Part shown: positions 1 to 64,000 of the stretch, piece by piece
Numbering within the stretch: position 1 is the stretch's first letter
Layout of the letters: each line of letters begins with the position of its first letter
Origin: Entomortierella parvispora E1425
Taxonomy: Eukaryota > Fungi > Mortierellomycota
Direction: 5' to 3'
NCBI GenBank assembly: GCA_020891255.1
Contig: BQFW01000008.1
Coordinates: forward strand, 2,790,001 to 2,854,000
DNA: 64,000 bases
The notes under the pieces: model-generated
Seen by the model: only the letters and a program-made list of their open reading frames with translations
Told to the model about the DNA's origin: nothing
Databases searched by the model: none
Made by a program: the position numbers and the translations under genes

Positions 1-2273
1 CTTTCCTCGTCACATTCAACAGCGAGAGCCCGTCCCTCAATTGCTGAAGGCACCCCATCCAGACCTTGATGCAGAGGCGTACCATTTCTTAGCATTGCTG
101 GTGAAGGACTTCATTAATACATGGTACTCGAGCTTTTCGTCGGACCCAGAATTAGTCGCGGCCATTGTCAATGTGGTCCATCAAATTGCTCGAGAACTGG
201 AAAAGAGGAGTCAGCAGGTAACGAGACTATATTCTTTTTTCAAGCTCTCTATATGCCATAGGCGACTGGATCTAACATAACAGCCCTCCTTCCTCTATAT
301 AGGTTGACTGGGTCGCGCTTTTGCTGCAGGAAGTGCCTGAAGTTCTGAAGGCACACTACTCCGACTATCGACAGGCAGCTCAAAAATTCGACACGGCTTT
401 TGCACCCAATCAATCGATCGAATCCATCTTTCACGGACTGCAGCCTCACTTTGCGCTCAGGGACAATGAAGAATCAGAAAAGGAATATCTGAGGCAGCTT
501 GCGGATGAGATCTTGAAGGCTCTATTGCCAAAAGTCGAGTACCAGTCAGATTGCGTGCGATGGCTGGTCAGGGAGATCATGTGCTGCCTCATCCTCAGGA
601 GTGTTGTCGAGATCTTGACAGAGCCGGACATGATCAACTACATTGTAAACACTGTATGTGCCCTCTTCACTATGGATGCGATGGAGTTACTTGGTGTCCG
701 TGGAGACTGAATGCTGACGTTCTGCATCTTTCTCTCTAGTTACTGGCTAGCTTTGAACCGACGGACAAGGAGTATGAGGATTTCTTGCAAAAAGGAGCAG
801 AGGACATTATCAGACTCAAAGAGCATGACAAACTATCGTCTTTTTTGTCAGGAATGCACAGTACGCCGTCTTCATCAACAAGAGGAAAACTCATACATCG
901 CTCATCGACGCCTAATATCAAAACTACAGACGAGATGGTTGATTTACTTCAGGATGCACAAGCCTCTGTACTGGAACCATCGCCTAGTGACCGCCACCAT
1001 CCACCCCCTCGACTTAGTCATGCAAAGACCTCGCCATTCTTGTCAAGACCTGAAAGGCATGACAATATCCTCACTCAAAGACTTGCAGGGGCGGAGACCA
1101 GAGGTGTACATTCACCACCCCCAGGCAAGAGTACTTCTGGTGGATCAAACAATGGCAACAGCAGGATATCTGTGTCACCACAATACATCCCGCCTGAAGA
1201 GGCACCACTACCAATACCCGTGAACGAGTTCAGCAATATTGGTCAAAAATTACAATACCCCGATTCTCGGATATCCAACACATCAAAGTCTACAGCTCAG
1301 TCTGGGATCTCAACAGCCAAACAGCAGCATGGTCGCAACACCTCAGCACGAAATTCTAATGTGTGGCCAGCATGGATATGGAACCAAGCTGTTTGGACTG
1401 TGACGGTCGCCCCAGCTGAGTATACCTCGTATATGATCAAAAATGTTTTGATCCCATTCGGTGCCATGCTGGTGGCGTTTCTGCATTTCATGACGGCACT
1501 CCCAAACCGAATCTCTCAGGTGTCACAGTCTTTGGCATGGATCTATTCAGAAATTGAGGCTCCAGCACATGTGGAACTGGAAGCTGGAGTCTTTGGACTT
1601 TTGAATGAAGTCTTTTATCTCGAGCAACGGAATCCCGTCATCTGGAGGCAATGGGAAATTATGGGCTGGCCGCTTGTCAGGACCTTAGGAGGCGGGGCAA
1701 TTGATAGGTAAGACGTTTGTTTTGTTTTTCCCTTGGGCCATTGTTGCACTTTTTAGATTATTACTTCACATGTCTGACGAGGCATTTGTGGTTCATTCTT
1801 GGTTGGTGTTATACACTCTAGACTTTTGGCGCATGGAGTTCACTGGATATTTGCAGAAAAGCAACTAGTCACCTACATCCAGGCTGGTCGGAGGGCACTC
1901 TGGCCGGACCCCAACTCATCTCCCCCTCGACCAAGAGGTGTAAATGAGATGGAGAAAGCACGAAAGGAAGCGGAGCTCAGGATTTTACGCACAATTCCAG
2001 GTATGTTGATGACGAAGGACAATATTGTTCGGTTGACGATTGAGAGAAACTGACCTTTCTTTTTTTTTTTTTTTTTTTTTTTTTGTGTATGTGTTTGGTC
2101 GTCTAGCACACCTTCGGGACGTCTTTTTTGGAAAGCAAGGAATCCATCACCTACAAGCTGCTCAAGACGCGCTTGAACCGTTTCAGAACAAGATCTGCAA
2201 CAAGCACCTGATATACATTGCGCTCGACCTCTTATTGTCCAAGGTCGTCCCTGAAATATACCCCGATCAATAA
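1..2273 (+). CDS. PXA-domain / sorting-nexin C-terminal (MDM1/SNX13-14-like) protein, 5'-truncated by the window edge, about 5 visible exons
   Basis: PXA-like segments 'AEAYHFLALLVKDFINTWYSSFS' and 'EKEYLRQLADEILKALLP..YQSDCVRWLVREI'; C-terminal 'HLRDVFFGKQGIHHLQAAQDALEPFQNKICNKHLIYIALDLLL' resembles Nexin_C. GT..AG introns near 219, 654, 1708 and 2002 join ORFs 41-280, 321-710, 785-1711, 1799-2053 and 2040-2273. Confidence 0.75.
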
Positions 2274-2408
2274 ATAACGAGAGGACGTTCATTTGCAAGT
2301 ATTGAATCAACTCATGTCGCCTTCACATCAAGTAGGTTATTTGACTGTTCAAAGCTCCTTCACTCTTGCAGGAAACCAAATTATCTTCACTGCAAGGGAG
2401 ATTTATTC

Positions 2409-5400
2409 TTAGTGGTTACTGTGTTGAGACGAGAGATCAGTTGGCTCGGATGGGGCAGGAGGGTTTGCAGCGACGGCCTTGATAACAATGACAAAGTCAG
2501 AGTAATCAATCGCGCCGTCTTGCTTTAGTAGCTTCCTCTGCTCCTGATTGAATCCAATGGCTCTGGTAATCCTCGCTCCAGTTGCCACCAGGCGGTGCTT
2601 ATCCGTTGAGCACCATTTCAAGGTGACCTTGATCGAACTTGCATCGTCATCATCCACAACTCTCCACGCGCAAAGGTCATTGGCTCCTGTCACAAACTCT
2701 AGAGATCCTGTTGGGTCCCAGACCACCTTGTTCACGGTCGCAATGAAATCTCGAAGAATGGCCACGCAAATCCAGCTGGAATGTGCCTCATTCGACTGGT
2801 TCTTCCATAGCCGTACAACGCGATCTTCGCCACAGGTTGCTATCCAATTTGGCGCCCAACCGATGTAGTTGACCTTGCCAGTTTTCTCTAGGACAAATGT
2901 TTCCTGCCCTGACTTTAAATCATAGATATGGACCCGACCTGTGTAGATTTCATTTTTGACTCCAGCCCAGGCAACAAAGTCGCCGCAAGGTGAAAACGCC
3001 AGATGCTTGACACCATCCACTGTAAATCTTGTCGACGTTTTGCTTTCGGTGTCACTCAGCTGAACCGTTCCGTCCATACTGCGTGAATGGAGCCTGCGGC
3101 CACATTTCGAAAATCGAAGCTCACAAATAATGTTTGGATGTGTGGCGATGATGCGCTCGTCTCCGTTCGAGCGTCGATCCGCCAGTCTGACGACCCCCGT
3201 GGGGGAACCATACGCAATCCACCGGCCACAAGCCGAGTACTCTAGGCAAATAAGGCCTTGAAGAAGGATACTTGGGTCAGTGACAGGGGGCCCGGCCAAT
3301 CGATTATAGACCAACAATCCTCCTCTGACCAACGCTGCAATCTGGTTGCCCTCTGGTGACAAGGCCAAGCCATAAACAGATACCGTGTTTTGAACTACTA
3401 TTTTGGAGGTGCCTGTGCCGATGTCCCACTCGCGAACTGTCGGTTCGAAACTACTGGACAGGAGATAATCACCGCTTGCTGAATAAACAACGTCCGTGAT
3501 GCTCCGAGTATGAGCCACAGCTGCAGAAAGAATCGTGGTGTCTGTGATTTCGTTCTTGGCTTCTGCACCATTCAAAGACCAAAATCGGACCGTGTTGTCT
3601 TCACCGAGCGACACGAGTCTGAAATCGCTCAAAAAGTCCACATAGAAGACCGTCCCAGAATGGCCACTCAACGTACTCTTCCATTCTTTGGTTTGCCAGT
3701 CCCACACTCTTATTGTTCCGTCTCTGCAACACGACGCGATCCATTGGCCATTGGGCGAGATGGCTGTACTGAATGTGAATTCGTCGGATTTTCTCCCAGC
3801 GCTAGAGTCGTCGGGAGTCAGGGGGTCGAGGCGACATAGCCTGTTTCCAGAACTTGAATAAAGATGTTGACTATCGGGTGAAAATACACAACTTCCGACA
3901 GCCACGTTTGGAATATGGTATTCTTGCTCACGCTCCCCTGACTCTGCGAGCCATACATACGCTATTCCCCGGTAGCTAATCGATGCCAATCGGAGTCCGT
4001 CCGGTGACCAAAGGGTGCTTGCTACCTCGCCGGGGTGCTCTAATACAAACAGAGCTTCCCCTGAGCTGAGATCCCAGATACGAACGGTGTGGTCATCCGA
4101 TCCTGACGCAATACGGTCTTCGTCGGGTGAGTAGGTAATGCTGTAGACGTACGATGTATGACCACTCAACTGTCGAGGGTGAGAGCCATCTTGCAATGTC
4201 CAAATTCGAATCAACCCGTCTATATCTCCTGACGCCATCGAGAGTCCCGAGTGAGAAAATGCCAGGGACGAGACTCTTTTCGGATGATGTGGTGCCTGGA
4301 AGCAATCGGTCCAATCTCTCAAGTTCATGATTCTGACCTTCCCATCAGCGAATCCCAGGCCGAGCACGGTCTTGTCTGGTGAGACTGCCATTGTGATCGC
4401 TCCCTCAAAATAATGGTATGGCTCATCGCCTAAACGGACATTGTTCACTCGAGTTTGACTGAAATTCGCCTGTCGCAGCCAAGAGTTTGAAAGATTCACC
4501 CCATCCAAATTGGCATCTTGAAGCTGAGCAGAATCAAAATATCCTCCAGTGAGATCGGCACCAGGGATCTGAATGCCCCGCAGATCTGTACCATTGAACT
4601 GAACTCCAGCTTTGATCAGGACTGTGATAGCGTTGGAAGCAGCTTGGCTCACGGTGCCATCCACCTTGGAAAGGTTGACAATGGTCTGGAGTTGATCCTT
4701 AAAGTCTGGCGACTCTTGGACACGCTCAGCCAAGAAGTGTACGATCGATGGCTCAAGCATAATACTCCTTTCGTTGAAAGGATGATCGACAAGTGTGGGC
4801 GAGCCATTCTCAGAACTGAGGTAGGCTGTAAGGCGTAGTGGGAAGGCCTCATCCTCAGACTCGTGCTCTTGTGAGAGCTTTGGTTCGTATATCATGCACG
4901 TGTAAAAGTACTCCATGAGCGACCGATGGGTGAACTCGTGCCTCGTCCCAATCCGGATCAACGGACTTGACTCCCGCAGCATCTTGATTCCGGCATTCAA
5001 TCCAAAGAACTGAGATTTCCACGATTTTTTATCCTCCATGGTAAAATACTTGACGGCATTGACGCCATCTTGCACCTTGAATATGGATTCTGAGAGACGG
5101 GACGCGAAATCAATTCCAGTGCGCACAAAGTCGTCCTCTATTTCAGCAAATGCATCCAAGTCGGCTTGAGTCATTCGGCCCCTAGCTCTCTGTACGTTCA
5201 ATCGGTCCAGCTCGTGCATGAAGTGCTGTAGAACATACTCGTCGTATAGCTTGACTCGAGTCATTCTTGTCAGGGTAAGATCATCGCCCTTCCTGACGAG
5301 ACTGGGGAGGACATCCAACATCAGCCTAAGCAGGAATGGGTTCCTGATGAGATCCATGAGTTGAGGCACAATTTTGAGCAGATTCAAATACGTGTCTGCC

Positions 5401-7783
5401 GACCACACGGACGTATTTTCAAAGAGCAATTGAGTTTCTGGGGAAGAAACATACTGATCAATATAGTCTTTGATCTGCTCCATTCTGAATGGGACAATGA
5501 CGGCCTCCTCAAACAAATCTGGCTTGTTGACGAAACGCCGGCTATAGTCGTTGCTGGCTTGTGGCTCAAAATGAACTCGATAGTTTGGCCCCAGATGCTG
5601 GCTCCGGCAGGTGATGATCATCTTGGCAGACCAATTGTTGGCTTTGTTCAACGAGTTGTTTGTGTGGAAGTTGGTCCATTTGCGACATTCGTCATACCCA
5701 TCGCAGATCAATAGGATCTTTCGGGTCCTCCTGAGCTCGTTGATATGTGACTCGGAAAACTGGTAGCTGAGAAACTGTTGTTGGATCATGTCCTTGTCAA
5801 GTTCCGGGACAGATTTGAGATCGATGAAAAGTGGAATTTCACCACCAGCCGAATATCTTCCCCACTGTTCGTACTCGAGTCTCCTGTTGAAGGTCGATTT
5901 TCCAGATCCAGAATCGCCAAGGATCAACATCACCTCTCGCTTGTTTGCCAAAAACTCGTCCACTCGATCTTTCAAGGACACAAGTTCTTCATCAGTGGCC
6001 AGCAGGCTTGCTTTGGATAGTGCCTCAACGTACACCTCTCGTGGATCATATTCGCTGCATCGTTGGCGTCGGAGTCGTTCCAGTACGAGTTCAAGATCAG
6101 GGTTGTCTTGGACACCCCTCAACAACAGTGACGACACCGGCAGGGGTAAGCGGCTCATCACATTGTATGGGCATTGAGAATACTTCAAGGCTGGAATGTT
6201 ACTTGTACTCAGTGTTTGAGCTTGGAGAATAGCAGCGCTGATGACCTTTTCACTGCATCCGGGAAGAGTCAAGGCCGTATGAACGATTGTGAAGACCAAA
6301 GGTCGGATATCTCGTTTTCCCCCTACCACGGCATTGACCTCGCAGATCTCGCCAAGAAATTCTACTGCTTGACTTCGAGTAGTTGCATCCCAGGATGAAT
6401 CGAGTACCATCTTTCCAAGGATCTCACAAAGTCCCCATTGAAATTTGGGATCATCGACAGAGGGTTCGTCACAGATGTACTTGTTGAGGTCTGCCAATTG
6501 ACGACCTTGGACAAAGGCGTCGACTCCACGGACTGCAAGATACCATTGCCTATTGTCTCTGGCGCTGTAAGCGTTCTTGGCGCTGTCTACGATCTCACAT
6601 CCGGCATCGTAGAGTTGTTGTAGACTATCGGGGATGTTGCTGTAGTCACCGTTGAGGACACCGGTTATCTTGAGTACTCCACCCCCAACAGCGACTGCTC
6701 GCCGAGTGGCACATCCCAGCGCACTCTCGTTATCTGGGACAAACTCAAGTGCCTGCAACGCGTACAGTGCCTTGTACTGCAAAAATAAATTTTTGCTGCT
6801 GCTGAGATTTGCGAGTGCCTTTTTCAGGGGCCCATGATCCACCTCACGGTCAAGGTTCTTGACCTTGTTGTCTGCCATGACATCCAGTACCTTGATAGCT
6901 TGTTCAACTAGATGGATGGAGTTCTGCTCTGACTGCTGTCCAGGATCCTCCAGTCGTGCTGCGATGGCACGGAGAATCTGAATCATATCGTCAGACTCGA
7001 GGTAACCTGATGGTGCGTCTTGTACCAATTGAGCCAATCCCTGGAGCATCTCTATGTCCAGAATTCCATTCTTATCAAACCCGTCCATGAAGCAGCACAA
7101 AGAGAGCGATGTATGGTTTCTTTGCAAGGACGGGACCCAAGAGGACGACTTCGCAAATGGCCTCGGTTTTCTTGATGGGCAAAGCAACGAAATGGCTGAC
7201 GATGTGATTCAACAACTGCTCAAGAAACTCTTGTTCCTGAGGATAATCCCTCATTTTCTGAACCCAATCACGTTGGGTATCAGTCAACGAGTCTCCGTCT
7301 GGAAGAATGGGTCCCTTGCTGGCTCTTGTTAAAAGTTGAATACAAAACACCAGCTGGAAGGTATCGACCAATTGACCGCCTATCATTGGAAGAGGAACCT
7401 CCTCCATCTCCCTGGAGACACCGTTTCGCGGGAAGATGTCTGAACGAAGGACATGCTTGGCAATGGGTTGCGCTGGTGGGCTTGATGGATTGGGCGTCGT
7501 TGGTCTTTTTGAAAGAGACAAGACGGCATCAGGCACGGCGCTGCTGACAAGTGCAATGCCCAGGCCACGGATCACTGACTTGATACCGCCATTTTTACTC
7601 GAGGAGGATGATGCAGCTGCCGACTTGACTTCAGGCGGCACTGGAGAGGGAGAACGAAACGTGTTCTTAAAAAATGACCGGAGGGACCCAGTGCTCTTGT
7701 TGCGTATGGCTTCGCCCTCAGTATTTTTTTTTTGTCGTCTCTGAGCTTGAGACAGCCAAGCGTGGAGGAGAGGAGTTTGTCAT
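2409..7783 (-). CDS. NLR-like protein (Arm-like helical domain, NACHT, pentapeptide repeats, WD40) with two apparent +1 frameshifts in the 5' part
   Basis: ORF 2409-7187 has P-loop GDSGSGKST, Walker B 'LLICDGYDE', pentapeptide 'FNGTDLRGIQIPGADL' and WD40 repeats. ORF 7075-7641 supplies the N-terminal 'GGQLVDTFQLVFCIQLL' segment. Removing one A from the A10 run (7724-7733) and one T at 7099-7101 gives one continuous frame from ATG 7783. Confidence 0.85.
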
Positions 7784-8462
7784 GACCTGAACGCTATGAA
7801 TGAAGAAGAGGTAGGCGATAGAACAACGGAAGAGTCAGGGTGTTGGTTACCGAAACTGTGAAACTGTAATCGATTTAAGACTTTCTGCATCTTACCTGAT
7901 CAAATTCAGAAACTCACAGCGGCGGATATACGGTACAGTTCGTTGACTGACGACTCAAGGATGGTGGAAACTACACAATGAAAGAGAGAAGCATTTGTTA
8001 AAAATGTAGGGAGAATGAGCATCCTGTTAGCGGCCGTCAACTCGTCTCTTACTTTTTTTTTTTTGGCTGCTGATACAGTTTTCTGTCAGCGTTCCAGGAC
8101 GTTTGCAAAGGACAAAACTAGGGTCAAAAATTCAGAAGGGGAGGAGAGGGGAGAATAAGGTGAAAAGATGGAGAGCAATGAACAAAAGTGCCCCGCCCCC
8201 AATCCCAAGCCCTCGCCCTCTCCTCGCCCTGCCATATGGCCCAGTCGGCGCCGCCGAATGTTTGCTCCCCCCATGGTGCACTCATTATTGCAGTCACAGC
8301 ACCATTCGCACACAACAAACCCGCTCATCCTGGCCCGAAATAACCCAAAGCAACAAAGAACTTTGTAACCAGCCTCATCATCCCCCGCCCAGGATGTCGG
8401 ATTTCTCTTTTTTCTTTTTTTTTTATTTTTCTTTTTCTTTTTTTTTGTATGTTTGCGTATGT

Positions 8463-8512
8463 GTTTGCGTTTGCGTTTGCGTTTGCGTTTGCGTTTGCGT
8501 TTGCGTTTGCGT
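8463..8512. repeat. (GTTTGC)n hexanucleotide microsatellite, about 8 copies
   Basis: Directly visible perfect tandem run next to poly-T tracts. Confidence 0.95.
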
Positions 8513-8558
8513 AGTATCCGCCATTCTCCATCCAACAAAGACATTTCACCATACTTGA

Positions 8559-10082
8559 TCACTCACCCTTGGTAAAGTGATTCAGCTTTGGCCACACCGA
8601 CTTCATCCAATGCAACTTTCTTTCATTCTCCAATTGCGAAAGCCAAAAGTCGCCCTCTGGCAGGAAACGATTGTCCAGATGGAGAAAGCGACCATATTCG
8701 TCCACCAATACAACGGTCGAGAACATCACCTCTTCCAGTTCTCCCATCTCGGGAAAGGGTGCCAAAGTTTGAACTTGATCGTTTCCGGACCAAGAGGCAC
8801 GGTCCAGAGCGCCGACCTTGAGAGTCTTGAGTCCAATCGATCCAGAAGGGGCCAAATCGGTTCCTTTCATTTCGCTCAACTCATAGTCCCAGTGCCAATT
8901 CTCGGTCTCTTTTGGAAACAAAGAGACAGACTGAAGTCGCGGACATTCCAAATGGACCAGCTTCGGGCACGACCGAAAGGCCATTTCAATCAACCTTCTC
9001 TCTGCAGTAACATATGGCCTATGAGAACTCCAGTAGTTGATGTAGGTATCGTAGATACCCTCAAGACAAAGCGTTGTCAGAGACCCCAAATGTCTCTGGA
9101 CAGAATCAAGCGTATACTCTCCAAAGCGACAATGATTGAGAGAGAGCTCTTGCAATGGCCTCGGACAGCTGTCCAAGATCTGGGCCAGCTCCAAGTCATT
9201 GCTCAGGTACATGATTGCGACCTTGTAAAGATCATGACAGTGGTTCAGTCGGACCTTGATGCTGCTTTTCGCAATTAGTCGACTGCAGCACTGCAATGTG
9301 GTCGACATCAGTCGAGGGCAGTACTGCACTAACTCGAGCAGATAGCGCAGACCAGGTCTGTAACAGTTGACCAATTTGAACTCTTGGATAGGAAGGGCCA
9401 GAGTATCTTCAATGGGAAACAGATGGTCTTCGGCTTCATCCACCACCGTGCAGTGATGGACAACAAGGCACTGCAGAGATTGACAGACCCTCAAAACACC
9501 CAGCAGATCTGAATGGCTGAAATGAGAGTCTCTCAAGAGAAGTCTTTCCAAATGCGGGGTGGCATGAGCAATCGAACAGAGTGTGTTGCACAGATCAAAG
9601 TAGTGCAGGTCAAGGCTTTGGAGCCCTGGGTTGTTTGCGAAGAGGACTCTTGACTGGTCTGGCGGGATTTGATGAGAGCGAGAAGTCATTCTGTCCATTC
9701 GCAAGGAGCGCAAGGACGTGATCGTGGATACGGTGCTTGGTTCGTAGCTCGGGTCAATGGTCAGATACTTGATATGGCGCCCATGGCGGATTAGAGTCTG
9801 GGGGGTTGGCATCCCAACCAACCCATAGCGTGCTTGGGTGGCCATTCTTGCAACAGCTGGTGTCACAAGCGACTTGCAGCAGTATTCATCCCACGGGAAC
9901 ATTCTCAAATCAAGGGCCATATAGAGCCAAGGGGTGAACATGGCTTGCCATTCTTTGGAGACTCTTGAGCAGGCAGCCAAATCCGCTACACGAGTGAGGT
10001 GCCCCGCGATCAAGTGGTAGATCTCAGGAGGGAATTCGATCGCTCGACGATCAGGTTGGGCAGGAGCAGGGGGATCTGACAT
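8559..10082 (-). CDS. F-box / RNI-like LRR protein, single exon, 507 aa
   Basis: F-box motif 'FPPEIYHLIAGHLTRVADLAACSRVSKEW' followed by LRR-like repeats ('NPGLQSLDL', 'CPKLVHL'). Confidence 0.85.
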   Translation of the reverse strand: MSDPPAPAQPDRRAIEFPPEIYHLIAGHLTRVADLAACSRVSKEWQAMFTPWLYMALDLRMFPWDEYCCKSLVTPAVARMATQARYGLVGMPTPQTLIRHGRHIKYLTIDPSYEPSTVSTITSLRSLRMDRMTSRSHQIPPDQSRVLFANNPGLQSLDLHYFDLCNTLCSIAHATPHLERLLLRDSHFSHSDLLGVLRVCQSLQCLVVHHCTVVDEAEDHLFPIEDTLALPIQEFKLVNCYRPGLRYLLELVQYCPRLMSTTLQCCSRLIAKSSIKVRLNHCHDLYKVAIMYLSNDLELAQILDSCPRPLQELSLNHCRFGEYTLDSVQRHLGSLTTLCLEGIYDTYINYWSSHRPYVTAERRLIEMAFRSCPKLVHLECPRLQSVSLFPKETENWHWDYELSEMKGTDLAPSGSIGLKTLKVGALDRASWSGNDQVQTLAPFPEMGELEEVMFSTVVLVDEYGRFLHLDNRFLPEGDFWLSQLENERKLHWMKSVWPKLNHFTKGE

Positions 10083-10339
10083 TTGTGTTTATAGTGCAGT
10101 GCAGTGCGTGTGCGATTGACTGCTGAAGAGGTAGAGAAACAAGAAGAGTTTTCCGTGTCTCCGTGTGAGAAACAGCAAAGTGAGTGTTTAATTTGGCAGT
10201 CAAGAGGGTCAAAGCAACCCGGTATCATCACGATTCTCGTGTTCACGTCATTTGAGCAAGGTCCAGTCAACAATATGACTTTATTTGTATTCGGGTACCC
10301 GTTGGATACCTGCGGTGAAGAAGAAAAGGGACGGAGGAG

Positions 10340-11815
10340 TCAATTATCCACGCCTTGCACTACGACGCTATGAAAGGAAGGGGTCATCATACGGAAGCTC
10401 TGTAGATTGGGCCAGGCTTTGATCATCCACTTTGTGTCAATGCCCTCTTCGAGCTGCCATCGATTAAAGTCGCCTTCTTTCCAATAAAGCTGGGAATCGC
10501 TTTCGGCCGTGTCAGAGTTCTTGCGCACGACAGACACTTCTTCAAATTGGAGATGCTTGAGGTATTTTAACGCCAACAGATGACTCGCGGCCCGTTTCCG
10601 CCTCTCGGCTGTCTTGGGCCAGACTAGACTCGCCACTCGGAACGTTTGAAGACCAACACAGGCCCAGTTGTGGACGCTGACGTTGTCGACCTTCATTTGA
10701 AGGCGTTTCATCACAGTCACGACGGCGGCCTCCTTCCCTTCGTGCCTCTCCTCCTCAAAAAGCGCGTCCATATCGAGAAGTGACGTGTGGAGTTCAATGA
10801 GCCGTGGGCAAGCCGCCAGGACGATCTCATACATCCAGTTGAGGAAATTGTGGCTACCGCTTAAATTCAGGGCACGCAGATGATCAAAGTGTCGACTCAG
10901 AGCGTTGATGGACAAATATCCGAAACCCGAACACATTAGATGAACGTCTGTGAGGTCCTGCCACAGGTGGAGTATGCCTGTCAACTCACCCTCATCATCG
11001 CGATGTGACACGTTGCGTATGACCAGTCGGGAGATTTGGATTGTGCGCAGCAACTTTCGGAGCTCGTCAAAGTCCAGAGCAAGAAGATCGTCCTCAGTGG
11101 GCGCAATGGCCAAACCACCTAATCGAGGAATGGACTCTCGCCACTCCTCTGAAGGTGGCGTATGAAAATAATAGAACCAACCCCCATTGGTGAAAGCAAA
11201 CTTGCTCAGACTCTGGTTCTTTTTGAGGACCCTTACCATATCTTCATGCCTGAAGAATGAGAAAATCACACAAAGGACTTCGAGTTGAAGACAATGTTTG
11301 GCTACTTGGTGAAAGAGCTTTGGGGCACCCTTGTGGTTGAGTCGTCGAATAGAAATACTTCGAATCAGTGGATTGCCGATCAGAACCTGCGAGAGCCCCT
11401 CCCAGTCCAAAGAGTTGTACACCACATCTTTTTTACCGCTCGGTGATTCGAGGTGCAAGCACAAGAGGCCATTGATAATTGGCGCCAGTTCACAAAGATA
11501 GGGGCAAGGAACACAGGGATAGAGTTCCCGGACCAGATGACCGTACTTTCGAATCAACGCCATGGGCAGGGGCAATTGATGAGAAGTATCGTTGTCGTTG
11601 TCGCTGTGGTTGTCGTTCGTCGGTAACGTCACAAAAGTATAGCCTTGCTGTGTTGTCTCCTTTGGGTTCTTCTCTTTGGGTCGGAGGTCAATTGATTTGT
11701 ACAATTCTGAGATGAATATCTCATTCCAGCTTTTGCAGACCAGGACGCTGGCAGCCTTGTCCTCCAGACTAAAATACTGAGCGACATGGAGCCAAATCTC
11801 GCTTGGCAAGAACAT
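10340..11815 (-). CDS. F-box / RNI-like LRR protein (paralog A), 491 aa
   Basis: True start taken as ATG 11815 ('MFLPSEIWLHVAQYFSLEDKAASVLVCKSWNEIF'). Clearly homologous end to end with 52225-53697 and 54180-55652. Confidence 0.9.
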   Translation of the reverse strand: MFLPSEIWLHVAQYFSLEDKAASVLVCKSWNEIFISELYKSIDLRPKEKNPKETTQQGYTFVTLPTNDNHSDNDNDTSHQLPLPMALIRKYGHLVRELYPCVPCPYLCELAPIINGLLCLHLESPSGKKDVVYNSLDWEGLSQVLIGNPLIRSISIRRLNHKGAPKLFHQVAKHCLQLEVLCVIFSFFRHEDMVRVLKKNQSLSKFAFTNGGWFYYFHTPPSEEWRESIPRLGGLAIAPTEDDLLALDFDELRKLLRTIQISRLVIRNVSHRDDEGELTGILHLWQDLTDVHLMCSGFGYLSINALSRHFDHLRALNLSGSHNFLNWMYEIVLAACPRLIELHTSLLDMDALFEEERHEGKEAAVVTVMKRLQMKVDNVSVHNWACVGLQTFRVASLVWPKTAERRKRAASHLLALKYLKHLQFEEVSVVRKNSDTAESDSQLYWKEGDFNRWQLEEGIDTKWMIKAWPNLQSFRMMTPSFHSVVVQGVDN

Positions 11816-11959
11816 CGAAAAGGGAGGAAACGGAGTGGGTGGGATGAGGGCGAGGTGGTGAGAGCTTGTATAAAGAAAAAGAGAAAGAGAGAGAAAGAAA
11901 GAAAGAAAAAGAAAAATTAGGATGCACAAAGAGGCGAAAGATGAGGCACAGCCGTAGAT

Positions 11960-12007
11960 GGTGGCAAACAGATGGTGGCAAACAGGGGTGGCAAACAGGG
12001 GGTGGCA
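11960..12007. promoter_or_regulatory. Three perfect GGTGGCAAA (PACE/Rpn4-like) motifs plus one partial, upstream of F-box A
   Basis: GGTGGCAAA at 11960, 11974 and 11987, GGTGGCA at 12001; about 145-190 bp upstream of ATG 11815. Confidence 0.6.
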
Positions 12008-12998
12008 GTGCTCATGAATCGGTTGACATTATCTAGCTAGGGTAGTGGACAAACAGGAGTTCTGTGGGATGGGATTTGAAAAGCCGGCTAAACTGCGGTT
12101 AAGGGTGTAAAATCCTTGGCAATGATCTTGAACAGAGAAAAAAAAAGTTTTTTATTGTGCCATGCGAACAATGGCACGGAGCACATCAGTCATGATAGAT
12201 CCACCCTCCTCCAACTTTGGTCTTCAAAGTTATCTAGTGAGGAGTGTCAGGGATTGCTCTTGTAACTTTGGTCGCCTTTGTCACTTTGACATCTGGACCA
12301 CTCTGTGCTGCACCTCAGTTCTCGTTTTTCAAAGTCGTTGCACCAAAATTGAACATTTTTGGAACCACGGCTCTGGTGACATCTCTTTTTTGCAGCCCGG
12401 TCCATTGTTTTGATCGCACGCAGCCTGATCCTGAAACACATACCCGACCTCTCCTCTCTTTCCCTTCCAATCCCCCAGGAATGCCACTGCTGTTGGTGAT
12501 GTTTTCTCACACTACCCTTCTCGGTCTCAATGAATTGGTCCTGGGAAAAATACAATAAAGAAAAAATAATTGAGAATGAGAGCGTTTTTGGCAGTGAACT
12601 GGTTCGATGCACAGGCTTTTTTCTTTTGAAAGACGCAGCGCACCAGTTCCTCTTTTTCGCCCAGTCCCAGCCCCTATTCTGAGGGAGACAAGGCAGAAGT
12701 CGACACTCCCGGATATAACGGCTAGAGCGCTCAGACAACTCCTCCCCCTGCATCGATACAACCATCAACGGCGGCGCGTGAACAGACACGTTCGAATTCA
12801 AAAAAATCTCTTGTCTTCATTGTTCTGTTCGCATTCTCCTCGCTCTCTCTGTTCTAGAGCCTCAGATATGTTTATTCTTAATTCACATACCCTATTCAAC
12901 ATTCGCTTTCTGGGATCTGTCGGAAGCCAAGTATCCACGAAGTGTCAGGAAGATACATCTTTCTCGTTCGCTGACACCGTGCTATAGGTGTCACTACT

Positions 12999-13484
12999 CT
13001 ATGGGACGCGTGATGTAGGCTTAAAATTCCACAGGGAATCTTGTCCTTTATAACTAGCTGTCTTAAGAACAACCGGATCGTAATCATTGCCTCCTGTCAG
13101 GAAAAGGACTTCACCACCATCAGTGGTCGCAATTTGACTCCAACCACCATCAAGAAGGACAGAGTGCCATTTGTACGGGGTTTCTCCACTAATAACCTCT
13201 GGCTCAGACACTTCGCAATCGCAATCACCTTTGACACCAATGTAGAGCCCACTTGCGACATTCTTGATGGTGATTTTGTTTCTCCCAACAGACTGAATAT
13301 CCCAGATCTGATTGTTGCTGTCAGGCTTAATATGAAAGCCCATGAGTTTTTTCGCTTGACCATCGTCCATTGCTTGACCGCGATATTGGGAGTTGATGAT
13401 CTTGAAAAGCGATTGCGCTGAAACGCCGACGAGCACGATACTCAGCATGGTGTAGATCAGGAAGCCGACTCGAAGACTCAACAT
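12999..13484 (-). CDS. Secreted ricin-B (beta-trefoil, R-type) lectin-like protein, copy 1
   Basis: Signal peptide 'MLSLRVGFLIYTMLSIVLVGVSA'; QxW-type motifs 'NQIWDIQ', 'YKWH', 'SLWNF'; 'IKNVASGLYIGV'. Confidence 0.8.
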   Translation of the reverse strand: MLSLRVGFLIYTMLSIVLVGVSAQSLFKIINSQYRGQAMDDGQAKKLMGFHIKPDSNNQIWDIQSVGRNKITIKNVASGLYIGVKGDCDCEVSEPEVISGETPYKWHSVLLDGGWSQIATTDGGEVLFLTGGNDYDPVVLKTASYKGQDSLWNFKPTSRVP

Positions 13485-14379
13485 GTTGGTAGGATAGGTG
13501 TGGAAGTGGAGGGGAGTGTCTTGAAACGAGGGAGAAAGAGGGATGTGGATTGATTTTGCGGTCAGAAAGGTCCCGTATTTATATTGTTGGTTCCTCCGCT
13601 CTGGCCCTTTTCTTTACAACTTTTTGATGCCTGATACCCTGACCCCATCTATGTGAAGGGCTACAAATTTATCTAGGAGATGGAGTTGGCTGATGCAAAA
13701 CTTCAGGGATGAAGCGATGGAAAAGAAAAAAAAAGATATGCGGGGATCAAAGCCAGGGAGAGGAGAGGGGGATTTCCAGAAAACAAGAAGCATGTTGTTG
13801 ATCCTTTACTGTTGTCCTTTGGTGTCGATGGTGGTTCAGTAGTTCAGTGGTCCCTGGATGCAGTGTGCTGTGCATTATATTTTCCTTCGAGAGAGGTCAT
13901 GCTCACTCGTATTGTTCTCTAAGTTAGAGCAACCTCCATAAGAACTGTCCTACGACGGAACAAGGGTAGGGGAACAGAGAGTAAGGAGGTGGACTTGCTG
14001 ACTGAAAAGAAAAGGGTAAATGGAACCAGCGAGGTTTACCGTCAGGAGACAGGCAGAAGCGGGGATGTGCACGACAAAGGGTCAAAGGCAGGTTTGGTTG
14101 TTCGAAGGCATTCAGATGGGATCGGGGTTGAAGGGCAGGGAAATCCAGGATCCAGGGCAAGGAAATCATCAATGAAAAACTGGTGATCCGGAGTTTGCAT
14201 CTCTTTTGTTCCAGTGACACCCCACACGAACCTACTAGCTCCAATGTAGATCACTACCGCCATATAAATATGTTGTTCGGTCGGGAGGACGACAACGGGA
14301 AGAGAATATGAATCATACAGAATGTGGAACAACAAACAAAGCTGGGGGAGAGTAAAGGGATACCAAAAGTCAAGGAACA

Positions 14380-15310
14380 TGGAAAAGGGCTCTCAGAGAT
14401 AACAGTGGGGCAGGCAGAATGCACGGAGTGATTGGCAGCTGTGATGCAGTGGTGCCTGAACTTGGAACAGGAGGCTGATGCTGTCATTCCCGATAACCGT
14501 CCAGCAGACAATTGGCCCACCCAAGGAACCATCTATATCGGGAACTTGGAGATGCGTTGCCGTCCTGGCTTGCCCACTGCACTCCACTGGACATCCGTGG
14601 CGGTGAGAGGATTGATGTCGTCGGTCGCACAGGTGCCGGCAAATCGTCCATCATGATGGCGCTGTTCCGTCTTGTCAAGCCCTCTAAAGGCGTGATGGAG
14701 TGGACATATGCAAGACGGGACTGTTTGATTTGCGTATATGTCTGGCAGTCATTCCTCAGGATCCAATCTTGTTCAGTGGAACTATTCGGACCAACTTGGA
14801 TCGTTTTGAGAAGCCCACGGATGCTGGGAGGTCTTGGATCGTTCGGATCTTATGACCTATGTAGCAGCGTGCGACGGAGGAGTGGATTCGCAGGTCACTG
14901 AGCTCAGTGGGAGCCGGTCGGTCGGTCAGCGACAATTGCCCTGCTTGGCCAGTGGCCATGTAGACACACGCGCGTGTCATTATCATGGATAAAGCCACCG
15001 CCTCCGTGGATGTGGCTTCGGATGTCATGTTGCAGAAGGCTATCCGTGTCAATTTTGCGGATTCGACTGTGCGGACCATTGCCCATCGTTTGAACACTGT
15101 AATTGATTACTCGCGCGTCTTGGCCTTGGACCATGGCAAGATCAAAGGGTTTGACACGCCTGCCAACCTGTCGGCTCGCCCAGATTCTGTCTTTGGGAGC
15201 ATGGTCGATGAGACGGGACCCGCCAGTTCTGCTCTGTTGAGATCCTTGGCCATCGCCTGCCAATGGTCAAATGGTCGCTGTCGAGGAGGTTTTGGCGGTC
15301 TCGGGTGAGA
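14380..15310 (+). pseudogene. ABCC/MRP (YOR1/YCF1-like) transporter relic, NBD2 only, multiple frameshifts
   Basis: Pieces in different frames: '[26 protein letters not shown]', '[25 protein letters not shown]', 'IMDKATASVDVASD..TIAHRLNTVIDYSRVLALDHGKI..FDTP'. Confidence 0.85.
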
Positions 15311-16074
15311 CGGAAGCTGTCACCGCTGCTTCCTCTGAAAGTGACAAGGCGGAGATCAACACCCCTGGATACAATGTCAAGAGTGCTTAAAGAAGTCCTC
15401 CCCTCCATCGATACAACCATCGGCATCAATGCGTGAACAGACGTGTTCGATCTTTTTTTTTGAAAAAAAAATATCTCGTGCATTCATTGTTCTGTTCGCA
15501 TTCTCCCCTCTCTCAGGTATTCCAGTTCCCAAGATCTATTCCTTAATTGCACTGTGCATGCCCTATTCAACATTTGTTCTCTTTCTGCGATTTTTTTCCA
15601 CCCCAGCATCTATAAAGTGTCGGGAAGATATATCTATCTCAGTCGTCAACACAGTTAATTGAACATCACTTCAGATCCGCTCTCAAGGAAAAATTTCGAT
15701 AGTAGGCAAGGGTACCATCATGAACTTAGTCGCCCTCTCCACATTCTGGCATGCTCTATCAGATTTCCAACCCAAAGGGAAGTGGTTTGCAAAACTCAAG
15801 AGAGTAGCGACCGAATTCACAATGTGTAGGTCCTGCCCAAAAACTACATTGTGGTGAAGACGTATCTCTCTTCCAGCTCTGCTGACATGTTCTAGGGCAT
15901 TTTGCGTTGGCTCATGATCTTTATTCCTTTGTTACCCTCAGTGCCTTCGTAGAGACAAAAATGGGTACAAATAATGTAGGTCAATGAAAAGGAAGAAGTC
16001 GATCAATGAAAAGGAAGATCAGAGAATATGAAAGTGAAAGAGGACGTCTTCATTAGGCCATAGGTATCACTTCT

Positions 16075-16548
16075 CTATCCGACTAGTGGTGCAGGCTCAT
16101 CACTCCACTGGGTATCTTTTCCTTTATAACTGGCTCCCTTAAGGACAATCGGAGCGCCATCCTGAGGTCCTGTCAGGAGAATGGCATACTGACTATCAAG
16201 GGTCGCAATTTGATACCAACTACCAGAAATAAGGATCTGCCGCCATCTGTACGGAGTTGGTCCAGCGATAACCGGTGCACCTTCGCTCGCATAATTGACA
16301 CCAAGATAGAGCCCAGTAGCGGCATTCCTGAAGACAAAGTTGTTTCCCTCGACAGACTGGATATCCCAGCTCTGATCGTTACTCCTGGAGTTGATATGAT
16401 AGCCAAAAATTCTAGTCGCTTGAGCGTTGTTCAGTGCCTGAGTTTGATATTGATAATTGATGATCTTGGAAAGCTTTTGGGACGAAACACACATGAGTAC
16501 AACACTGAGTGCCGTATAGATGAGGAAACCGACTCGAAGACTCAACAT
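16075..16548 (-). CDS. Secreted ricin-B lectin-like protein, copy 2
   Basis: Paralog of 12999-13484: signal peptide, 'DQSWDIQ', 'FRNAATGLYLGV', 'YRWRQ', 'TQWS'. Confidence 0.8.
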   Translation of the reverse strand: MLSLRVGFLIYTALSVVLMCVSSQKLSKIINYQYQTQALNNAQATRIFGYHINSRSNDQSWDIQSVEGNNFVFRNAATGLYLGVNYASEGAPVIAGPTPYRWRQILISGSWYQIATLDSQYAILLTGPQDGAPIVLKGASYKGKDTQWSDEPAPLVG

Positions 16549-16829
16549 GTTGTTGGATAAGATAGGATAAGTGGGTAAGTGGAGGGGAGTGTCTTGAAAT
16601 GAGGTAAAGAGAAATATATTAGATTTTGTCCGTGAGTTTATATGTTAGTTCCTTTGCTCTGCCCCAGCTTTTGATGCCTGATACCCGGACCCTTCTTTGT
16701 GAAAAGCCGTAGAGACATAAGAGATGAAGAAAATGGAGCAGAAACAAAAAAAAGGGGGCGGGGACGGAAAAAAGCAGTTGACTCTCCTTGATGTGGTTCA
16801 ACAGTCCCTGGAGGCAGTGTGACAAACGA

Positions 16830-17160
16830 GGGGCTGCGGGGAGTAAGGAGACACGGAAATCAAGGGCTTGAAGGTGCGTTACCGCCCTGACTTGCCCACT
16901 GTCCTCAGTGACCTATAATTGGATAGTGGCGGTGAGAGGATTGGTGTCGTCAGTCGCGCAGGCGCCGGCAAATCATCCATCAGGATAGCGTTGTTCCGTC
17001 TTGTCGGTCTAAAGGCACGATAGATACTGATGGAGTGGATATCTGCAAGATAGGACGGTTCGATTTGCGTGCACGTCTAGCAATCATTCCTCAGGATCCC
17101 ATCCATGCGCTTCGCAAAGAGATCCAAGTTGGTTCGAATCCACTTTGCAATTGTAAATAC
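16830..17160 (+). pseudogene. Second, shorter ABCC NBD2 relic
   Basis: 'ttgaaggtgcgttaccgccctgacttgccc', 'gagaggattggtgtcgtc..gccggcaaatcatcc' and 'DLRARLAIIPQDP'; frameshifted and truncated. Confidence 0.75.
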
Positions 17161-17458
17161 ATCAGAGCCCCTCGGGTCTTTACCGAGGACAGCGTCGTCG
17201 TTCTTTTCTTTTTTCTCTCATTCTGTCCGTGCGTTGCCAAGATCAAATTCGACGGCCGAAAGAGACACTGGGCCTGAAAAGGGAATTTTGACGTGCGGCA
17301 CTGATCCAGTCGCCACCTTTAAAATTGTCCGAGAGCTTTCTTTCTTGGTTCCTGATCTACGCGACGCTCTTTCTCTTTCTCTTCTTCTCTTTCTCTCTCC
17401 ACATCCATCTTTCCTCTCCCAGTACCCCTCCTCTTCTCCCCTCCTCTCTTTCTGCACG

Positions 17459-18311
17459 ATGCGTGTTCTCGTTCTTGGTGGATCCGGAAATATGGACAAG
17501 CTCGATGTCCAGCAGTTGCTCGACCGTGGCCACGAGGTCCAAGCGATTGTGCGCAGTCCCGAAAGCATGCCCAGTACCCTTGTCTCCAAGCCCAAGCTAT
17601 ACGTCATCAAAGCTAGTTTGCTGGATCTTAGCGTCGATGATCTGTCCCTTCACATGAAGGGCTGCGACGCCGTGGTCTGCACTCTGGGTCACAATTTGAA
17701 CTATGGTCGCGTTCCTGTCCTTGGTAAATTCATTTAGAGTTTTGTGCAGGTCAAAAAAAAAAAAAAAAGATTCGCATCCTAACCTTCCGTCTCTCTAAAC
17801 AGGGATTTGGCTGAACCCCCACGACCTGGTTGTTCGCGCCACTCAGATGGTCTGTGAGTCGATCAACAAGCTCGAGCCAACTACACCTATCAAGTTTGTC
17901 CTATTGAATACCGTTGGCGTCGAGAATCCCGATGGTTCCGACAAACATGTCCGCAGGGGGTTCGAACACAAGGTAGATGCGTTTATGAACGCCACTGTGC
18001 CCCCCTACGCGGACAGTGTTCGGTCGGCAGAGTACATCAGCAGCGAGGTCGGCAAAGGCAGTAAGCATGTGGAGTGGGTCACGGTCCGTCCCGATGGTTT
18101 TATTGACGGCGAGGTGTCCGAGTACACGGTCCTGGAGACAACAATGTACGCGTTCTATACTCCAGACAAAATCACCAAGGCCAACATTGCGCACTTTATG
18201 TGCGAGCTGCTGGACGAGCCCAAGAAGTGGGAGCAATGGCGATTCAAGATGCCAGTGATCATTGACACCCACCAGCCTGGTAAACAGACACAGCCCTCAC
18301 CCCACGCTTGA
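17459..18311 (+). CDS. NAD(P)H-binding Rossmann-fold protein (flavin-reductase/NmrA-like atypical SDR), 2 exons
   Basis: 'MRVLVLGGSGN..QLLDRGHEVQAIVRSP', 'WVTVRPDGF', 'ITKANIAHFM'; intron 17724-17802 (GTAAAT..CTAAC..CAG) restores the frame. Confidence 0.85.
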
Positions 18312-19373
18312 ATATGAATACAAACCCATAGTGATCGGCAGTACCATAGCGTGCTTTTGTCAGTTGCCCTCACATTGAACTGCACTTCCAAGAGAAAAAA
18401 ATAATAATAGGCTGCGCACAGTGGTGAGGGACAAAGGCAAAGCAGAGGACAAAGCGAAAGGCAAAGCGAAAGGTAGAGCCAAGGATTTGTCATGGGCGAC
18501 TTCGCCCTTGATTTCTTCCTCTGTTCCCTTGAAATTTTTGTTGTGTTTGATGTCCTTGTTAAAGGCAAAGCCGAAGGTAAAGGAATAAGGGTGCCCAATT
18601 GCTATGGAAGTCGATCTTTGAAGTGCTGGCAAAGTAGAAAGTTCGCCTGTCAATACAAAAGTATAAATACTTCAACTTGCATTCCTCACCCATAAATAAC
18701 TTTGTCTTCCAACCCAAGTAAGTCACTCTCTACAGCAGGATAACTTCTGCCTGCTGTCCACTTGTAGATTCCGCGACACCATGTAGATAATACACCTGCG
18801 CTGACTCACTGCACTCCACTGTCCACGGCAATCCTGCATCCAGCCCATCCTTAGCTCCCAATCCGAAGAGGTCTTGCAGCACTGTCAATAACTCACCAGT
18901 CTCCCCCACAAGTTTGTCGCCACAGATCACTCTTCAAGAACCCTGGGAGTGTCGCAAAAGACTAGCACATCCACTGTGATAACCGCCCAACATAAGGAAG
19001 AGAGAAGAGTGACCGACTTTTGTCCACTGAAGCAGCAATGTGCACCACAACCTATTGTCACTGCAAAGACTGTAAAAAACTCTTCTTGCGCTTGGTTGCC
19101 AAATGTGAATTGCATGAAGCAACAACAGAGCGCGAAAAACCCGTAACTGAGAGAGGAGATGATATAGGAAAGCACAAAGACCATTGTGCGGAGACCGACA
19201 AGAATACAAATCACGATCATAAGTACGGCTGTGAACAGTGTCGAGGGGTTACTTTACCTTCTAAATATTTTAGTAAACACTCCTCTTGAGTGCTGATCAT
19301 CGTACCAACATATGGTATCTGCTTTTTATCTATTGTGAACAAGTTTATTCCCTGCTTCTATGCATTTGGATGT

Positions 19374-20907
19374 TTAGCTGTTTTGCATGACAAAGACCTG
19401 CTTGCCGTGACCAGAACTGGTGGCTTTTTGAACAGCCTCCAAAAGTTGGTCCTGAAGAGATTCTGGTGACTTTAAGGACCAAGTGTTCTTTGAACTATGG
19501 ATGCCCTTCAAGATGCCCCGATCCATATCGTTCAATACCGCATCCACCATCTCCTGTCGCTCCTGAGACGAGTGGCGGTCGTTCCAAGCTGTTAGCCAGA
19601 ACCCAGAGGCGTGAACGTTCTTGAAGATTTGTAAACTGGCGGGCAAAATCAATGGCTGACGAGACATGGCTCCATACGTGATCAAATGACCGTCTGCGCT
19701 CAAAAGTCTAGCCATCTCCGTTGCAGGCTTTCCTCCCACACAGTTGAATCCAAGTTTGATCTTGCTTCCTTTGCTGTTTGATCCAGAAGGTGCTGTCCAT
19801 GACTTGACCAGCTCCTTTGTCTCCAGTCGCCCAAGCTGATCATCGGTAAGGATATAAGTCGCGCCCAACTTCTGAAGACGCTCTGCTACTTGATCTGAGC
19901 CTTCGCGTTTGCGGATAATATTAATAGTCTTGACGTCCATGGCCTTTGCCAGCTGAATGACAGCTTCACCAACGCCCGAGTTGGCTCCATTCTGAATAAT
20001 AAAGTCGCCTATTGGATAGTTTTTGATAAAAGGTCGAAATTAGTACAATGCGCCATTCCTGAAAAGAGTAGTTCGCATCATGGATTCCGGCTGCACCTGG
20101 AGACAAGGTCTTGAAATCTCGCAACATCCGGTACGCAGTGCAAGGGTTCACAGTTAAAGTGGCGAGCTGAACGATCTGCTCTGTCTCGTCCAGACCAGTG
20201 CCTGAGGCTGACAGAGGTCGGACTTCTGTCAGGTCCTTTGCCAAAAAGTTGCCGTGTGATCTCCATGTTCCAAGCCCTGCCGATCCCATGACAACCCAGT
20301 CGCCGACTTTTAAGGAAGACGTAGAGTTTGGTCCAACCTTGGTGACCTTGGCAACACCCTCATTTCCTCCAACGGCCACGGGTGTCTTTTGATCCGATGA
20401 GCTGTTGTAGAGCTGTGTCGTCATGGGTGGTTTGAGAGGGTACACTCCTTCGACTTGGTTGATGTCGGCAGGGTTGATGGGAGAGGCCATGAACTGAACT
20501 TGAACTTCATCGTTTCCTGGGTTGGGCAAAGTATGTTCCAGTACCCTAGAAAAAGTATTGTGTTAATGAATATGGCCTGTAGGGTTGACGGCAGCGACCC
20601 ACTTTCAAGTAAAAAAGAACTGCCCATACTTCAAAACCTCTGTAGGACGACCATAGGCAGAGTAGACAAGAGCGGTGGCATGAGTCAAGTCGCTTGATGC
20701 AGAGCTGTAGAGGCGGACGGCCTTTCCGTGCTGCCATGCTGATGCCACTGATGACCTCTGACGTTGGGTCGAGACGTCATGTCTTGAAGGTACGGTTCCG
20801 AAACCTCTGGATGCAGTCGATGAGATTGACTTCAGGGCCAGGTTGAAGGCAAGAGGGGATCCATGAGCCTGAGTCCTGACTGAGCGTGCAATCTGTCCGA
20901 GAAACAT
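19374..20907 (-). CDS. ETR1: Mitochondrial trans-2-enoyl-thioester reductase (MECR/ETR1), 3 exons
   Basis: 'ASPINPADINQVEGVYP', 'VGGNEGVAKV', 'ATLTVNPCTAYRML', 'NCVGGK', 'TYGAMSRQP'; presequence-like N-terminus; introns near 20629-20546 and 20094-20009. Confidence 0.9.
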
Positions 20908-21160
20908 GTCGTCTTTCTGATTCCTATGGGGAGTTGCCGATGACGAAAGGGGGAGAGCGACGACGACGCGCGCTAAAACGAGACAAGCCGGAGTGGATCA
21001 AAAAAAGGTCACGTGCAGTGATTCACTTTCACCTTCTCTTTCTCTTTTCCCTTTCCCACACAGCATAAACTTTGAATGCATGCATGCATGCATGCAGTCT
21101 TTTTGTTTCAACACACGCACATTGACACCTTCCTTCTCCCCCCCACACGCATGCTACCCA

Positions 21161-24100
21161 ATGGACCCCCATTCACGGCCAAGTCGCTCTAGTCACCGCA
21201 CCAGCCACCACCATAACGACCACGACAGCGACACCGAAGACGGCCCCCCCACGACCTCCACCACCCCCAGCCGCCCCCAGCAGCACCCTTTGCAGGTGGA
21301 GCACCAGCAGCAGCCATGGCTCATTCCACACCCAAACCTACCCATATCCTGGCGAGACAATGATCGTCCCCAATTCCACAATCGGAATGAGCCGCACCAT
21401 CCTGACCAGGCCCATTCCGTTGACTCTCCACCACTAGCTTCAAGCTCGAATTCGCTCCTGCGACTGCCATTCAGCAACAGGCCCACTCTTGCTGACACAG
21501 AATCCGATCCTAGCTCAAGACCGGATGCACATGTAGATATTGGAGCATCAAGTCATATGGAGGGAGTGGATCAGGGGCACGAGTCTGACCCGTCAGAGCT
21601 TTTGCGAGCTCCAGTGCTGTACAGCAGCTCGCCACCCAGGTCCCTTGTTGGTCAGGACATGTATCCAATTCGTCGTCCCAACAGAAGCATGTCCCTGTCC
21701 ATTCCACCCAATCCGTGGCACAACGAACGAGTCTTTCCAACACCGGCTCCATCAAGGACTCATCGCGAGGTAGTTCCTTATACACAAGAGTGGCGGGTTA
21801 TTCTGTAAGTGTTGTTCTTTGTTTTGTATTGTCCTTTGATCGTGTCGATGACCGCATTTTCCTAAAATGTTAATGTATGCGACTATAGTCGATCGCCCCC
21901 ACGAGGTCGGACAGTCCTCTACAATCCGCAGATGCAGTCGTTGGTGGTGCAAACAACGGTCGGCCTTGACCAGCCTATGGTGAGCATGCGGGCGGACGCG
22001 ACCGTGAGAAACGTGACTGCTCAAAATTAACTCTGTTTCCCTTTTCTACACCCCAGTCATTGAGGAACGATGCCAGAATCTGCGTGCTCTGCAGACGGCC
22101 CTTGGATCTGGACACAAATGCGGAGGGAGAGGTAGAAACAGATTGATTACTCTTTAAGACCGGATATCGGTGTACTATACGTCTTGTTTGCTGACTACCA
22201 ATGCCATTATATGCTCTAGGACGTGGAGCCTGGTGTTCCTGGATTCATGGACACCAACTACTTCCGGATGCTGGCTGATGCAAAGTAAGGATAGTGTTTC
22301 CCTTGGAATGGTCGTCACTTGGTGGATTACGCCTTGATGCTGATTATCCTTTGCATATTAGTGTTGCAATCTCCAGGAGAGCCTCTCTGCAGGATCAGCC
22401 GAGTTCTCAATACCGCACAGACTCTACATTTGGATCCCCAACATCCTCTAGTCGTGCCTCATTAGACCTGGACGCCGCATCAGCATTACAGACAGAGAGT
22501 AACAACAACACGCAGGCGAGTGCGAAGTCACCTCATCTCTCTCATAATGCGCTCAATCAAGGTTACTACAATCGCTTTTTTACGGAGACAAAGAAACTTG
22601 GAAGGGGATTTCGTGGATCCGTGTTTCTCTGTCAGCACATTCTGGACGGAATCCATCTCGGAGAGTATGCGATCAAAAAGGTGGCTGTGGGCGACAACCA
22701 CGATTGGCTTGTACAAATGCTTCGAGAAGTTCACCTATTGGAACGGCTACACCATCCCAATATTGTAAGCTACAAGCATGCCTGGCTTGAAAACCACCAA
22801 CTACATCAGTTCAGCCCGGAGGTGACCTGCTTGTTCATCCTAATGGAGTGCGCCAATGGAGGAAATTTGGAAGAATACATTGAGCGCTCCAGTACTGACC
22901 CGTTTCCATCCGCCACGGACCCGGATGCAGCTGGAACAGGATCTTCCAAGGAGCATGAAATGTCTGTAAAGGAACGGTTGCTGAGCGAGCGAGAAGAGCG
23001 AAGACAACGACGCAAGGGATCAATTCCTGCACTGGGAAAAACCACAGAGACTACCACTACCAGCCAAGCCAGCCCTCCTCAGCATACCCGACATTATTTA
23101 TCAAACACTGAGATTTGGAGCTTTTTCTTCGACATCTGTGAGGGATTGGCGCATTTGCATCGCCTGGGAATTATTCACCGTGACCTGAAACCTCCAAACC
23201 TGCTCCTCAGCTTCTCCAACAGCAAAGTGAAGGGCTCTCAAGGTGAACGACCACGGATACTCATCACCGACTTTGGAGAATGTGAAATTATTGATCAGGA
23301 CGCGAAGCGTGATCGTACAGGGGCTACAGGGACTCTGGAGTTTTTGGCGCCTGAGCTTTTGGCTGGTAATGTTCAATATGGTGAAGACGAGACGGAACGA
23401 CCTATCGAAATCTTGTACTGATCATCCTTTACTATTTTTTTTTTTTTTTTAATTTTTATTTTTATTTTTATTTTTATGATACTCCAGTGGATGACCATGG
23501 ACGTTATACCAACGAGTTCTCGTTCAAAGGCGATATGTGGTCCCTCGGAATGGTGCTTTACTACCTTTGCTACTCGCGCCTGCCTTATTCCCAGATCGAG
23601 GATGTGGATGTTTTGAGAGAGGAAATCAAGGAATTTAAGACGTAAGTTCAGGGTGACCTGCCTCTGAGCGATTAGCATGATCTGATGCTAAAGTATCATC
23701 GACCTTTTAGGATAACGCTGCCGCCGGATGACGAGCGTGTCATTCCAGAGGAACTCAAGATTTTGATCCGCGTTCTTCTTTCTACAGATAAATCAAAACG
23801 ACCCAGTTGCGATGATATTCTGTCGACTCTAAGCCACCAGCGAGACCGAATGATGCATGGCGACATGGATTCACCTACAACTCCAATCGTCTCGTCCTCA
23901 TCATTGCACGCCGCCAACGGAAAAGCTGGTATCGAAGTCGACCATTCGGAAGACGATAAAGCTGCTGTTGTGTCAGGATCAACAAAGTCTCCGATTGCTC
24001 AACATCTTCACCCAATGCCTCATCGACTGGCAACACCTGGTCGGCGCCGGAGCAGGGTGACGCTTATTACTGAACCTTCTGCAAGGTCTGTGCACCGTGG

Positions 24101-25859
24101 GCGCAGCCCCGGGGCTATTCGAGATGCGACCGCTAGTCCAAGTCTTAACCTCCACAAAAAGGTAAAGCCTTTAGGCCTCGGACTTCGCCACATACTCCGT
24201 CGTCAAAGGCTGCATTTTCCTTCTCCAAATATACACCGAAGCAGCACTTCTCCTGTAGATAATGACGGCTCAATGTCGCTCTCTATCAGAGGTTCACCTA
24301 TGCCCACGGGTGCTCCTACGATTGGATCTCCAGGTGTCGCTCAGCAGAACGCGCGTTTGTTCCAGCGACAGCAGAATATTCGAGATCGACAGGAATCCGC
24401 CAAGACGCGAGAGTCGGCCCTGGGATTGGCGATGCACCTCCCCAATTCTCGACAGAGCTCTGATGACTTGCATGGACACCCTGATCAAAACAAGGATAAA
24501 GCAGGCAGGTCAGCGTCTCATCAAGGATCTGGCCACACGCAGACTGTACATGCCTCGCCATCAAAGGCAATCCCCCGATCCAACCCTTCCAACTCCTCTT
24601 CCACTCGCAGAAAGAAGCAACCCCGAGACGTAAGTTACTATCGTCACCATCCATATCAATAAATGATAGGTTGAAAACAGAATTGCATTGGCGCTTTTAT
24701 AGTCAGCGATCATACTAACGTAGTTTTCATATTGATAATTGTTTTTATACTTTCGTAGACAAAAACCGCTACCCTATCCTCAGAGAGTTCTGACACTAGC
24801 GACAATGAAGTGGATGCTATCATCAACTCAAAGTCACGTCGACCATCCACAGGCTCGAAAACGAAGCTGGACACGTCTGCGAATCGACTCTACAGGAACC
24901 AGGATCAAAGCTACTGGTCCCATTTGGCATCCAACCATCAAAATCGCAACGCTTCTTTGCAAGAAAAGGCAAACAATGGTGACGATGCGCCTCAGCTTGG
25001 AGATGATACGACCTCTGTTAGCACTACTACGAGACCGCCCCACACTGCCGCGGATGAAATGAGCGCAGACACTGTGGAAGGAAGTGGAGTGATGTCTGCA
25101 GAACACGAGGCCAACAAAGATATGGGATCCCCACCAGACCTCACAGTGGTTCGGACGACCCGAAGGCGACCCCATCGACGCAATAGCCATCAGGGAACAG
25201 AAAAGTCTGTAGCCACTCTGAATTCGACTCAACGGGGCAGCTCCACACATTCATTTTCCTCATCCCCGTCGACCTCTTCAGATGATTTCTCGTTTCATTT
25301 TATGTTTACAAGTCTTTTGGTCCGAATCTGGTTCTGTCTTCGGATCTGTCACCCGATTGTGGTCCGACCTTTGGTCCTCTATCCAGTGTTGGTTCTGACA
25401 GTGGTCTGGGATCGGTATCTGATGTCTTTGTGGACAGAGTCAAGTCGAGCTCTGCTATCTTCCAGGTCAACCCATTCTCCACCCAGGAGATCGACCGACT
25501 GGCAGACAAGGAGGCGGATCTTGGAGGTGGAGGAAGGCGAGGGAAAAGATGTGGGTGAAGGAGGGGAAGGCATGGCAGCTTCACCGTCGACGGATCAGAT
25601 GATGACGGATAGCAACGACGGTCATGATTCTCGCTCTAGCAATCGAGCACTTCGTCCTGCTTCAGTCTCAGTCTCCGGAACAGGATCGGAAGCTGTCAGA
25701 GTTGTCGATGACAACTCCCAGGCATCTGCATTTGGAACTGGATCTTGGGGCTCCATTGTGACACTCATGTGGCAGGCTGGTCTTTTGGGCGTCGCGGTTC
25801 AATTGCTGTGGATTGGGGTTGTCTGGATGCTCAGTCGCGATGGCATTTGTGCCCTGTGA
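21161..25859 (+). CDS. IKS1: IKS1-like Ser/Thr protein kinase, multi-exon
   Basis: 'YYNRFFTETKKLGRGFRGSVFLCQHILDGIHLGEYAIKKVAVG', 'IIHRDLKPPNLLL', 'ITDFGECE', 'TGTLEFLAPEL' and N-terminal 'VVPYTQEWRVIL'. Exon borders outside the kinase core are approximate. Confidence 0.75.
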
Positions 25860-26487
25860 TGAGGGATGAGACAAGACCAGGGCGCTTTCTAGCTTGATCG
25901 TGGCAATAAAAGCAGTGCTCGTCCTCTCTTTGAATTTCCCTTCTAAGAACACATATCCTCCACTAAATCTTTGGCCATCTGGCATGAAGATACGCGTTCG
26001 TGCGTGCAGCGCAAGCAGTTCGGAGTTTGATACACTTTTCAGTTCAGATTCAGTTTATATCACCAAGGTGGTCGGAAAAAGAGTGCGAGATGCATGGAGT
26101 AATATGTCAAACTAGTCCAAGGGAGCAAACGAAAACACGTCCATGCTTGGGAGACCAGGCCGGTAGGGAAGATTGAGTCACCTTGCCCTCGGAGGAAGGG
26201 CCTCGTCCGTCAACCCCATCTGTACCACCAGGATCGCCCTGAGCAAACATCCAAGCCAGCGGGAAAGAAAAAAAGAGCAAGGATGAGGGTTGTTAGCATC
26301 TTTGTCTTTTTTTCTCACTCTTTCTTTCAATCTTCCCTTCTTTTATACCCTTTCTTTCGCTGTTTTCCACTTTTCTGGATCAACCCTCGCTCCCATTGCC
26401 TACAGATCAGAGTCATTTGTAAAAGTCCTCCTACACATGTCTTCATTGACCTCTTCGTCCTAACAACGTCAGAACGTAAATAGAACC

Positions 26488-26970
26488 ATGCCGCCTTGGT
26501 GCAAACGAACCCTGTCTGCCGAGGACGCCCTCGGCCGTGCAAGCGCTCATCTCGAACATTCCCGCAACACAAAGGACAAAGGACGGGCCATGAAGTTCTC
26601 TGCGATGAGGCAGAAGAGGCGTTGGAGGGAATTGATATCTCAAAGAGCATCATGAATCAGGACCAGGACCAGATCGCAGCTGCTTATCACGAGAATGGCC
26701 GCCTGCTTGAGAAGTTGGGATTTAACGGTGAAGCCCAGCTCAGCTACAACAAAGCCAACGGACTGAGGTACGAATGCTACCGTAAGCAGTCGTTGACATA
26801 TTTGATCGGGTAGTAGGAGACTTGCTTCCGCTAACTTTTTTTTCTCTACTCTCTTGGGCCCTGGTAGGAAGATTACAGATCAGAGCGCCCCAGATCTGTC
26901 GTTGAGTGTTGACAAGGCCCAAACCCCAGCAATAGACACTTCGGTCATATCCTCCTGAACCTTTCCTGTG
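26488..26970 (+). pseudogene. 5' remnant of an NLR paralog (exon 1 and start of exon 2)
   Basis: 'MPPWCKRTLSAEDALGRASAHLEHSR...AAYHENGRLLEKLGFNGEAQLSYNKANGL' parallels exon 1 of 34181-39920 with the same phase-2 donor (AG|GTACG at 26767). A 2-nt TC insertion near 26598 shifts the frame. Confidence 0.8.
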
Positions 26971-27847
26971 ATCTGAACCACAGCCCACGGCAATGAATCT
27001 GTCACTTCAGTCATCTTTACAAAGGATTGTCCACCGCGAGTATTCCAGCTCATTTCGAGGACCAGATGAGCGATCTCGACTTGTTATTGCAATGAGCACT
27101 TTCATGCTCACGGGCAGTAATCGTATTTCTCTGTTTTACTCTTGCATTCAGATAAGAAAGAACAATCGGATTCTTAAACATCCTTCCTATGGCCCATGAC
27201 GATTGCTGGCCGTCTCCTTCCCCTTCTTCTCCTCTGGTGACTATTAAAAATATCATCGGGGAAGCCTCCCGGATGTGCAATTGATTCGAAAACACAAAAA
27301 ATGAAAAAAAAAAAAAAAAAAAAAAAAAAAGACCATCACCAACATCCTGGCCACGCGCAACTCATGGAACCAACAAAGAGGTGGATCTTCAATTGGTGAC
27401 CGTGTGGACACATGAGATAGCTGCACTACTTGATCGCAGCACGTCAAAAGAACACGTGGCTTGGACCTTTTCTGCAGCACGTGGCACAAGAGTCCAGAAA
27501 AAGGAAATCTCGATGTTGAATCAATTGCTGTTTGTTGGCAGCTTTATGATGTTCTTGGCTGTATCGTCGTATAACTGTGGGTATCGTTATATTCTCGCGA
27601 TGGAAACCTTGGTTATTGAAACAAATCCTTAGGTCACGGTGGAGGGGAGCTATGAACAAAGGATTTCGTCGTGGGAGGTTGCTGACTAGCCGCCTTGAAA
27701 AGATGCAAAACGGAAAAATCAGTGAACTCGACACAACGAAGGAGACATCGCGACCTGTATTCATTACAAAAAAACAAACAAAAATGAGCGGAAACCTACA
27801 GTCCACAGCGTGATTCGGCCAATAGACAGTCCCGATAGTGCCCCAAC

Positions 27848-30150
27848 CTATTTGCTGATGTAGGAACATTGAGATTCAAAAGGAGAGGCAGAGAGGAAGA
27901 AGGTCACCATGTTAGCTACAATCTCGCAGTTGCCATGTTTTCGTCCTCATGAACAATATATTTGTTTGCCTTACGAGCTGAAAGAGAAGAACGGAAGCAC
28001 CAGGGAGAAATACAGGTGGCCATGTTAGTTACAATCTTGCAATTGTCATGCTTTCGTCGTTATGAGCAATTAGAAGGCTGGACGTGGACGTACTCGCTGA
28101 TTAAGAAGGACAGAAACATCAGGGAGGAATACAGGTGGCCATGTTAGTTACAATCTTGCAATTGCCATGCCATCGTCCTCACGAACAATAGGTAGATTCG
28201 CCTTACGATCTGAAAGAGAAGAACAGAAACACAAGGGAGGAATACAGGTAGCCATGTTAGTTTCAGTCTCGCAACTGTCGTGTTTTCGTCCTCCCGAACA
28301 ATAGATTTGTTTGCCTTACGGGCTGAAAGAGAAGAACAGAAGCACCAGGGAGGAATACAGGTGGCCATGTTAGTTACAATCTTGCAATTGTCATGCTTTC
28401 GTCGTTATGAGCAATTAGAAGGCTGGACGTGGACGTACCCGCTGATTAAGAAGGACAGAGACATCAGGGAGAAATACAGGTGGCCATGTTAGTTACAATC
28501 TTGCAATTGCCATGCCATCGTCCTCACGAACAATAGGTAGATTCGCCTTACGATCTGAAAGAGAAGAACAGAAACACAAGGGAGGAATACAGGTAGCCAT
28601 GTTAGTTTCAGTCTCGCAACTGTCATGTTTTCGTCCTCCCGAACAATAGATTTGTTTGCCTTACGGGCTGATTGAGCAGAACAGAAACGCCAGGGAGGAA
28701 TACAGGTGGCCATGTTAGTTACAATCTTGCAATTGTCATGCTTTCGTCGTTATGAGCAATTAGAAGGCTGGACGTGGACGTACCCGCTGATTAAGAAGGA
28801 CAGAGACATCAGGGAGAAATACAGGTGGCCATGTTAGTTACAATCTTGCAATTGCCATGCCATCGTCCTCACGAACAATAGGTAGATTCGCCTTACGATC
28901 TGAAAGAGAAGAACAGAAACACAAGGGAGGAATACAGGTGGCTATGTTAGTTTCAGTCTCGCAATTGTCATGTTTTCGCCCTCTCGCGAACAATAGATTT
29001 GTTTGCCTTACGGGCTGATTGAGCAGAACAGCAACACCAGGGAGTAAAGGTGGCGATGTTAGTTATAATCTTTGCGACAGTCATGTCTCCGTCCTCGCGA
29101 ACAATAGATTTGTTTGCCTTACAGGCTGATTGAGCAGAACAGAAACGCCAGGGAGGAATTCAGGTGGCCATGTTAGTTTCAATCTCGCAATTGTCATGTC
29201 TTCGTCGTCATGAGCAATTAGAAGGCTGGACGTACCCGCTGATTAAGAAGGACAGAGACATCAGGGAGAAATACAGGTGGCGATGTTAGTTACCATCTTG
29301 CAATTGTCATGTCTTCGTCCTCACGAACAATAGATTTGTTTGCCATACAGGCTGATTGAGTAGAAGCACCAGGGAGGAATACAGGTGGCCATGTTAGTTA
29401 TAATCTCGCAATTGTCATGTCTTCGTCGTCATGAGCAATTAGAAGGCTGGACGTACTCGCTGATTAAGAAGGACAGAGACATCAGGGAGGAATACAGGTG
29501 GCGATGTTAGTTACAATCTTGCAATTGTCATGTCTTCGTCGTCATGAGCAATTAGAAGGCTCGACGTACCCGGCGCTGATTAAGAAGGACAGAGACATCA
29601 GGGAGAAATACAGGTGGCCTCGTTAGTTTCAGTCTCGCAATTGTCATGTTTTTGCCCTCTCGCGAACAATAGATTTGTTTGCCTTACGGGCTGATTGAGC
29701 AGAACGGCAACACCAGGGAGTAAAGGTGGCGATGTTAGCTATAATCTTTGCGACAGTCATGTCTTCGTCCTCACGAACAATAGATTTGTTTGCCTTACGG
29801 GCTGATTGAGCAGAACAGAAACGCCAGGGAGGAATTCAGGTGGCCATGTTAGTTTCAATCTCGCAATTGTCATGCCATCGTCGTCATGAGCAATTAGAAG
29901 GCTGGACGTACTCGCTGATTAAGAAGGACAGAGACATCAGGGAGAAATACAGGTGGCGATGTTAGTTACCATCTTGCAATTGTCATGTTTTCTTCGGTTC
30001 TAGCGATAGGAGGGGCTGTCTTGAGCGACCGCCGGTGTTCATGAAGAGGTGCCTGTGGTCTTGTGCTCTGTCGTTATATTCGACTTACGCTGGGGCAGCA
30101 ATGGTGAGACCTAGAAAGGCAACAAGGACAAGTAGGAATTGGATCTTCAT
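27848..30150 (-). CDS. Micro-exon gene: 20 exons / 19 introns encoding a predicted 41-aa secreted peptide MKIQFLLVLVAFLGLTIAAPADPPAGDLGLPSGPSGPSDSK
   Basis: Exon 1 is 30150-30089 (signal peptide, donor GTAAGT). Micro-exons: 29914-29912 CGA, 29801-29799 CCC, 29690-29688 CCC, 29575-29570 CGCCGG, 29459-29457 CGA, 29351-29349 CCT, 29238-29236 CGG, 29125-29123 CCT, 29014-29012 CCC, 28899-28897 ATC, 28786-28784 CGG, 28667-28665 CCC, 28554-28552 ATC, 28441-28439 CGG, 28322-28320 CCC, 28209-28207 ATC, 28096-28094 CGA, 27977-27975 CTC. Last exon 27854-27848 (C AAA TAG). Each micro-exon is flanked by CAG and GTACGT/GTAAGG/GTATGG, and every intron has (A/G)CTAAC then an AG-free pyrimidine tract. Confidence 0.8.
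27901..29990. repeat. Tandem array of about 19 monomers (108-119 bp) with a 345-bp three-monomer higher-order repeat; equals the intron + micro-exon units of the gene above
   Basis: Core 'aggtggccatgttagttacaatcttgcaattgtcatg' recurs at 27901, 28014, 28133, 28246, 28359, 28478, 28591, 28704, 28823, 28936, 29048, 29162, 29275, 29383, 29496, 29612, 29724, 29838 and 29951. Confidence 0.97.
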
Positions 30151-30275
30151 TGTAAGGCGGTTGGGACTGGAAGTTGTGTGGAGTAGGCTGAACAAGGTCA
30201 AGATGGAGGGAAAGGTGTGGATCAAGCGATGGTCGTTGCTCAAAGTAAAGGGTGGTACTTAAGAAGACAGATGAG

Positions 30276-30283
30276 TATTAATA
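30276..30283 (-). promoter_or_regulatory. TATA-like element upstream of the micro-exon gene
   Basis: TATTAATA about 130 bp upstream of ATG 30150, followed by a pyrimidine-rich leader and a favourable ACA-ATG context. Confidence 0.4.
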
Positions 30284-30949
30284 AGGTCAAATTCATGTTA
30301 TTCTCGTCCCTTCGATTCGTTGAGGAGATAGAACAAAGAAAATATCTAGGAGCAACGTCCAAGGCATTGTTTTGCAGGGGGCGCCCCTTGCCCTTTCGAT
30401 TTCTTTCTTTTTGGATAGAGGGGACGTCAAGAGGCGTCTGCTACGGGACTCATTCCGACCAAGAAAGAGAGGAGAGAGAGAGAGAGAAAAGTCAGTATGC
30501 ATGAGGCAGGGAACCTTTTGTTTTATTTCGTATTCCTCATCACCATCAGAACAAGACGAACCCGCTGGTAAATTGTAAATGGTGAAGACAAAAAAGAGGC
30601 GGTTTGGTTGGGAATCCAATCCTGCACCGAAGGGAAATGTTTTCAGGTGAAGGTACAAAGATGGCAGACAAGATGGTGTCACTAAAAACTAGTCGTCGAT
30701 GATATGAGGATCCTCCACCTCAACTTCCCGTCTCTGCTCCCGCCTCACCTCATGCTCCGCTGAAATGATTGTCGTCGCTGATTCGGGCCTGTCCAGAGAT
30801 GCCATGAGCCCCGTGGAAGAAGCTAAAGCCGACAACAGCTCGCCTGAGCCTTCTTCTCTCTCGTCCCCATCCGACTCCTCTTGCTCGATTGCTTGGCCCG
30901 AATCCCTGTATTCGATTGTTGCTCACGCACCTGTTCTACAATATGTAGG

Positions 30950-32761
30950 GTCGATCCACACTGCCGCCGAGAAACTTTTAGAGGACTTGGCAACGGGTGG
31001 CGAGAGGAACAAGCAGGGTCTGTATATCGCATGCACTCAATCAGGACCAAGCCAAGGCTCTTGGAAGTCACCACGCCTCCATCCCACGCCTCCATCCCAT
31101 ACATCCATCTTGGTTGGCCAGATTCAAAGCTAACCCTCGGTTGAACCGGCTCTGCGAAAGTATCAGCGTCCTCGAACTCAGGAGCAGGAACAACGTCATG
31201 CCATCTACATCCCACCTGAAGCCAAGGCAACTCGCGAGTCGTTTGATGAAGATCTCTTTGATGAAGACCTCTTTGATCCGACAGCCAAGGTCAATTAGTT
31301 TATTACTAAAGATGGAGAAGGGAAAGTGCTCCTCCTTCTAGACTATTCTGGAGCTGGAAAGTCGACATTCAACCTGGAGCTCGAGAAGAGCCTGTGGAGG
31401 ACCTACAACACTGACAAGAAACGGATCCCTGTCTTTGTGACCTTACCCACCATTGACAAACCAGAGGAGTATTTCATTGTCAAGCGACTACGCAACTATG
31501 ACTTTACACAAGATCAGATCCGTGAACTCAAGTCATATGGTCAATTCGACTTGATCTGCCTTGGAACCAGCTTCGATCGTACACTGATCTGCGCTGGGGT
31601 ATGGACTTGTACGAGCTGTGTTCGAGCCAAACAGTTCAGAAGTGGATTCTGATGCTTCTGTGTAGCATCTGAATGTACTTGAGGCCAACAATCAAGACGA
31701 GCCTTTCGTGGAAACACCGCTATTTCGAAAGAGCTTCATACACGAGTCCCCCGGCCATCAATTTCCTTTCCGAACGCGCTCAACAGAGTATCCGATTCAA
31801 GAATCAGCTCTTTAGGTTTATTTAAAATGTCGAAATCCGACGATCGATTCAGTTTAGCTGCCGCCAACGCCATCATCATTTTGGTCTGAGCCGGTGTAAA
31901 TTTCATTAGCGCGGACCTCAAGGGTATTCGAATCCCTGGTGCCGATTTTAGCCTTGGACAATTCGATCACGCCAAACTACAAGGGGCCGATCTTTGGAGT
32001 ACCAAAGTTCGGAGTGCGTGGCTTCATCGCGCTGACCTGGGCTACTATAGAATGGATGGAGCGGATTTTGGTGAATGACTATTCCTGTATGCAGAAAGTG
32101 AGTGAATTCCTGTGCTTTTTCGCCAGACGGAAAACTCTTTGCCATGCCTGCAACGGTGGCTATATCACTGTGTTTGAATCGGAATAGTGGAAAGTCACTT
32201 ATAAACTAGAGGGACACTCGGGCATGGAGTGTGGCATTCTCACCGAATGGACAGTAGGACTGCCTCCGGAGGCGAAGACGGGACTGTTCGACTATGGGAT
32301 ACACGACCAAGCGCAACTTTTTTTGGTCTTGGGGATCCACAGCTTGTCTGTAAACAGCGTCGCATTCTCACCTAATGGGTTGGGCTGCAAATAGCCTCTG
32401 GCAGTGATGACAAGACGGTACGACTCTGGGACACGCAAACCAGGGTGCCTGGATTGATTTTGAGTGGACATAGCGTGCCAGTCCACAGTGTAGTATACTC
32501 GCCGAATGGACGAATGATTGCCACTGTCAGTAATGACTACACAACATTGGGATGCACACACTGGCATAGCTGGCCACATCCTCAACATTGATCGCCTGAC
32601 TCTGTCTGACTGTGGCAACTGATCGAGGACAATGGCGACTATCGTGAACAACTGTGCTGGAGAACAGGACGCGACACGCTTGTAGTCGCGAATGCGTCCA
32701 TTCAGGACGTTCAGGGTCTAAGCGATACAAACTTGCGGTTACTGAAGCAGCGCGGAGCTTA
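30950..32761 (+). pseudogene. Degenerate NACHT-pentapeptide-WD40 NLR (3' remnant), with stops, frameshifts and large internal deletions
   Basis: 'PSVEPALRKYQ..QEQRHAIYIPPEAKATRE', 'SGAGKSTFNLELEKSLWRTYNTDKKRIPVFVTLPTIDKPE', 'ADLKGIRIPGADFS', WD40 scraps, and ending 'RLVVANASIQDVQGLSDTNLRLLKQRGA*', all collinear with 36061-39920. Confidence 0.9.
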
Positions 32762-34072
32762 GAGACTTCAGACTCCTTTTCAGCCTGTCCAAGCTAGACA
32801 TTGTGCATCTTTTTTGATACTTGTTCAAATGTAAACGTTTATTCTGCCTTTTTTTTTTTTTCTTTTCTTGGAGTCCATGTTTCTGTTTACAAAATAATGG
32901 CCGAGGGCTACAAAGCAGGAGTTTGGCACAACCTCCTCCACGTTGTTGTCCCAAGTATTTTCTAGTGCAACGGTTCAACTTGATGTGGTGATGTAGTGGA
33001 ACGTGCGTGAGGTCATTGTTTTTCTTGTTTGGAGACGAAAAGTCAGAAGGTGAGTGGGTGGTGCATGGTGCCTTGTGCTCTTGTCATGAGCTTTTGACAT
33101 TTGCACCGTCTCATTCATTCATTTAGAAGTTTATGTTGAGACTCAGTTTGAATGAGCCACGGTCATGGAGACAGACGAGGCGATGATGAACCACAGTCTC
33201 CAGATTGTCCGTGCCACTCCAAACGGACACGGGAGAAGACCTTGCGCTGAAGCAAAGTCATTTTTGACTCTTCTTTTGTTCTCCAAGCATCGGATGCCAG
33301 TCATGTCTAGAGAATGCACAAAGTAGATTGGGTGTCAAAGAAAAGGATGAATCATGGCCGAGTGATTGTCTGGATGGAGAAGAGATGGGAATCAAGAAGG
33401 TTGAGAGGGAGAGGGAAGATAGAGAAGAGAGGAGAGGATCCACAATCTACGAAATGAGTGGATCGCGTGAGGTATCTCGCGTCCTCCTCGAGGCAGTCAA
33501 GGGGGGTTTTTTCTGGCGACGACGGTGCGCCCACTTGCTTGACGCCTTGACCGGGTTGAGTGGTCAAAGACAAAACACAGCTGAGAGCCCCACTGGGAGG
33601 GATGGACGGCCTTGGATCGCCTTCCTCGGAGGGAGGGGGATGCGGCTAAACAGGCGGGTTCTCTCTGTTCTGACTGACGAGAGAGAGGGCAAAAGCAAAA
33701 GGAAAAGGAAAGGAAAAAGGTGAGAGCAAGCACGCACAGAAGACAGAAGAGAGGGAAAGAGCAAAGAGGAAGAGAGCGAAAAGCGAACTAGCGGGCTAAA
33801 AAAGAAAAGAATCATCAGCCCACCGGCTTTGCCCACCGCTTCATTTCTCGCTCTTCTCTTTCTTCTTTCTCTCTTCTCTCTCCTCTCTTCTCTCTTCTCT
33901 CTTCTCTATCCCCCTCTTTGTCCCACCGACTCGTTCTCTTTTCTCTGGAGTGAGATCTGCAATTCATACGGCAAGGTACATGCATATACATGCAAGGGGT
34001 GCTCGTCTCTCTGGATGCGTCGTTGCCAGCCGACCCGTTCGTTTTCTTTGATTTCTTTTTTTTTTAATTTTA

Positions 34073-34073
34073 T

Positions 34074-34148
<75 letters not shown>

Positions 34149-34160
34149 TTTTTTTTTTTC
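34073..34160. repeat. (TC)n microsatellite plus poly-T directly upstream of the NLR start
   Basis: Directly visible. Confidence 0.9.
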
Positions 34161-34180
34161 AGAGCACACACTCAAGCATC

Positions 34181-37100
34181 ATGCCTCCATGGTATAAACG
34201 AACATTGCCGTCACACGAAGCCATCGAGCGCGCAACAGCCCAGCTGGAAAAGGCTCGCCACACCCAGGACCGGCGACGAGCGCAGAAATACTGTGACGAT
34301 GCCAAGGAGGCTCTTGGGCGACTGAACTTTTCAAAAATCACCACAGACCGTGACCACATCATTGCCATCTACCGCGAGCATGCCAGGATACTCGAGAAGG
34401 TCGGACTCCCCAACGAAGCCAAGCTCAGCTACAGCAAGGCAGAGGAACTCGGGTAGGAACTGAAGACGTTTTTGGCCGTCCTATCCGAACAGGCTGTTGA
34501 TGAAGAGCATGGGCTGCATCTCCGACCATACGTTAGTTATACTTACCTGGTTCTGTCTTTTGTTCCATTCTAGCCGGATGGGTGGTCAAGCTGGTCATAC
34601 GGACGCAGTCTCCCCTGTGACGCCTCCACTGACACCGCCTACTGCTACTCTCACTCACCAACCCGCTGACGCTGTCGACAACATCGCTTCGCCAAAGAAA
34701 GACGTCATGATAACGCTATTCACCAAAGACTACCCTCCGCCCATCGTCCCATGCGATCTACCGCAAGTAGACGATCGCTTGGTCAGCACTCACCAGCTAG
34801 CATACTGTCTTGCGCTTCTGCAGGCGTCACCCTCGACAATCGACGAACTGGACCCCCAGTCACGCAGTTGGCTCACAGCGACAGAACATAATCAGGTTGA
34901 AAAGGATCGACTCCAGACGCTCTCCGCAGACTTGATCCGAGCCCTTGTGCGGGATGAACTCAAGGACATGGCCGCCATTACTGAAATCATGTGTCTCGCC
35001 TCGGTGCTCTCGGAATCCGATTTCCGGATTTTGCTCAACCAGTTTGTCAGTAGTATCAACGACGCGGTACTCATGGACATACATGCTATGCAAGGATTGA
35101 CGCAGTTGATCCAGGGTGCCCCTCCTGGATACATGGACGCGGACGACATGGTCAAGATATTGAGCCTGCTTAGCACCCGACTTCAGGAAACTTTTCAGCA
35201 GTCGCCTGATCGGATTTATCAGCTGACTCTGACAGTATCGCCCGTCCTGGATGCAATGGCAGACTACAACATCCTGGGTCTGAATCGTGTGAAGCCACAT
35301 GGGCCGCTGCTATCCTATTTGGAGCGCCTCAAATCCGACAAGGATCCGTATATAGTGTTCCAGGCCGCATGTGCTTACCAGGCACTGCAGTGTGTCCCTG
35401 ATGACGAGGAACCTTGGCAAGCAGTGTTGCGGCGCTCAGGATCCGTCATCAAGGGGATTGGTGGACTGGCGGGAGCCATCAAGAGTTTGGACATTGCCGA
35501 GTTTATCGAGAGTCTTAACACTATTCAGGACGGTCTCGAAGGCGCAAATCAGATTTTTGGGTTGGAGGTCGAGGCTTACAATGGCGTCTCGGAACTGAAA
35601 GAGAGCGGTCAGAGCTTCTTGGGATTTCTCAAGGAAGGATTCAGTTTTAGTCGCAAACGCCAGTGGTATGCGGCCTTGCGCGGTATCGACGCTTTGCTCC
35701 TGACTGGCGAGTTCACCAAACTGAAAATTTTGATCTGCAGTGCACCTTGTCGTCGGGAGCTGGCCTTCCAATGGGGTGTCTGCCAACGGCTGGGCAATCT
35801 TGCAGTAAACACAGTTTGGGATGAGGACACTCGGAAAGATGCCGTGGCTTTTCTGGGCGAGATCTACAGGAACGATGTGGAGTGGGGTCAAATCCCACCA
35901 ATCAAGCAATATATCGTCGATATACTGATACAACTGGCATACTCAGAGACCATCCATGACTCCCCAGGTACGTATGATAGGAATGAAACGAATGGTTACC
36001 CATTGACGCACCGTAGTATCTTGTAACTCACTGCAATTTGTAATTCCTTGATTTTTTCAGGCTCGGTGCAGCTCGTCGCCGGAGTACTTTTAAAAGAGCT
36101 GGGTATGGATGGCGATGTGAGCAAGCGAGCTCTCTTCCAAGCATGTAGGCAGGCGGGATCGAGTACGCACCCCTGGAAGACTGCTCCACCAATGAACGAC
36201 TCTTCAGTCTTGCTCGACCAAGTTCAAAACAAGCCCTACGTTGAGACTGCTCTTCGAATGTTCCAACGCCGACGACTCCAGATCCAGGAGCAAAGGCACG
36301 CAGTTTACATTCCACCTCAAGCCAAAGCAACCCGGGAAGCTCCTGACGACAATCTCTTTGATATGACAGCTAAAGTCAAGGGATTTTTGGCTAGTGGCCA
36401 AAAAGTGTTTTTGATCATGGGAGATTCAGGATCTGGAAAATCGACCTTCAACATGGAACTGGAACTGGACTTGTGGAAGGCGTACGACACGACCAAAAAA
36501 AGGATCCCTATTTTTGTGACCCTGCCCGCCATCGACAAGCCAGAAAAGGATGTCATTGGAAAACAGTTGCAGCAATACGATTTTACAGCTGCAGAGATCC
36601 AGGAAATCAAGGCTCACCACGAGGTCATTCTGATTTGCGATGGGTACGATGAATGTCAAAAGCTTTTCAACTTGTATAATGACAACCGGTTGAATCAACC
36701 AGGCGAATGGAAAGCAAAGATGATCATCAGCTGTAGGAGTGAATACCTTGGATCCAACTATCGACTCTTTTTCCAACCAGGAACTCACAATCACAACCGA
36801 ACAGGAGCTGGACTCCAGGTGGCTGTGATTGCACCATTCTCGCTATCCAAGATCAGGGATTATGTCCGAGTTTATGTTGAAAAGCACAGGCAGACAAAGG
36901 GGTCGACTTGGAGAGTGGAGGACTACATGGAGGCAATCGACAAAATTACGAACCTCCGAGAGCTTGCAAGGAATCCCTTCCTGCTCTCTCTAGCCCTGGA
37001 AGTGCTTCCTCGACTTGCAGGTCAGAGCAAAAAAATCTCGTCCCGAAAAATCGCCAGAGTGACCTTGTACGACGAATTTGTGGAGCAATGGGTGGAGCGT

Positions 37101-39920
37101 GGGCAGATGCGACTGATTGAACGAGGGCTGACAGGAAACGAACAAGCAGAATTCTCCATTCTATCCGAGGACGACTTCAATCTGACCGCACTTTACTACA
37201 TGAAGGATTTGGCAGCAGCCATTTTCGAGAAACAGGAAGGAAAACCTGTGGTCCAATATTCAGCCCTGCGGGACAGAGCGACTTGGAAGGCAGATTTTTT
37301 TGGACATGGCGATGGAAAACGACTTTTGCACGAGACGTGTCCTCTTATTCGAAACGGAAACCAGTATCAATTCATACATCGATCCGTGATGGAGTATGGA
37401 GTTGCTCGATCAGTTTTTGAGCCGGAGCCAGGAGATCCAAACGCTTTGGCGCAATTGAGCATTGATAACCGACACAAAAGACAGGAACAGGAACAGGAAC
37501 AGGAAGAGGAAAACTCGGCAGTGACAACCTCGGTCCTATACCGCAAGAGTTTGGTTGGCGATCCCTCTATCCTTGAGTTCTTGGCCGAGCGTGTAGCACA
37601 GAGCCCCAGGTTTAAGCGACAACTCTTTGCTATAATTGAGCAATCGAAAATGGACAGTCAATTCAGCCAGGCAGCCTCCAACGCCATCTCAATCTTGGTC
37701 CGCGCAGGGGTTCGATTCAACGGCGCAGATTTGAAGGGGGCTCGCATCCCTGGTGCAGATCTCAGCTATGGTGAATTCGACACTGCAGATTTTCAAGGCG
37801 CAGATCTACGAAACACTACTTTGAGCAAGATCTGGCTTCGTCAAGCGGATCTCGGCTCTGCACTCATGGAGGGAGCCGACTTTGGGGAACTCCCTTATCT
37901 TCAAGAGGCGAGTGGCGTCAACTGCTGTGCAGTTTCGCCCGATGGGAGTCTGTTCGCGTCTGGCCTCATCAATGGCTCTATCAGTGTTTACAGTACTGCA
38001 ACATGGAGAATACTCTTCACCTTGAAGGGCCATGCAGATGAAGTCAGGGGTTTGGCCTTCTCTGCCAACAACACGATAGTATCTGCCGGCGACGACCGAA
38101 AAGTTCTTTGCTGGGATGCTCAGAGTGGCGCGCGCCTTCTTTCCTTGGAAGGTCACACTGACTCGGTTCACGCCGTCTTATTTTCTCCCTGCTGCAAGCA
38201 GATTGCTTCAGGAAGCTGGGACGGAACTATCCGCATATGGAACAGTCAAACCGGTGCTCTAGAGCGCACCTTGAAGGGCCCCACGGGCCATGTCGAATGC
38301 CTGGCGTTTTCGCCAGATGTCCCGCAGATCGTCTCCGGAAGCGCGGACAGGACTATACGACTCTGGAATACTCAGAATGGGGAACTCAACCTTGTCTTGA
38401 AGGGTCACACTGACACTGTATGTTGTGTGGCCTACTCGCCCAATGGCCAACAGATTGTATCGGGTTCTTGGGACAGGACGATCCGACTTTGGAATGCTCA
38501 TACTGGTACACCAGGACTCGCCATGAGGGGCCACACCGCATACGTCGTGAGTGTAATGTTTTCGCCCGATGGTCAAAAGATTGCGTCTAGCAGCTGGGAC
38601 GAGTCTGTTCGGTTATGGGATGCGAAAACGGGAGCGCCTGGTCCCGTCCTAAGTGGCCATTCCGATTCTGTCCCCAGTATCGTGTATTTGCCGAATGGTC
38701 GTCACCTTGCTTCAGGAGGCGAAGATGGCACAGTTCGCCTTTGGAGCATGCAAAAGACGACCTCCAGACCCGACTTTAGAGGCCATATCACTTCGGCTTT
38801 GCATGTGAAATTCTCGCCCGACAGTTTGCAGGTCGCTGCCACCGATGGCAAGATTGGGCGACTCTGGGATGCAAGGACTGGCATCCCTGGCCACGCACTA
38901 AAGGGTCATACTGACGCCATTTGGTCCATAATTTATTCCCCCAACGGACAGCAGGTTGCAACTGCCAGTTTGGACAAGACTGTGCGATTGTGGAATGTCA
39001 AGACGGGCAAGCTCGAAGAGATCCTGAGTGGTCATTCGAGCTATATCATGGGCTTGGCCTACTCCCCTGACGGGCAACAGGTTGCTACAGCTGGCGGAGA
39101 CACTGCAGTGAGGGTATGGGACGTGCAAACAGGAGAGTGTGAATTCAACTTTAGAGGACATACCAATGGTATCTACTGGTTGGCTTTCTCGCCCGATGGT
39201 CAGTATGTCGCCTCCTCGAGTTTGGACACGACTGTTCGGCTATGGTGTGTCAAAGAAGGGGGAAATGACATGGTTCTCAAAGGCCATACTTCAACTGCTG
39301 TGAGAGTCGGGTACTCTCCCAATGGACAACAGATAGTATCGGTCAGCATGGACAAGACTGCACGGCTCTGGGACGCGACCACAGGTGCTGCGGGTCCTGT
39401 TCTGAGTGGTCATACTGGTCCTGTATGGTGTGCAGCATACTCACCGGATGGTCTTCAGGTCGCCACCAGTGGAGAAGACGGCACGATACGACTGTGGGAT
39501 ACTCACACCGGCGCACCAGTCCATGTCTTTAAAGGCCACAGAAGAGAGGCGTTAGCGTTGGTCTATTCTCCTGATGGCAAGAGGATCGCCTCTGGAGGTC
39601 ATGACGGCACGATCCGCGTCTGGGATATCGAGTCGGGTCGGTGCTTAGCCATGGTCGCAGAATTCCTCGACATTGTCCGGACGATTGATTGGAAGACGGG
39701 CCCCTTGGGCAGTTGCATCGTTTCGGGAAGCAAGGACAAGTCGGTTCGCCAGTGGGCGGTCGTTGAAGAGGGCGAGAATGTCAAGCTGCGTCTGATGTGG
39801 AGTTCGAATCACGAGCGACTTGTTCTCACCAAGGCCAATTTCCAAAGTGTCGAGGGCTTGAGCGATATCAATGCGCGGTTACTTCGACAGCGTGGAGCCG
39901 TGGTCCCGTCAAGTACGTGA
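34181..39920 (+). CDS. Intact NLR-like protein (helical N-terminus, Arm-like, NACHT, pentapeptide, about 15 WD40), 3 exons: 34181-34452, 34574-35967, 36061-39920
   Basis: P-loop GDSGSGKST, 'ILICDGYDE', 'FNGADLKGARIPGADL', regular 'GH..V..V.YSPDG.Q.A...D.T.RLW' repeats; both introns are GT..AG and keep the frame. Confidence 0.92.
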
Positions 39921-40424
39921 ACGATGGAAAAGGGTATCTTTGTCAGTCATGCATGTTCATAGTCATTGTCAGCAGTTGGATAGCAACAGTATATTTCATC
40001 AAACTTGGTCTTTTTCTTTTTTTCTTAAGATTCTCAAGGTCATCTGGAAAAAGAAACAATGACAAACAGCAATGACAGGCTTTTTATATATATAGGCAAG
40101 AAAGGACGACGATATATTATGAGTGAGTGGGATGTGGACAAACAACATAAACGATATTGGTATAGAGGGTGCATAGATAAACCAGCTTTGTTTTTTTTTT
40201 CTTCTCCAAGTTCAACGAAAGTAAGAAAGAAAAAAAAGACCTGCACAAGGTCAGACAGACAGAAAAAGAGACAGAGGGGAAAAAGTTGCACAACAACAGG
40301 AAACAGACCATCCTGGATCAGCCATGTTGCTGGCCATCTCTTTCCTGACTCCCTTCTTCTCCCGACGCCTTCATTCCTTGTGTTGCTACTTTTTCTGTTG
40401 TTTTTTTTTTCTTTTTTATCCTGT

Positions 40425-41620
40425 TCAAATCAACTGCAAGTAGTTGCTGGGGGCGATACCAATGGTACCATCCTGCTTGCGTGCTTGCCACCACTTGCCC
40501 TTGTTATCGACGATATCCAAGATTTCACCCTTCGAGAAGCCCAGTTCGTTCCTGTCCTCAGGGTTGGCCTCATACGAGTACAAAGCCTTGGCCTTGTACG
40601 CGTACTCGGGGGCAGCGCCACCGACCGCAGCGCCGTTGGCACCGCTCATGGGCACCACGGTCGCATTGGCGGCCACAGGGGACTGGTTATCGTAATGAGG
40701 TTGCTGGTACTGCTGAGTAGGCGACACAATCGTGTTGTTGTTGGCGTTGTCGTTATGCGTACGAGGGACGGTGAAGCCGTTGATGGATCGCTTGGCGAGC
40801 GAATCCTCCTCGGCGCCAAAGTACACGACCCAGAAAAGGAGGGCGAGTGCTTGGAAGATCAATCCTGCGCCGGCGGCACTGAACTTGGACGCGCCGTAAC
40901 CAAAGACGGAAGAGGCGTTGATGGCCAAGTCAATCTGGGTGAACAAAAGCGACAAGGATCCTGCAGTGAAGGTGAGGATCTAGTTTTTGAGAGAAGGAAG
41001 AGGAGGAGGAAAGAAGGGAGGGGAAGGGGGGTTAGGTGATCGAGCGGGTTCAAAGGTAGTTCTCCATCGGAACAATTGAGCAATTGAGGATTCTCTTTTT
41101 TTTTTTTTTGCGCTTTGTTTTCCTTACGACAAGACGGTACTGGCGGACAGAATCGGTAGAGACAGCCAAGGCCGTGCCGAGCAACAAGAACAGGTTGTAA
41201 AAGAGGTCAACCCAGATCAGACGGACAGCGCTGCCAATGATGCAGGCGGCGATGAACGTAATAAACCAGCCGATCTAAACGAGATAGAGGGTCCCACATG
41301 AAAAGCAAGATCAGTTCTTTTTGTGCTGTTGTTTTTCTTCCCTTGTTGTCCGTTGCCTGCTGTGTGTGAAGAGTTGTCTTTCTCCAGAGGATGAAGACAG
41401 AGACCTGCAGAAAGAGGGTTGGTATTCTTTCCATCCTGCAAGTTTTTTGTTTCTCTCGTCGGGGTTTTTTTTTTTTTTTTGGTTGTTGTGTTTTTGTTTC
41501 TTTTTTCCGACAAATTTTGGTTCCCAGTGGTTGGAAAACCACACTTACGCCAAAGAGCACCAACGAGCAGACGAAAAATGGCTGTGCAAGCACGAGCGCA
41601 GGATCAATGTGGGCGGCCAT
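40425..41620 (-). CDS. SHO1: Osmosensor SHO1 (transmembrane segments + C-terminal SH3), 3 exons: 41620-41549, 41274-41128, 40979-40425
   Basis: SH3 'YKAKALYSYEANPEDRNELGFSKGEILDIVDNKGKWWQARK.DGTIGIAPSNY'; hydrophobic N-terminal segments; in-frame GT..AG introns. Confidence 0.9.
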
Positions 41621-43595
41621 GGAAAAGAAGAGTTACAGGGGAAGCCTAGATATGGATGGATGGTATTGTTAAGGTAAACAAAAGGAGAAGAGAGAAAGAA
41701 AGAGAGAGAAAGAGAATAAAGACATGGTTAGCAATTGAGGCAGGCATCCTTTGAGTCCCGGGAGAGATCCGCGTCTTAACCCATGTAAGGTTCGAAAATC
41801 AAGGGGCGATTGAACGGATGATGAGAGACGACAAAATTAACAGCAGAGGAGAGAGAGAGAGAGAGTAGAGTCGAGGGTGAGGAGACAGAGAGACAAGAGA
41901 GAAAGAGAGAATGACGAGTGAGGAGAGCTGTCGCGTGAAGGAGTTGCTGTAGTGGGGCAGAGAGATAAATGGAGAGGATAGAGAATGAAAGACAAAGGAG
42001 GAGGAGAGGGTGGGTGCGTTGTGTGTCAGCCGGAACAGGGTTGATGAATGTCGAGGGTCCAAAGAGGAGAAGCAGTACGAAGAGCAAGGTATGATGCACA
42101 TAGGGTGACGGGGTTGGTATGTAGCGTAGGGTATGTTCAGCATGTAGTCATCCACCTGTGATGGATGGAGTGCAGGCAGTAAGAATGGATGCGAGGAACA
42201 AAGCACGCGAGGGTGGAACACGTTGTTGTTGTTGTTTGTCCCTGAATAGTTCAGACGGATGGGCGCAAGTGAAAAGGGACGGTTGGAACTGCAGGGGGTG
42301 TGTTGTGGTTGCGGGTGGTGGTGGTGTTGGGTAACAGCCATGGAAGCAATGCCATTAGAGGGAGAGAGAAAAGAGAGACTTGCCTCGGGAATGGGGATGA
42401 CACGGGAAGGGAAGGGAAGGGGGATGAGGACAAAGAGAAGAGAAGAGAAGAGAGATGGATGCAATTCAACCAGGAAGTTGCAATCAAAAACGGAGGCAAA
42501 GGCAAGGAAGGCGTGCCAGAGAGGCGGGGACGTGGGGCGTGGAAGGGGATTGGGCGAGAATGAGGAGAGAGAGAGAAGAAAGCGAAGGAAAGGAAAGGAG
42601 AGAAGAAGAAGAGAGAGAGAGAGATGAAGAGAGGTTGCACTTGTTGTTGTTGTTGCCCATGCCTCTCTCTCTCTGTCTTCCCTCTCTCTTTCCACCTTCT
42701 TGGCCTTTTCTTCTTGGAAACACGGCTCTCATTCCTCACTGGCGGATGGCATCTGTCCATCCTGTCCATATCCTCGTTAGCCTACTCTCTTGGTGCCTAA
42801 AAAAAAAAGTCCGCCGCCTGACACCCATCTATCTTTGTTCCTGCAGGCAAGCCCAACGGTCCCCGGTCCTCTTTTTTTACACCCAAGACCAGACGGGCTG
42901 CAGGGGACAGAAGCTCCTCTCTCCTCTCTTTCTCCTTCTGCTCCTATGGCCGACCCACTGGCCCCCTACCAGAAACAGGAAGAACCTCCACTGTGGTTCC
43001 TTGCGAGCTCTTTCCCCCCTGTCCTCCTATGTCATAAACACAAAAAACACAAGAACGAGAGGGCCCAAGTCCTTGGTCAGAGTTCAGTGGCGCCTGTGAT
43101 TGTGTGATGTGATGCTCTCAACTGTTGTTTTGTATCCCAACAGCACGGCGGCAATGCGCTTTTAGTGTTTTGGCTGACCGACCGGACAGAAGGCTAGAAA
43201 CGGTTCATTTCAACCGCGATAAATTGGATTGCTCTCATTCCAAGGACAAGGGCCAGGCGTCTTCTGCTGCTGCTGCAACACACATTCCCCAACACACACA
43301 TGCACACACACTTCCCACCTAGAGCTTTCATTTTTGAACAGTTGTTTTTATTGTCATTAGCCCAATGCTACGCTGCAGACATTGGTTGAAGATCATCCCA
43401 AGAATGGTGTGCATGGGTGGGACAGAAAGGTAAACTGCCTTTTTTTTTTTTTTTTTTCTTGGGAGGCTCAATAGGCCCATTTATTTTCTTTTTTTTTTAG
43501 GTGGTCGCAATCGATGTCCTCAACTCCAAAACAAAAAACTTCGACATTTGGGGCTAAAGACAGACTGGACATGCTCACTCCTTCTTGTCTGCAGC

Positions 43596-46202
43596 TCACT
43601 CATTGTGAGACTGCATTAAAAACAAATCGCCCCAAATCCGACGCTTGATCAGGTAGGGCACATACTCCCAGTCTTTGGCGATAGCTCCAAAGCTCCTCTT
43701 GATACTAGCGTCCGATTCCCCTGAATCTTCTTGGCTTAACGTGCGCTCTTTCCATTGCCGGACTTGACGCGCACACAGGTCAAATAGACTCGGGATCCGG
43801 ATGCGATCGTCCTTGAACTCATATCTTAGAACACGTCTTAACGTTGACACGTACAAGTACCGACCATCCGTGCTCCAACCAAGTCCTCGGAGACCATCAA
43901 GGATCCGAAGGCTCTTGTCTTTCTCGCCTCGGAAAGAACACATCAGGATATCGTGCTTTTCTTCATAGTGGGGACCAGTACATCCTCCACCGGTGGGACC
44001 TCGAGAGTTCAACTCAACATCCGGTACCAGATCCTGATCTCCAATGCAGCAGCCCGTGATGTCAACCACATGCACAAATCCGTACCAGTTGTTCACCGCA
44101 AAGACATTTTCCAGCTTTGGGTGAAACTCGATCGCGTAACTGAACCCTCCAGTGTCCACGCAACACACAATCTCTCTGGAAGGCATTGACCAGACCATGA
44201 CCTTGGAAGTCGTATCAGATGTATGCGCAAACTTTGTCGACGATGCATTCCAGGCAACGTACTGGGATGTGTAGTTATTGTTGACAACCCGCCGACGCTT
44301 ATTGTGTGTTCCGAAAATGACTCTGTCGGGGATGGCATGTTCCTGTGGTGGTCCAAACTGATGCAGCAGTCTCGGAGGATCCCTTTTCCTAGCCATCGTG
44401 GGCGTTGCCTGATCTTTACTCCTTAACGAATCCCTTGCGTTATCGCTCAGGCCCAGTTTTTGCTCCACGGCTTCCATAGAATCGTCCGAGTTGTAATATT
44501 CAGAGTCCGTGTCCAAATCCTTCAGCTCTAGCTCTTGCTCTCGCTCCTCTCGGGCAATCCGTTGCTCCTCAGTCTCCGCCACGTGGGTGATGTCCATTGT
44601 AAAGACACGAGCACTGTCTCCGACAATGACGATCCAACGTCCGTTCGGGGACACCTTTGCATCGTTCAGTCGTTCGCCATGGAATCCCTTCTTGATCCAG
44701 GTATGGTCTTCCTTGTACTTGAAAATGTGCTCAAACATATCCACCTCTCCGTGCCATTTGGATGCCTGACGTCTAGCAAGGCAAGGGTGGTCCGGGAGGG
44801 CGGCGATGAAAAGTCCATACTCGTTTCCAGTCATCACCATGTAGTGGTCAAACTGTCCTGACTGGGTAGGGTATCCTTCTTTCAAATCGTACTCGTCTTC
44901 ATCATCGTCACCATCCTCGCTGCCATCCACATCCATGCCATCCTCGTCCTGGTGCATTTTGGATCGGTAGAATCTAGGCCAGCGAACAATCTGGATACTA
45001 TTGAGCATCATATCATCCGGCTGCCCAGGGATAGTGTCGTTATGGATCTCGATAGGCTCGCCTCCACAGTCTGTACAATAGGCAACCAGGTTTCCGTCTG
45101 AAGTTCCATGCGCCAGGTATCCATATCTATGAGCGATACAGAGTGGGTCATCTTCTATCCCAACCTCCACGTAGGCCTCGGACTGAGGTAGTTCATCGAA
45201 TTTGTAGATCGAAATAGGCAAGAACTTTGTCGCTGGAACAGTCATGAGCTCTCTGGCATAGGGTCTGAAAACTTCCTCCATGACCCTCTCGTCGTAACGT
45301 TCATCAAGATCCACACTGGCGTTCATCCGCAAGGTAAAAGTCAAGTCGGTCATCCTGGGCAAGACTCCGCAGCGAAGGATCATGTCCTGATTGATGGTAT
45401 AGAGGTCGTCCCAGAGTCCCATGGCTGAAGGCGATACCGTGAGTGAGTTGGCACATTGTTGGTGAAATGAAATAGCGGGAGAATGTTCCACTTCTTGAGG
45501 ATGACCCGGTCCTCGAACAATAAGAGGAGAAAGTCCCTGTCGCGACTCTGTTGAAAAATTATAGTATGGCTCATGCGTGTCGTCCCTTTTGATGCCCAGT
45601 TTCCGCTCCCGATTCTTGCGACCAGTCTTGAGGTGAAGCATCAGTTGGCGGATCTTGGCCGTCAAATGCCCAATTTCGAATTCGGAGGGGTCAAACTGCT
45701 CCACACGCAAGCGATCAAACATGTCGACCTCGCCTTCGCCGTCGTTCGCAGTGAGTTCCCGTTTGGGCTCGTATTTCTCGTCGCCACTGAACTCTGACAT
45801 GATGTCAATCATATCCGGCCGTCGGTTGGCGCGAAAGGCAGGCGTCAAGGCTTCGATATTGATTGCGTTGTCGTCGTCGTCATCCCATAGTTGACCAGGG
45901 ATCGGGTTCCCCTCCGCATCCTCCCAGGCATCAAAATCTTCATCGTCGTCCGAGAAGAATTCAGCATCCTCATCCATGTCGTTATCGCCATCATCGCCCG
46001 AATCCTCGGTCTCCCATTCTGACGTCTCCTCCTCTGGGACAATGTCGCCTGTCGTGGACTCGACCTCTGTCCCTGAGGCCTCGGTCTCCCAGTCTGAAGC
46101 ATCGCCGTGGGCGTGATCGTCTATTGTGGACTGCTCTGACACGTTGTCGCGGTTGTTGTTGCTATGGCCGCCAGAGTGACTCTGTCCAGAAGAGGACTCC
46201 AT
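43596..46202 (-). CDS. Uncharacterised 868-aa protein: acidic disordered N-terminus, WD40-like propeller, C-terminal BC-box-like motif
   Basis: Single long ORF; 'LNDAKVSPNGRWIVIVGD', 'YVAWNASSTKFAHTSD', 'GLGWSTDGRYLYVS', 'IPSLFDLCARQV'. Confidence 0.7.
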   Translation of the reverse strand: MESSSGQSHSGGHSNNNRDNVSEQSTIDDHAHGDASDWETEASGTEVESTTGDIVPEEETSEWETEDSGDDGDNDMDEDAEFFSDDDEDFDAWEDAEGNPIPGQLWDDDDDNAINIEALTPAFRANRRPDMIDIMSEFSGDEKYEPKRELTANDGEGEVDMFDRLRVEQFDPSEFEIGHLTAKIRQLMLHLKTGRKNRERKLGIKRDDTHEPYYNFSTESRQGLSPLIVRGPGHPQEVEHSPAISFHQQCANSLTVSPSAMGLWDDLYTINQDMILRCGVLPRMTDLTFTLRMNASVDLDERYDERVMEEVFRPYARELMTVPATKFLPISIYKFDELPQSEAYVEVGIEDDPLCIAHRYGYLAHGTSDGNLVAYCTDCGGEPIEIHNDTIPGQPDDMMLNSIQIVRWPRFYRSKMHQDEDGMDVDGSEDGDDDEDEYDLKEGYPTQSGQFDHYMVMTGNEYGLFIAALPDHPCLARRQASKWHGEVDMFEHIFKYKEDHTWIKKGFHGERLNDAKVSPNGRWIVIVGDSARVFTMDITHVAETEEQRIAREEREQELELKDLDTDSEYYNSDDSMEAVEQKLGLSDNARDSLRSKDQATPTMARKRDPPRLLHQFGPPQEHAIPDRVIFGTHNKRRRVVNNNYTSQYVAWNASSTKFAHTSDTTSKVMVWSMPSREIVCCVDTGGFSYAIEFHPKLENVFAVNNWYGFVHVVDITGCCIGDQDLVPDVELNSRGPTGGGCTGPHYEEKHDILMCSFRGEKDKSLRILDGLRGLGWSTDGRYLYVSTLRRVLRYEFKDDRIRIPSLFDLCARQVRQWKERTLSQEDSGESDASIKRSFGAIAKDWEYVPYLIKRRIWGDLFLMQSHNE

Positions 46203-47195
46203 AGCTTTGCTGTGATGGAGGTGTGTGTAGAGTGCGACTTTGTGATTGACTGCGGCGCAGGTGTGGTCCTTTGCAGAAATGAGGGAATGAGTCTACGAGA
46301 GTGAATGCTGAAAGAAAAAGAAAAAACAGTTTCGAATGCGCCTCCACAAGTTTTTCTTTTTTGAGTGATCACGTGATTCGTAGAATCTTGTCCTCCTTCA
46401 CTCTCCATTCCGCCATATCATTCCTCCGGTTCTTATGTTATCAGGATGTGCCTCTTGCACGACTCGTGTTGTGTCATATCGTCAAAGGCAAGATCCTTGC
46501 AATGTTGGGCAAGGGAGTCACTCCTTACACCTTCTCAAGGACTATTACTTGATGCGGCGATACATAGGGCGTTCACGGACACGCACCAATTCAACTTTCT
46601 TTTTCGCGATTCAAGATCAACAGGTCGCAAATCAGAAAAACCGACCTCTAACGTAGATAGTCATATTCCAGCCTAAATCCCAACTCTCAGTAATCAAAAG
46701 AAACCCTGGCTTCATCGACAGAGCTGTTGCGGCAGCGAATCTGTCAAGGCCGTGAACATGGCTCCCTATGTGTTATGGTGGTTGTAGATCTTATCGTAGA
46801 GAATCCAGGACCCTATCATCACCCTATCTGGTGACAGGATCAGCGGGTTCTGGAAAATCGACATTCTTGCCCCATCTATGTCGACTTGTCAAGTTGGTGC
46901 GATTATCCACCTACGGGGTTTCGCAGAGAGGTCTCGATATTCGTCGTATCTTTTGCATAGGAGGAACTGAAAAAATACGTCCACTCTCGATGGAGCAACT
47001 CCATGCGCTCCGCCACACCTCGATGCACCCTCGTTAAAAGACATGTCTCTCCACCCATTCTTCATCTCATCTTCAGACCATATAAAAATGCAATTAAGGG
47101 AGATAACGTTGTGTTTTCTTGAGCGCAAGTGCCCACGTTACACCATCCACTATCAACGTTTGTTCGCCCGACTTGTGCGACCTACAATTGTGTCT

Positions 47196-49160
47196 TTAAT
47201 AAGATCTATCCGAGTGGTGATCATGACCATGACCATTCTGTTCCAGGGACCGCCTGGCGCCTGAGAGAGAAGACGGCGAGACAGGTTGTGATTGAATCGA
47301 GGAGACAGCCGCAGTGGAGGGGATCGACGAACTCCTGGATTTGGGCGAATCTATGATCAGCTCTCCAACTGGGTGCCGTCCACCATTCCGTTCTTGCATT
47401 GAATGAGAGTCCATGCTACGGCGACTCTGATCTAAAGATCTCCGCGACGCCGCTTCCTGGTGCTGCTGTTGAGAGGACGATGAATGGGATAGCGGACGTT
47501 GGCGATGATGACCCACTGAATTCATACGGGCAGCTTCCTTACGCTCCTCCTTCACATTGGCTTCGGTCATGTCTATCCGGTGTTGGATCTCGCGCTCGAC
47601 GACGAGGCTATCTTCCCGGAAACTACCGCCCCAGTCCCAAAGTTGAAATCCCGCTACAAACTGCATCTGTTCCCTGGTCTCGATGGCCTTGGGTGATCTC
47701 TGAGCACGCACCCACTCAACTGTGTCCACATAGTCCTGAAAGTAACGGAGGCGCAGTAGCCAACAACAAGCAACCACAGCTGCTCGGCCCACACCTGGTT
47801 ATCACGCACAGGGCACAAAAGGGGGAAGAGAAAACAGGATGGAAGGAGAGAGGGAAGAAGGGGGAAGAGGTTAGCCAACTATCCAGATCCTGTTCAAGGA
47901 GAAAAACAACAAGAAAAAAGGAGCTCCTGTCGTCATTGGGATCCTAGAGAAAGAGACCAAAGTCGAGATTTTTTTTTTCTGGCGAAAAGATGACGCGTGC
48001 GCCTTCTTGCTCTCTCTCTTTCTCTGTTTTTTTTTCTCCCGCATCGGGACGTCATACTTCATCCCAGTAAAATGGGATCTTACCTCCTCGGCAATGCACT
48101 AGGACATTTTCACCCCGTTTGGTCGTCTCGTCGATCCTGTCCAACACTTTCTCCATCTCTGCGAATGAATAAGGTGTGCTTCCCTCCACCATTGGAATCC
48201 TGGAAAACACAAGAACAAACAGATCGGGATGACGGCGCGTGAGCAAGGAGTGAACATAACATCAACAGCACAAAAAATGCAAAAGAGTGCACCAAGTAGC
48301 TTGGTGCAAATCAGGACTAGTGCCATGCACTGGATCCATGCTCACCTGACAACGTCCAAACCATTGCGAGTGGCCGCCTCCAGGTACTTTGAAAAAGGTG
48401 ATCCGAGGAGCTCTAGTTCCTCATCGAAAAGGCAGCTATTGACACAAGGGCAACATGCCAGGAATGTTTAGTAAGAATCACCTTGACCAAAAAGGGCGTC
48501 TGACACCTCAAAACCAAAAATCGATTAAGATCGCATCTCCGATGGTGGCAACGATGACAGCAATGAAAAAAAAATGAAAAAGATAGGCGCCACTGCGCTG
48601 TACGACTGTACGCCCATCCTCCTCCTGCTCTTGTGGGTCCTCAAGCATTCAAGAACGTGTCCTTACCACACCACACGAGTAAAGCCAAGCTGACGGAGTC
48701 GATCAAAGTCCATGTCCAGATCACGCACAATCTTGGCCCTGCCATTGACGGGTCCATCCAATCGAACCTTTTTCCCAGGGCAGGAGGACAAGCCCAGGTT
48801 GCCCCTTGGCCGCCAGTCGGGGTAAAACATCTTGGCGCGGCCGATCGCTCCGTCGGGACCCTCCTGCTTCAGGGCCGCTGCTTGTTGTTGTGCGAAATCA
48901 AAGAGGGAGGTGAAGGGGGTCAGGCCTGTCTCGTCCCTTTCATGACCCTCGAAATGGATAGGTGAGCCGAATTTGGGGACCTTCATGTCCTTTTGGAGAA
49001 GAGCAGAGACCCAAGGAGGTATGATCCAGCTGACATTGATAGGGTGTGAGATCGAGTCCTTGAAGGAGACAGGTGCGGGTTTGTAGTATGTTGCGGGGAC
49101 TTGACTCTGTAACTCTGACGGTGGCGGCGCCCTGCTGAGTAACCTCTGCAGTTGTGCCAT
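47196..49160 (-). CDS. CDKN3/KAP-like dual-specificity protein phosphatase, 4 exons
   Basis: 'GNLGLSSCPGKKVRL..RDLDMDFDRL'; splicing at 48083/47794 assembles the CX5R loop HCRGGVGRA. Confidence 0.85.
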
Positions 49161-49700
49161 GGTATTTGAATGGAAAGGGAGGAATGAATAAGATTAGGAA
49201 GATGAAAAGTGAAAAGGGAAGGGAAGGGAGATGGTAGGTGAGTGTAAAAGGGAATGCAATGGGAAGAAAGAGAAGAGAGAAGAGAAAACGAAGGGGAGAA
49301 GACCATGCAAAAGAAGGCGTGGCTTGGGGTGGGTCGCTGATCGTGGTGGAAGGATGAGGGCTCTAGTGACATTGTGCGGATGCACAGCATTTACCCTGGA
49401 GAGAAAGGAGTCGGGGGGCGTGACCCTGTAGGGGAGACCTAGGTCAGGCATGCATGCATTGCATGGCATTCAATCATTCGTGTGTGCGGTGCAGAGTGCA
49501 GTGCAGTGCAGTGCAACCAACACCTCCTCCGCACACACACATCCAAAGCGATCTCTGTGGCAGGGTCTTGTTTCGCAGTCACGCTCTTTTTCTTTTTTTC
49601 TTTTTTTTTTTTTTTTTTTTGTCCTTCCCCAAACAGACACGCATCGACGCATGCTCCATTCCTCTCCTCCTTACTTCCTTCTTCATAATCACTGATCACC

Positions 49701-51313
49701 ATGGTACATGCTTCTTACTACTCGCACTGTCCTTCGTTTGGAATGTAACTGGACCGAGGACATGTGCAGCTAGACTAACCTTCACTTACATTCTTGCATT
49801 CCATTGTTAGTCTGGAAGGAACATTCTCCAGCCCGATACCCTCACGTACAAGAGCACGGTCTTTGACTTTGACTTTCACCCAACAGAAGACATCATCGCC
49901 ACTGGACTTATCACCGGACACATCAACTGGTATGATACTACTTTTTCTGGTCCTTCCTGGCGATCTATCTCTGCGTGAACTCGAGTGTATTAGGAGGACT
50001 GACCATCTATACTTCTTTTTGCATTTTTTTTTCAGCGTAAGATACAACCCTGGAGTTGGAAACAACGAGGAGGTTTGGAGTGTGCGTCCTTCCAAAAAGT
50101 CCTGCAGAGGATTGGCTTTCAGTCACGATGGAGCTGGTATGTGAAACTAGCTTTTGGGAAGAATAGACACGATTATAACCAGATGGATCCAAAAGGGTAG
50201 TGGTCTGACCCAATGCTATATTATATAGGACTCTTTACCGTCTCAAAGGATGGAGCCATTGGAGCATTGGATGTGAACACCGGAAGTGTATTAATCAAGA
50301 AGCCCGACGCGCACGAGTAAGAAGAGAGCGATTTTTCAAGAAATGGAAATCACGAACGTGGATCAGATACGGAGCACGTCCCTAACCCATGCTGCCCTTT
50401 TGTCTCTTATAGCCATCCTATCAACACTATCAAACTACTTACAGAGAATATTCTTGCAACGGGAGACGACGGTGGAACGATCAAGCTTTGGGATGTTAGA
50501 ACTGGATCGGAGACGATGGAATACACCGAGCACGATGACTTTATCTCTGGACTCGATTATGATCCTACTTCCAAGGTCATGGTTGCATCCAGTGGTCAGG
50601 GCACTATCTCGATCTACGATATCCGTAAACCCAAGATGCTCGCCATGTCAGCCAACCAGGACGATGAATTGCTCTCGATCTGCATCGTCAAGGATACTCG
50701 CAAGGTTGTGGTCGGATCTCAGGAGGGTGTCTTGAACATTTACTCTTGGGGTGATTGGGGTGATTGCACGGATCGATTCATTGGACACCCTAATTCGATT
50801 GATACCATTTGCAAGATTGACGAGGACACTGTTGCCACTGGATCCAGCGATGGCATCATCAGGTAGGATACAAGAAATCATGACATTTATCGCTGCACTG
50901 CAAGATTTACTGACGTGTGGCTATTACATTCTCCATCTAGAATTATCGATATCCTGCCCAACAAGTTCCAGGGAATTGTTGGCGAGCATGAGGACTTCCC
51001 TATCGAGTGCATCAAAATGTCGCGCGACAAGACCTATTTGGCCAGTTGTTCTCATGACGAAACTGTTCGGTTCTGGGATGTTCGTTATTTGACCAGCGAG
51101 CGTGAGGAGATTGAGGATGACTCTGAGGAGGCGCAGGAGATGACAGGCGACAACCAGAAAGACAGCGATGACGAGAAGGAAGCTACGGAGGAGCAAAGTG
51201 GTGAGATGGACGTTGACTCGGACGACTCGGACGCACCAAAAAAGAAGAATAACAGACGTCCCAAGAAACAGGCTCCTGCTGCCAGTAACCCAGGATTCTT
51301 TGATGATCTGTAG
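49701..51313 (+). CDS. JIP5: WD40 protein JIP5/WDR55-like, multi-exon, ATG-only first exon
   Basis: 'VFDFDFHPTEDIIATGLITG', 'EHDDFISGL', 'NQDDELLS', 'GSQEGVLNIYSWGDWGDCTDRFIGHPNSID', acidic tail ending 'FFDDL'. Confidence 0.8.
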
Positions 51314-51439
51314 AGCAATAACAAGTCGAAATTTCTCATGTTCATAAAACATTTCATTCAAACAGGCCTGTCCCTCATGTCTTAAAGTTCTGAACGCCGC
51401 TCAGTGCTATGTACGCAGGCGATCCTGGGCCTTCTTGTG

Positions 51440-51760
51440 GACCTGTTTGAGGCTGATTCTCCATTCAGGGATCCATCTCGTCCAACTGGATGTGTATGCC
51501 ATGCCTTTGGACACGCTGTTTGAAGAGTTTAATCAAGGACATGTATAATGGCTTGCACGCACTTAAAACGCTTCACGGTTCAAAAAATGATTTGGTCAAA
51601 GCAGGAGGGTCCAAATCAATGGCTACAAGAACAACTGGAATCGCTCCAGGAATTGCAAGTCCTCAAGTTGGAGAACTATTATTTGCAGGAGCACTGTCAG
51701 GACGAATATGAGTTGATCGTTCTTGGACGCTCCGATTTCAAGAGGGACCCGAAACTGTGA
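51440..51760 (+). pseudogene. Relic of an F-box/LRR gene C-terminus
   Basis: Frameshifted pieces 'HLVQLDVYAMPLDTLFEE' and '(W)ACTHLKRFTVQKMIWS..QLESLQELQVLKL' resemble the 'LDMDALFEE..WACVGLQTFRV..LVWP' region of neighbouring F-box proteins. Confidence 0.45.
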
Positions 51761-52091
51761 TCGATGGTCAATACTTGGCCTCATATGCAGCATTATGTGA
51801 TTGCCAGACCCAGGATCTTGGCCTGGCCTGTAAGGCGCCCGAGTGCGAGATAGATCCCTGGTCGGGTAGCGCAGCAGTTGCTCAGCCCTGGCCTTTTTGA
51901 AGGTTTGCTCAACCAACAGTACGTCGCAAAAAAAGGAGGTTACGAATTAGCTTCATAGATGGGGTGGCTCTCTTCTGCACATGCAGATCCATCTTCTTTC
52001 TCTTCCCCAAAAGTGTGTGCGTTGGAATGAAACAGGAGACGCCTCGCCACCATTCTCTCCTTCTGGGGGACGTGCTGCGATGTTGTTATTT

Positions 52092-52112
52092 TTTGCCACC
52101 GATTTTGCCACC
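52092..52112. promoter_or_regulatory. Two TTTGCCACC (reverse complement GGTGGCAAA) motifs upstream of F-box B
   Basis: At 52092 and 52104, about 113-133 bp upstream of ATG 52225. Confidence 0.55.
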
Positions 52113-52224
52113 ATCCTCCTTTTTTGTGTGCTCCAGTTCTTTTTTTTTTTCAAAATTCTCCCCACTCAGCCCTCACTCCTCCATTTTCTAGTCAAAACGT
52201 CCCTCAATCATCTAGTACTATACA

Positions 52225-53697
52225 ATGGAACTTCCGAACGAAATTTGGTGGAAGGTCGCCCAATATTTCACTCTGAATGACAAGGCTGTCAGCGTCCTCG
52301 TTTGCAAAAGCTGGAACCAGATCTTCATCACTCAGCTTTACGAAGCAATTGACCTCCGACCCCAAAAGAAGGATCAAAAGGAGAAAGAAGGGACCCCTCA
52401 TCAGGAAGATTCGATAGCGACGTCCTCAACAACTAACAGCAACAGTGACAAGTCTGATGAACCAAAGTCCATGTCAATGACAACGATTCAAAAGTACGGC
52501 CATCTCGTCCGAGAACTCAAGATTTGTGTTGCGAGCCCGTACCTCCGCGAGCTCCCTCCATCCGTTAATGGTCTCTTGCTCTTGCATCTTGAGTCACCAC
52601 CAGGGGAGGAGGATGTAGTCTATGATTCCTTGGACCGAAGAGGTCTCGCACGTCTATTGATCACCAATCCCCAGATCCAACACATCTTCTTTGACAAACT
52701 CATGTACAAAGGTGCCTACAAGCTCTTCCGACAAGTGGCCAAATGCTGCCAACAACTCGAGTCCCTTGAGGTCCTCAACTCATTTTTCAAACTGAAGGAT
52801 ATGCAGTCGGTCATCCAGAAGAACCCACATCTCAGCTTATTGGCCATAACCAACGTTAATCAGTACTGTTGCTTCTCTACACCGACTCCTAAAGCATGGC
52901 AGGAACCGTTTCCCCGGCTAGGCGCCTTGACACTCAGTCTTTTTTTAGACGAAAATGTCAAATCTTTGGGACCGGATGAGTATGTGCAGTTGATGTGCTC
53001 CATCCCCATCATCCAGTTGAAGGTCGTTGACTATATGTACGAAGAAAATGAGTTGACAGACGCTCTCCATGCCTGGCCTAATGTCCAGAACCTCATTTTG
53101 TGGTGTTCAGGCTTTGGCCCCCGATCCATGAGTGCTCTTGGAAAACACTTTGATCATCTCCATACACTGGATTTGGTCAACAGCGTAGAATTTCTGACGT
53201 GGATGTGTGAGGTCGTTTTGGCTGCCTGCCCAAACCTGGTCGACCTTGGACTGTGCTTTGTGGACCTGAGCATGCTTTTGGAGGAAGTAATAGAAGATGG
53301 GAAAGAACCTGGGGTCGTGAGTGTGATGAAGTTATTGAACATCAAGGTTGACAATGTCCGCGTTCAAAGCTGGGCTTGCACTCGTCTTCAAAGGTTCCGG
53401 GCCGCGAGCCTGGTCTGGCCCGGACCCATCGAGATGCGAAAGAGGGCCATGAACCAGTTTTTGGCGCTGAAGCATCTCAAGCATCTCCAGTTTGAAGAAG
53501 TGATTGTCCTTACCGAGAGATCTTCTGGGAGTGGAAGCGATGCCAAGATTTTTTGGAAGGAAGGCGACTTTGAACGAAGGGAGATCGAGCAGGATATGGA
53601 AACAAAATGGATGACCGAAGCTTGGCCAGACCTACAAACCTTTCGCATGATGGCCAGATCCTTTGATACTGTCATGACTCATGGCATAGATGACTAA
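52225..53697 (+). CDS. F-box / RNI-like LRR protein (paralog B), 490 aa
   Basis: 'MELPNEIWWKVAQYFTLNDKAVSVLVCKSWNQIF'; single exon. Confidence 0.92.
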   Translation: MELPNEIWWKVAQYFTLNDKAVSVLVCKSWNQIFITQLYEAIDLRPQKKDQKEKEGTPHQEDSIATSSTTNSNSDKSDEPKSMSMTTIQKYGHLVRELKICVASPYLRELPPSVNGLLLLHLESPPGEEDVVYDSLDRRGLARLLITNPQIQHIFFDKLMYKGAYKLFRQVAKCCQQLESLEVLNSFFKLKDMQSVIQKNPHLSLLAITNVNQYCCFSTPTPKAWQEPFPRLGALTLSLFLDENVKSLGPDEYVQLMCSIPIIQLKVVDYMYEENELTDALHAWPNVQNLILWCSGFGPRSMSALGKHFDHLHTLDLVNSVEFLTWMCEVVLAACPNLVDLGLCFVDLSMLLEEVIEDGKEPGVVSVMKLLNIKVDNVRVQSWACTRLQRFRAASLVWPGPIEMRKRAMNQFLALKHLKHLQFEEVIVLTERSSGSGSDAKIFWKEGDFERREIEQDMETKWMTEAWPDLQTFRMMARSFDTVMTHGIDD

Positions 53698-54018
53698 ACC
53701 TTTTGTACTTCCTTTCCCCACGGCAGTGCCCCTCGAGTGCGTGAACATACACAAATAGAAGTTGGTTTCCTTTTATTTCTCATCCCAAACTCTAGTACAT
53801 GTGCGCCTTATCGACCTGTATATAAAGACCCGTTTGTTAGAGTTCAGTGGGCTCACTCCGGAGTGCTACACTTCGTTCTTGGGTTGACGCCTTGGTGGTT
53901 CGAGCGGGGATAGTCACATCTTCTTGAGTTATCGCTTCAGTTAACAGCCCATGGGCCTACGGTTATTTCCTTGTTCAAGGGTGCACCGCCATGCTGTGGA
54001 ATCGTCATTCGACATTTT

Positions 54019-54051
54019 TTTGCCACCGCTTTTTCCGTCAACTTTGCCACC
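54019..54051. promoter_or_regulatory. Two TTTGCCACC motifs upstream of F-box C
   Basis: At 54019 and 54043, about 129-161 bp upstream of ATG 54180. Confidence 0.55.
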
Positions 54052-54179
54052 ATCTTTGTTTTTTTTTTGTGCTCTCTTGTTCTTTCTCTTTTCTTTTTTT
54101 TCCCTCCCACAAATCTCTCACCGCGCCATCCGCACTTTGCATCTCCATTCCGCCCATCGCCTCTCCCGATATTCACATA

Positions 54180-55652
54180 ATGAACCTCCCTGCCGAGATT
54201 TGGTGGGAGATCGCTCGAGATATCTCTTTGAAGGACAAGGCTTCCAGCGTCCTGGTATGCAAAAGCTGGAATCAGATCTTCATCACCCAGCTTTACCAAG
54301 CAATTGACCTCCGACACCAGAAGAGGGACCAAGGGAAGAAAGAAGAGACCCCACTGCAGGATGATTCTCCTGTAATGTCAGCGACGACCGACAGTAACAG
54401 TAGTACATCTGACGAGACAATGCCCGTATCAATGGCGACAATTAGAAAGTACAGTCATCTCATCCGAGAACTCAAGCTCTGCGTGGCTAGCCCTTACCTT
54501 CGTGAGCTCCCTCGATCCGTCAACAGTCTCTTGCGCTTGCATCTCGAGTCCCCTCCAGGGGAGAAGGATGTAGTCTATGACTCCTTAGATCGAAAAGGAC
54601 TCGCGCGTCTATTATCCTACAATCAAAAGATCCAGCACATCACCTTCAACCGACTCGCGTACCGAGGTGCGCACAAGCTCTTCTACCAAGTCTCTGCATT
54701 TTGCCAGCGACTCCAAACGTTGGAGGTGACCGATTCCTTTCTCAGATTTGTGGATTTGCCCTCGATCATCCAAAAGAACCCAAACCTCAACCGGCTGGCT
54801 TTCAGCAACGGCTATGAGCGCTATTGCCTTTATACCCCGATACCCAAACCATGGCAAGGACCTTTACCGCGGCTGAGCGCTTTGACGTTTGGCCGCACAA
54901 GCCGTACTGTCAGAACGCTGACGTCGAGTCAAGTCAACTCGCTGCTCCATTCCATCCCTGTTGCTCAGCTGAAGGTCACCGAACGCCACATCTCCGAAAG
55001 GGCGATGACAAAGATTCTCGATTCATTGCCAATGGCTACCAAACTCAATCTGAACTGCTCAGGGTTTGGCACGCAGTCCATGAGTGCTCTTGGTCGATTC
55101 TTTAATAGTCTGACTACCCTGGATTTGACCCGTAGTATTCGACTCATGAACTGGATGAACGAGGTCATTTTGGCTGCGTGCCCACAGTTGGTCGACCTCG
55201 GGATATCGGATCTCGACCTGGATGGACTTTTCGAGGTGGAGAGGCGAGAAGGAAAAGAAGCCGCTGTTGTAACTGTGATGAAGCACTTGAACATCAACAT
55301 TGACAACGTCAGTCTTTATAGCTGGGCATGTGTTGGCCTCCAAAGGTTCAGAGTTACGAGCCTTGTCTGGCCCATGACCCTTGATAGGCAGATGTTGGCC
55401 GTGAGCCATCTGTTGGCCCTCAAACGCCTCAAGCACCTTCAGTTTGAAGAAGTGACCCTTTTGCGCAATCGATATTGCGGGAGTGAAAGTGATCCCAAAA
55501 TCTGTTGGAAAGAAGGTGATTTTGGACGTCGGAAGCTCGACCAAGATTCGGAAACAAAGTGGATGACTGAGGCATGGCCCGACCTACGGAGCTTTCGCAT
55601 GATGACCAAGTCCTTTAGTACGGTTACATCTCACATTTTAGACTCTACATAA
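54180..55652 (+). CDS. F-box / RNI-like LRR protein (paralog C), 490 aa, tandem duplicate of B
   Basis: 'MNLPAEIWWEIARDISLKDKASSVLVCKSWNQIF'; same length as B; upstream region also similar. Confidence 0.92.
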   Translation: MNLPAEIWWEIARDISLKDKASSVLVCKSWNQIFITQLYQAIDLRHQKRDQGKKEETPLQDDSPVMSATTDSNSSTSDETMPVSMATIRKYSHLIRELKLCVASPYLRELPRSVNSLLRLHLESPPGEKDVVYDSLDRKGLARLLSYNQKIQHITFNRLAYRGAHKLFYQVSAFCQRLQTLEVTDSFLRFVDLPSIIQKNPNLNRLAFSNGYERYCLYTPIPKPWQGPLPRLSALTFGRTSRTVRTLTSSQVNSLLHSIPVAQLKVTERHISERAMTKILDSLPMATKLNLNCSGFGTQSMSALGRFFNSLTTLDLTRSIRLMNWMNEVILAACPQLVDLGISDLDLDGLFEVERREGKEAAVVTVMKHLNINIDNVSLYSWACVGLQRFRVTSLVWPMTLDRQMLAVSHLLALKRLKHLQFEEVTLLRNRYCGSESDPKICWKEGDFGRRKLDQDSETKWMTEAWPDLRSFRMMTKSFSTVTSHILDST

Positions 55653-55946
55653 CTAAGATCTCGCAAGACCCTTTCTCGTTTCAATCGCATACGCGTTCAT
55701 GAAGTGAGCTCGAACAATCCCTTCTTTTTTTTTTTTTTTTTTTAATATCAATGAAGGTGGGGCGACAGTGCAGGGAGAAATGGGACCCAAAGCTGAGCAT
55801 CGGACTGTTGTTCCTGGTGAGACGCCATGCAAGATCGAGAAAGGCAAAGCAACTTTTTTTTTTTTATTGGAAATCCTTCACACGGCTCAAGCTGCCCTCT
55901 CTCTCTTTCCTATTCCCTCACCCTGCACACCCAGCTCCACAGCAGC

Positions 55947-56705
55947 ATGGTCCACTTCAAATTCATCACTGACGCTGCTGTTTCCGCTCAGGCCTTTGTC
56001 TCTAATGTGGACCTTAAACCCTTCACCGACACGGTCGCCTCTACACAAACCTTTGTGTCTAAAGTTGACCTCAAGCCCTTCACGGACACCGTTGCCGCCG
56101 CTCAGCCCTTTGTCCCCATCATTGACCTCAAACCCCTCACCAGCCCTGTCGCTTCTGCCCAAGCTTTTGTTTCCAAAGCTGACCTCAAACCATTCCACGA
56201 TTCTGTCACCAATGCCGTCTCTAATGTGGACCTCAAATCCCTCAACTATGTGGCCTCTGTCAAAACCTATGTCTCCAATGTTGACCTCAGGCCCGTTACC
56301 GACGCCGCGACCTCTGCTCACACCTATGTCACCAACAATGTGGACAAGAAAACGGCCAAATACATCGCCGCTGGTGTCGCCGGAGCGGTGGCGGCCCCAA
56401 TCCTGGTGACCGGTGTCGTCTCTATGGCAGGATTCTCTTCTCCAGGGATTGTGTCTGGTTCGTTGGGGTCCGGCTATATGGCATCTTATGGAGGTGCGGT
56501 CGCAGCTGGTTCGAGTTGTGCTATTTTGCAGTCCATAGGGGCAGCCGGTCTAGGAACTGCAGGAACGTTGATGGTCAGCGTTGTCGGCGGTGCTGCTGCC
56601 GTCGGTGGTGTTGCTATTGCTGATGCTTCTACTCGAGCAGCTCCTGTATCAAAAACGTCTGGTCCATCCGGCGAGGCCAAGATTAAAGTCCTCTGTCGGC
56701 TGTAG
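55947..56705 (+). CDS. IFI6/IFI27 (ISG12-motif) family protein with about six N-terminal 19-aa repeats
   Basis: C-terminal 'MAGFSSPGIVSGSLGSGYMASYGGAVAAGSSCAILQSIGAAG' matches the ISG12 motif; repeats of type 'VSNVDLKPFTDTVASTQTF' (57 bp). Confidence 0.75.
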   Translation: MVHFKFITDAAVSAQAFVSNVDLKPFTDTVASTQTFVSKVDLKPFTDTVAAAQPFVPIIDLKPLTSPVASAQAFVSKADLKPFHDSVTNAVSNVDLKSLNYVASVKTYVSNVDLRPVTDAATSAHTYVTNNVDKKTAKYIAAGVAGAVAAPILVTGVVSMAGFSSPGIVSGSLGSGYMASYGGAVAAGSSCAILQSIGAAGLGTAGTLMVSVVGGAAAVGGVAIADASTRAAPVSKTSGPSGEAKIKVLCRL

Positions 56706-56815
56706 AATCAAAAAGAGCTCCCTTCAGCAAGAGTCTGTTTCCTGGGCCCCCTTCCTAGACAGACATCTTGTTCAGTTCTACGAAGGAAAGAGGTGACCAA
56801 AAAAATAAAAAAAAT

Positions 56816-56851
<36 letters not shown>

Positions 56852-57149
56852 CAGAAAACCGAAAGCATGCGAAAGGTGTATTGCAGAAGGATAAGAAAGG
56901 CGAGAAGCTTGGCCAGACAGAAGATAGAGACGTTCAATGAGACTAAGTTCAGCCACACCGAACTCTCTTCTTTACCCTTGGTCGCTCAATGATTAAACAG
57001 AGAAGATAGTCAAGTAAAGTACCTTCAGGTTTCAGGGGCCATTGAGTACGACCAAGGGCGAGGAGGATCGGTAATGATAGAGTTGGTTACCTTGCGAGTC
57101 GTTGTTAACATGTTGGACCGTGGTCGGATCACTTTATGCGTCGTGAGTC

Positions 57150-57345
57150 GGGCTGAAATCTGGCCGAAGTTGCTGAAATCTGGCTGAGGAGGCTGGAAAT
57201 GGGCCGAAATTGCTGAAAGCTGGCTGGCGGAGTTGGAAATGTGCTGAAATCTGGCTGAAAGCCGGCCGTGAGGCTGCAGGTGCTGAAAATGTGCTGAAAT
57301 CTGGCTGGAATCAGGCTGGAATCAGGCTGGAATCAGGCTGCGGGG
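57150..57345. repeat. Degenerate short-period repeat island (GCTGAAAT(C/G)TG and GGCTGGAATCA units)
   Basis: About 15 copies of GCTG(A/G)AA within about 200 bp, including (ctggaatcagg)x3. Confidence 0.75.
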
Positions 57346-57792
57346 CTGGAAATTATGAGGTACTTGAGCTGTGGAGCAATGAAAATGTGCTGGAATTGGG
57401 CAGCGTGCGGAAGGCGCGATGAATTGAAGTCGGAAAAGTGGCCACCATCGTCCCTTTGGGATTTCTTCATCCTATGACTCCCTGCCCGGTGTGGGGGGTC
57501 GCGATGCTTTCATCAGTTACGAGTGAGGTCAATCCTGATTGTAGCTTTGTGTGGCAAATGGCCTTCTTACATCCACGCACAAGGATACTTGCTATGATCA
57601 TGTCAGTCCAAGCTGAACTCCTTGGCTTCCCTTCTCTCCTTCAGCAATGAATCAACATAAGTAGGATTCACATACCCCAGTCAACCCAGGTAATAAAAAA
57701 AAAGCTATGTTTATTAAACAAACGCGCAAATATGTCTCATCAAAACCAGAAATGAAAAGTGTGTCCGTCTCCCAAAAACTTGGGTTCAACGA

Positions 57793-59679
57793 CTATTGCT
57801 CCTTGGGCGACCCCTCGAATTTCTTGACAACAAGCTTCATGCCTGGGTTAGGTCTCCAGGTGACACGGGCTTGCTTCTTGAATTTGAATCCTGGAGCTGG
57901 GTGGTACTCCAGGTTGCAGAGGAGATAGTACAACAAGATCTTGGTCTCCATGGTCGCAAACTTGCTTCCGATACAGTTCCTGGGACCTGTCAAGAAGGGT
58001 TGGTAAGCCCACGTCATGTCACTCGTCACAAAGGTGGTCTTTGCTGCCAATTCGGGATCTTGGGCCGCAACAACTGCAGGATCCATCCATCGCTCGGGCT
58101 TGAACTCCCCAGCGTCTTCGCCGAAGACTGACTCCAACTTGTGCATCGCGGCAGCGGAGAGGAAGACCTCTGTTCCCTTGGGGATCTCATAACCGAGGAT
58201 GACGTCGTCCTCCACATTCATTCGCGACGTTGTGGGGACCGGTGGGATATAGCGCAAGAGCTCCTTGACACAAGCTGCCAGGTAAGGCAGGTTGTTCATA
58301 GTGTCATAGTTCAACGGCGTTGATGTCTCTCCAGGGCGACCAATCTCTCTCAAAAATTCTTCACGAACTTTTCTCTGCACGTCCTGGTGAAGGGAAAAGA
58401 CATGGAGCATCCAGGTGACTGTGACAGAGGTCGTCTCATGACCAGCAGCCAAGAAGGTCAGGATCTGAGCCTGCAGCTCCTTGTTGGTCAACTTGCCATC
58501 CTCAAGTGAGCCCACTTGTTCGTTACCGCGGATCAAGATACTCATCAGATCCTTGCCTTTGTTGGCATCCTCCTCCTCCTCATCCTTGGATGAAGTAGAG
58601 GCATTGGCTTCGACCAACTTTTCTTGGATCATACGAGAGGTGGCCCGATCGATGGATTTGATGGCGTGAAGACGACGACGGTTGTGCTCAAACGGAATGT
58701 ACACATAATAAGGGATGAAGATTCGCAAGAGTTGGATCCGAGTCGTCGTGGTATCAAAGAGCTCCTGGTAAGCCAGACTCAGCTCATTCGTTGGGTCTGT
58801 CAGGGCATTGAACTCATAGCCAAAACCTAAAGGAGATGAATGAATAGAAAGCACGGACCCAAGTTAGAAAGAAGTCAGCGCGTCCGGAGGTACGGACGTG
58901 GTAAAAATGAAGGAAACGTGCTGACTTTGGGATTTCCATTTCCGGTGCACAAATCCCGGCTAAACTACGCCCCTTTTTTCCTTCCCTTTTTTTTTTTGTT
59001 CACGTTTCCGTGATCCCCACAGCCTTTCATTCTTTTTACCTGCTAGTCCAATAATATCAAGCGTAGCATGATTCAAATCTGGGCAAACGTCGAACTCGGC
59101 CCCACTTTCTCCGTGGGCCGCCGCTCGCTCCTCCCAGATGCGGCCCAATGTCTTGGCAGGAAGTGACATGACAGGGACCATTTCCTTGATGTGCTTGTGA
59201 GAAAAGGCCGGGTTCAGCATCTTTCTCTGCTTCTTATGGGCATCTCCCTCCGCCAACAGGACACCTTTGCCAATGACGGCCGACAGGATCTGGATCACTC
59301 GTCCAGGCTTGGTGTAGTTGTACGAGTTTGTGTTGAATACATGCTGAATCGCCTTGGGATCAGCGATCAAGATACGCTGACGGCCAAAGAAGCCTCGATA
59401 GCGAACGATGCCTCCATACTCTTCGATCCACCGGCGATGCGGGACACCAGCTTCTTCTGCCAAAATGTCGAGCATGTTGCCAACCCAGGGAAGGTGGTAC
59501 TTGTTGTACTTGGAGGCATTGGGTGGACCAGGAATGTGGAGGAGAGGGGAAAGGAAGCTTGGATAAATGTAGGTCTTGTAGACGATGTAAGAACTCAAGA
59601 GAGCAACGATGGTACCAAGAGTCGAAAGCGGGTCCAAGTGAGCAGCCGCGGTATTCAGAAGAGTGGATGCCAAGGGCAT
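57793..59679 (-). CDS. Cytochrome P450, 2 exons (59679-59040, 58826-57793)
   Basis: I-helix AAGHETTS, K-helix KELLR, PERW, heme motif FLTGPRNCIG, N-terminal membrane anchor. Confidence 0.95.
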
Positions 59680-60552
59680 GGTGATGTTTGATGAGGGGGA
59701 GGGTAGTTTGGAGTTACTGTTCGTATGCCTGCTACAGACGTTGAGGGCAAGAGGGCTTATGGAATGAGTGAACAAAATGTAATAAGAAATGGAGTGATGG
59801 AGTGACGAGTCTGAATGAGGAAAGATTGGTCCGGAGGAAAAGAGCTACTGTAAAAAGAAGTTGTGCAGTGCAGAAGACGTAAAGAGTTGAGAGCACCGAT
59901 CAGAAAAAAGCTACAGCAACAATGGCTCGGCTCGTGAACAAGGAGGGAAAGTGACGAAAAAGGGGTCCTGGTTGAAGTGAAGTTGTTTGTGATGTTGGTG
60001 CTTGTTGATTGACTTTGTTGTTAAAACCGCTGCCCCCACCCAGCTCCTTTTATATGAGAGCGAGAGTCGACATCTTCCCCATGATGTGGCCTTACCCACC
60101 AAATGTCCTGTGGGAAAGAAGACGGCGGATCTCAAATATTACGTACCTTGTACTGAATACGATCATGATCGGCCGTGTTGATAGAGATGCAAACGCGTCG
60201 TCCAACCAGTATTCTGTGCTCCTTTTGGAACGTCGCGATCGAGAAATGTCATTCATGCAGCCCAAATCTGTAAAGCCTCCAGTCAAGGACATTTAGGCTG
60301 ACTACAACATAACCCACAGGGTGCACGGTCTCCGGATGAACTCAGCCGCGGCATCCCGCAATACCCCAATTGGCAAGGATCTTCAATTGCTTGCCATAAT
60401 GACCACATATCTCCAAAAATACAAATGCAACCCCACAGCCACAATTGCAGCCACAAAACATGAGACCAATTGCTTCTGATGCACTGAACAGAACTTCAAT
60501 AAATTGATTGTTTTCAAAGTGAACGAGCACGGAGGATCTATCGTTGCTACAT

Positions 60553-61954
60553 TTACTTCTTGGCAACAGCAGCCTTGGCCTTCTTGGTGCCACGGAGCTT
60601 CTTGCTGCGGTTCTTGCGCTCCTTGCGCTGCTTGCGGGAAGCCTTCTTGATCTCCATAAGACCGTGCTATAAGATTAAGAAAGAAGATAACAATCAGTCA
60701 GCGGCACTACTTTCAATAGCTCCGGGTGAATATCTCATTCTCCCCGAGGAGCCAAGAAACCCCTCTAACAGCCCATTCCCATGAGATTTCTCGTTGCATC
60801 GTAACGTTCTCACTACTTTCTATCCAGCCTCTTGAACACACACACGCCCTTATCTGAGAACTACCGTTCTTCCATTGATCACATATATCATTTCTTCCTG
60901 GCCTTGTCCTGCTCCTGATAACCCATAGCTCCTATCCAATGCTGTATGTTCAACGATCCGAAATACATACACGAACGAGGCGGTACTTGGGCTCGAACTT
61001 CTTGGCAGACTCCAAGTTGTCGTAGATCAAAGCAAAGCCGGTGGACTTTCCGCCTCCGAAAGCGGTACGGAAACCGAAGCAGAAGACGACCTCCTTGTCG
61101 ACCTTGTACATCTTGGCGAGCTTCTCGCGGAGCTCATCCTTGGAGATGTTGGCGCGAGCGGGGTGGATGATATCCACGACCTGTTGAAAGAGAAAATAAG
61201 GGGCGAAAAGATGGGTCCAAGTCAGCGGGTTTGCGTCTCATGCGAAGATCGCCCTTGAAGTAATGACTCTTTCCATTATATGTTCCGTGTTTGCGATCCA
61301 GCCAGAGAAAGACGATTCCATGTTATTGGATCAGGGATTGAGCGAAATGAAGTAATCGCTTCAGTCGCTTCAGTCATTCTTGGGTACTCGGGCATTGAGG
61401 CTCCAAGGATGAAATGTGCCATCGTGAGGATTATGATTGATGATGCCGGCTCCTGCAGTTCTTCTAGCTGTCGAGTTCCTGTTGTGTTCTTTTTTGTTGG
61501 TCGATTCGTCTTACCATTTGCTTTCTGGCCAAAAGGCGGTTGGTCAAGAACTTGCGGGTTCTGATAGTAGCAGTGGAATCAGCCTAGTAATCGCAATCGA
61601 GAGACAGAACAGAGCACAGGCAATGGTCAGTTGACGGCATTCTCTTTCCGGTTCTTTGAATTGGGATTGGATGCTGAGGTGAGTGGACAAGTCAAGGTCG
61701 GTCCATGTCCAGATGTAAGTGATGTCGCCATGATGGATGATTCCCCGCCCATGATAAATGCATCGTCCTTCGAATTTGCTTCCCGTAACGCCGCCAGTGC
61801 TAGTTTCCACATGGTCCGTTGTACATTGTCGTTTTGGAGTTAGGACCATGATGATGCTATGCATTAATTCCATGCCGCAATGCGGGCACGGGTCCTCCTG
61901 GAGGCTGAAATCCGGTCTGACGCATCCTGCATGACGATGCCACAGACAAACCAT
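60553..61954 (-). CDS. RPS24: 40S ribosomal protein eS24, 4 exons
   Basis: '[23 protein letters not shown]' (61583-61515), '[48 protein letters not shown]', '[20 protein letters not shown]'. The ATG-only exon at 61954-61952 (donor GTTTGT) is the least certain part. Confidence 0.93.
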
Positions 61955-62813
61955 TGTCGATGGAATCGATGGGTGATGATAGAGGGATGGATGGTTGGGT
62001 CGATGGTATCGATGGGTCGGATGGTCGTTCTCCTGGGTAGGCTTCCTGGCCGTGTAAAGATGTCGAAGGTCCTTAGTGACTGCTATCCTCCTGGCTGGCT
62101 TTGAAAAGACTCTCGGCCTATATCACCGACCATGATGTTTGATCAAAAGAGGGCGTGCAATCAACGCGCACAGAACCAGGATTTATTGGTGGGCAGCCAA
62201 AACCTTGTCTGTCTTACCCTTAAGAAGAAATCTCATCCTTGCCATGGAAACCCCTTCTGCCCTCTGTTCGCTACCCTCCTACTCGTTCACTTCCCCTCTC
62301 CCTCTCTTCTTTTAAAACATGCCAACATTTATTAACACACATGGACGACGGGAATAGCAACACAATATCGGGAAATCTGGGAGCGGCATTTTGACCCCAA
62401 CTCATGGAATAAAAGAGAGTGTTGTCACACCTCCCTTACAACCCTTTGCATCTGATCCGAGAAGGTCGATAACCAACTGTACGAAACAGCCCTTCAAAAA
62501 AAAACTAATGGCGGTCCGCTGAAAATGATGCCCGCTTATTAGTATATGTGATTTTTAACAGCAACAGCAAGAATTGCTTGAGTTGGTTCGTCACCTTGAT
62601 GCATTTGACTGTTTTTTTCCCCCCTCTTGAAGCACTCTAAAAGCACTCAAACAGCAATGAGCATCAATAAAGCAGGATCAGTTTTAGAAGCATCCTCAGA
62701 AAAGAAGGCTAGGGCAAAGGGGATCGGACTCGGTGGACGAACTAAGAGACGAGAAACAATTACGTGAATAACATCGAGGAATCTGCACAGTCTCGGGCCA
62801 CGGGCATACACGT

Positions 62814-63463
62814 TTATGCTGAATTGAGATCAGAGATGAGTTCTGCTAGTTTGTGTCTGCTATTTCCAAAGAACTGGCCAACCTTAGACCCCTTGTTAAA
62901 GGCCTGGAAAGAGGGTGCGGTTCGAACACCGACAGTCTCGCTGACCTGCGGGAGCAATTCCAGGTCAACAGTCAAGAAATCGATATCGGGGTGTTCGTTT
63001 GAGAGCGCGTCCAGGGCACTGGAGATATTGCGGTGAACCTCTCTATTCCGGAAATTGAGTTGAAGTTGATTAGAGGGTGCAAAGGAACTGGAAACTGAAA
63101 TGAGCTCGTTTTCGGCCACTTGCTGAAAGGGGATGCATGGCAAAGTACAGAGCCAACAGCCGTGCAACATTTTTTTGATTCCCACGCTTAGGATGAAAGA
63201 AGGGGTGTGGATTGAGTAATGGGAGAAGAGGCCGACCCTGAAGTTTCTGCACCTGGCTTCACCTCTTTCAGTGGCAATGATCTTCCTCAAACAAAACACT
63301 CTGCAGTCTTCTGAAAAAAAAAGATCTAAGGGTACTCAGCCATGCTAATTCTGCCAAGGAAGGGGACATACTCATTGCTGGAGTTGCTATATTCTACGAT
63401 AATCTTTCGATCGGATCGAATATATTCTAGGAACTCTTTCGGATCGACAATCGTCAGGATCAT
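62814..63463 (-). CDS. Thioredoxin-fold protein lacking CxxC, 106 aa, 2 exons (63463-63372, 63042-62814)
   Basis: 'DIDFLTVDLELLPQVSETVGVRTAPSFQAFNKGSKVGQFFG' is a typical Trx C-half with cis-Pro; a GTATGT..TAG intron gives a Trx-sized product. Confidence 0.65.
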
Positions 63464-64000
63464 TGTGACACTTCGGCTGCTTGGCTGAACTTGTGGGACG
63501 TCTAATGTACGGAACTCGAGTTGTTGGTGGAAAGGGCAACTATCTTGGGTCGAGATTTTGGCCAGGAGGTTGTGCGGAAACAGAGGGTAAGAAACCAAAA
63601 AGCAAAAAAGAAGGAAAGAAAGAAAGGAAAAACTTCCTTTGGGATTGTGTTGCCCCTGAATTGACAGGTGGCAGGAGAGAGCCAACAGCACAGCCACCCT
63701 TCTTTAATACCATTGTACAATAGGTGTTTTTCTCAAGATCACCCGAAGGGATTACAGTTTTACTCTCTCGGTGTAGTATCTGCCTATAACAAGCGCACGC
63801 ACATCATCTCACCCATTTGATATTTCGTGGTCGTAACTTTACCGGCCAATGTAAGGAAGAGGAGCCGTCTGAAAGGGACTTCGACATGGCTGAGATCCCA
63901 AAATTTTCAACCTTCGCAGCGCCTCACGAATCTATAGCTTTCGTTTGTCGGCTTGACAAGCCGAGACTTGACACAAGTGTGTGGATTGATGTCACGGTCT

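Follow-up and report, generated by a model that had tools for sequence, protein, structure and literature searches.

[quoted passage not shown] On its minus strand, between positions 27848 and 30150, lies a 62-nt exon 1 followed by 18 micro-exons and a 7-nt end of the coding sequence (CDS). The preliminary description of this DNA had held that gene predictors would miss the locus, and the GenBank annotation indeed carries no gene between 25860 and 34180, a gap of 8.3 kb. Pfam gave no match for the flanking open reading frames at 27444-27869, 30293-30682, 30765-31133 and 26327-26653. The features of the locus are as follows.

30151..30290, minus strand: putative promoter and short 5' leader, as read from the sequence
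30284-30276, minus strand: TATA-like TTATTAATA in the putative promoter
about 30213-30155, minus strand: CT-rich tract in the putative 5' region
30089..30150, minus strand: exon 1, 62 nt, MKIQFLLVLVAFLGLTIAAP plus GC (phase 2), ending GC/GTAAGT, found once in the window
29915..30088, minus strand: intron 1, 174 nt, its 5' part unique in sequence
27975..29914, minus strand: tandem array with a period of about 113 nt, in which 18 micro-exons alternate with 17 paralogous introns of 105-116 nt
29912..29914, minus strand: micro-exon 2, CGA
29799..29801, minus strand: micro-exon 3, CCC
29688..29690, minus strand: micro-exon 4, CCC
29570..29575, minus strand: micro-exon 5, CGCCGG, the sole 6-nt one
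29457..29459, minus strand: micro-exon 6, CGA
29349..29351, minus strand: micro-exon 7, CCT
29236..29238, minus strand: micro-exon 8, CGG
29123..29125, minus strand: micro-exon 9, CCT
29012..29014, minus strand: micro-exon 10, CCC
28897..28899, minus strand: micro-exon 11, ATC
28784..28786, minus strand: micro-exon 12, CGG
28665..28667, minus strand: micro-exon 13, CCC
28552..28554, minus strand: micro-exon 14, ATC
28439..28441, minus strand: micro-exon 15, CGG
28320..28322, minus strand: micro-exon 16, CCC
28207..28209, minus strand: micro-exon 17, ATC
28094..28096, minus strand: micro-exon 18, CGA
27975..27977, minus strand: micro-exon 19, CTC
27855..27974, minus strand: intron 19, 120 nt, with a repeat-type 5' half and AGCTAAC
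27848..27854, minus strand: C AAA TAG, the coding part that opens the last exon, completing Ser and adding Lys and the stop
27613..27847, minus strand: putative 3' UTR, with a motif common to an expressed paralogue
27630-27613, minus strand: 18-nt motif AAGGATTTGTTTCAATAA in the putative 3' UTR, matching a piece of an RNA-seq-like contig of the strain

Exon 1 and the last acceptor, both predicted in the preliminary description, were located at 30150-30089 and 27854-27848, and the joined CDS of 126 nt over 2303 bp was reproduced with no internal stop, so that about 5.5% of the locus is coding. The start codon has an A at -3, and no other ATG lies between it and the TATA-like box. By eye, exon 1 reads as MK, a 15-residue hydrophobic core and TIA|AP, giving signal-peptide-like n, h and c regions. 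The 41-aa translation of the joined reading frame is MKIQFLLVLVAFLGLTIAAPADPPAGDLGLPSGPSGPSDSK. Micro-exons are 3 nt long in 17 of 18 cases and 6 nt in the other; they supply 57 of the 126 coding nucleotides and 57 of the 64 downstream of exon 1. Since all are multiples of 3, any skipping would stay in frame and give a shorter peptide ending in Lys-stop, and no nonsense-mediated decay is expected because the stop codon sits in the last exon.

Nineteen complete introns of 105-174 nt separate these exons; the introns of a neighbouring gene measure 93 and 121 nt, one of them with a GTACGT donor. All 19 have a GTAAGT, GTACGT, GTAAGG or GTATGG donor, an (A/G)CTAAC motif with the branch A 42-57 nt upstream of the acceptor, and TCAG at the 3' end, and on sequence each satisfies U2-type intron criteria (GT with G at +5, CTRAY 15-70 nt from the acceptor, an AG-free tract and YAG). 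The terminal introns are partly built from the same material: intron 1 shares homology with the repeat unit over its 3' 65 nt (AACTAAC, AG-free tract, AATCAG), and intron 19 runs beyond its AGCTAAC into a unique 52-nt AG-free tract ending in CATCAG. The layout of donor, branch point and acceptor with 3-nt spacing, described earlier for 18 minus-strand junctions, was recovered at every one of them. The claim of AG-free tracts stands for the zone proper, which contains no AG, and needs amending just behind the branch motif, where introns 4 and 10 carry an AG at 2-6 nt, too near the branch for use. The pattern CAG-(N3, once N6)-GTA[ACT]G[GT] occurs exactly 18 times on the minus strand of the 64-kb window, always inside the array, and the plus strand has only two loose look-alikes.

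As a repeat, the array was resolved by TRF into a period of 113 with 18.5 copies and a 345-bp higher-order period, the latter consisting of three units that add Pro-Ser-Gly. No further copy of exon 1 or of the repeat unit was found in the 64-kb window, and the unit core was absent outside the array both from the window and from the other genome loci sampled. Beyond the window, the contig was followed through further loci to record position 3,063,703; a spliced 1235-aa gene next to it has a protein representative (P0125, 68%), whose locus in GCA_015852425.1 (L008) shows partial synteny and no array. The locus is real and non-random. That its tandem units were invented or mis-stacked by long-read assembly is scarcely credible. 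The array is fragmented in short-read DNA contigs of the source strain (X1), a few of which join distant units through sides of only 20-22 nt, which speaks for such an artefact. Against it, the assembly was Illumina-polished, and X1 contigs with 0 differences cover 27345-28023, 28220-28324, 28825-28939, 29033-29153 and 29959-31383. Several units are thus matched without mismatch and both flanks anchored, which rules out a Nanopore artefact as the source of the unit sequences; X1 supports unit sequences and flanks, and the copy number of 18 rests on the long-read assembly. An earlier suggestion from X1 depth of many genomic copies was withdrawn, as the summed depths of contigs cross-mapping within the array suffice.

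The pattern of change among the repeat units suggests that their splice signals matter. The 17 repeat introns are 65-100% identical in pairwise comparison. Parsimony places at least 88 changes across 99 non-signal columns, 52 of them variable, and none in the 11 signal columns (G1, T2, A3, G5, CTAAC and AG; Fisher p = 5e-4), counts that are inferred events on a single tree, since the units share descent, and that repeat turnover or gene conversion could distort. Of all possible single substitutions, 8.1%-12.5% would destroy a signal or introduce a competing AG, and the probability that none of 88 changes would be damaging is 6e-4 to 8e-6. The branch-to-acceptor zones, counted from beyond the AGs that lie 2-6 nt after the branch motif, add up to 702 nt without a single AG, against 9.7 +/- 2.7 expected (a count matched by 0 of 2000 shuffles), while 60 AG are present in the 1095 nt of intron sequence upstream of them. 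The 5' halves include two strongly divergent types (GTACGTCCAGCC... and GTAAGGCAAACA...), and a good donor is retained in each. A statistical signature of purifying selection on the splice signals of the repeat units is supported by these comparisons. The three exon columns took 9-11 changes, or 3-3.7 per column against 0.89 (Poisson p = 2e-3 to 1e-4), which makes the triplets the most variable columns while the adjoining AG and GT are invariant. Length changes in the exon are confined to +3, and intron indels are -5, -3, +1, +2, +6 and +10. Exon hypervariability and length change in threes would be hints of coding.

These data bear directly on a possibility that we consider unlikely but weigh most seriously among the alternatives, in which one intron-plus-codon unit of a small secreted-peptide gene was amplified by replication slippage or unequal crossing-over into an unexpressed or unselected, pseudogene-like satellite whose intron look was merely inherited from one intron. 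Such a silent by-product would agree with the 98-100% identity of some units, from which part of the expansion must be recent, and with the lack of annotation despite the RNA-seq hints used in annotating the genome. It would also agree with the narrow distribution of the sequence. No homologue of the 41-aa peptide was found among 5.8 billion proteins, none of which shared three 5-residue words with it, and a scan of the JGI metagenomes with the unit core gave no related array; its sole match (L003) was a chance match inside a bacterial gene. Strain X3, about 5% diverged, gave only 54-60-nt pieces of the array, with the flanks mostly missing. Neutral decay, however, predicts about 7-11 damaging hits, whereas units down to 65% identical have accumulated at least 88 substitutions with no hit to a signal and no AG in the exclusion zone, and hypervariable triplets beside an invariant AG and GT are also hard to reconcile with it. 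Tested as a non-coding satellite, the locus has the tandem and higher-order structure, and the invariant splice signals and the AG exclusion zone argue for extra constraint.

A search for RNA, proposed in the preliminary description, gave no transcript of the locus. X2, the one run of the same sample that behaves like RNA-seq, gave no contig on it, spliced or unspliced, and its depth over 26500-31500 was zero besides the contig of a paralogue; this absence also favours a silent satellite. A dedicated search for RNA runs over the locus listed nothing; a search of any run type on a neighbouring gene-rich stretch gave 11 runs, and a further run, X4, was unrelated. The paralogue is represented in X2 by a 318-nt contig at depth 30, with an exon-1 copy that is identical to exon 1 of the locus at 51 of 58 positions (88%). 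This copy is joined within 166 nt to the 3' UTR motif common with the locus, and the homology around the motif runs a few nucleotides further into the loose end of the contig. Adapter orientation in the contig fits an RF-stranded library and a sense transcript. A very short 5' leader would agree with the end of this contig, which lies 1 nt from the equivalent ATG. Intron-unit sequence was found in 0 contigs from X2 against 133 from X1 DNA, and the paralogue may carry no array, in which case it may be silent on micro-exon inclusion.

The spacing in the paralogue could be taken to suggest that the locus is transcribed but its array acts mainly as one composite intron, with exon 1 spliced straight to the last exon or to a few micro-exons that vary. 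The main product would then be a signal peptide extended by Ala-Lys or a handful of residues, and inclusion of the micro-exons would be incidental. We regard this as improbable. A fully spliced transcript of the locus would need 281 nt (284 nt from the same exon-1 endpoint) where the paralogue has 166 nt, all skipping patterns are in frame, and a 3-nt exon cannot hold U1 and U2AF simultaneously given their footprints, all of which speak for it. The two 3' UTRs differ outside the motif, though, and the 166-nt spacing therefore does not bear on the locus. Moreover, intron definition with co-transcriptional splicing would favour the nearest downstream branch point and acceptor, and block skipping would maintain no internal signals, yet 17 of 17 sets are intact.

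Selection on an RNA product is less probable still, and we give it little credence. In this scenario the tandem introns would yield small RNAs or stable lariats of the SNORD116 type, or would act as a splicing-factor sponge or timer. It could draw on the small coding fraction of about 5.5%, on snoRNA host genes as the other known setting of tandemly repeated introns, and on the 3' 65 nt of the unit, which differ less from one unit class to another than do the first ~25 nt past the donor, though the parsimony change density is equal in both intron halves (0.89 per column). That conserved 3' part, however, is simply the branch point, polypyrimidine tract and acceptor. Rfam gave no match in 27848-30150 at E <= 1, and the introns fold no better than shuffles (z -1.65 to +1.37), so an intron-hosted small RNA array such as a snoRNA or miRNA host was rejected for want of a recognisable structured RNA. 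No unit-sequence contig appeared in X2, and the presence of a signal-peptide exon and a stop codon in frame would be left to chance.

The architecture was compared with the closest known systems, among them the micro-exon genes (MEGs) of Schistosoma and other flatworms. Micro-exons of MEGs measure about 6-36 nt, not 3 nt, and their splicing and secretion are experimentally established, where those of the E. parvispora array are predicted. To our knowledge, MEG introns have not been reported as near-identical tandem paralogues. An earlier proposal that the locus is a fungal MEG-like system is apt as an architectural analogy and does not extend to membership of the MEG families, given the fungal host and the lack of any protein sharing three 5-residue words. 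MEGs combine a conventional first exon for a signal peptide, a run of tiny symmetrical exons in multiples of three that account for much of the CDS, and a short last exon (DeMarco et al. 2010, cited in PMC4350168), a plan that the fungal locus with its signal-peptide-like exon 1 resembles; in-frame skipping gives a potential pool of related secreted peptides. The fungal locus has no sequence relationship to them. MEGs appear restricted to platyhelminths (PMC4350168), and functional microexons are given as undescribed in filamentous fungi before 2024 (PMC11121469). Our literature searches likewise gave no fungal precedent, as the preliminary description had supposed.

Ratchet points and RS-exons of recursive splicing in Drosophila and vertebrates also place an acceptor directly or nearly before a donor, so that every splicing event restores a 5' splice site for the following one, and act stepwise from 5' to 3', but they leave 0 nt and remove one long intron (PMC8605326, PMC6224609, PMC6110457). 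In the E. parvispora array, complete short introns would leave one codon per step and build a CDS; its acceptor-to-donor spacing of 3 nt (once 6) is never 0, so it is no ratchet point, even if it may work alike. Intron gain by tandem genomic duplication (the Rogers model) shares an origin of new introns in local duplication, not insertion, and copies that are splicing-competent from birth, with examples from the potato RdRp gene (PMC4974935) and Drosophila (PMC2891723). The known cases involve a single duplication of an exonic AGGT segment that creates one intron; here the amplified segment is a whole intron plus 3 nt, present in 18 copies with a higher-order repeat, and the protein grew longer along with it. 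Introner-like elements of fungi are near-identical spliceosomal intron families in one genome too; they are scattered across many genes, exceed regular introns in length and have predicted stable folds (PMC4457414, PMC3609843). The E. parvispora units were not assigned to them, their core being found only in the array (window and sampled loci) and their folding unremarkable. The SNORD115/116 tandem snoRNA host arrays similarly repeat an exon-plus-intron unit whose exons carry little information, but their introns carry box C/D snoRNA cargo and their exons are non-coding (PMC3413130, PMC12429941). The introns of the fungal array contain no RNA family or structure, and its exons assemble a reading frame with a signal-peptide-like start.

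On balance, the explanation we prefer, with roughly even confidence, is that the locus is a micro-exon gene competent for splicing and belongs to a small family found only in Entomortierella parvispora. From the sequence we infer that it is transcribed, that the 18 micro-exons are included step by step and that the peptide is secreted. A minus-strand transcript would start just upstream of the ATG at 30150, and the fungal spliceosome would recognise introns of ~110 nt by intron definition. Intron 1 would be removed first and the 18 further introns stepwise from 5' to 3', each ligation adding 3 nt (once 6) and placing the next GTAxGx donor right behind the growing exon, in a process akin to recursive splicing with a 3-nt increment. 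Since splicing would be stepwise and recursive-like, U1 and U2AF would never sit jointly on a 3-nt exon. We know of no fungus in which chains of 3-nt exons have been shown to splice. The product would be a 126-nt reading frame encoding the signal peptide and a tail of ~21-23 aa rich in Pro, Gly, Ser and Asp, and the secreted peptide would be expected as APADPPAGDLGLPSGPSGPSDSK and length variants. The array would have grown by unequal crossing-over of intron-plus-codon units, latest as 345-bp blocks of three units, each adding Pro-Ser-Gly.

A wider and more doubtful proposal, which we consider unlikely, is that such a gene family writes secreted peptides codon by codon, with residue boundaries set by tandem-paralogue introns, with length and sequence evolving by unequal crossing-over, and with skipping that would create a combinatorial peptide library. 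If the micro-exons are spliced in, the gene would stand at several extremes of gene structure, with about one intron per codon, 5.5% coding sequence and 18 consecutive 3-nt exons (one of 6 nt). No other eukaryote would then be known with as high an intron density or as long a chain of minimal exons. The gene would offer a test bed both for how an intron-defining spliceosome copes with exons below its footprint and for the sequence in which introns are removed. It would show clearly that one tandem duplication can bring intron gain and protein elongation together, and would extend to fungi the MEG architecture so far described only in flatworms. Finally, as the 8.3-kb annotation gap illustrates, real genes for secreted peptides could then be concealed by repeat maskers and missed by gene predictors.

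The candidate gene at 27848-30150 was examined by direct reading of the sequence and by script parsing of 27500-30500. Its elements are as follows.

30150, minus strand: start codon ATG (sequence reading and script parsing)
Minus strand: exon 1, 62 nt, MKIQFLLVLVAFLGLTIAAP plus GC, ending GC|GTAAGT (sequence reading and script parsing)
Minus strand: 18 micro-exon junctions, CAG-NNN-GTA[ACT]G[GT], one of the 18 with 6 nt and the rest with 3 nt (script parsing)
27854-27848, minus strand: final acceptor leading to C AAA TAG (sequence reading and script parsing)

The parsing yielded 19 introns of 105-174 nt, all of which (19/19) carry (A/G)CTAAC; the branch A of this motif lies 42-57 nt upstream of a TCAG acceptor. 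The spliced model has a CDS of 126 nt with no internal stop and encodes a predicted peptide of 41 aa. TRF described the array as a 113-bp period in 18.5 copies, with a higher-order period of 345 bp. When the 64-kb window was scanned for a branch point followed by YAG-N1-9-GTRNGN, the minus strand returned the 18 array junctions only and the plus strand two isolated look-alikes. The preliminary description had set out exon 1, the 18 junctions, the C AAA TAG end, the CDS and the peptide, and this anatomy proved exact; the array structure is real and far above chance expectation.

Constraint on the splice signals was assessed in an alignment of the 17 repeat introns (introns 2-18), with substitutions counted by parsimony along a maximum-likelihood unit tree. 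These introns are 65-100% identical and form about six classes; their 5' halves are of two highly dissimilar kinds, GTACGTCCAGCCTTCTAATTGCT... and GTAAGGCAAACAAATCTATTGTT..., both with a good donor. All 17 share the 3' 65 nt. At least 88 substitutions, an estimate because the units are linked by descent and repeat turnover, fall across the 99 columns outside the signals, of which 52 vary, whereas the 11 signal columns (G1, T2, A3, G5, CTAAC and AG) have none (Fisher p = 5e-4). All single-nucleotide changes open to the 17 introns were enumerated, and a change was scored as damaging if it removed a signal or introduced an AG into the exclusion zone. The damaging share is 12.5%, or 8.1% under a lenient YTRAY/GT/AG-only definition, and the probability that 88 random substitutions are all non-damaging is 8e-6 (lenient, 6e-4; 0.02 if no more than half of the events are independent). 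In the branch-to-acceptor zones, more than 6 nt past the branch motif, 702 nt contain no AG, against 9.7 +/- 2.7 expected; the intron parts upstream hold 60 AG in a total of 1095 nt. Within the unit, variation peaks in the three micro-exon columns, with 9-11 changes, or 3-3.7 per column versus 0.89 (Poisson p = 2e-3 to 1e-4 for the excess). Exon length has changed by +3 only, and intron indels are -5, -3, +1, +2, +6 and +10. Together, these signatures are what would be expected if every unit must splice and the intervening 3 nt convey information that varies.

A search for RNA runs over the locus listed none; a word search of any run kind on the gene-rich stretch 40000-49900 gave, among others, X1 and X2. 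X1 has all words of this stretch and is probably the source DNA; X2, from the same sample, comprises 24 Mb of contigs and matches 64% of the words; annotated genes take up ~58% of this stretch. On 26500-31500, X1 shows single-copy flanks at a depth of about 75-80 and reproduces several array units with 0 mismatches. Some X1 contigs join distant units at 28073-28654 and 28759-29112, skipping 580 and 352 nt, with a shorter side of only 20-22 nt; these joins reflect either cross-mapping or array copy-number heterogeneity among nuclei. X2 has zero depth there except for one 318-nt contig of depth 30, and was therefore taken to be RNA-seq of the strain, its run kind having been guessed as 'DNA?'.

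This contig begins with a TruSeq adapter, in the orientation that RF-stranded sequencing of a minus-strand transcript would give. Its next segment aligns to exon 1 (30149-30092, 7 mismatches), and such divergence within the same strain indicates a paralogue. After 166 unaligned nt, a further 18 nt match the putative 3' UTR (27630-27613), with homology past 27613 extending a few nt into a 53-nt loose end. If X2 is RNA-seq, the paralogue would yield a short mRNA, read from the predicted strand, in which exon 1 lies near the 3' UTR. The X2 contigs contain no assembled intron-unit sequence, versus 133 DNA contigs mapping there. Contigs prove presence and not absence, and inclusion of the micro-exons is something that we infer. 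The candidate gene itself appears to have no detectable expression in 7-day mycelium on CMMY, as judged from contigs in which presence is more telling than absence. Such silence would suit the main rival explanation, a silent and recently expanded copy, which we consider less likely than a micro-exon gene. The splice-signal constraint and the transcribed paralogue make a micro-exon gene the best explanation of the array, to which we give about an even chance.

Other readings of the introns were considered. An Rfam search of the array (E <= 1) gave no match, and six representative introns folded no better than shuffles (z-scores -1.65 to +1.37), leaving snoRNA, mirtron and host-gene readings without support. 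The units do not fit introner-like elements, as their core is confined to the array within the 64-kb window and the other loci of this genome that were compared, and as they lack a stable fold. The 41-aa predicted peptide has no word-sharing homologue among 5.8 billion proteins, and the single JGI metagenome match to the unit core, in a bacterial contig, was attributed to chance. A partly syntenic locus in another genome record, around a 68%-identical relative (P0125) of a gene further along the contig, has no array, which bears little on the age of the family.

The strain, Entomortierella parvispora E1425, belongs to the Mortierellomycota (PMC8759367). The window corresponds to 2,790,001-2,854,000 of contig BQFW01000008.1 (GCA_020891255.1), and one of its single-exon ORFs matches a product of this assembly exactly. 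Between the end of a kinase gene at 25859 and the start of EMPS_06551 at 34181, the GenBank record has no annotated gene over 8.3 kb (25860-34180), despite the annotators' use of RNA-seq hints. Genes average ~one per 3.3 kb in this genome. Of the gap, 2.3 kb is filled by the array, and the remainder holds only short ORFs, none with a Pfam match. The two introns of EMPS_06551 measure 121 and 93 nt, and one of them has a GTACGT donor, so the array introns are native in size and type. This NLR-like NACHT/ARM/WD40 gene (34181-39920) has, among its best database matches, at 44-48% identity, proteins entered under the endosymbionts Mycoavidus cysteinexigens, Mycoavidus sp. HKI and Glomeribacter, a pattern that points either to gene transfer between host and symbiont or to contaminated endosymbiont assemblies.

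Several further features were observed. An A35 run (plus strand; T35 in the gene's orientation) at 27296-27330, ~520 nt 3' of the stop codon, interrupts the short-read contigs and may represent either the poly(A) tail of a retroposed sequence or a terminator region free of nucleosomes. At 32228-32511, a 25-nt AGTGTGGCATTCTCACCGAATGGAC-like motif occurs three times at 128-131 nt spacing, a short tandem structure additional to the array within the gap. Inverted-repeat arms, GA-rich and CT-rich, lie at 33404-33436 and 33885-33917 with ~450 nt between; the region, which also takes in 33708-33918, has weak miRNA-precursor-like Rfam matches on both strands, all far under gathering scores, and is probably low-complexity pairing. 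Contigs of X1, of a ~5%-diverged strain (X3) and of an otherwise unrelated large run (X4) begin or join at a 53-nt segment (31345-31397), probably a conserved or repeated element. Elsewhere on BQFW01000008.1 (~3,079,855-3,084,035; 10001-14181 of stretch L006), three tandem paralogous F-box-type genes of 353, 399 and 401 aa (EMPS_06622, EMPS_06623 and presumably EMPS_06624) resemble the in-window F-box paralogues at 8559-11929 and 53991-55652.

In the proposed mechanism, transcription would start just 3' of a TATA-like box and a CT-rich tract, the leader would be very short, and splicing would proceed co-transcriptionally, 5' to 3', by intron definition. Every ligation would add one triplet and regenerate an exon|GTAxGx donor, so that a 3-nt exon is never bound on two sides simultaneously; the array would thus operate like recursive splicing (PMC8605326, PMC6224609), but with a 3-nt remainder. 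The stop codon lies in the last exon, and no NMD is therefore expected for the spliced transcript. The product would be a secreted Pro/Gly/Ser/Asp-rich peptide of ~21-23 aa, with micro-exon skipping yielding in-frame length variants. The array may have grown through unequal crossing-over, recently in 345-bp blocks that would each add Pro-Ser-Gly. Described intron gain by tandem duplication involves one copy (PMC4974935), compared with eighteen here.

Full-text literature searches gave no account of single-codon-exon chains or of tandemly duplicated introns of such kind. Flatworm micro-exon genes, which appear restricted to platyhelminths (PMC4350168), start with a signal-peptide exon and continue with symmetrical micro-exons, an architecture that the E. 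parvispora array, with its putative signal-peptide exon 1, would share. They have no homology to this array, whose exons are smaller and whose introns are tandem paralogues. If validated, the array would be an extreme variant of micro-exon genes, of high interest for the splicing and gene-structure fields.
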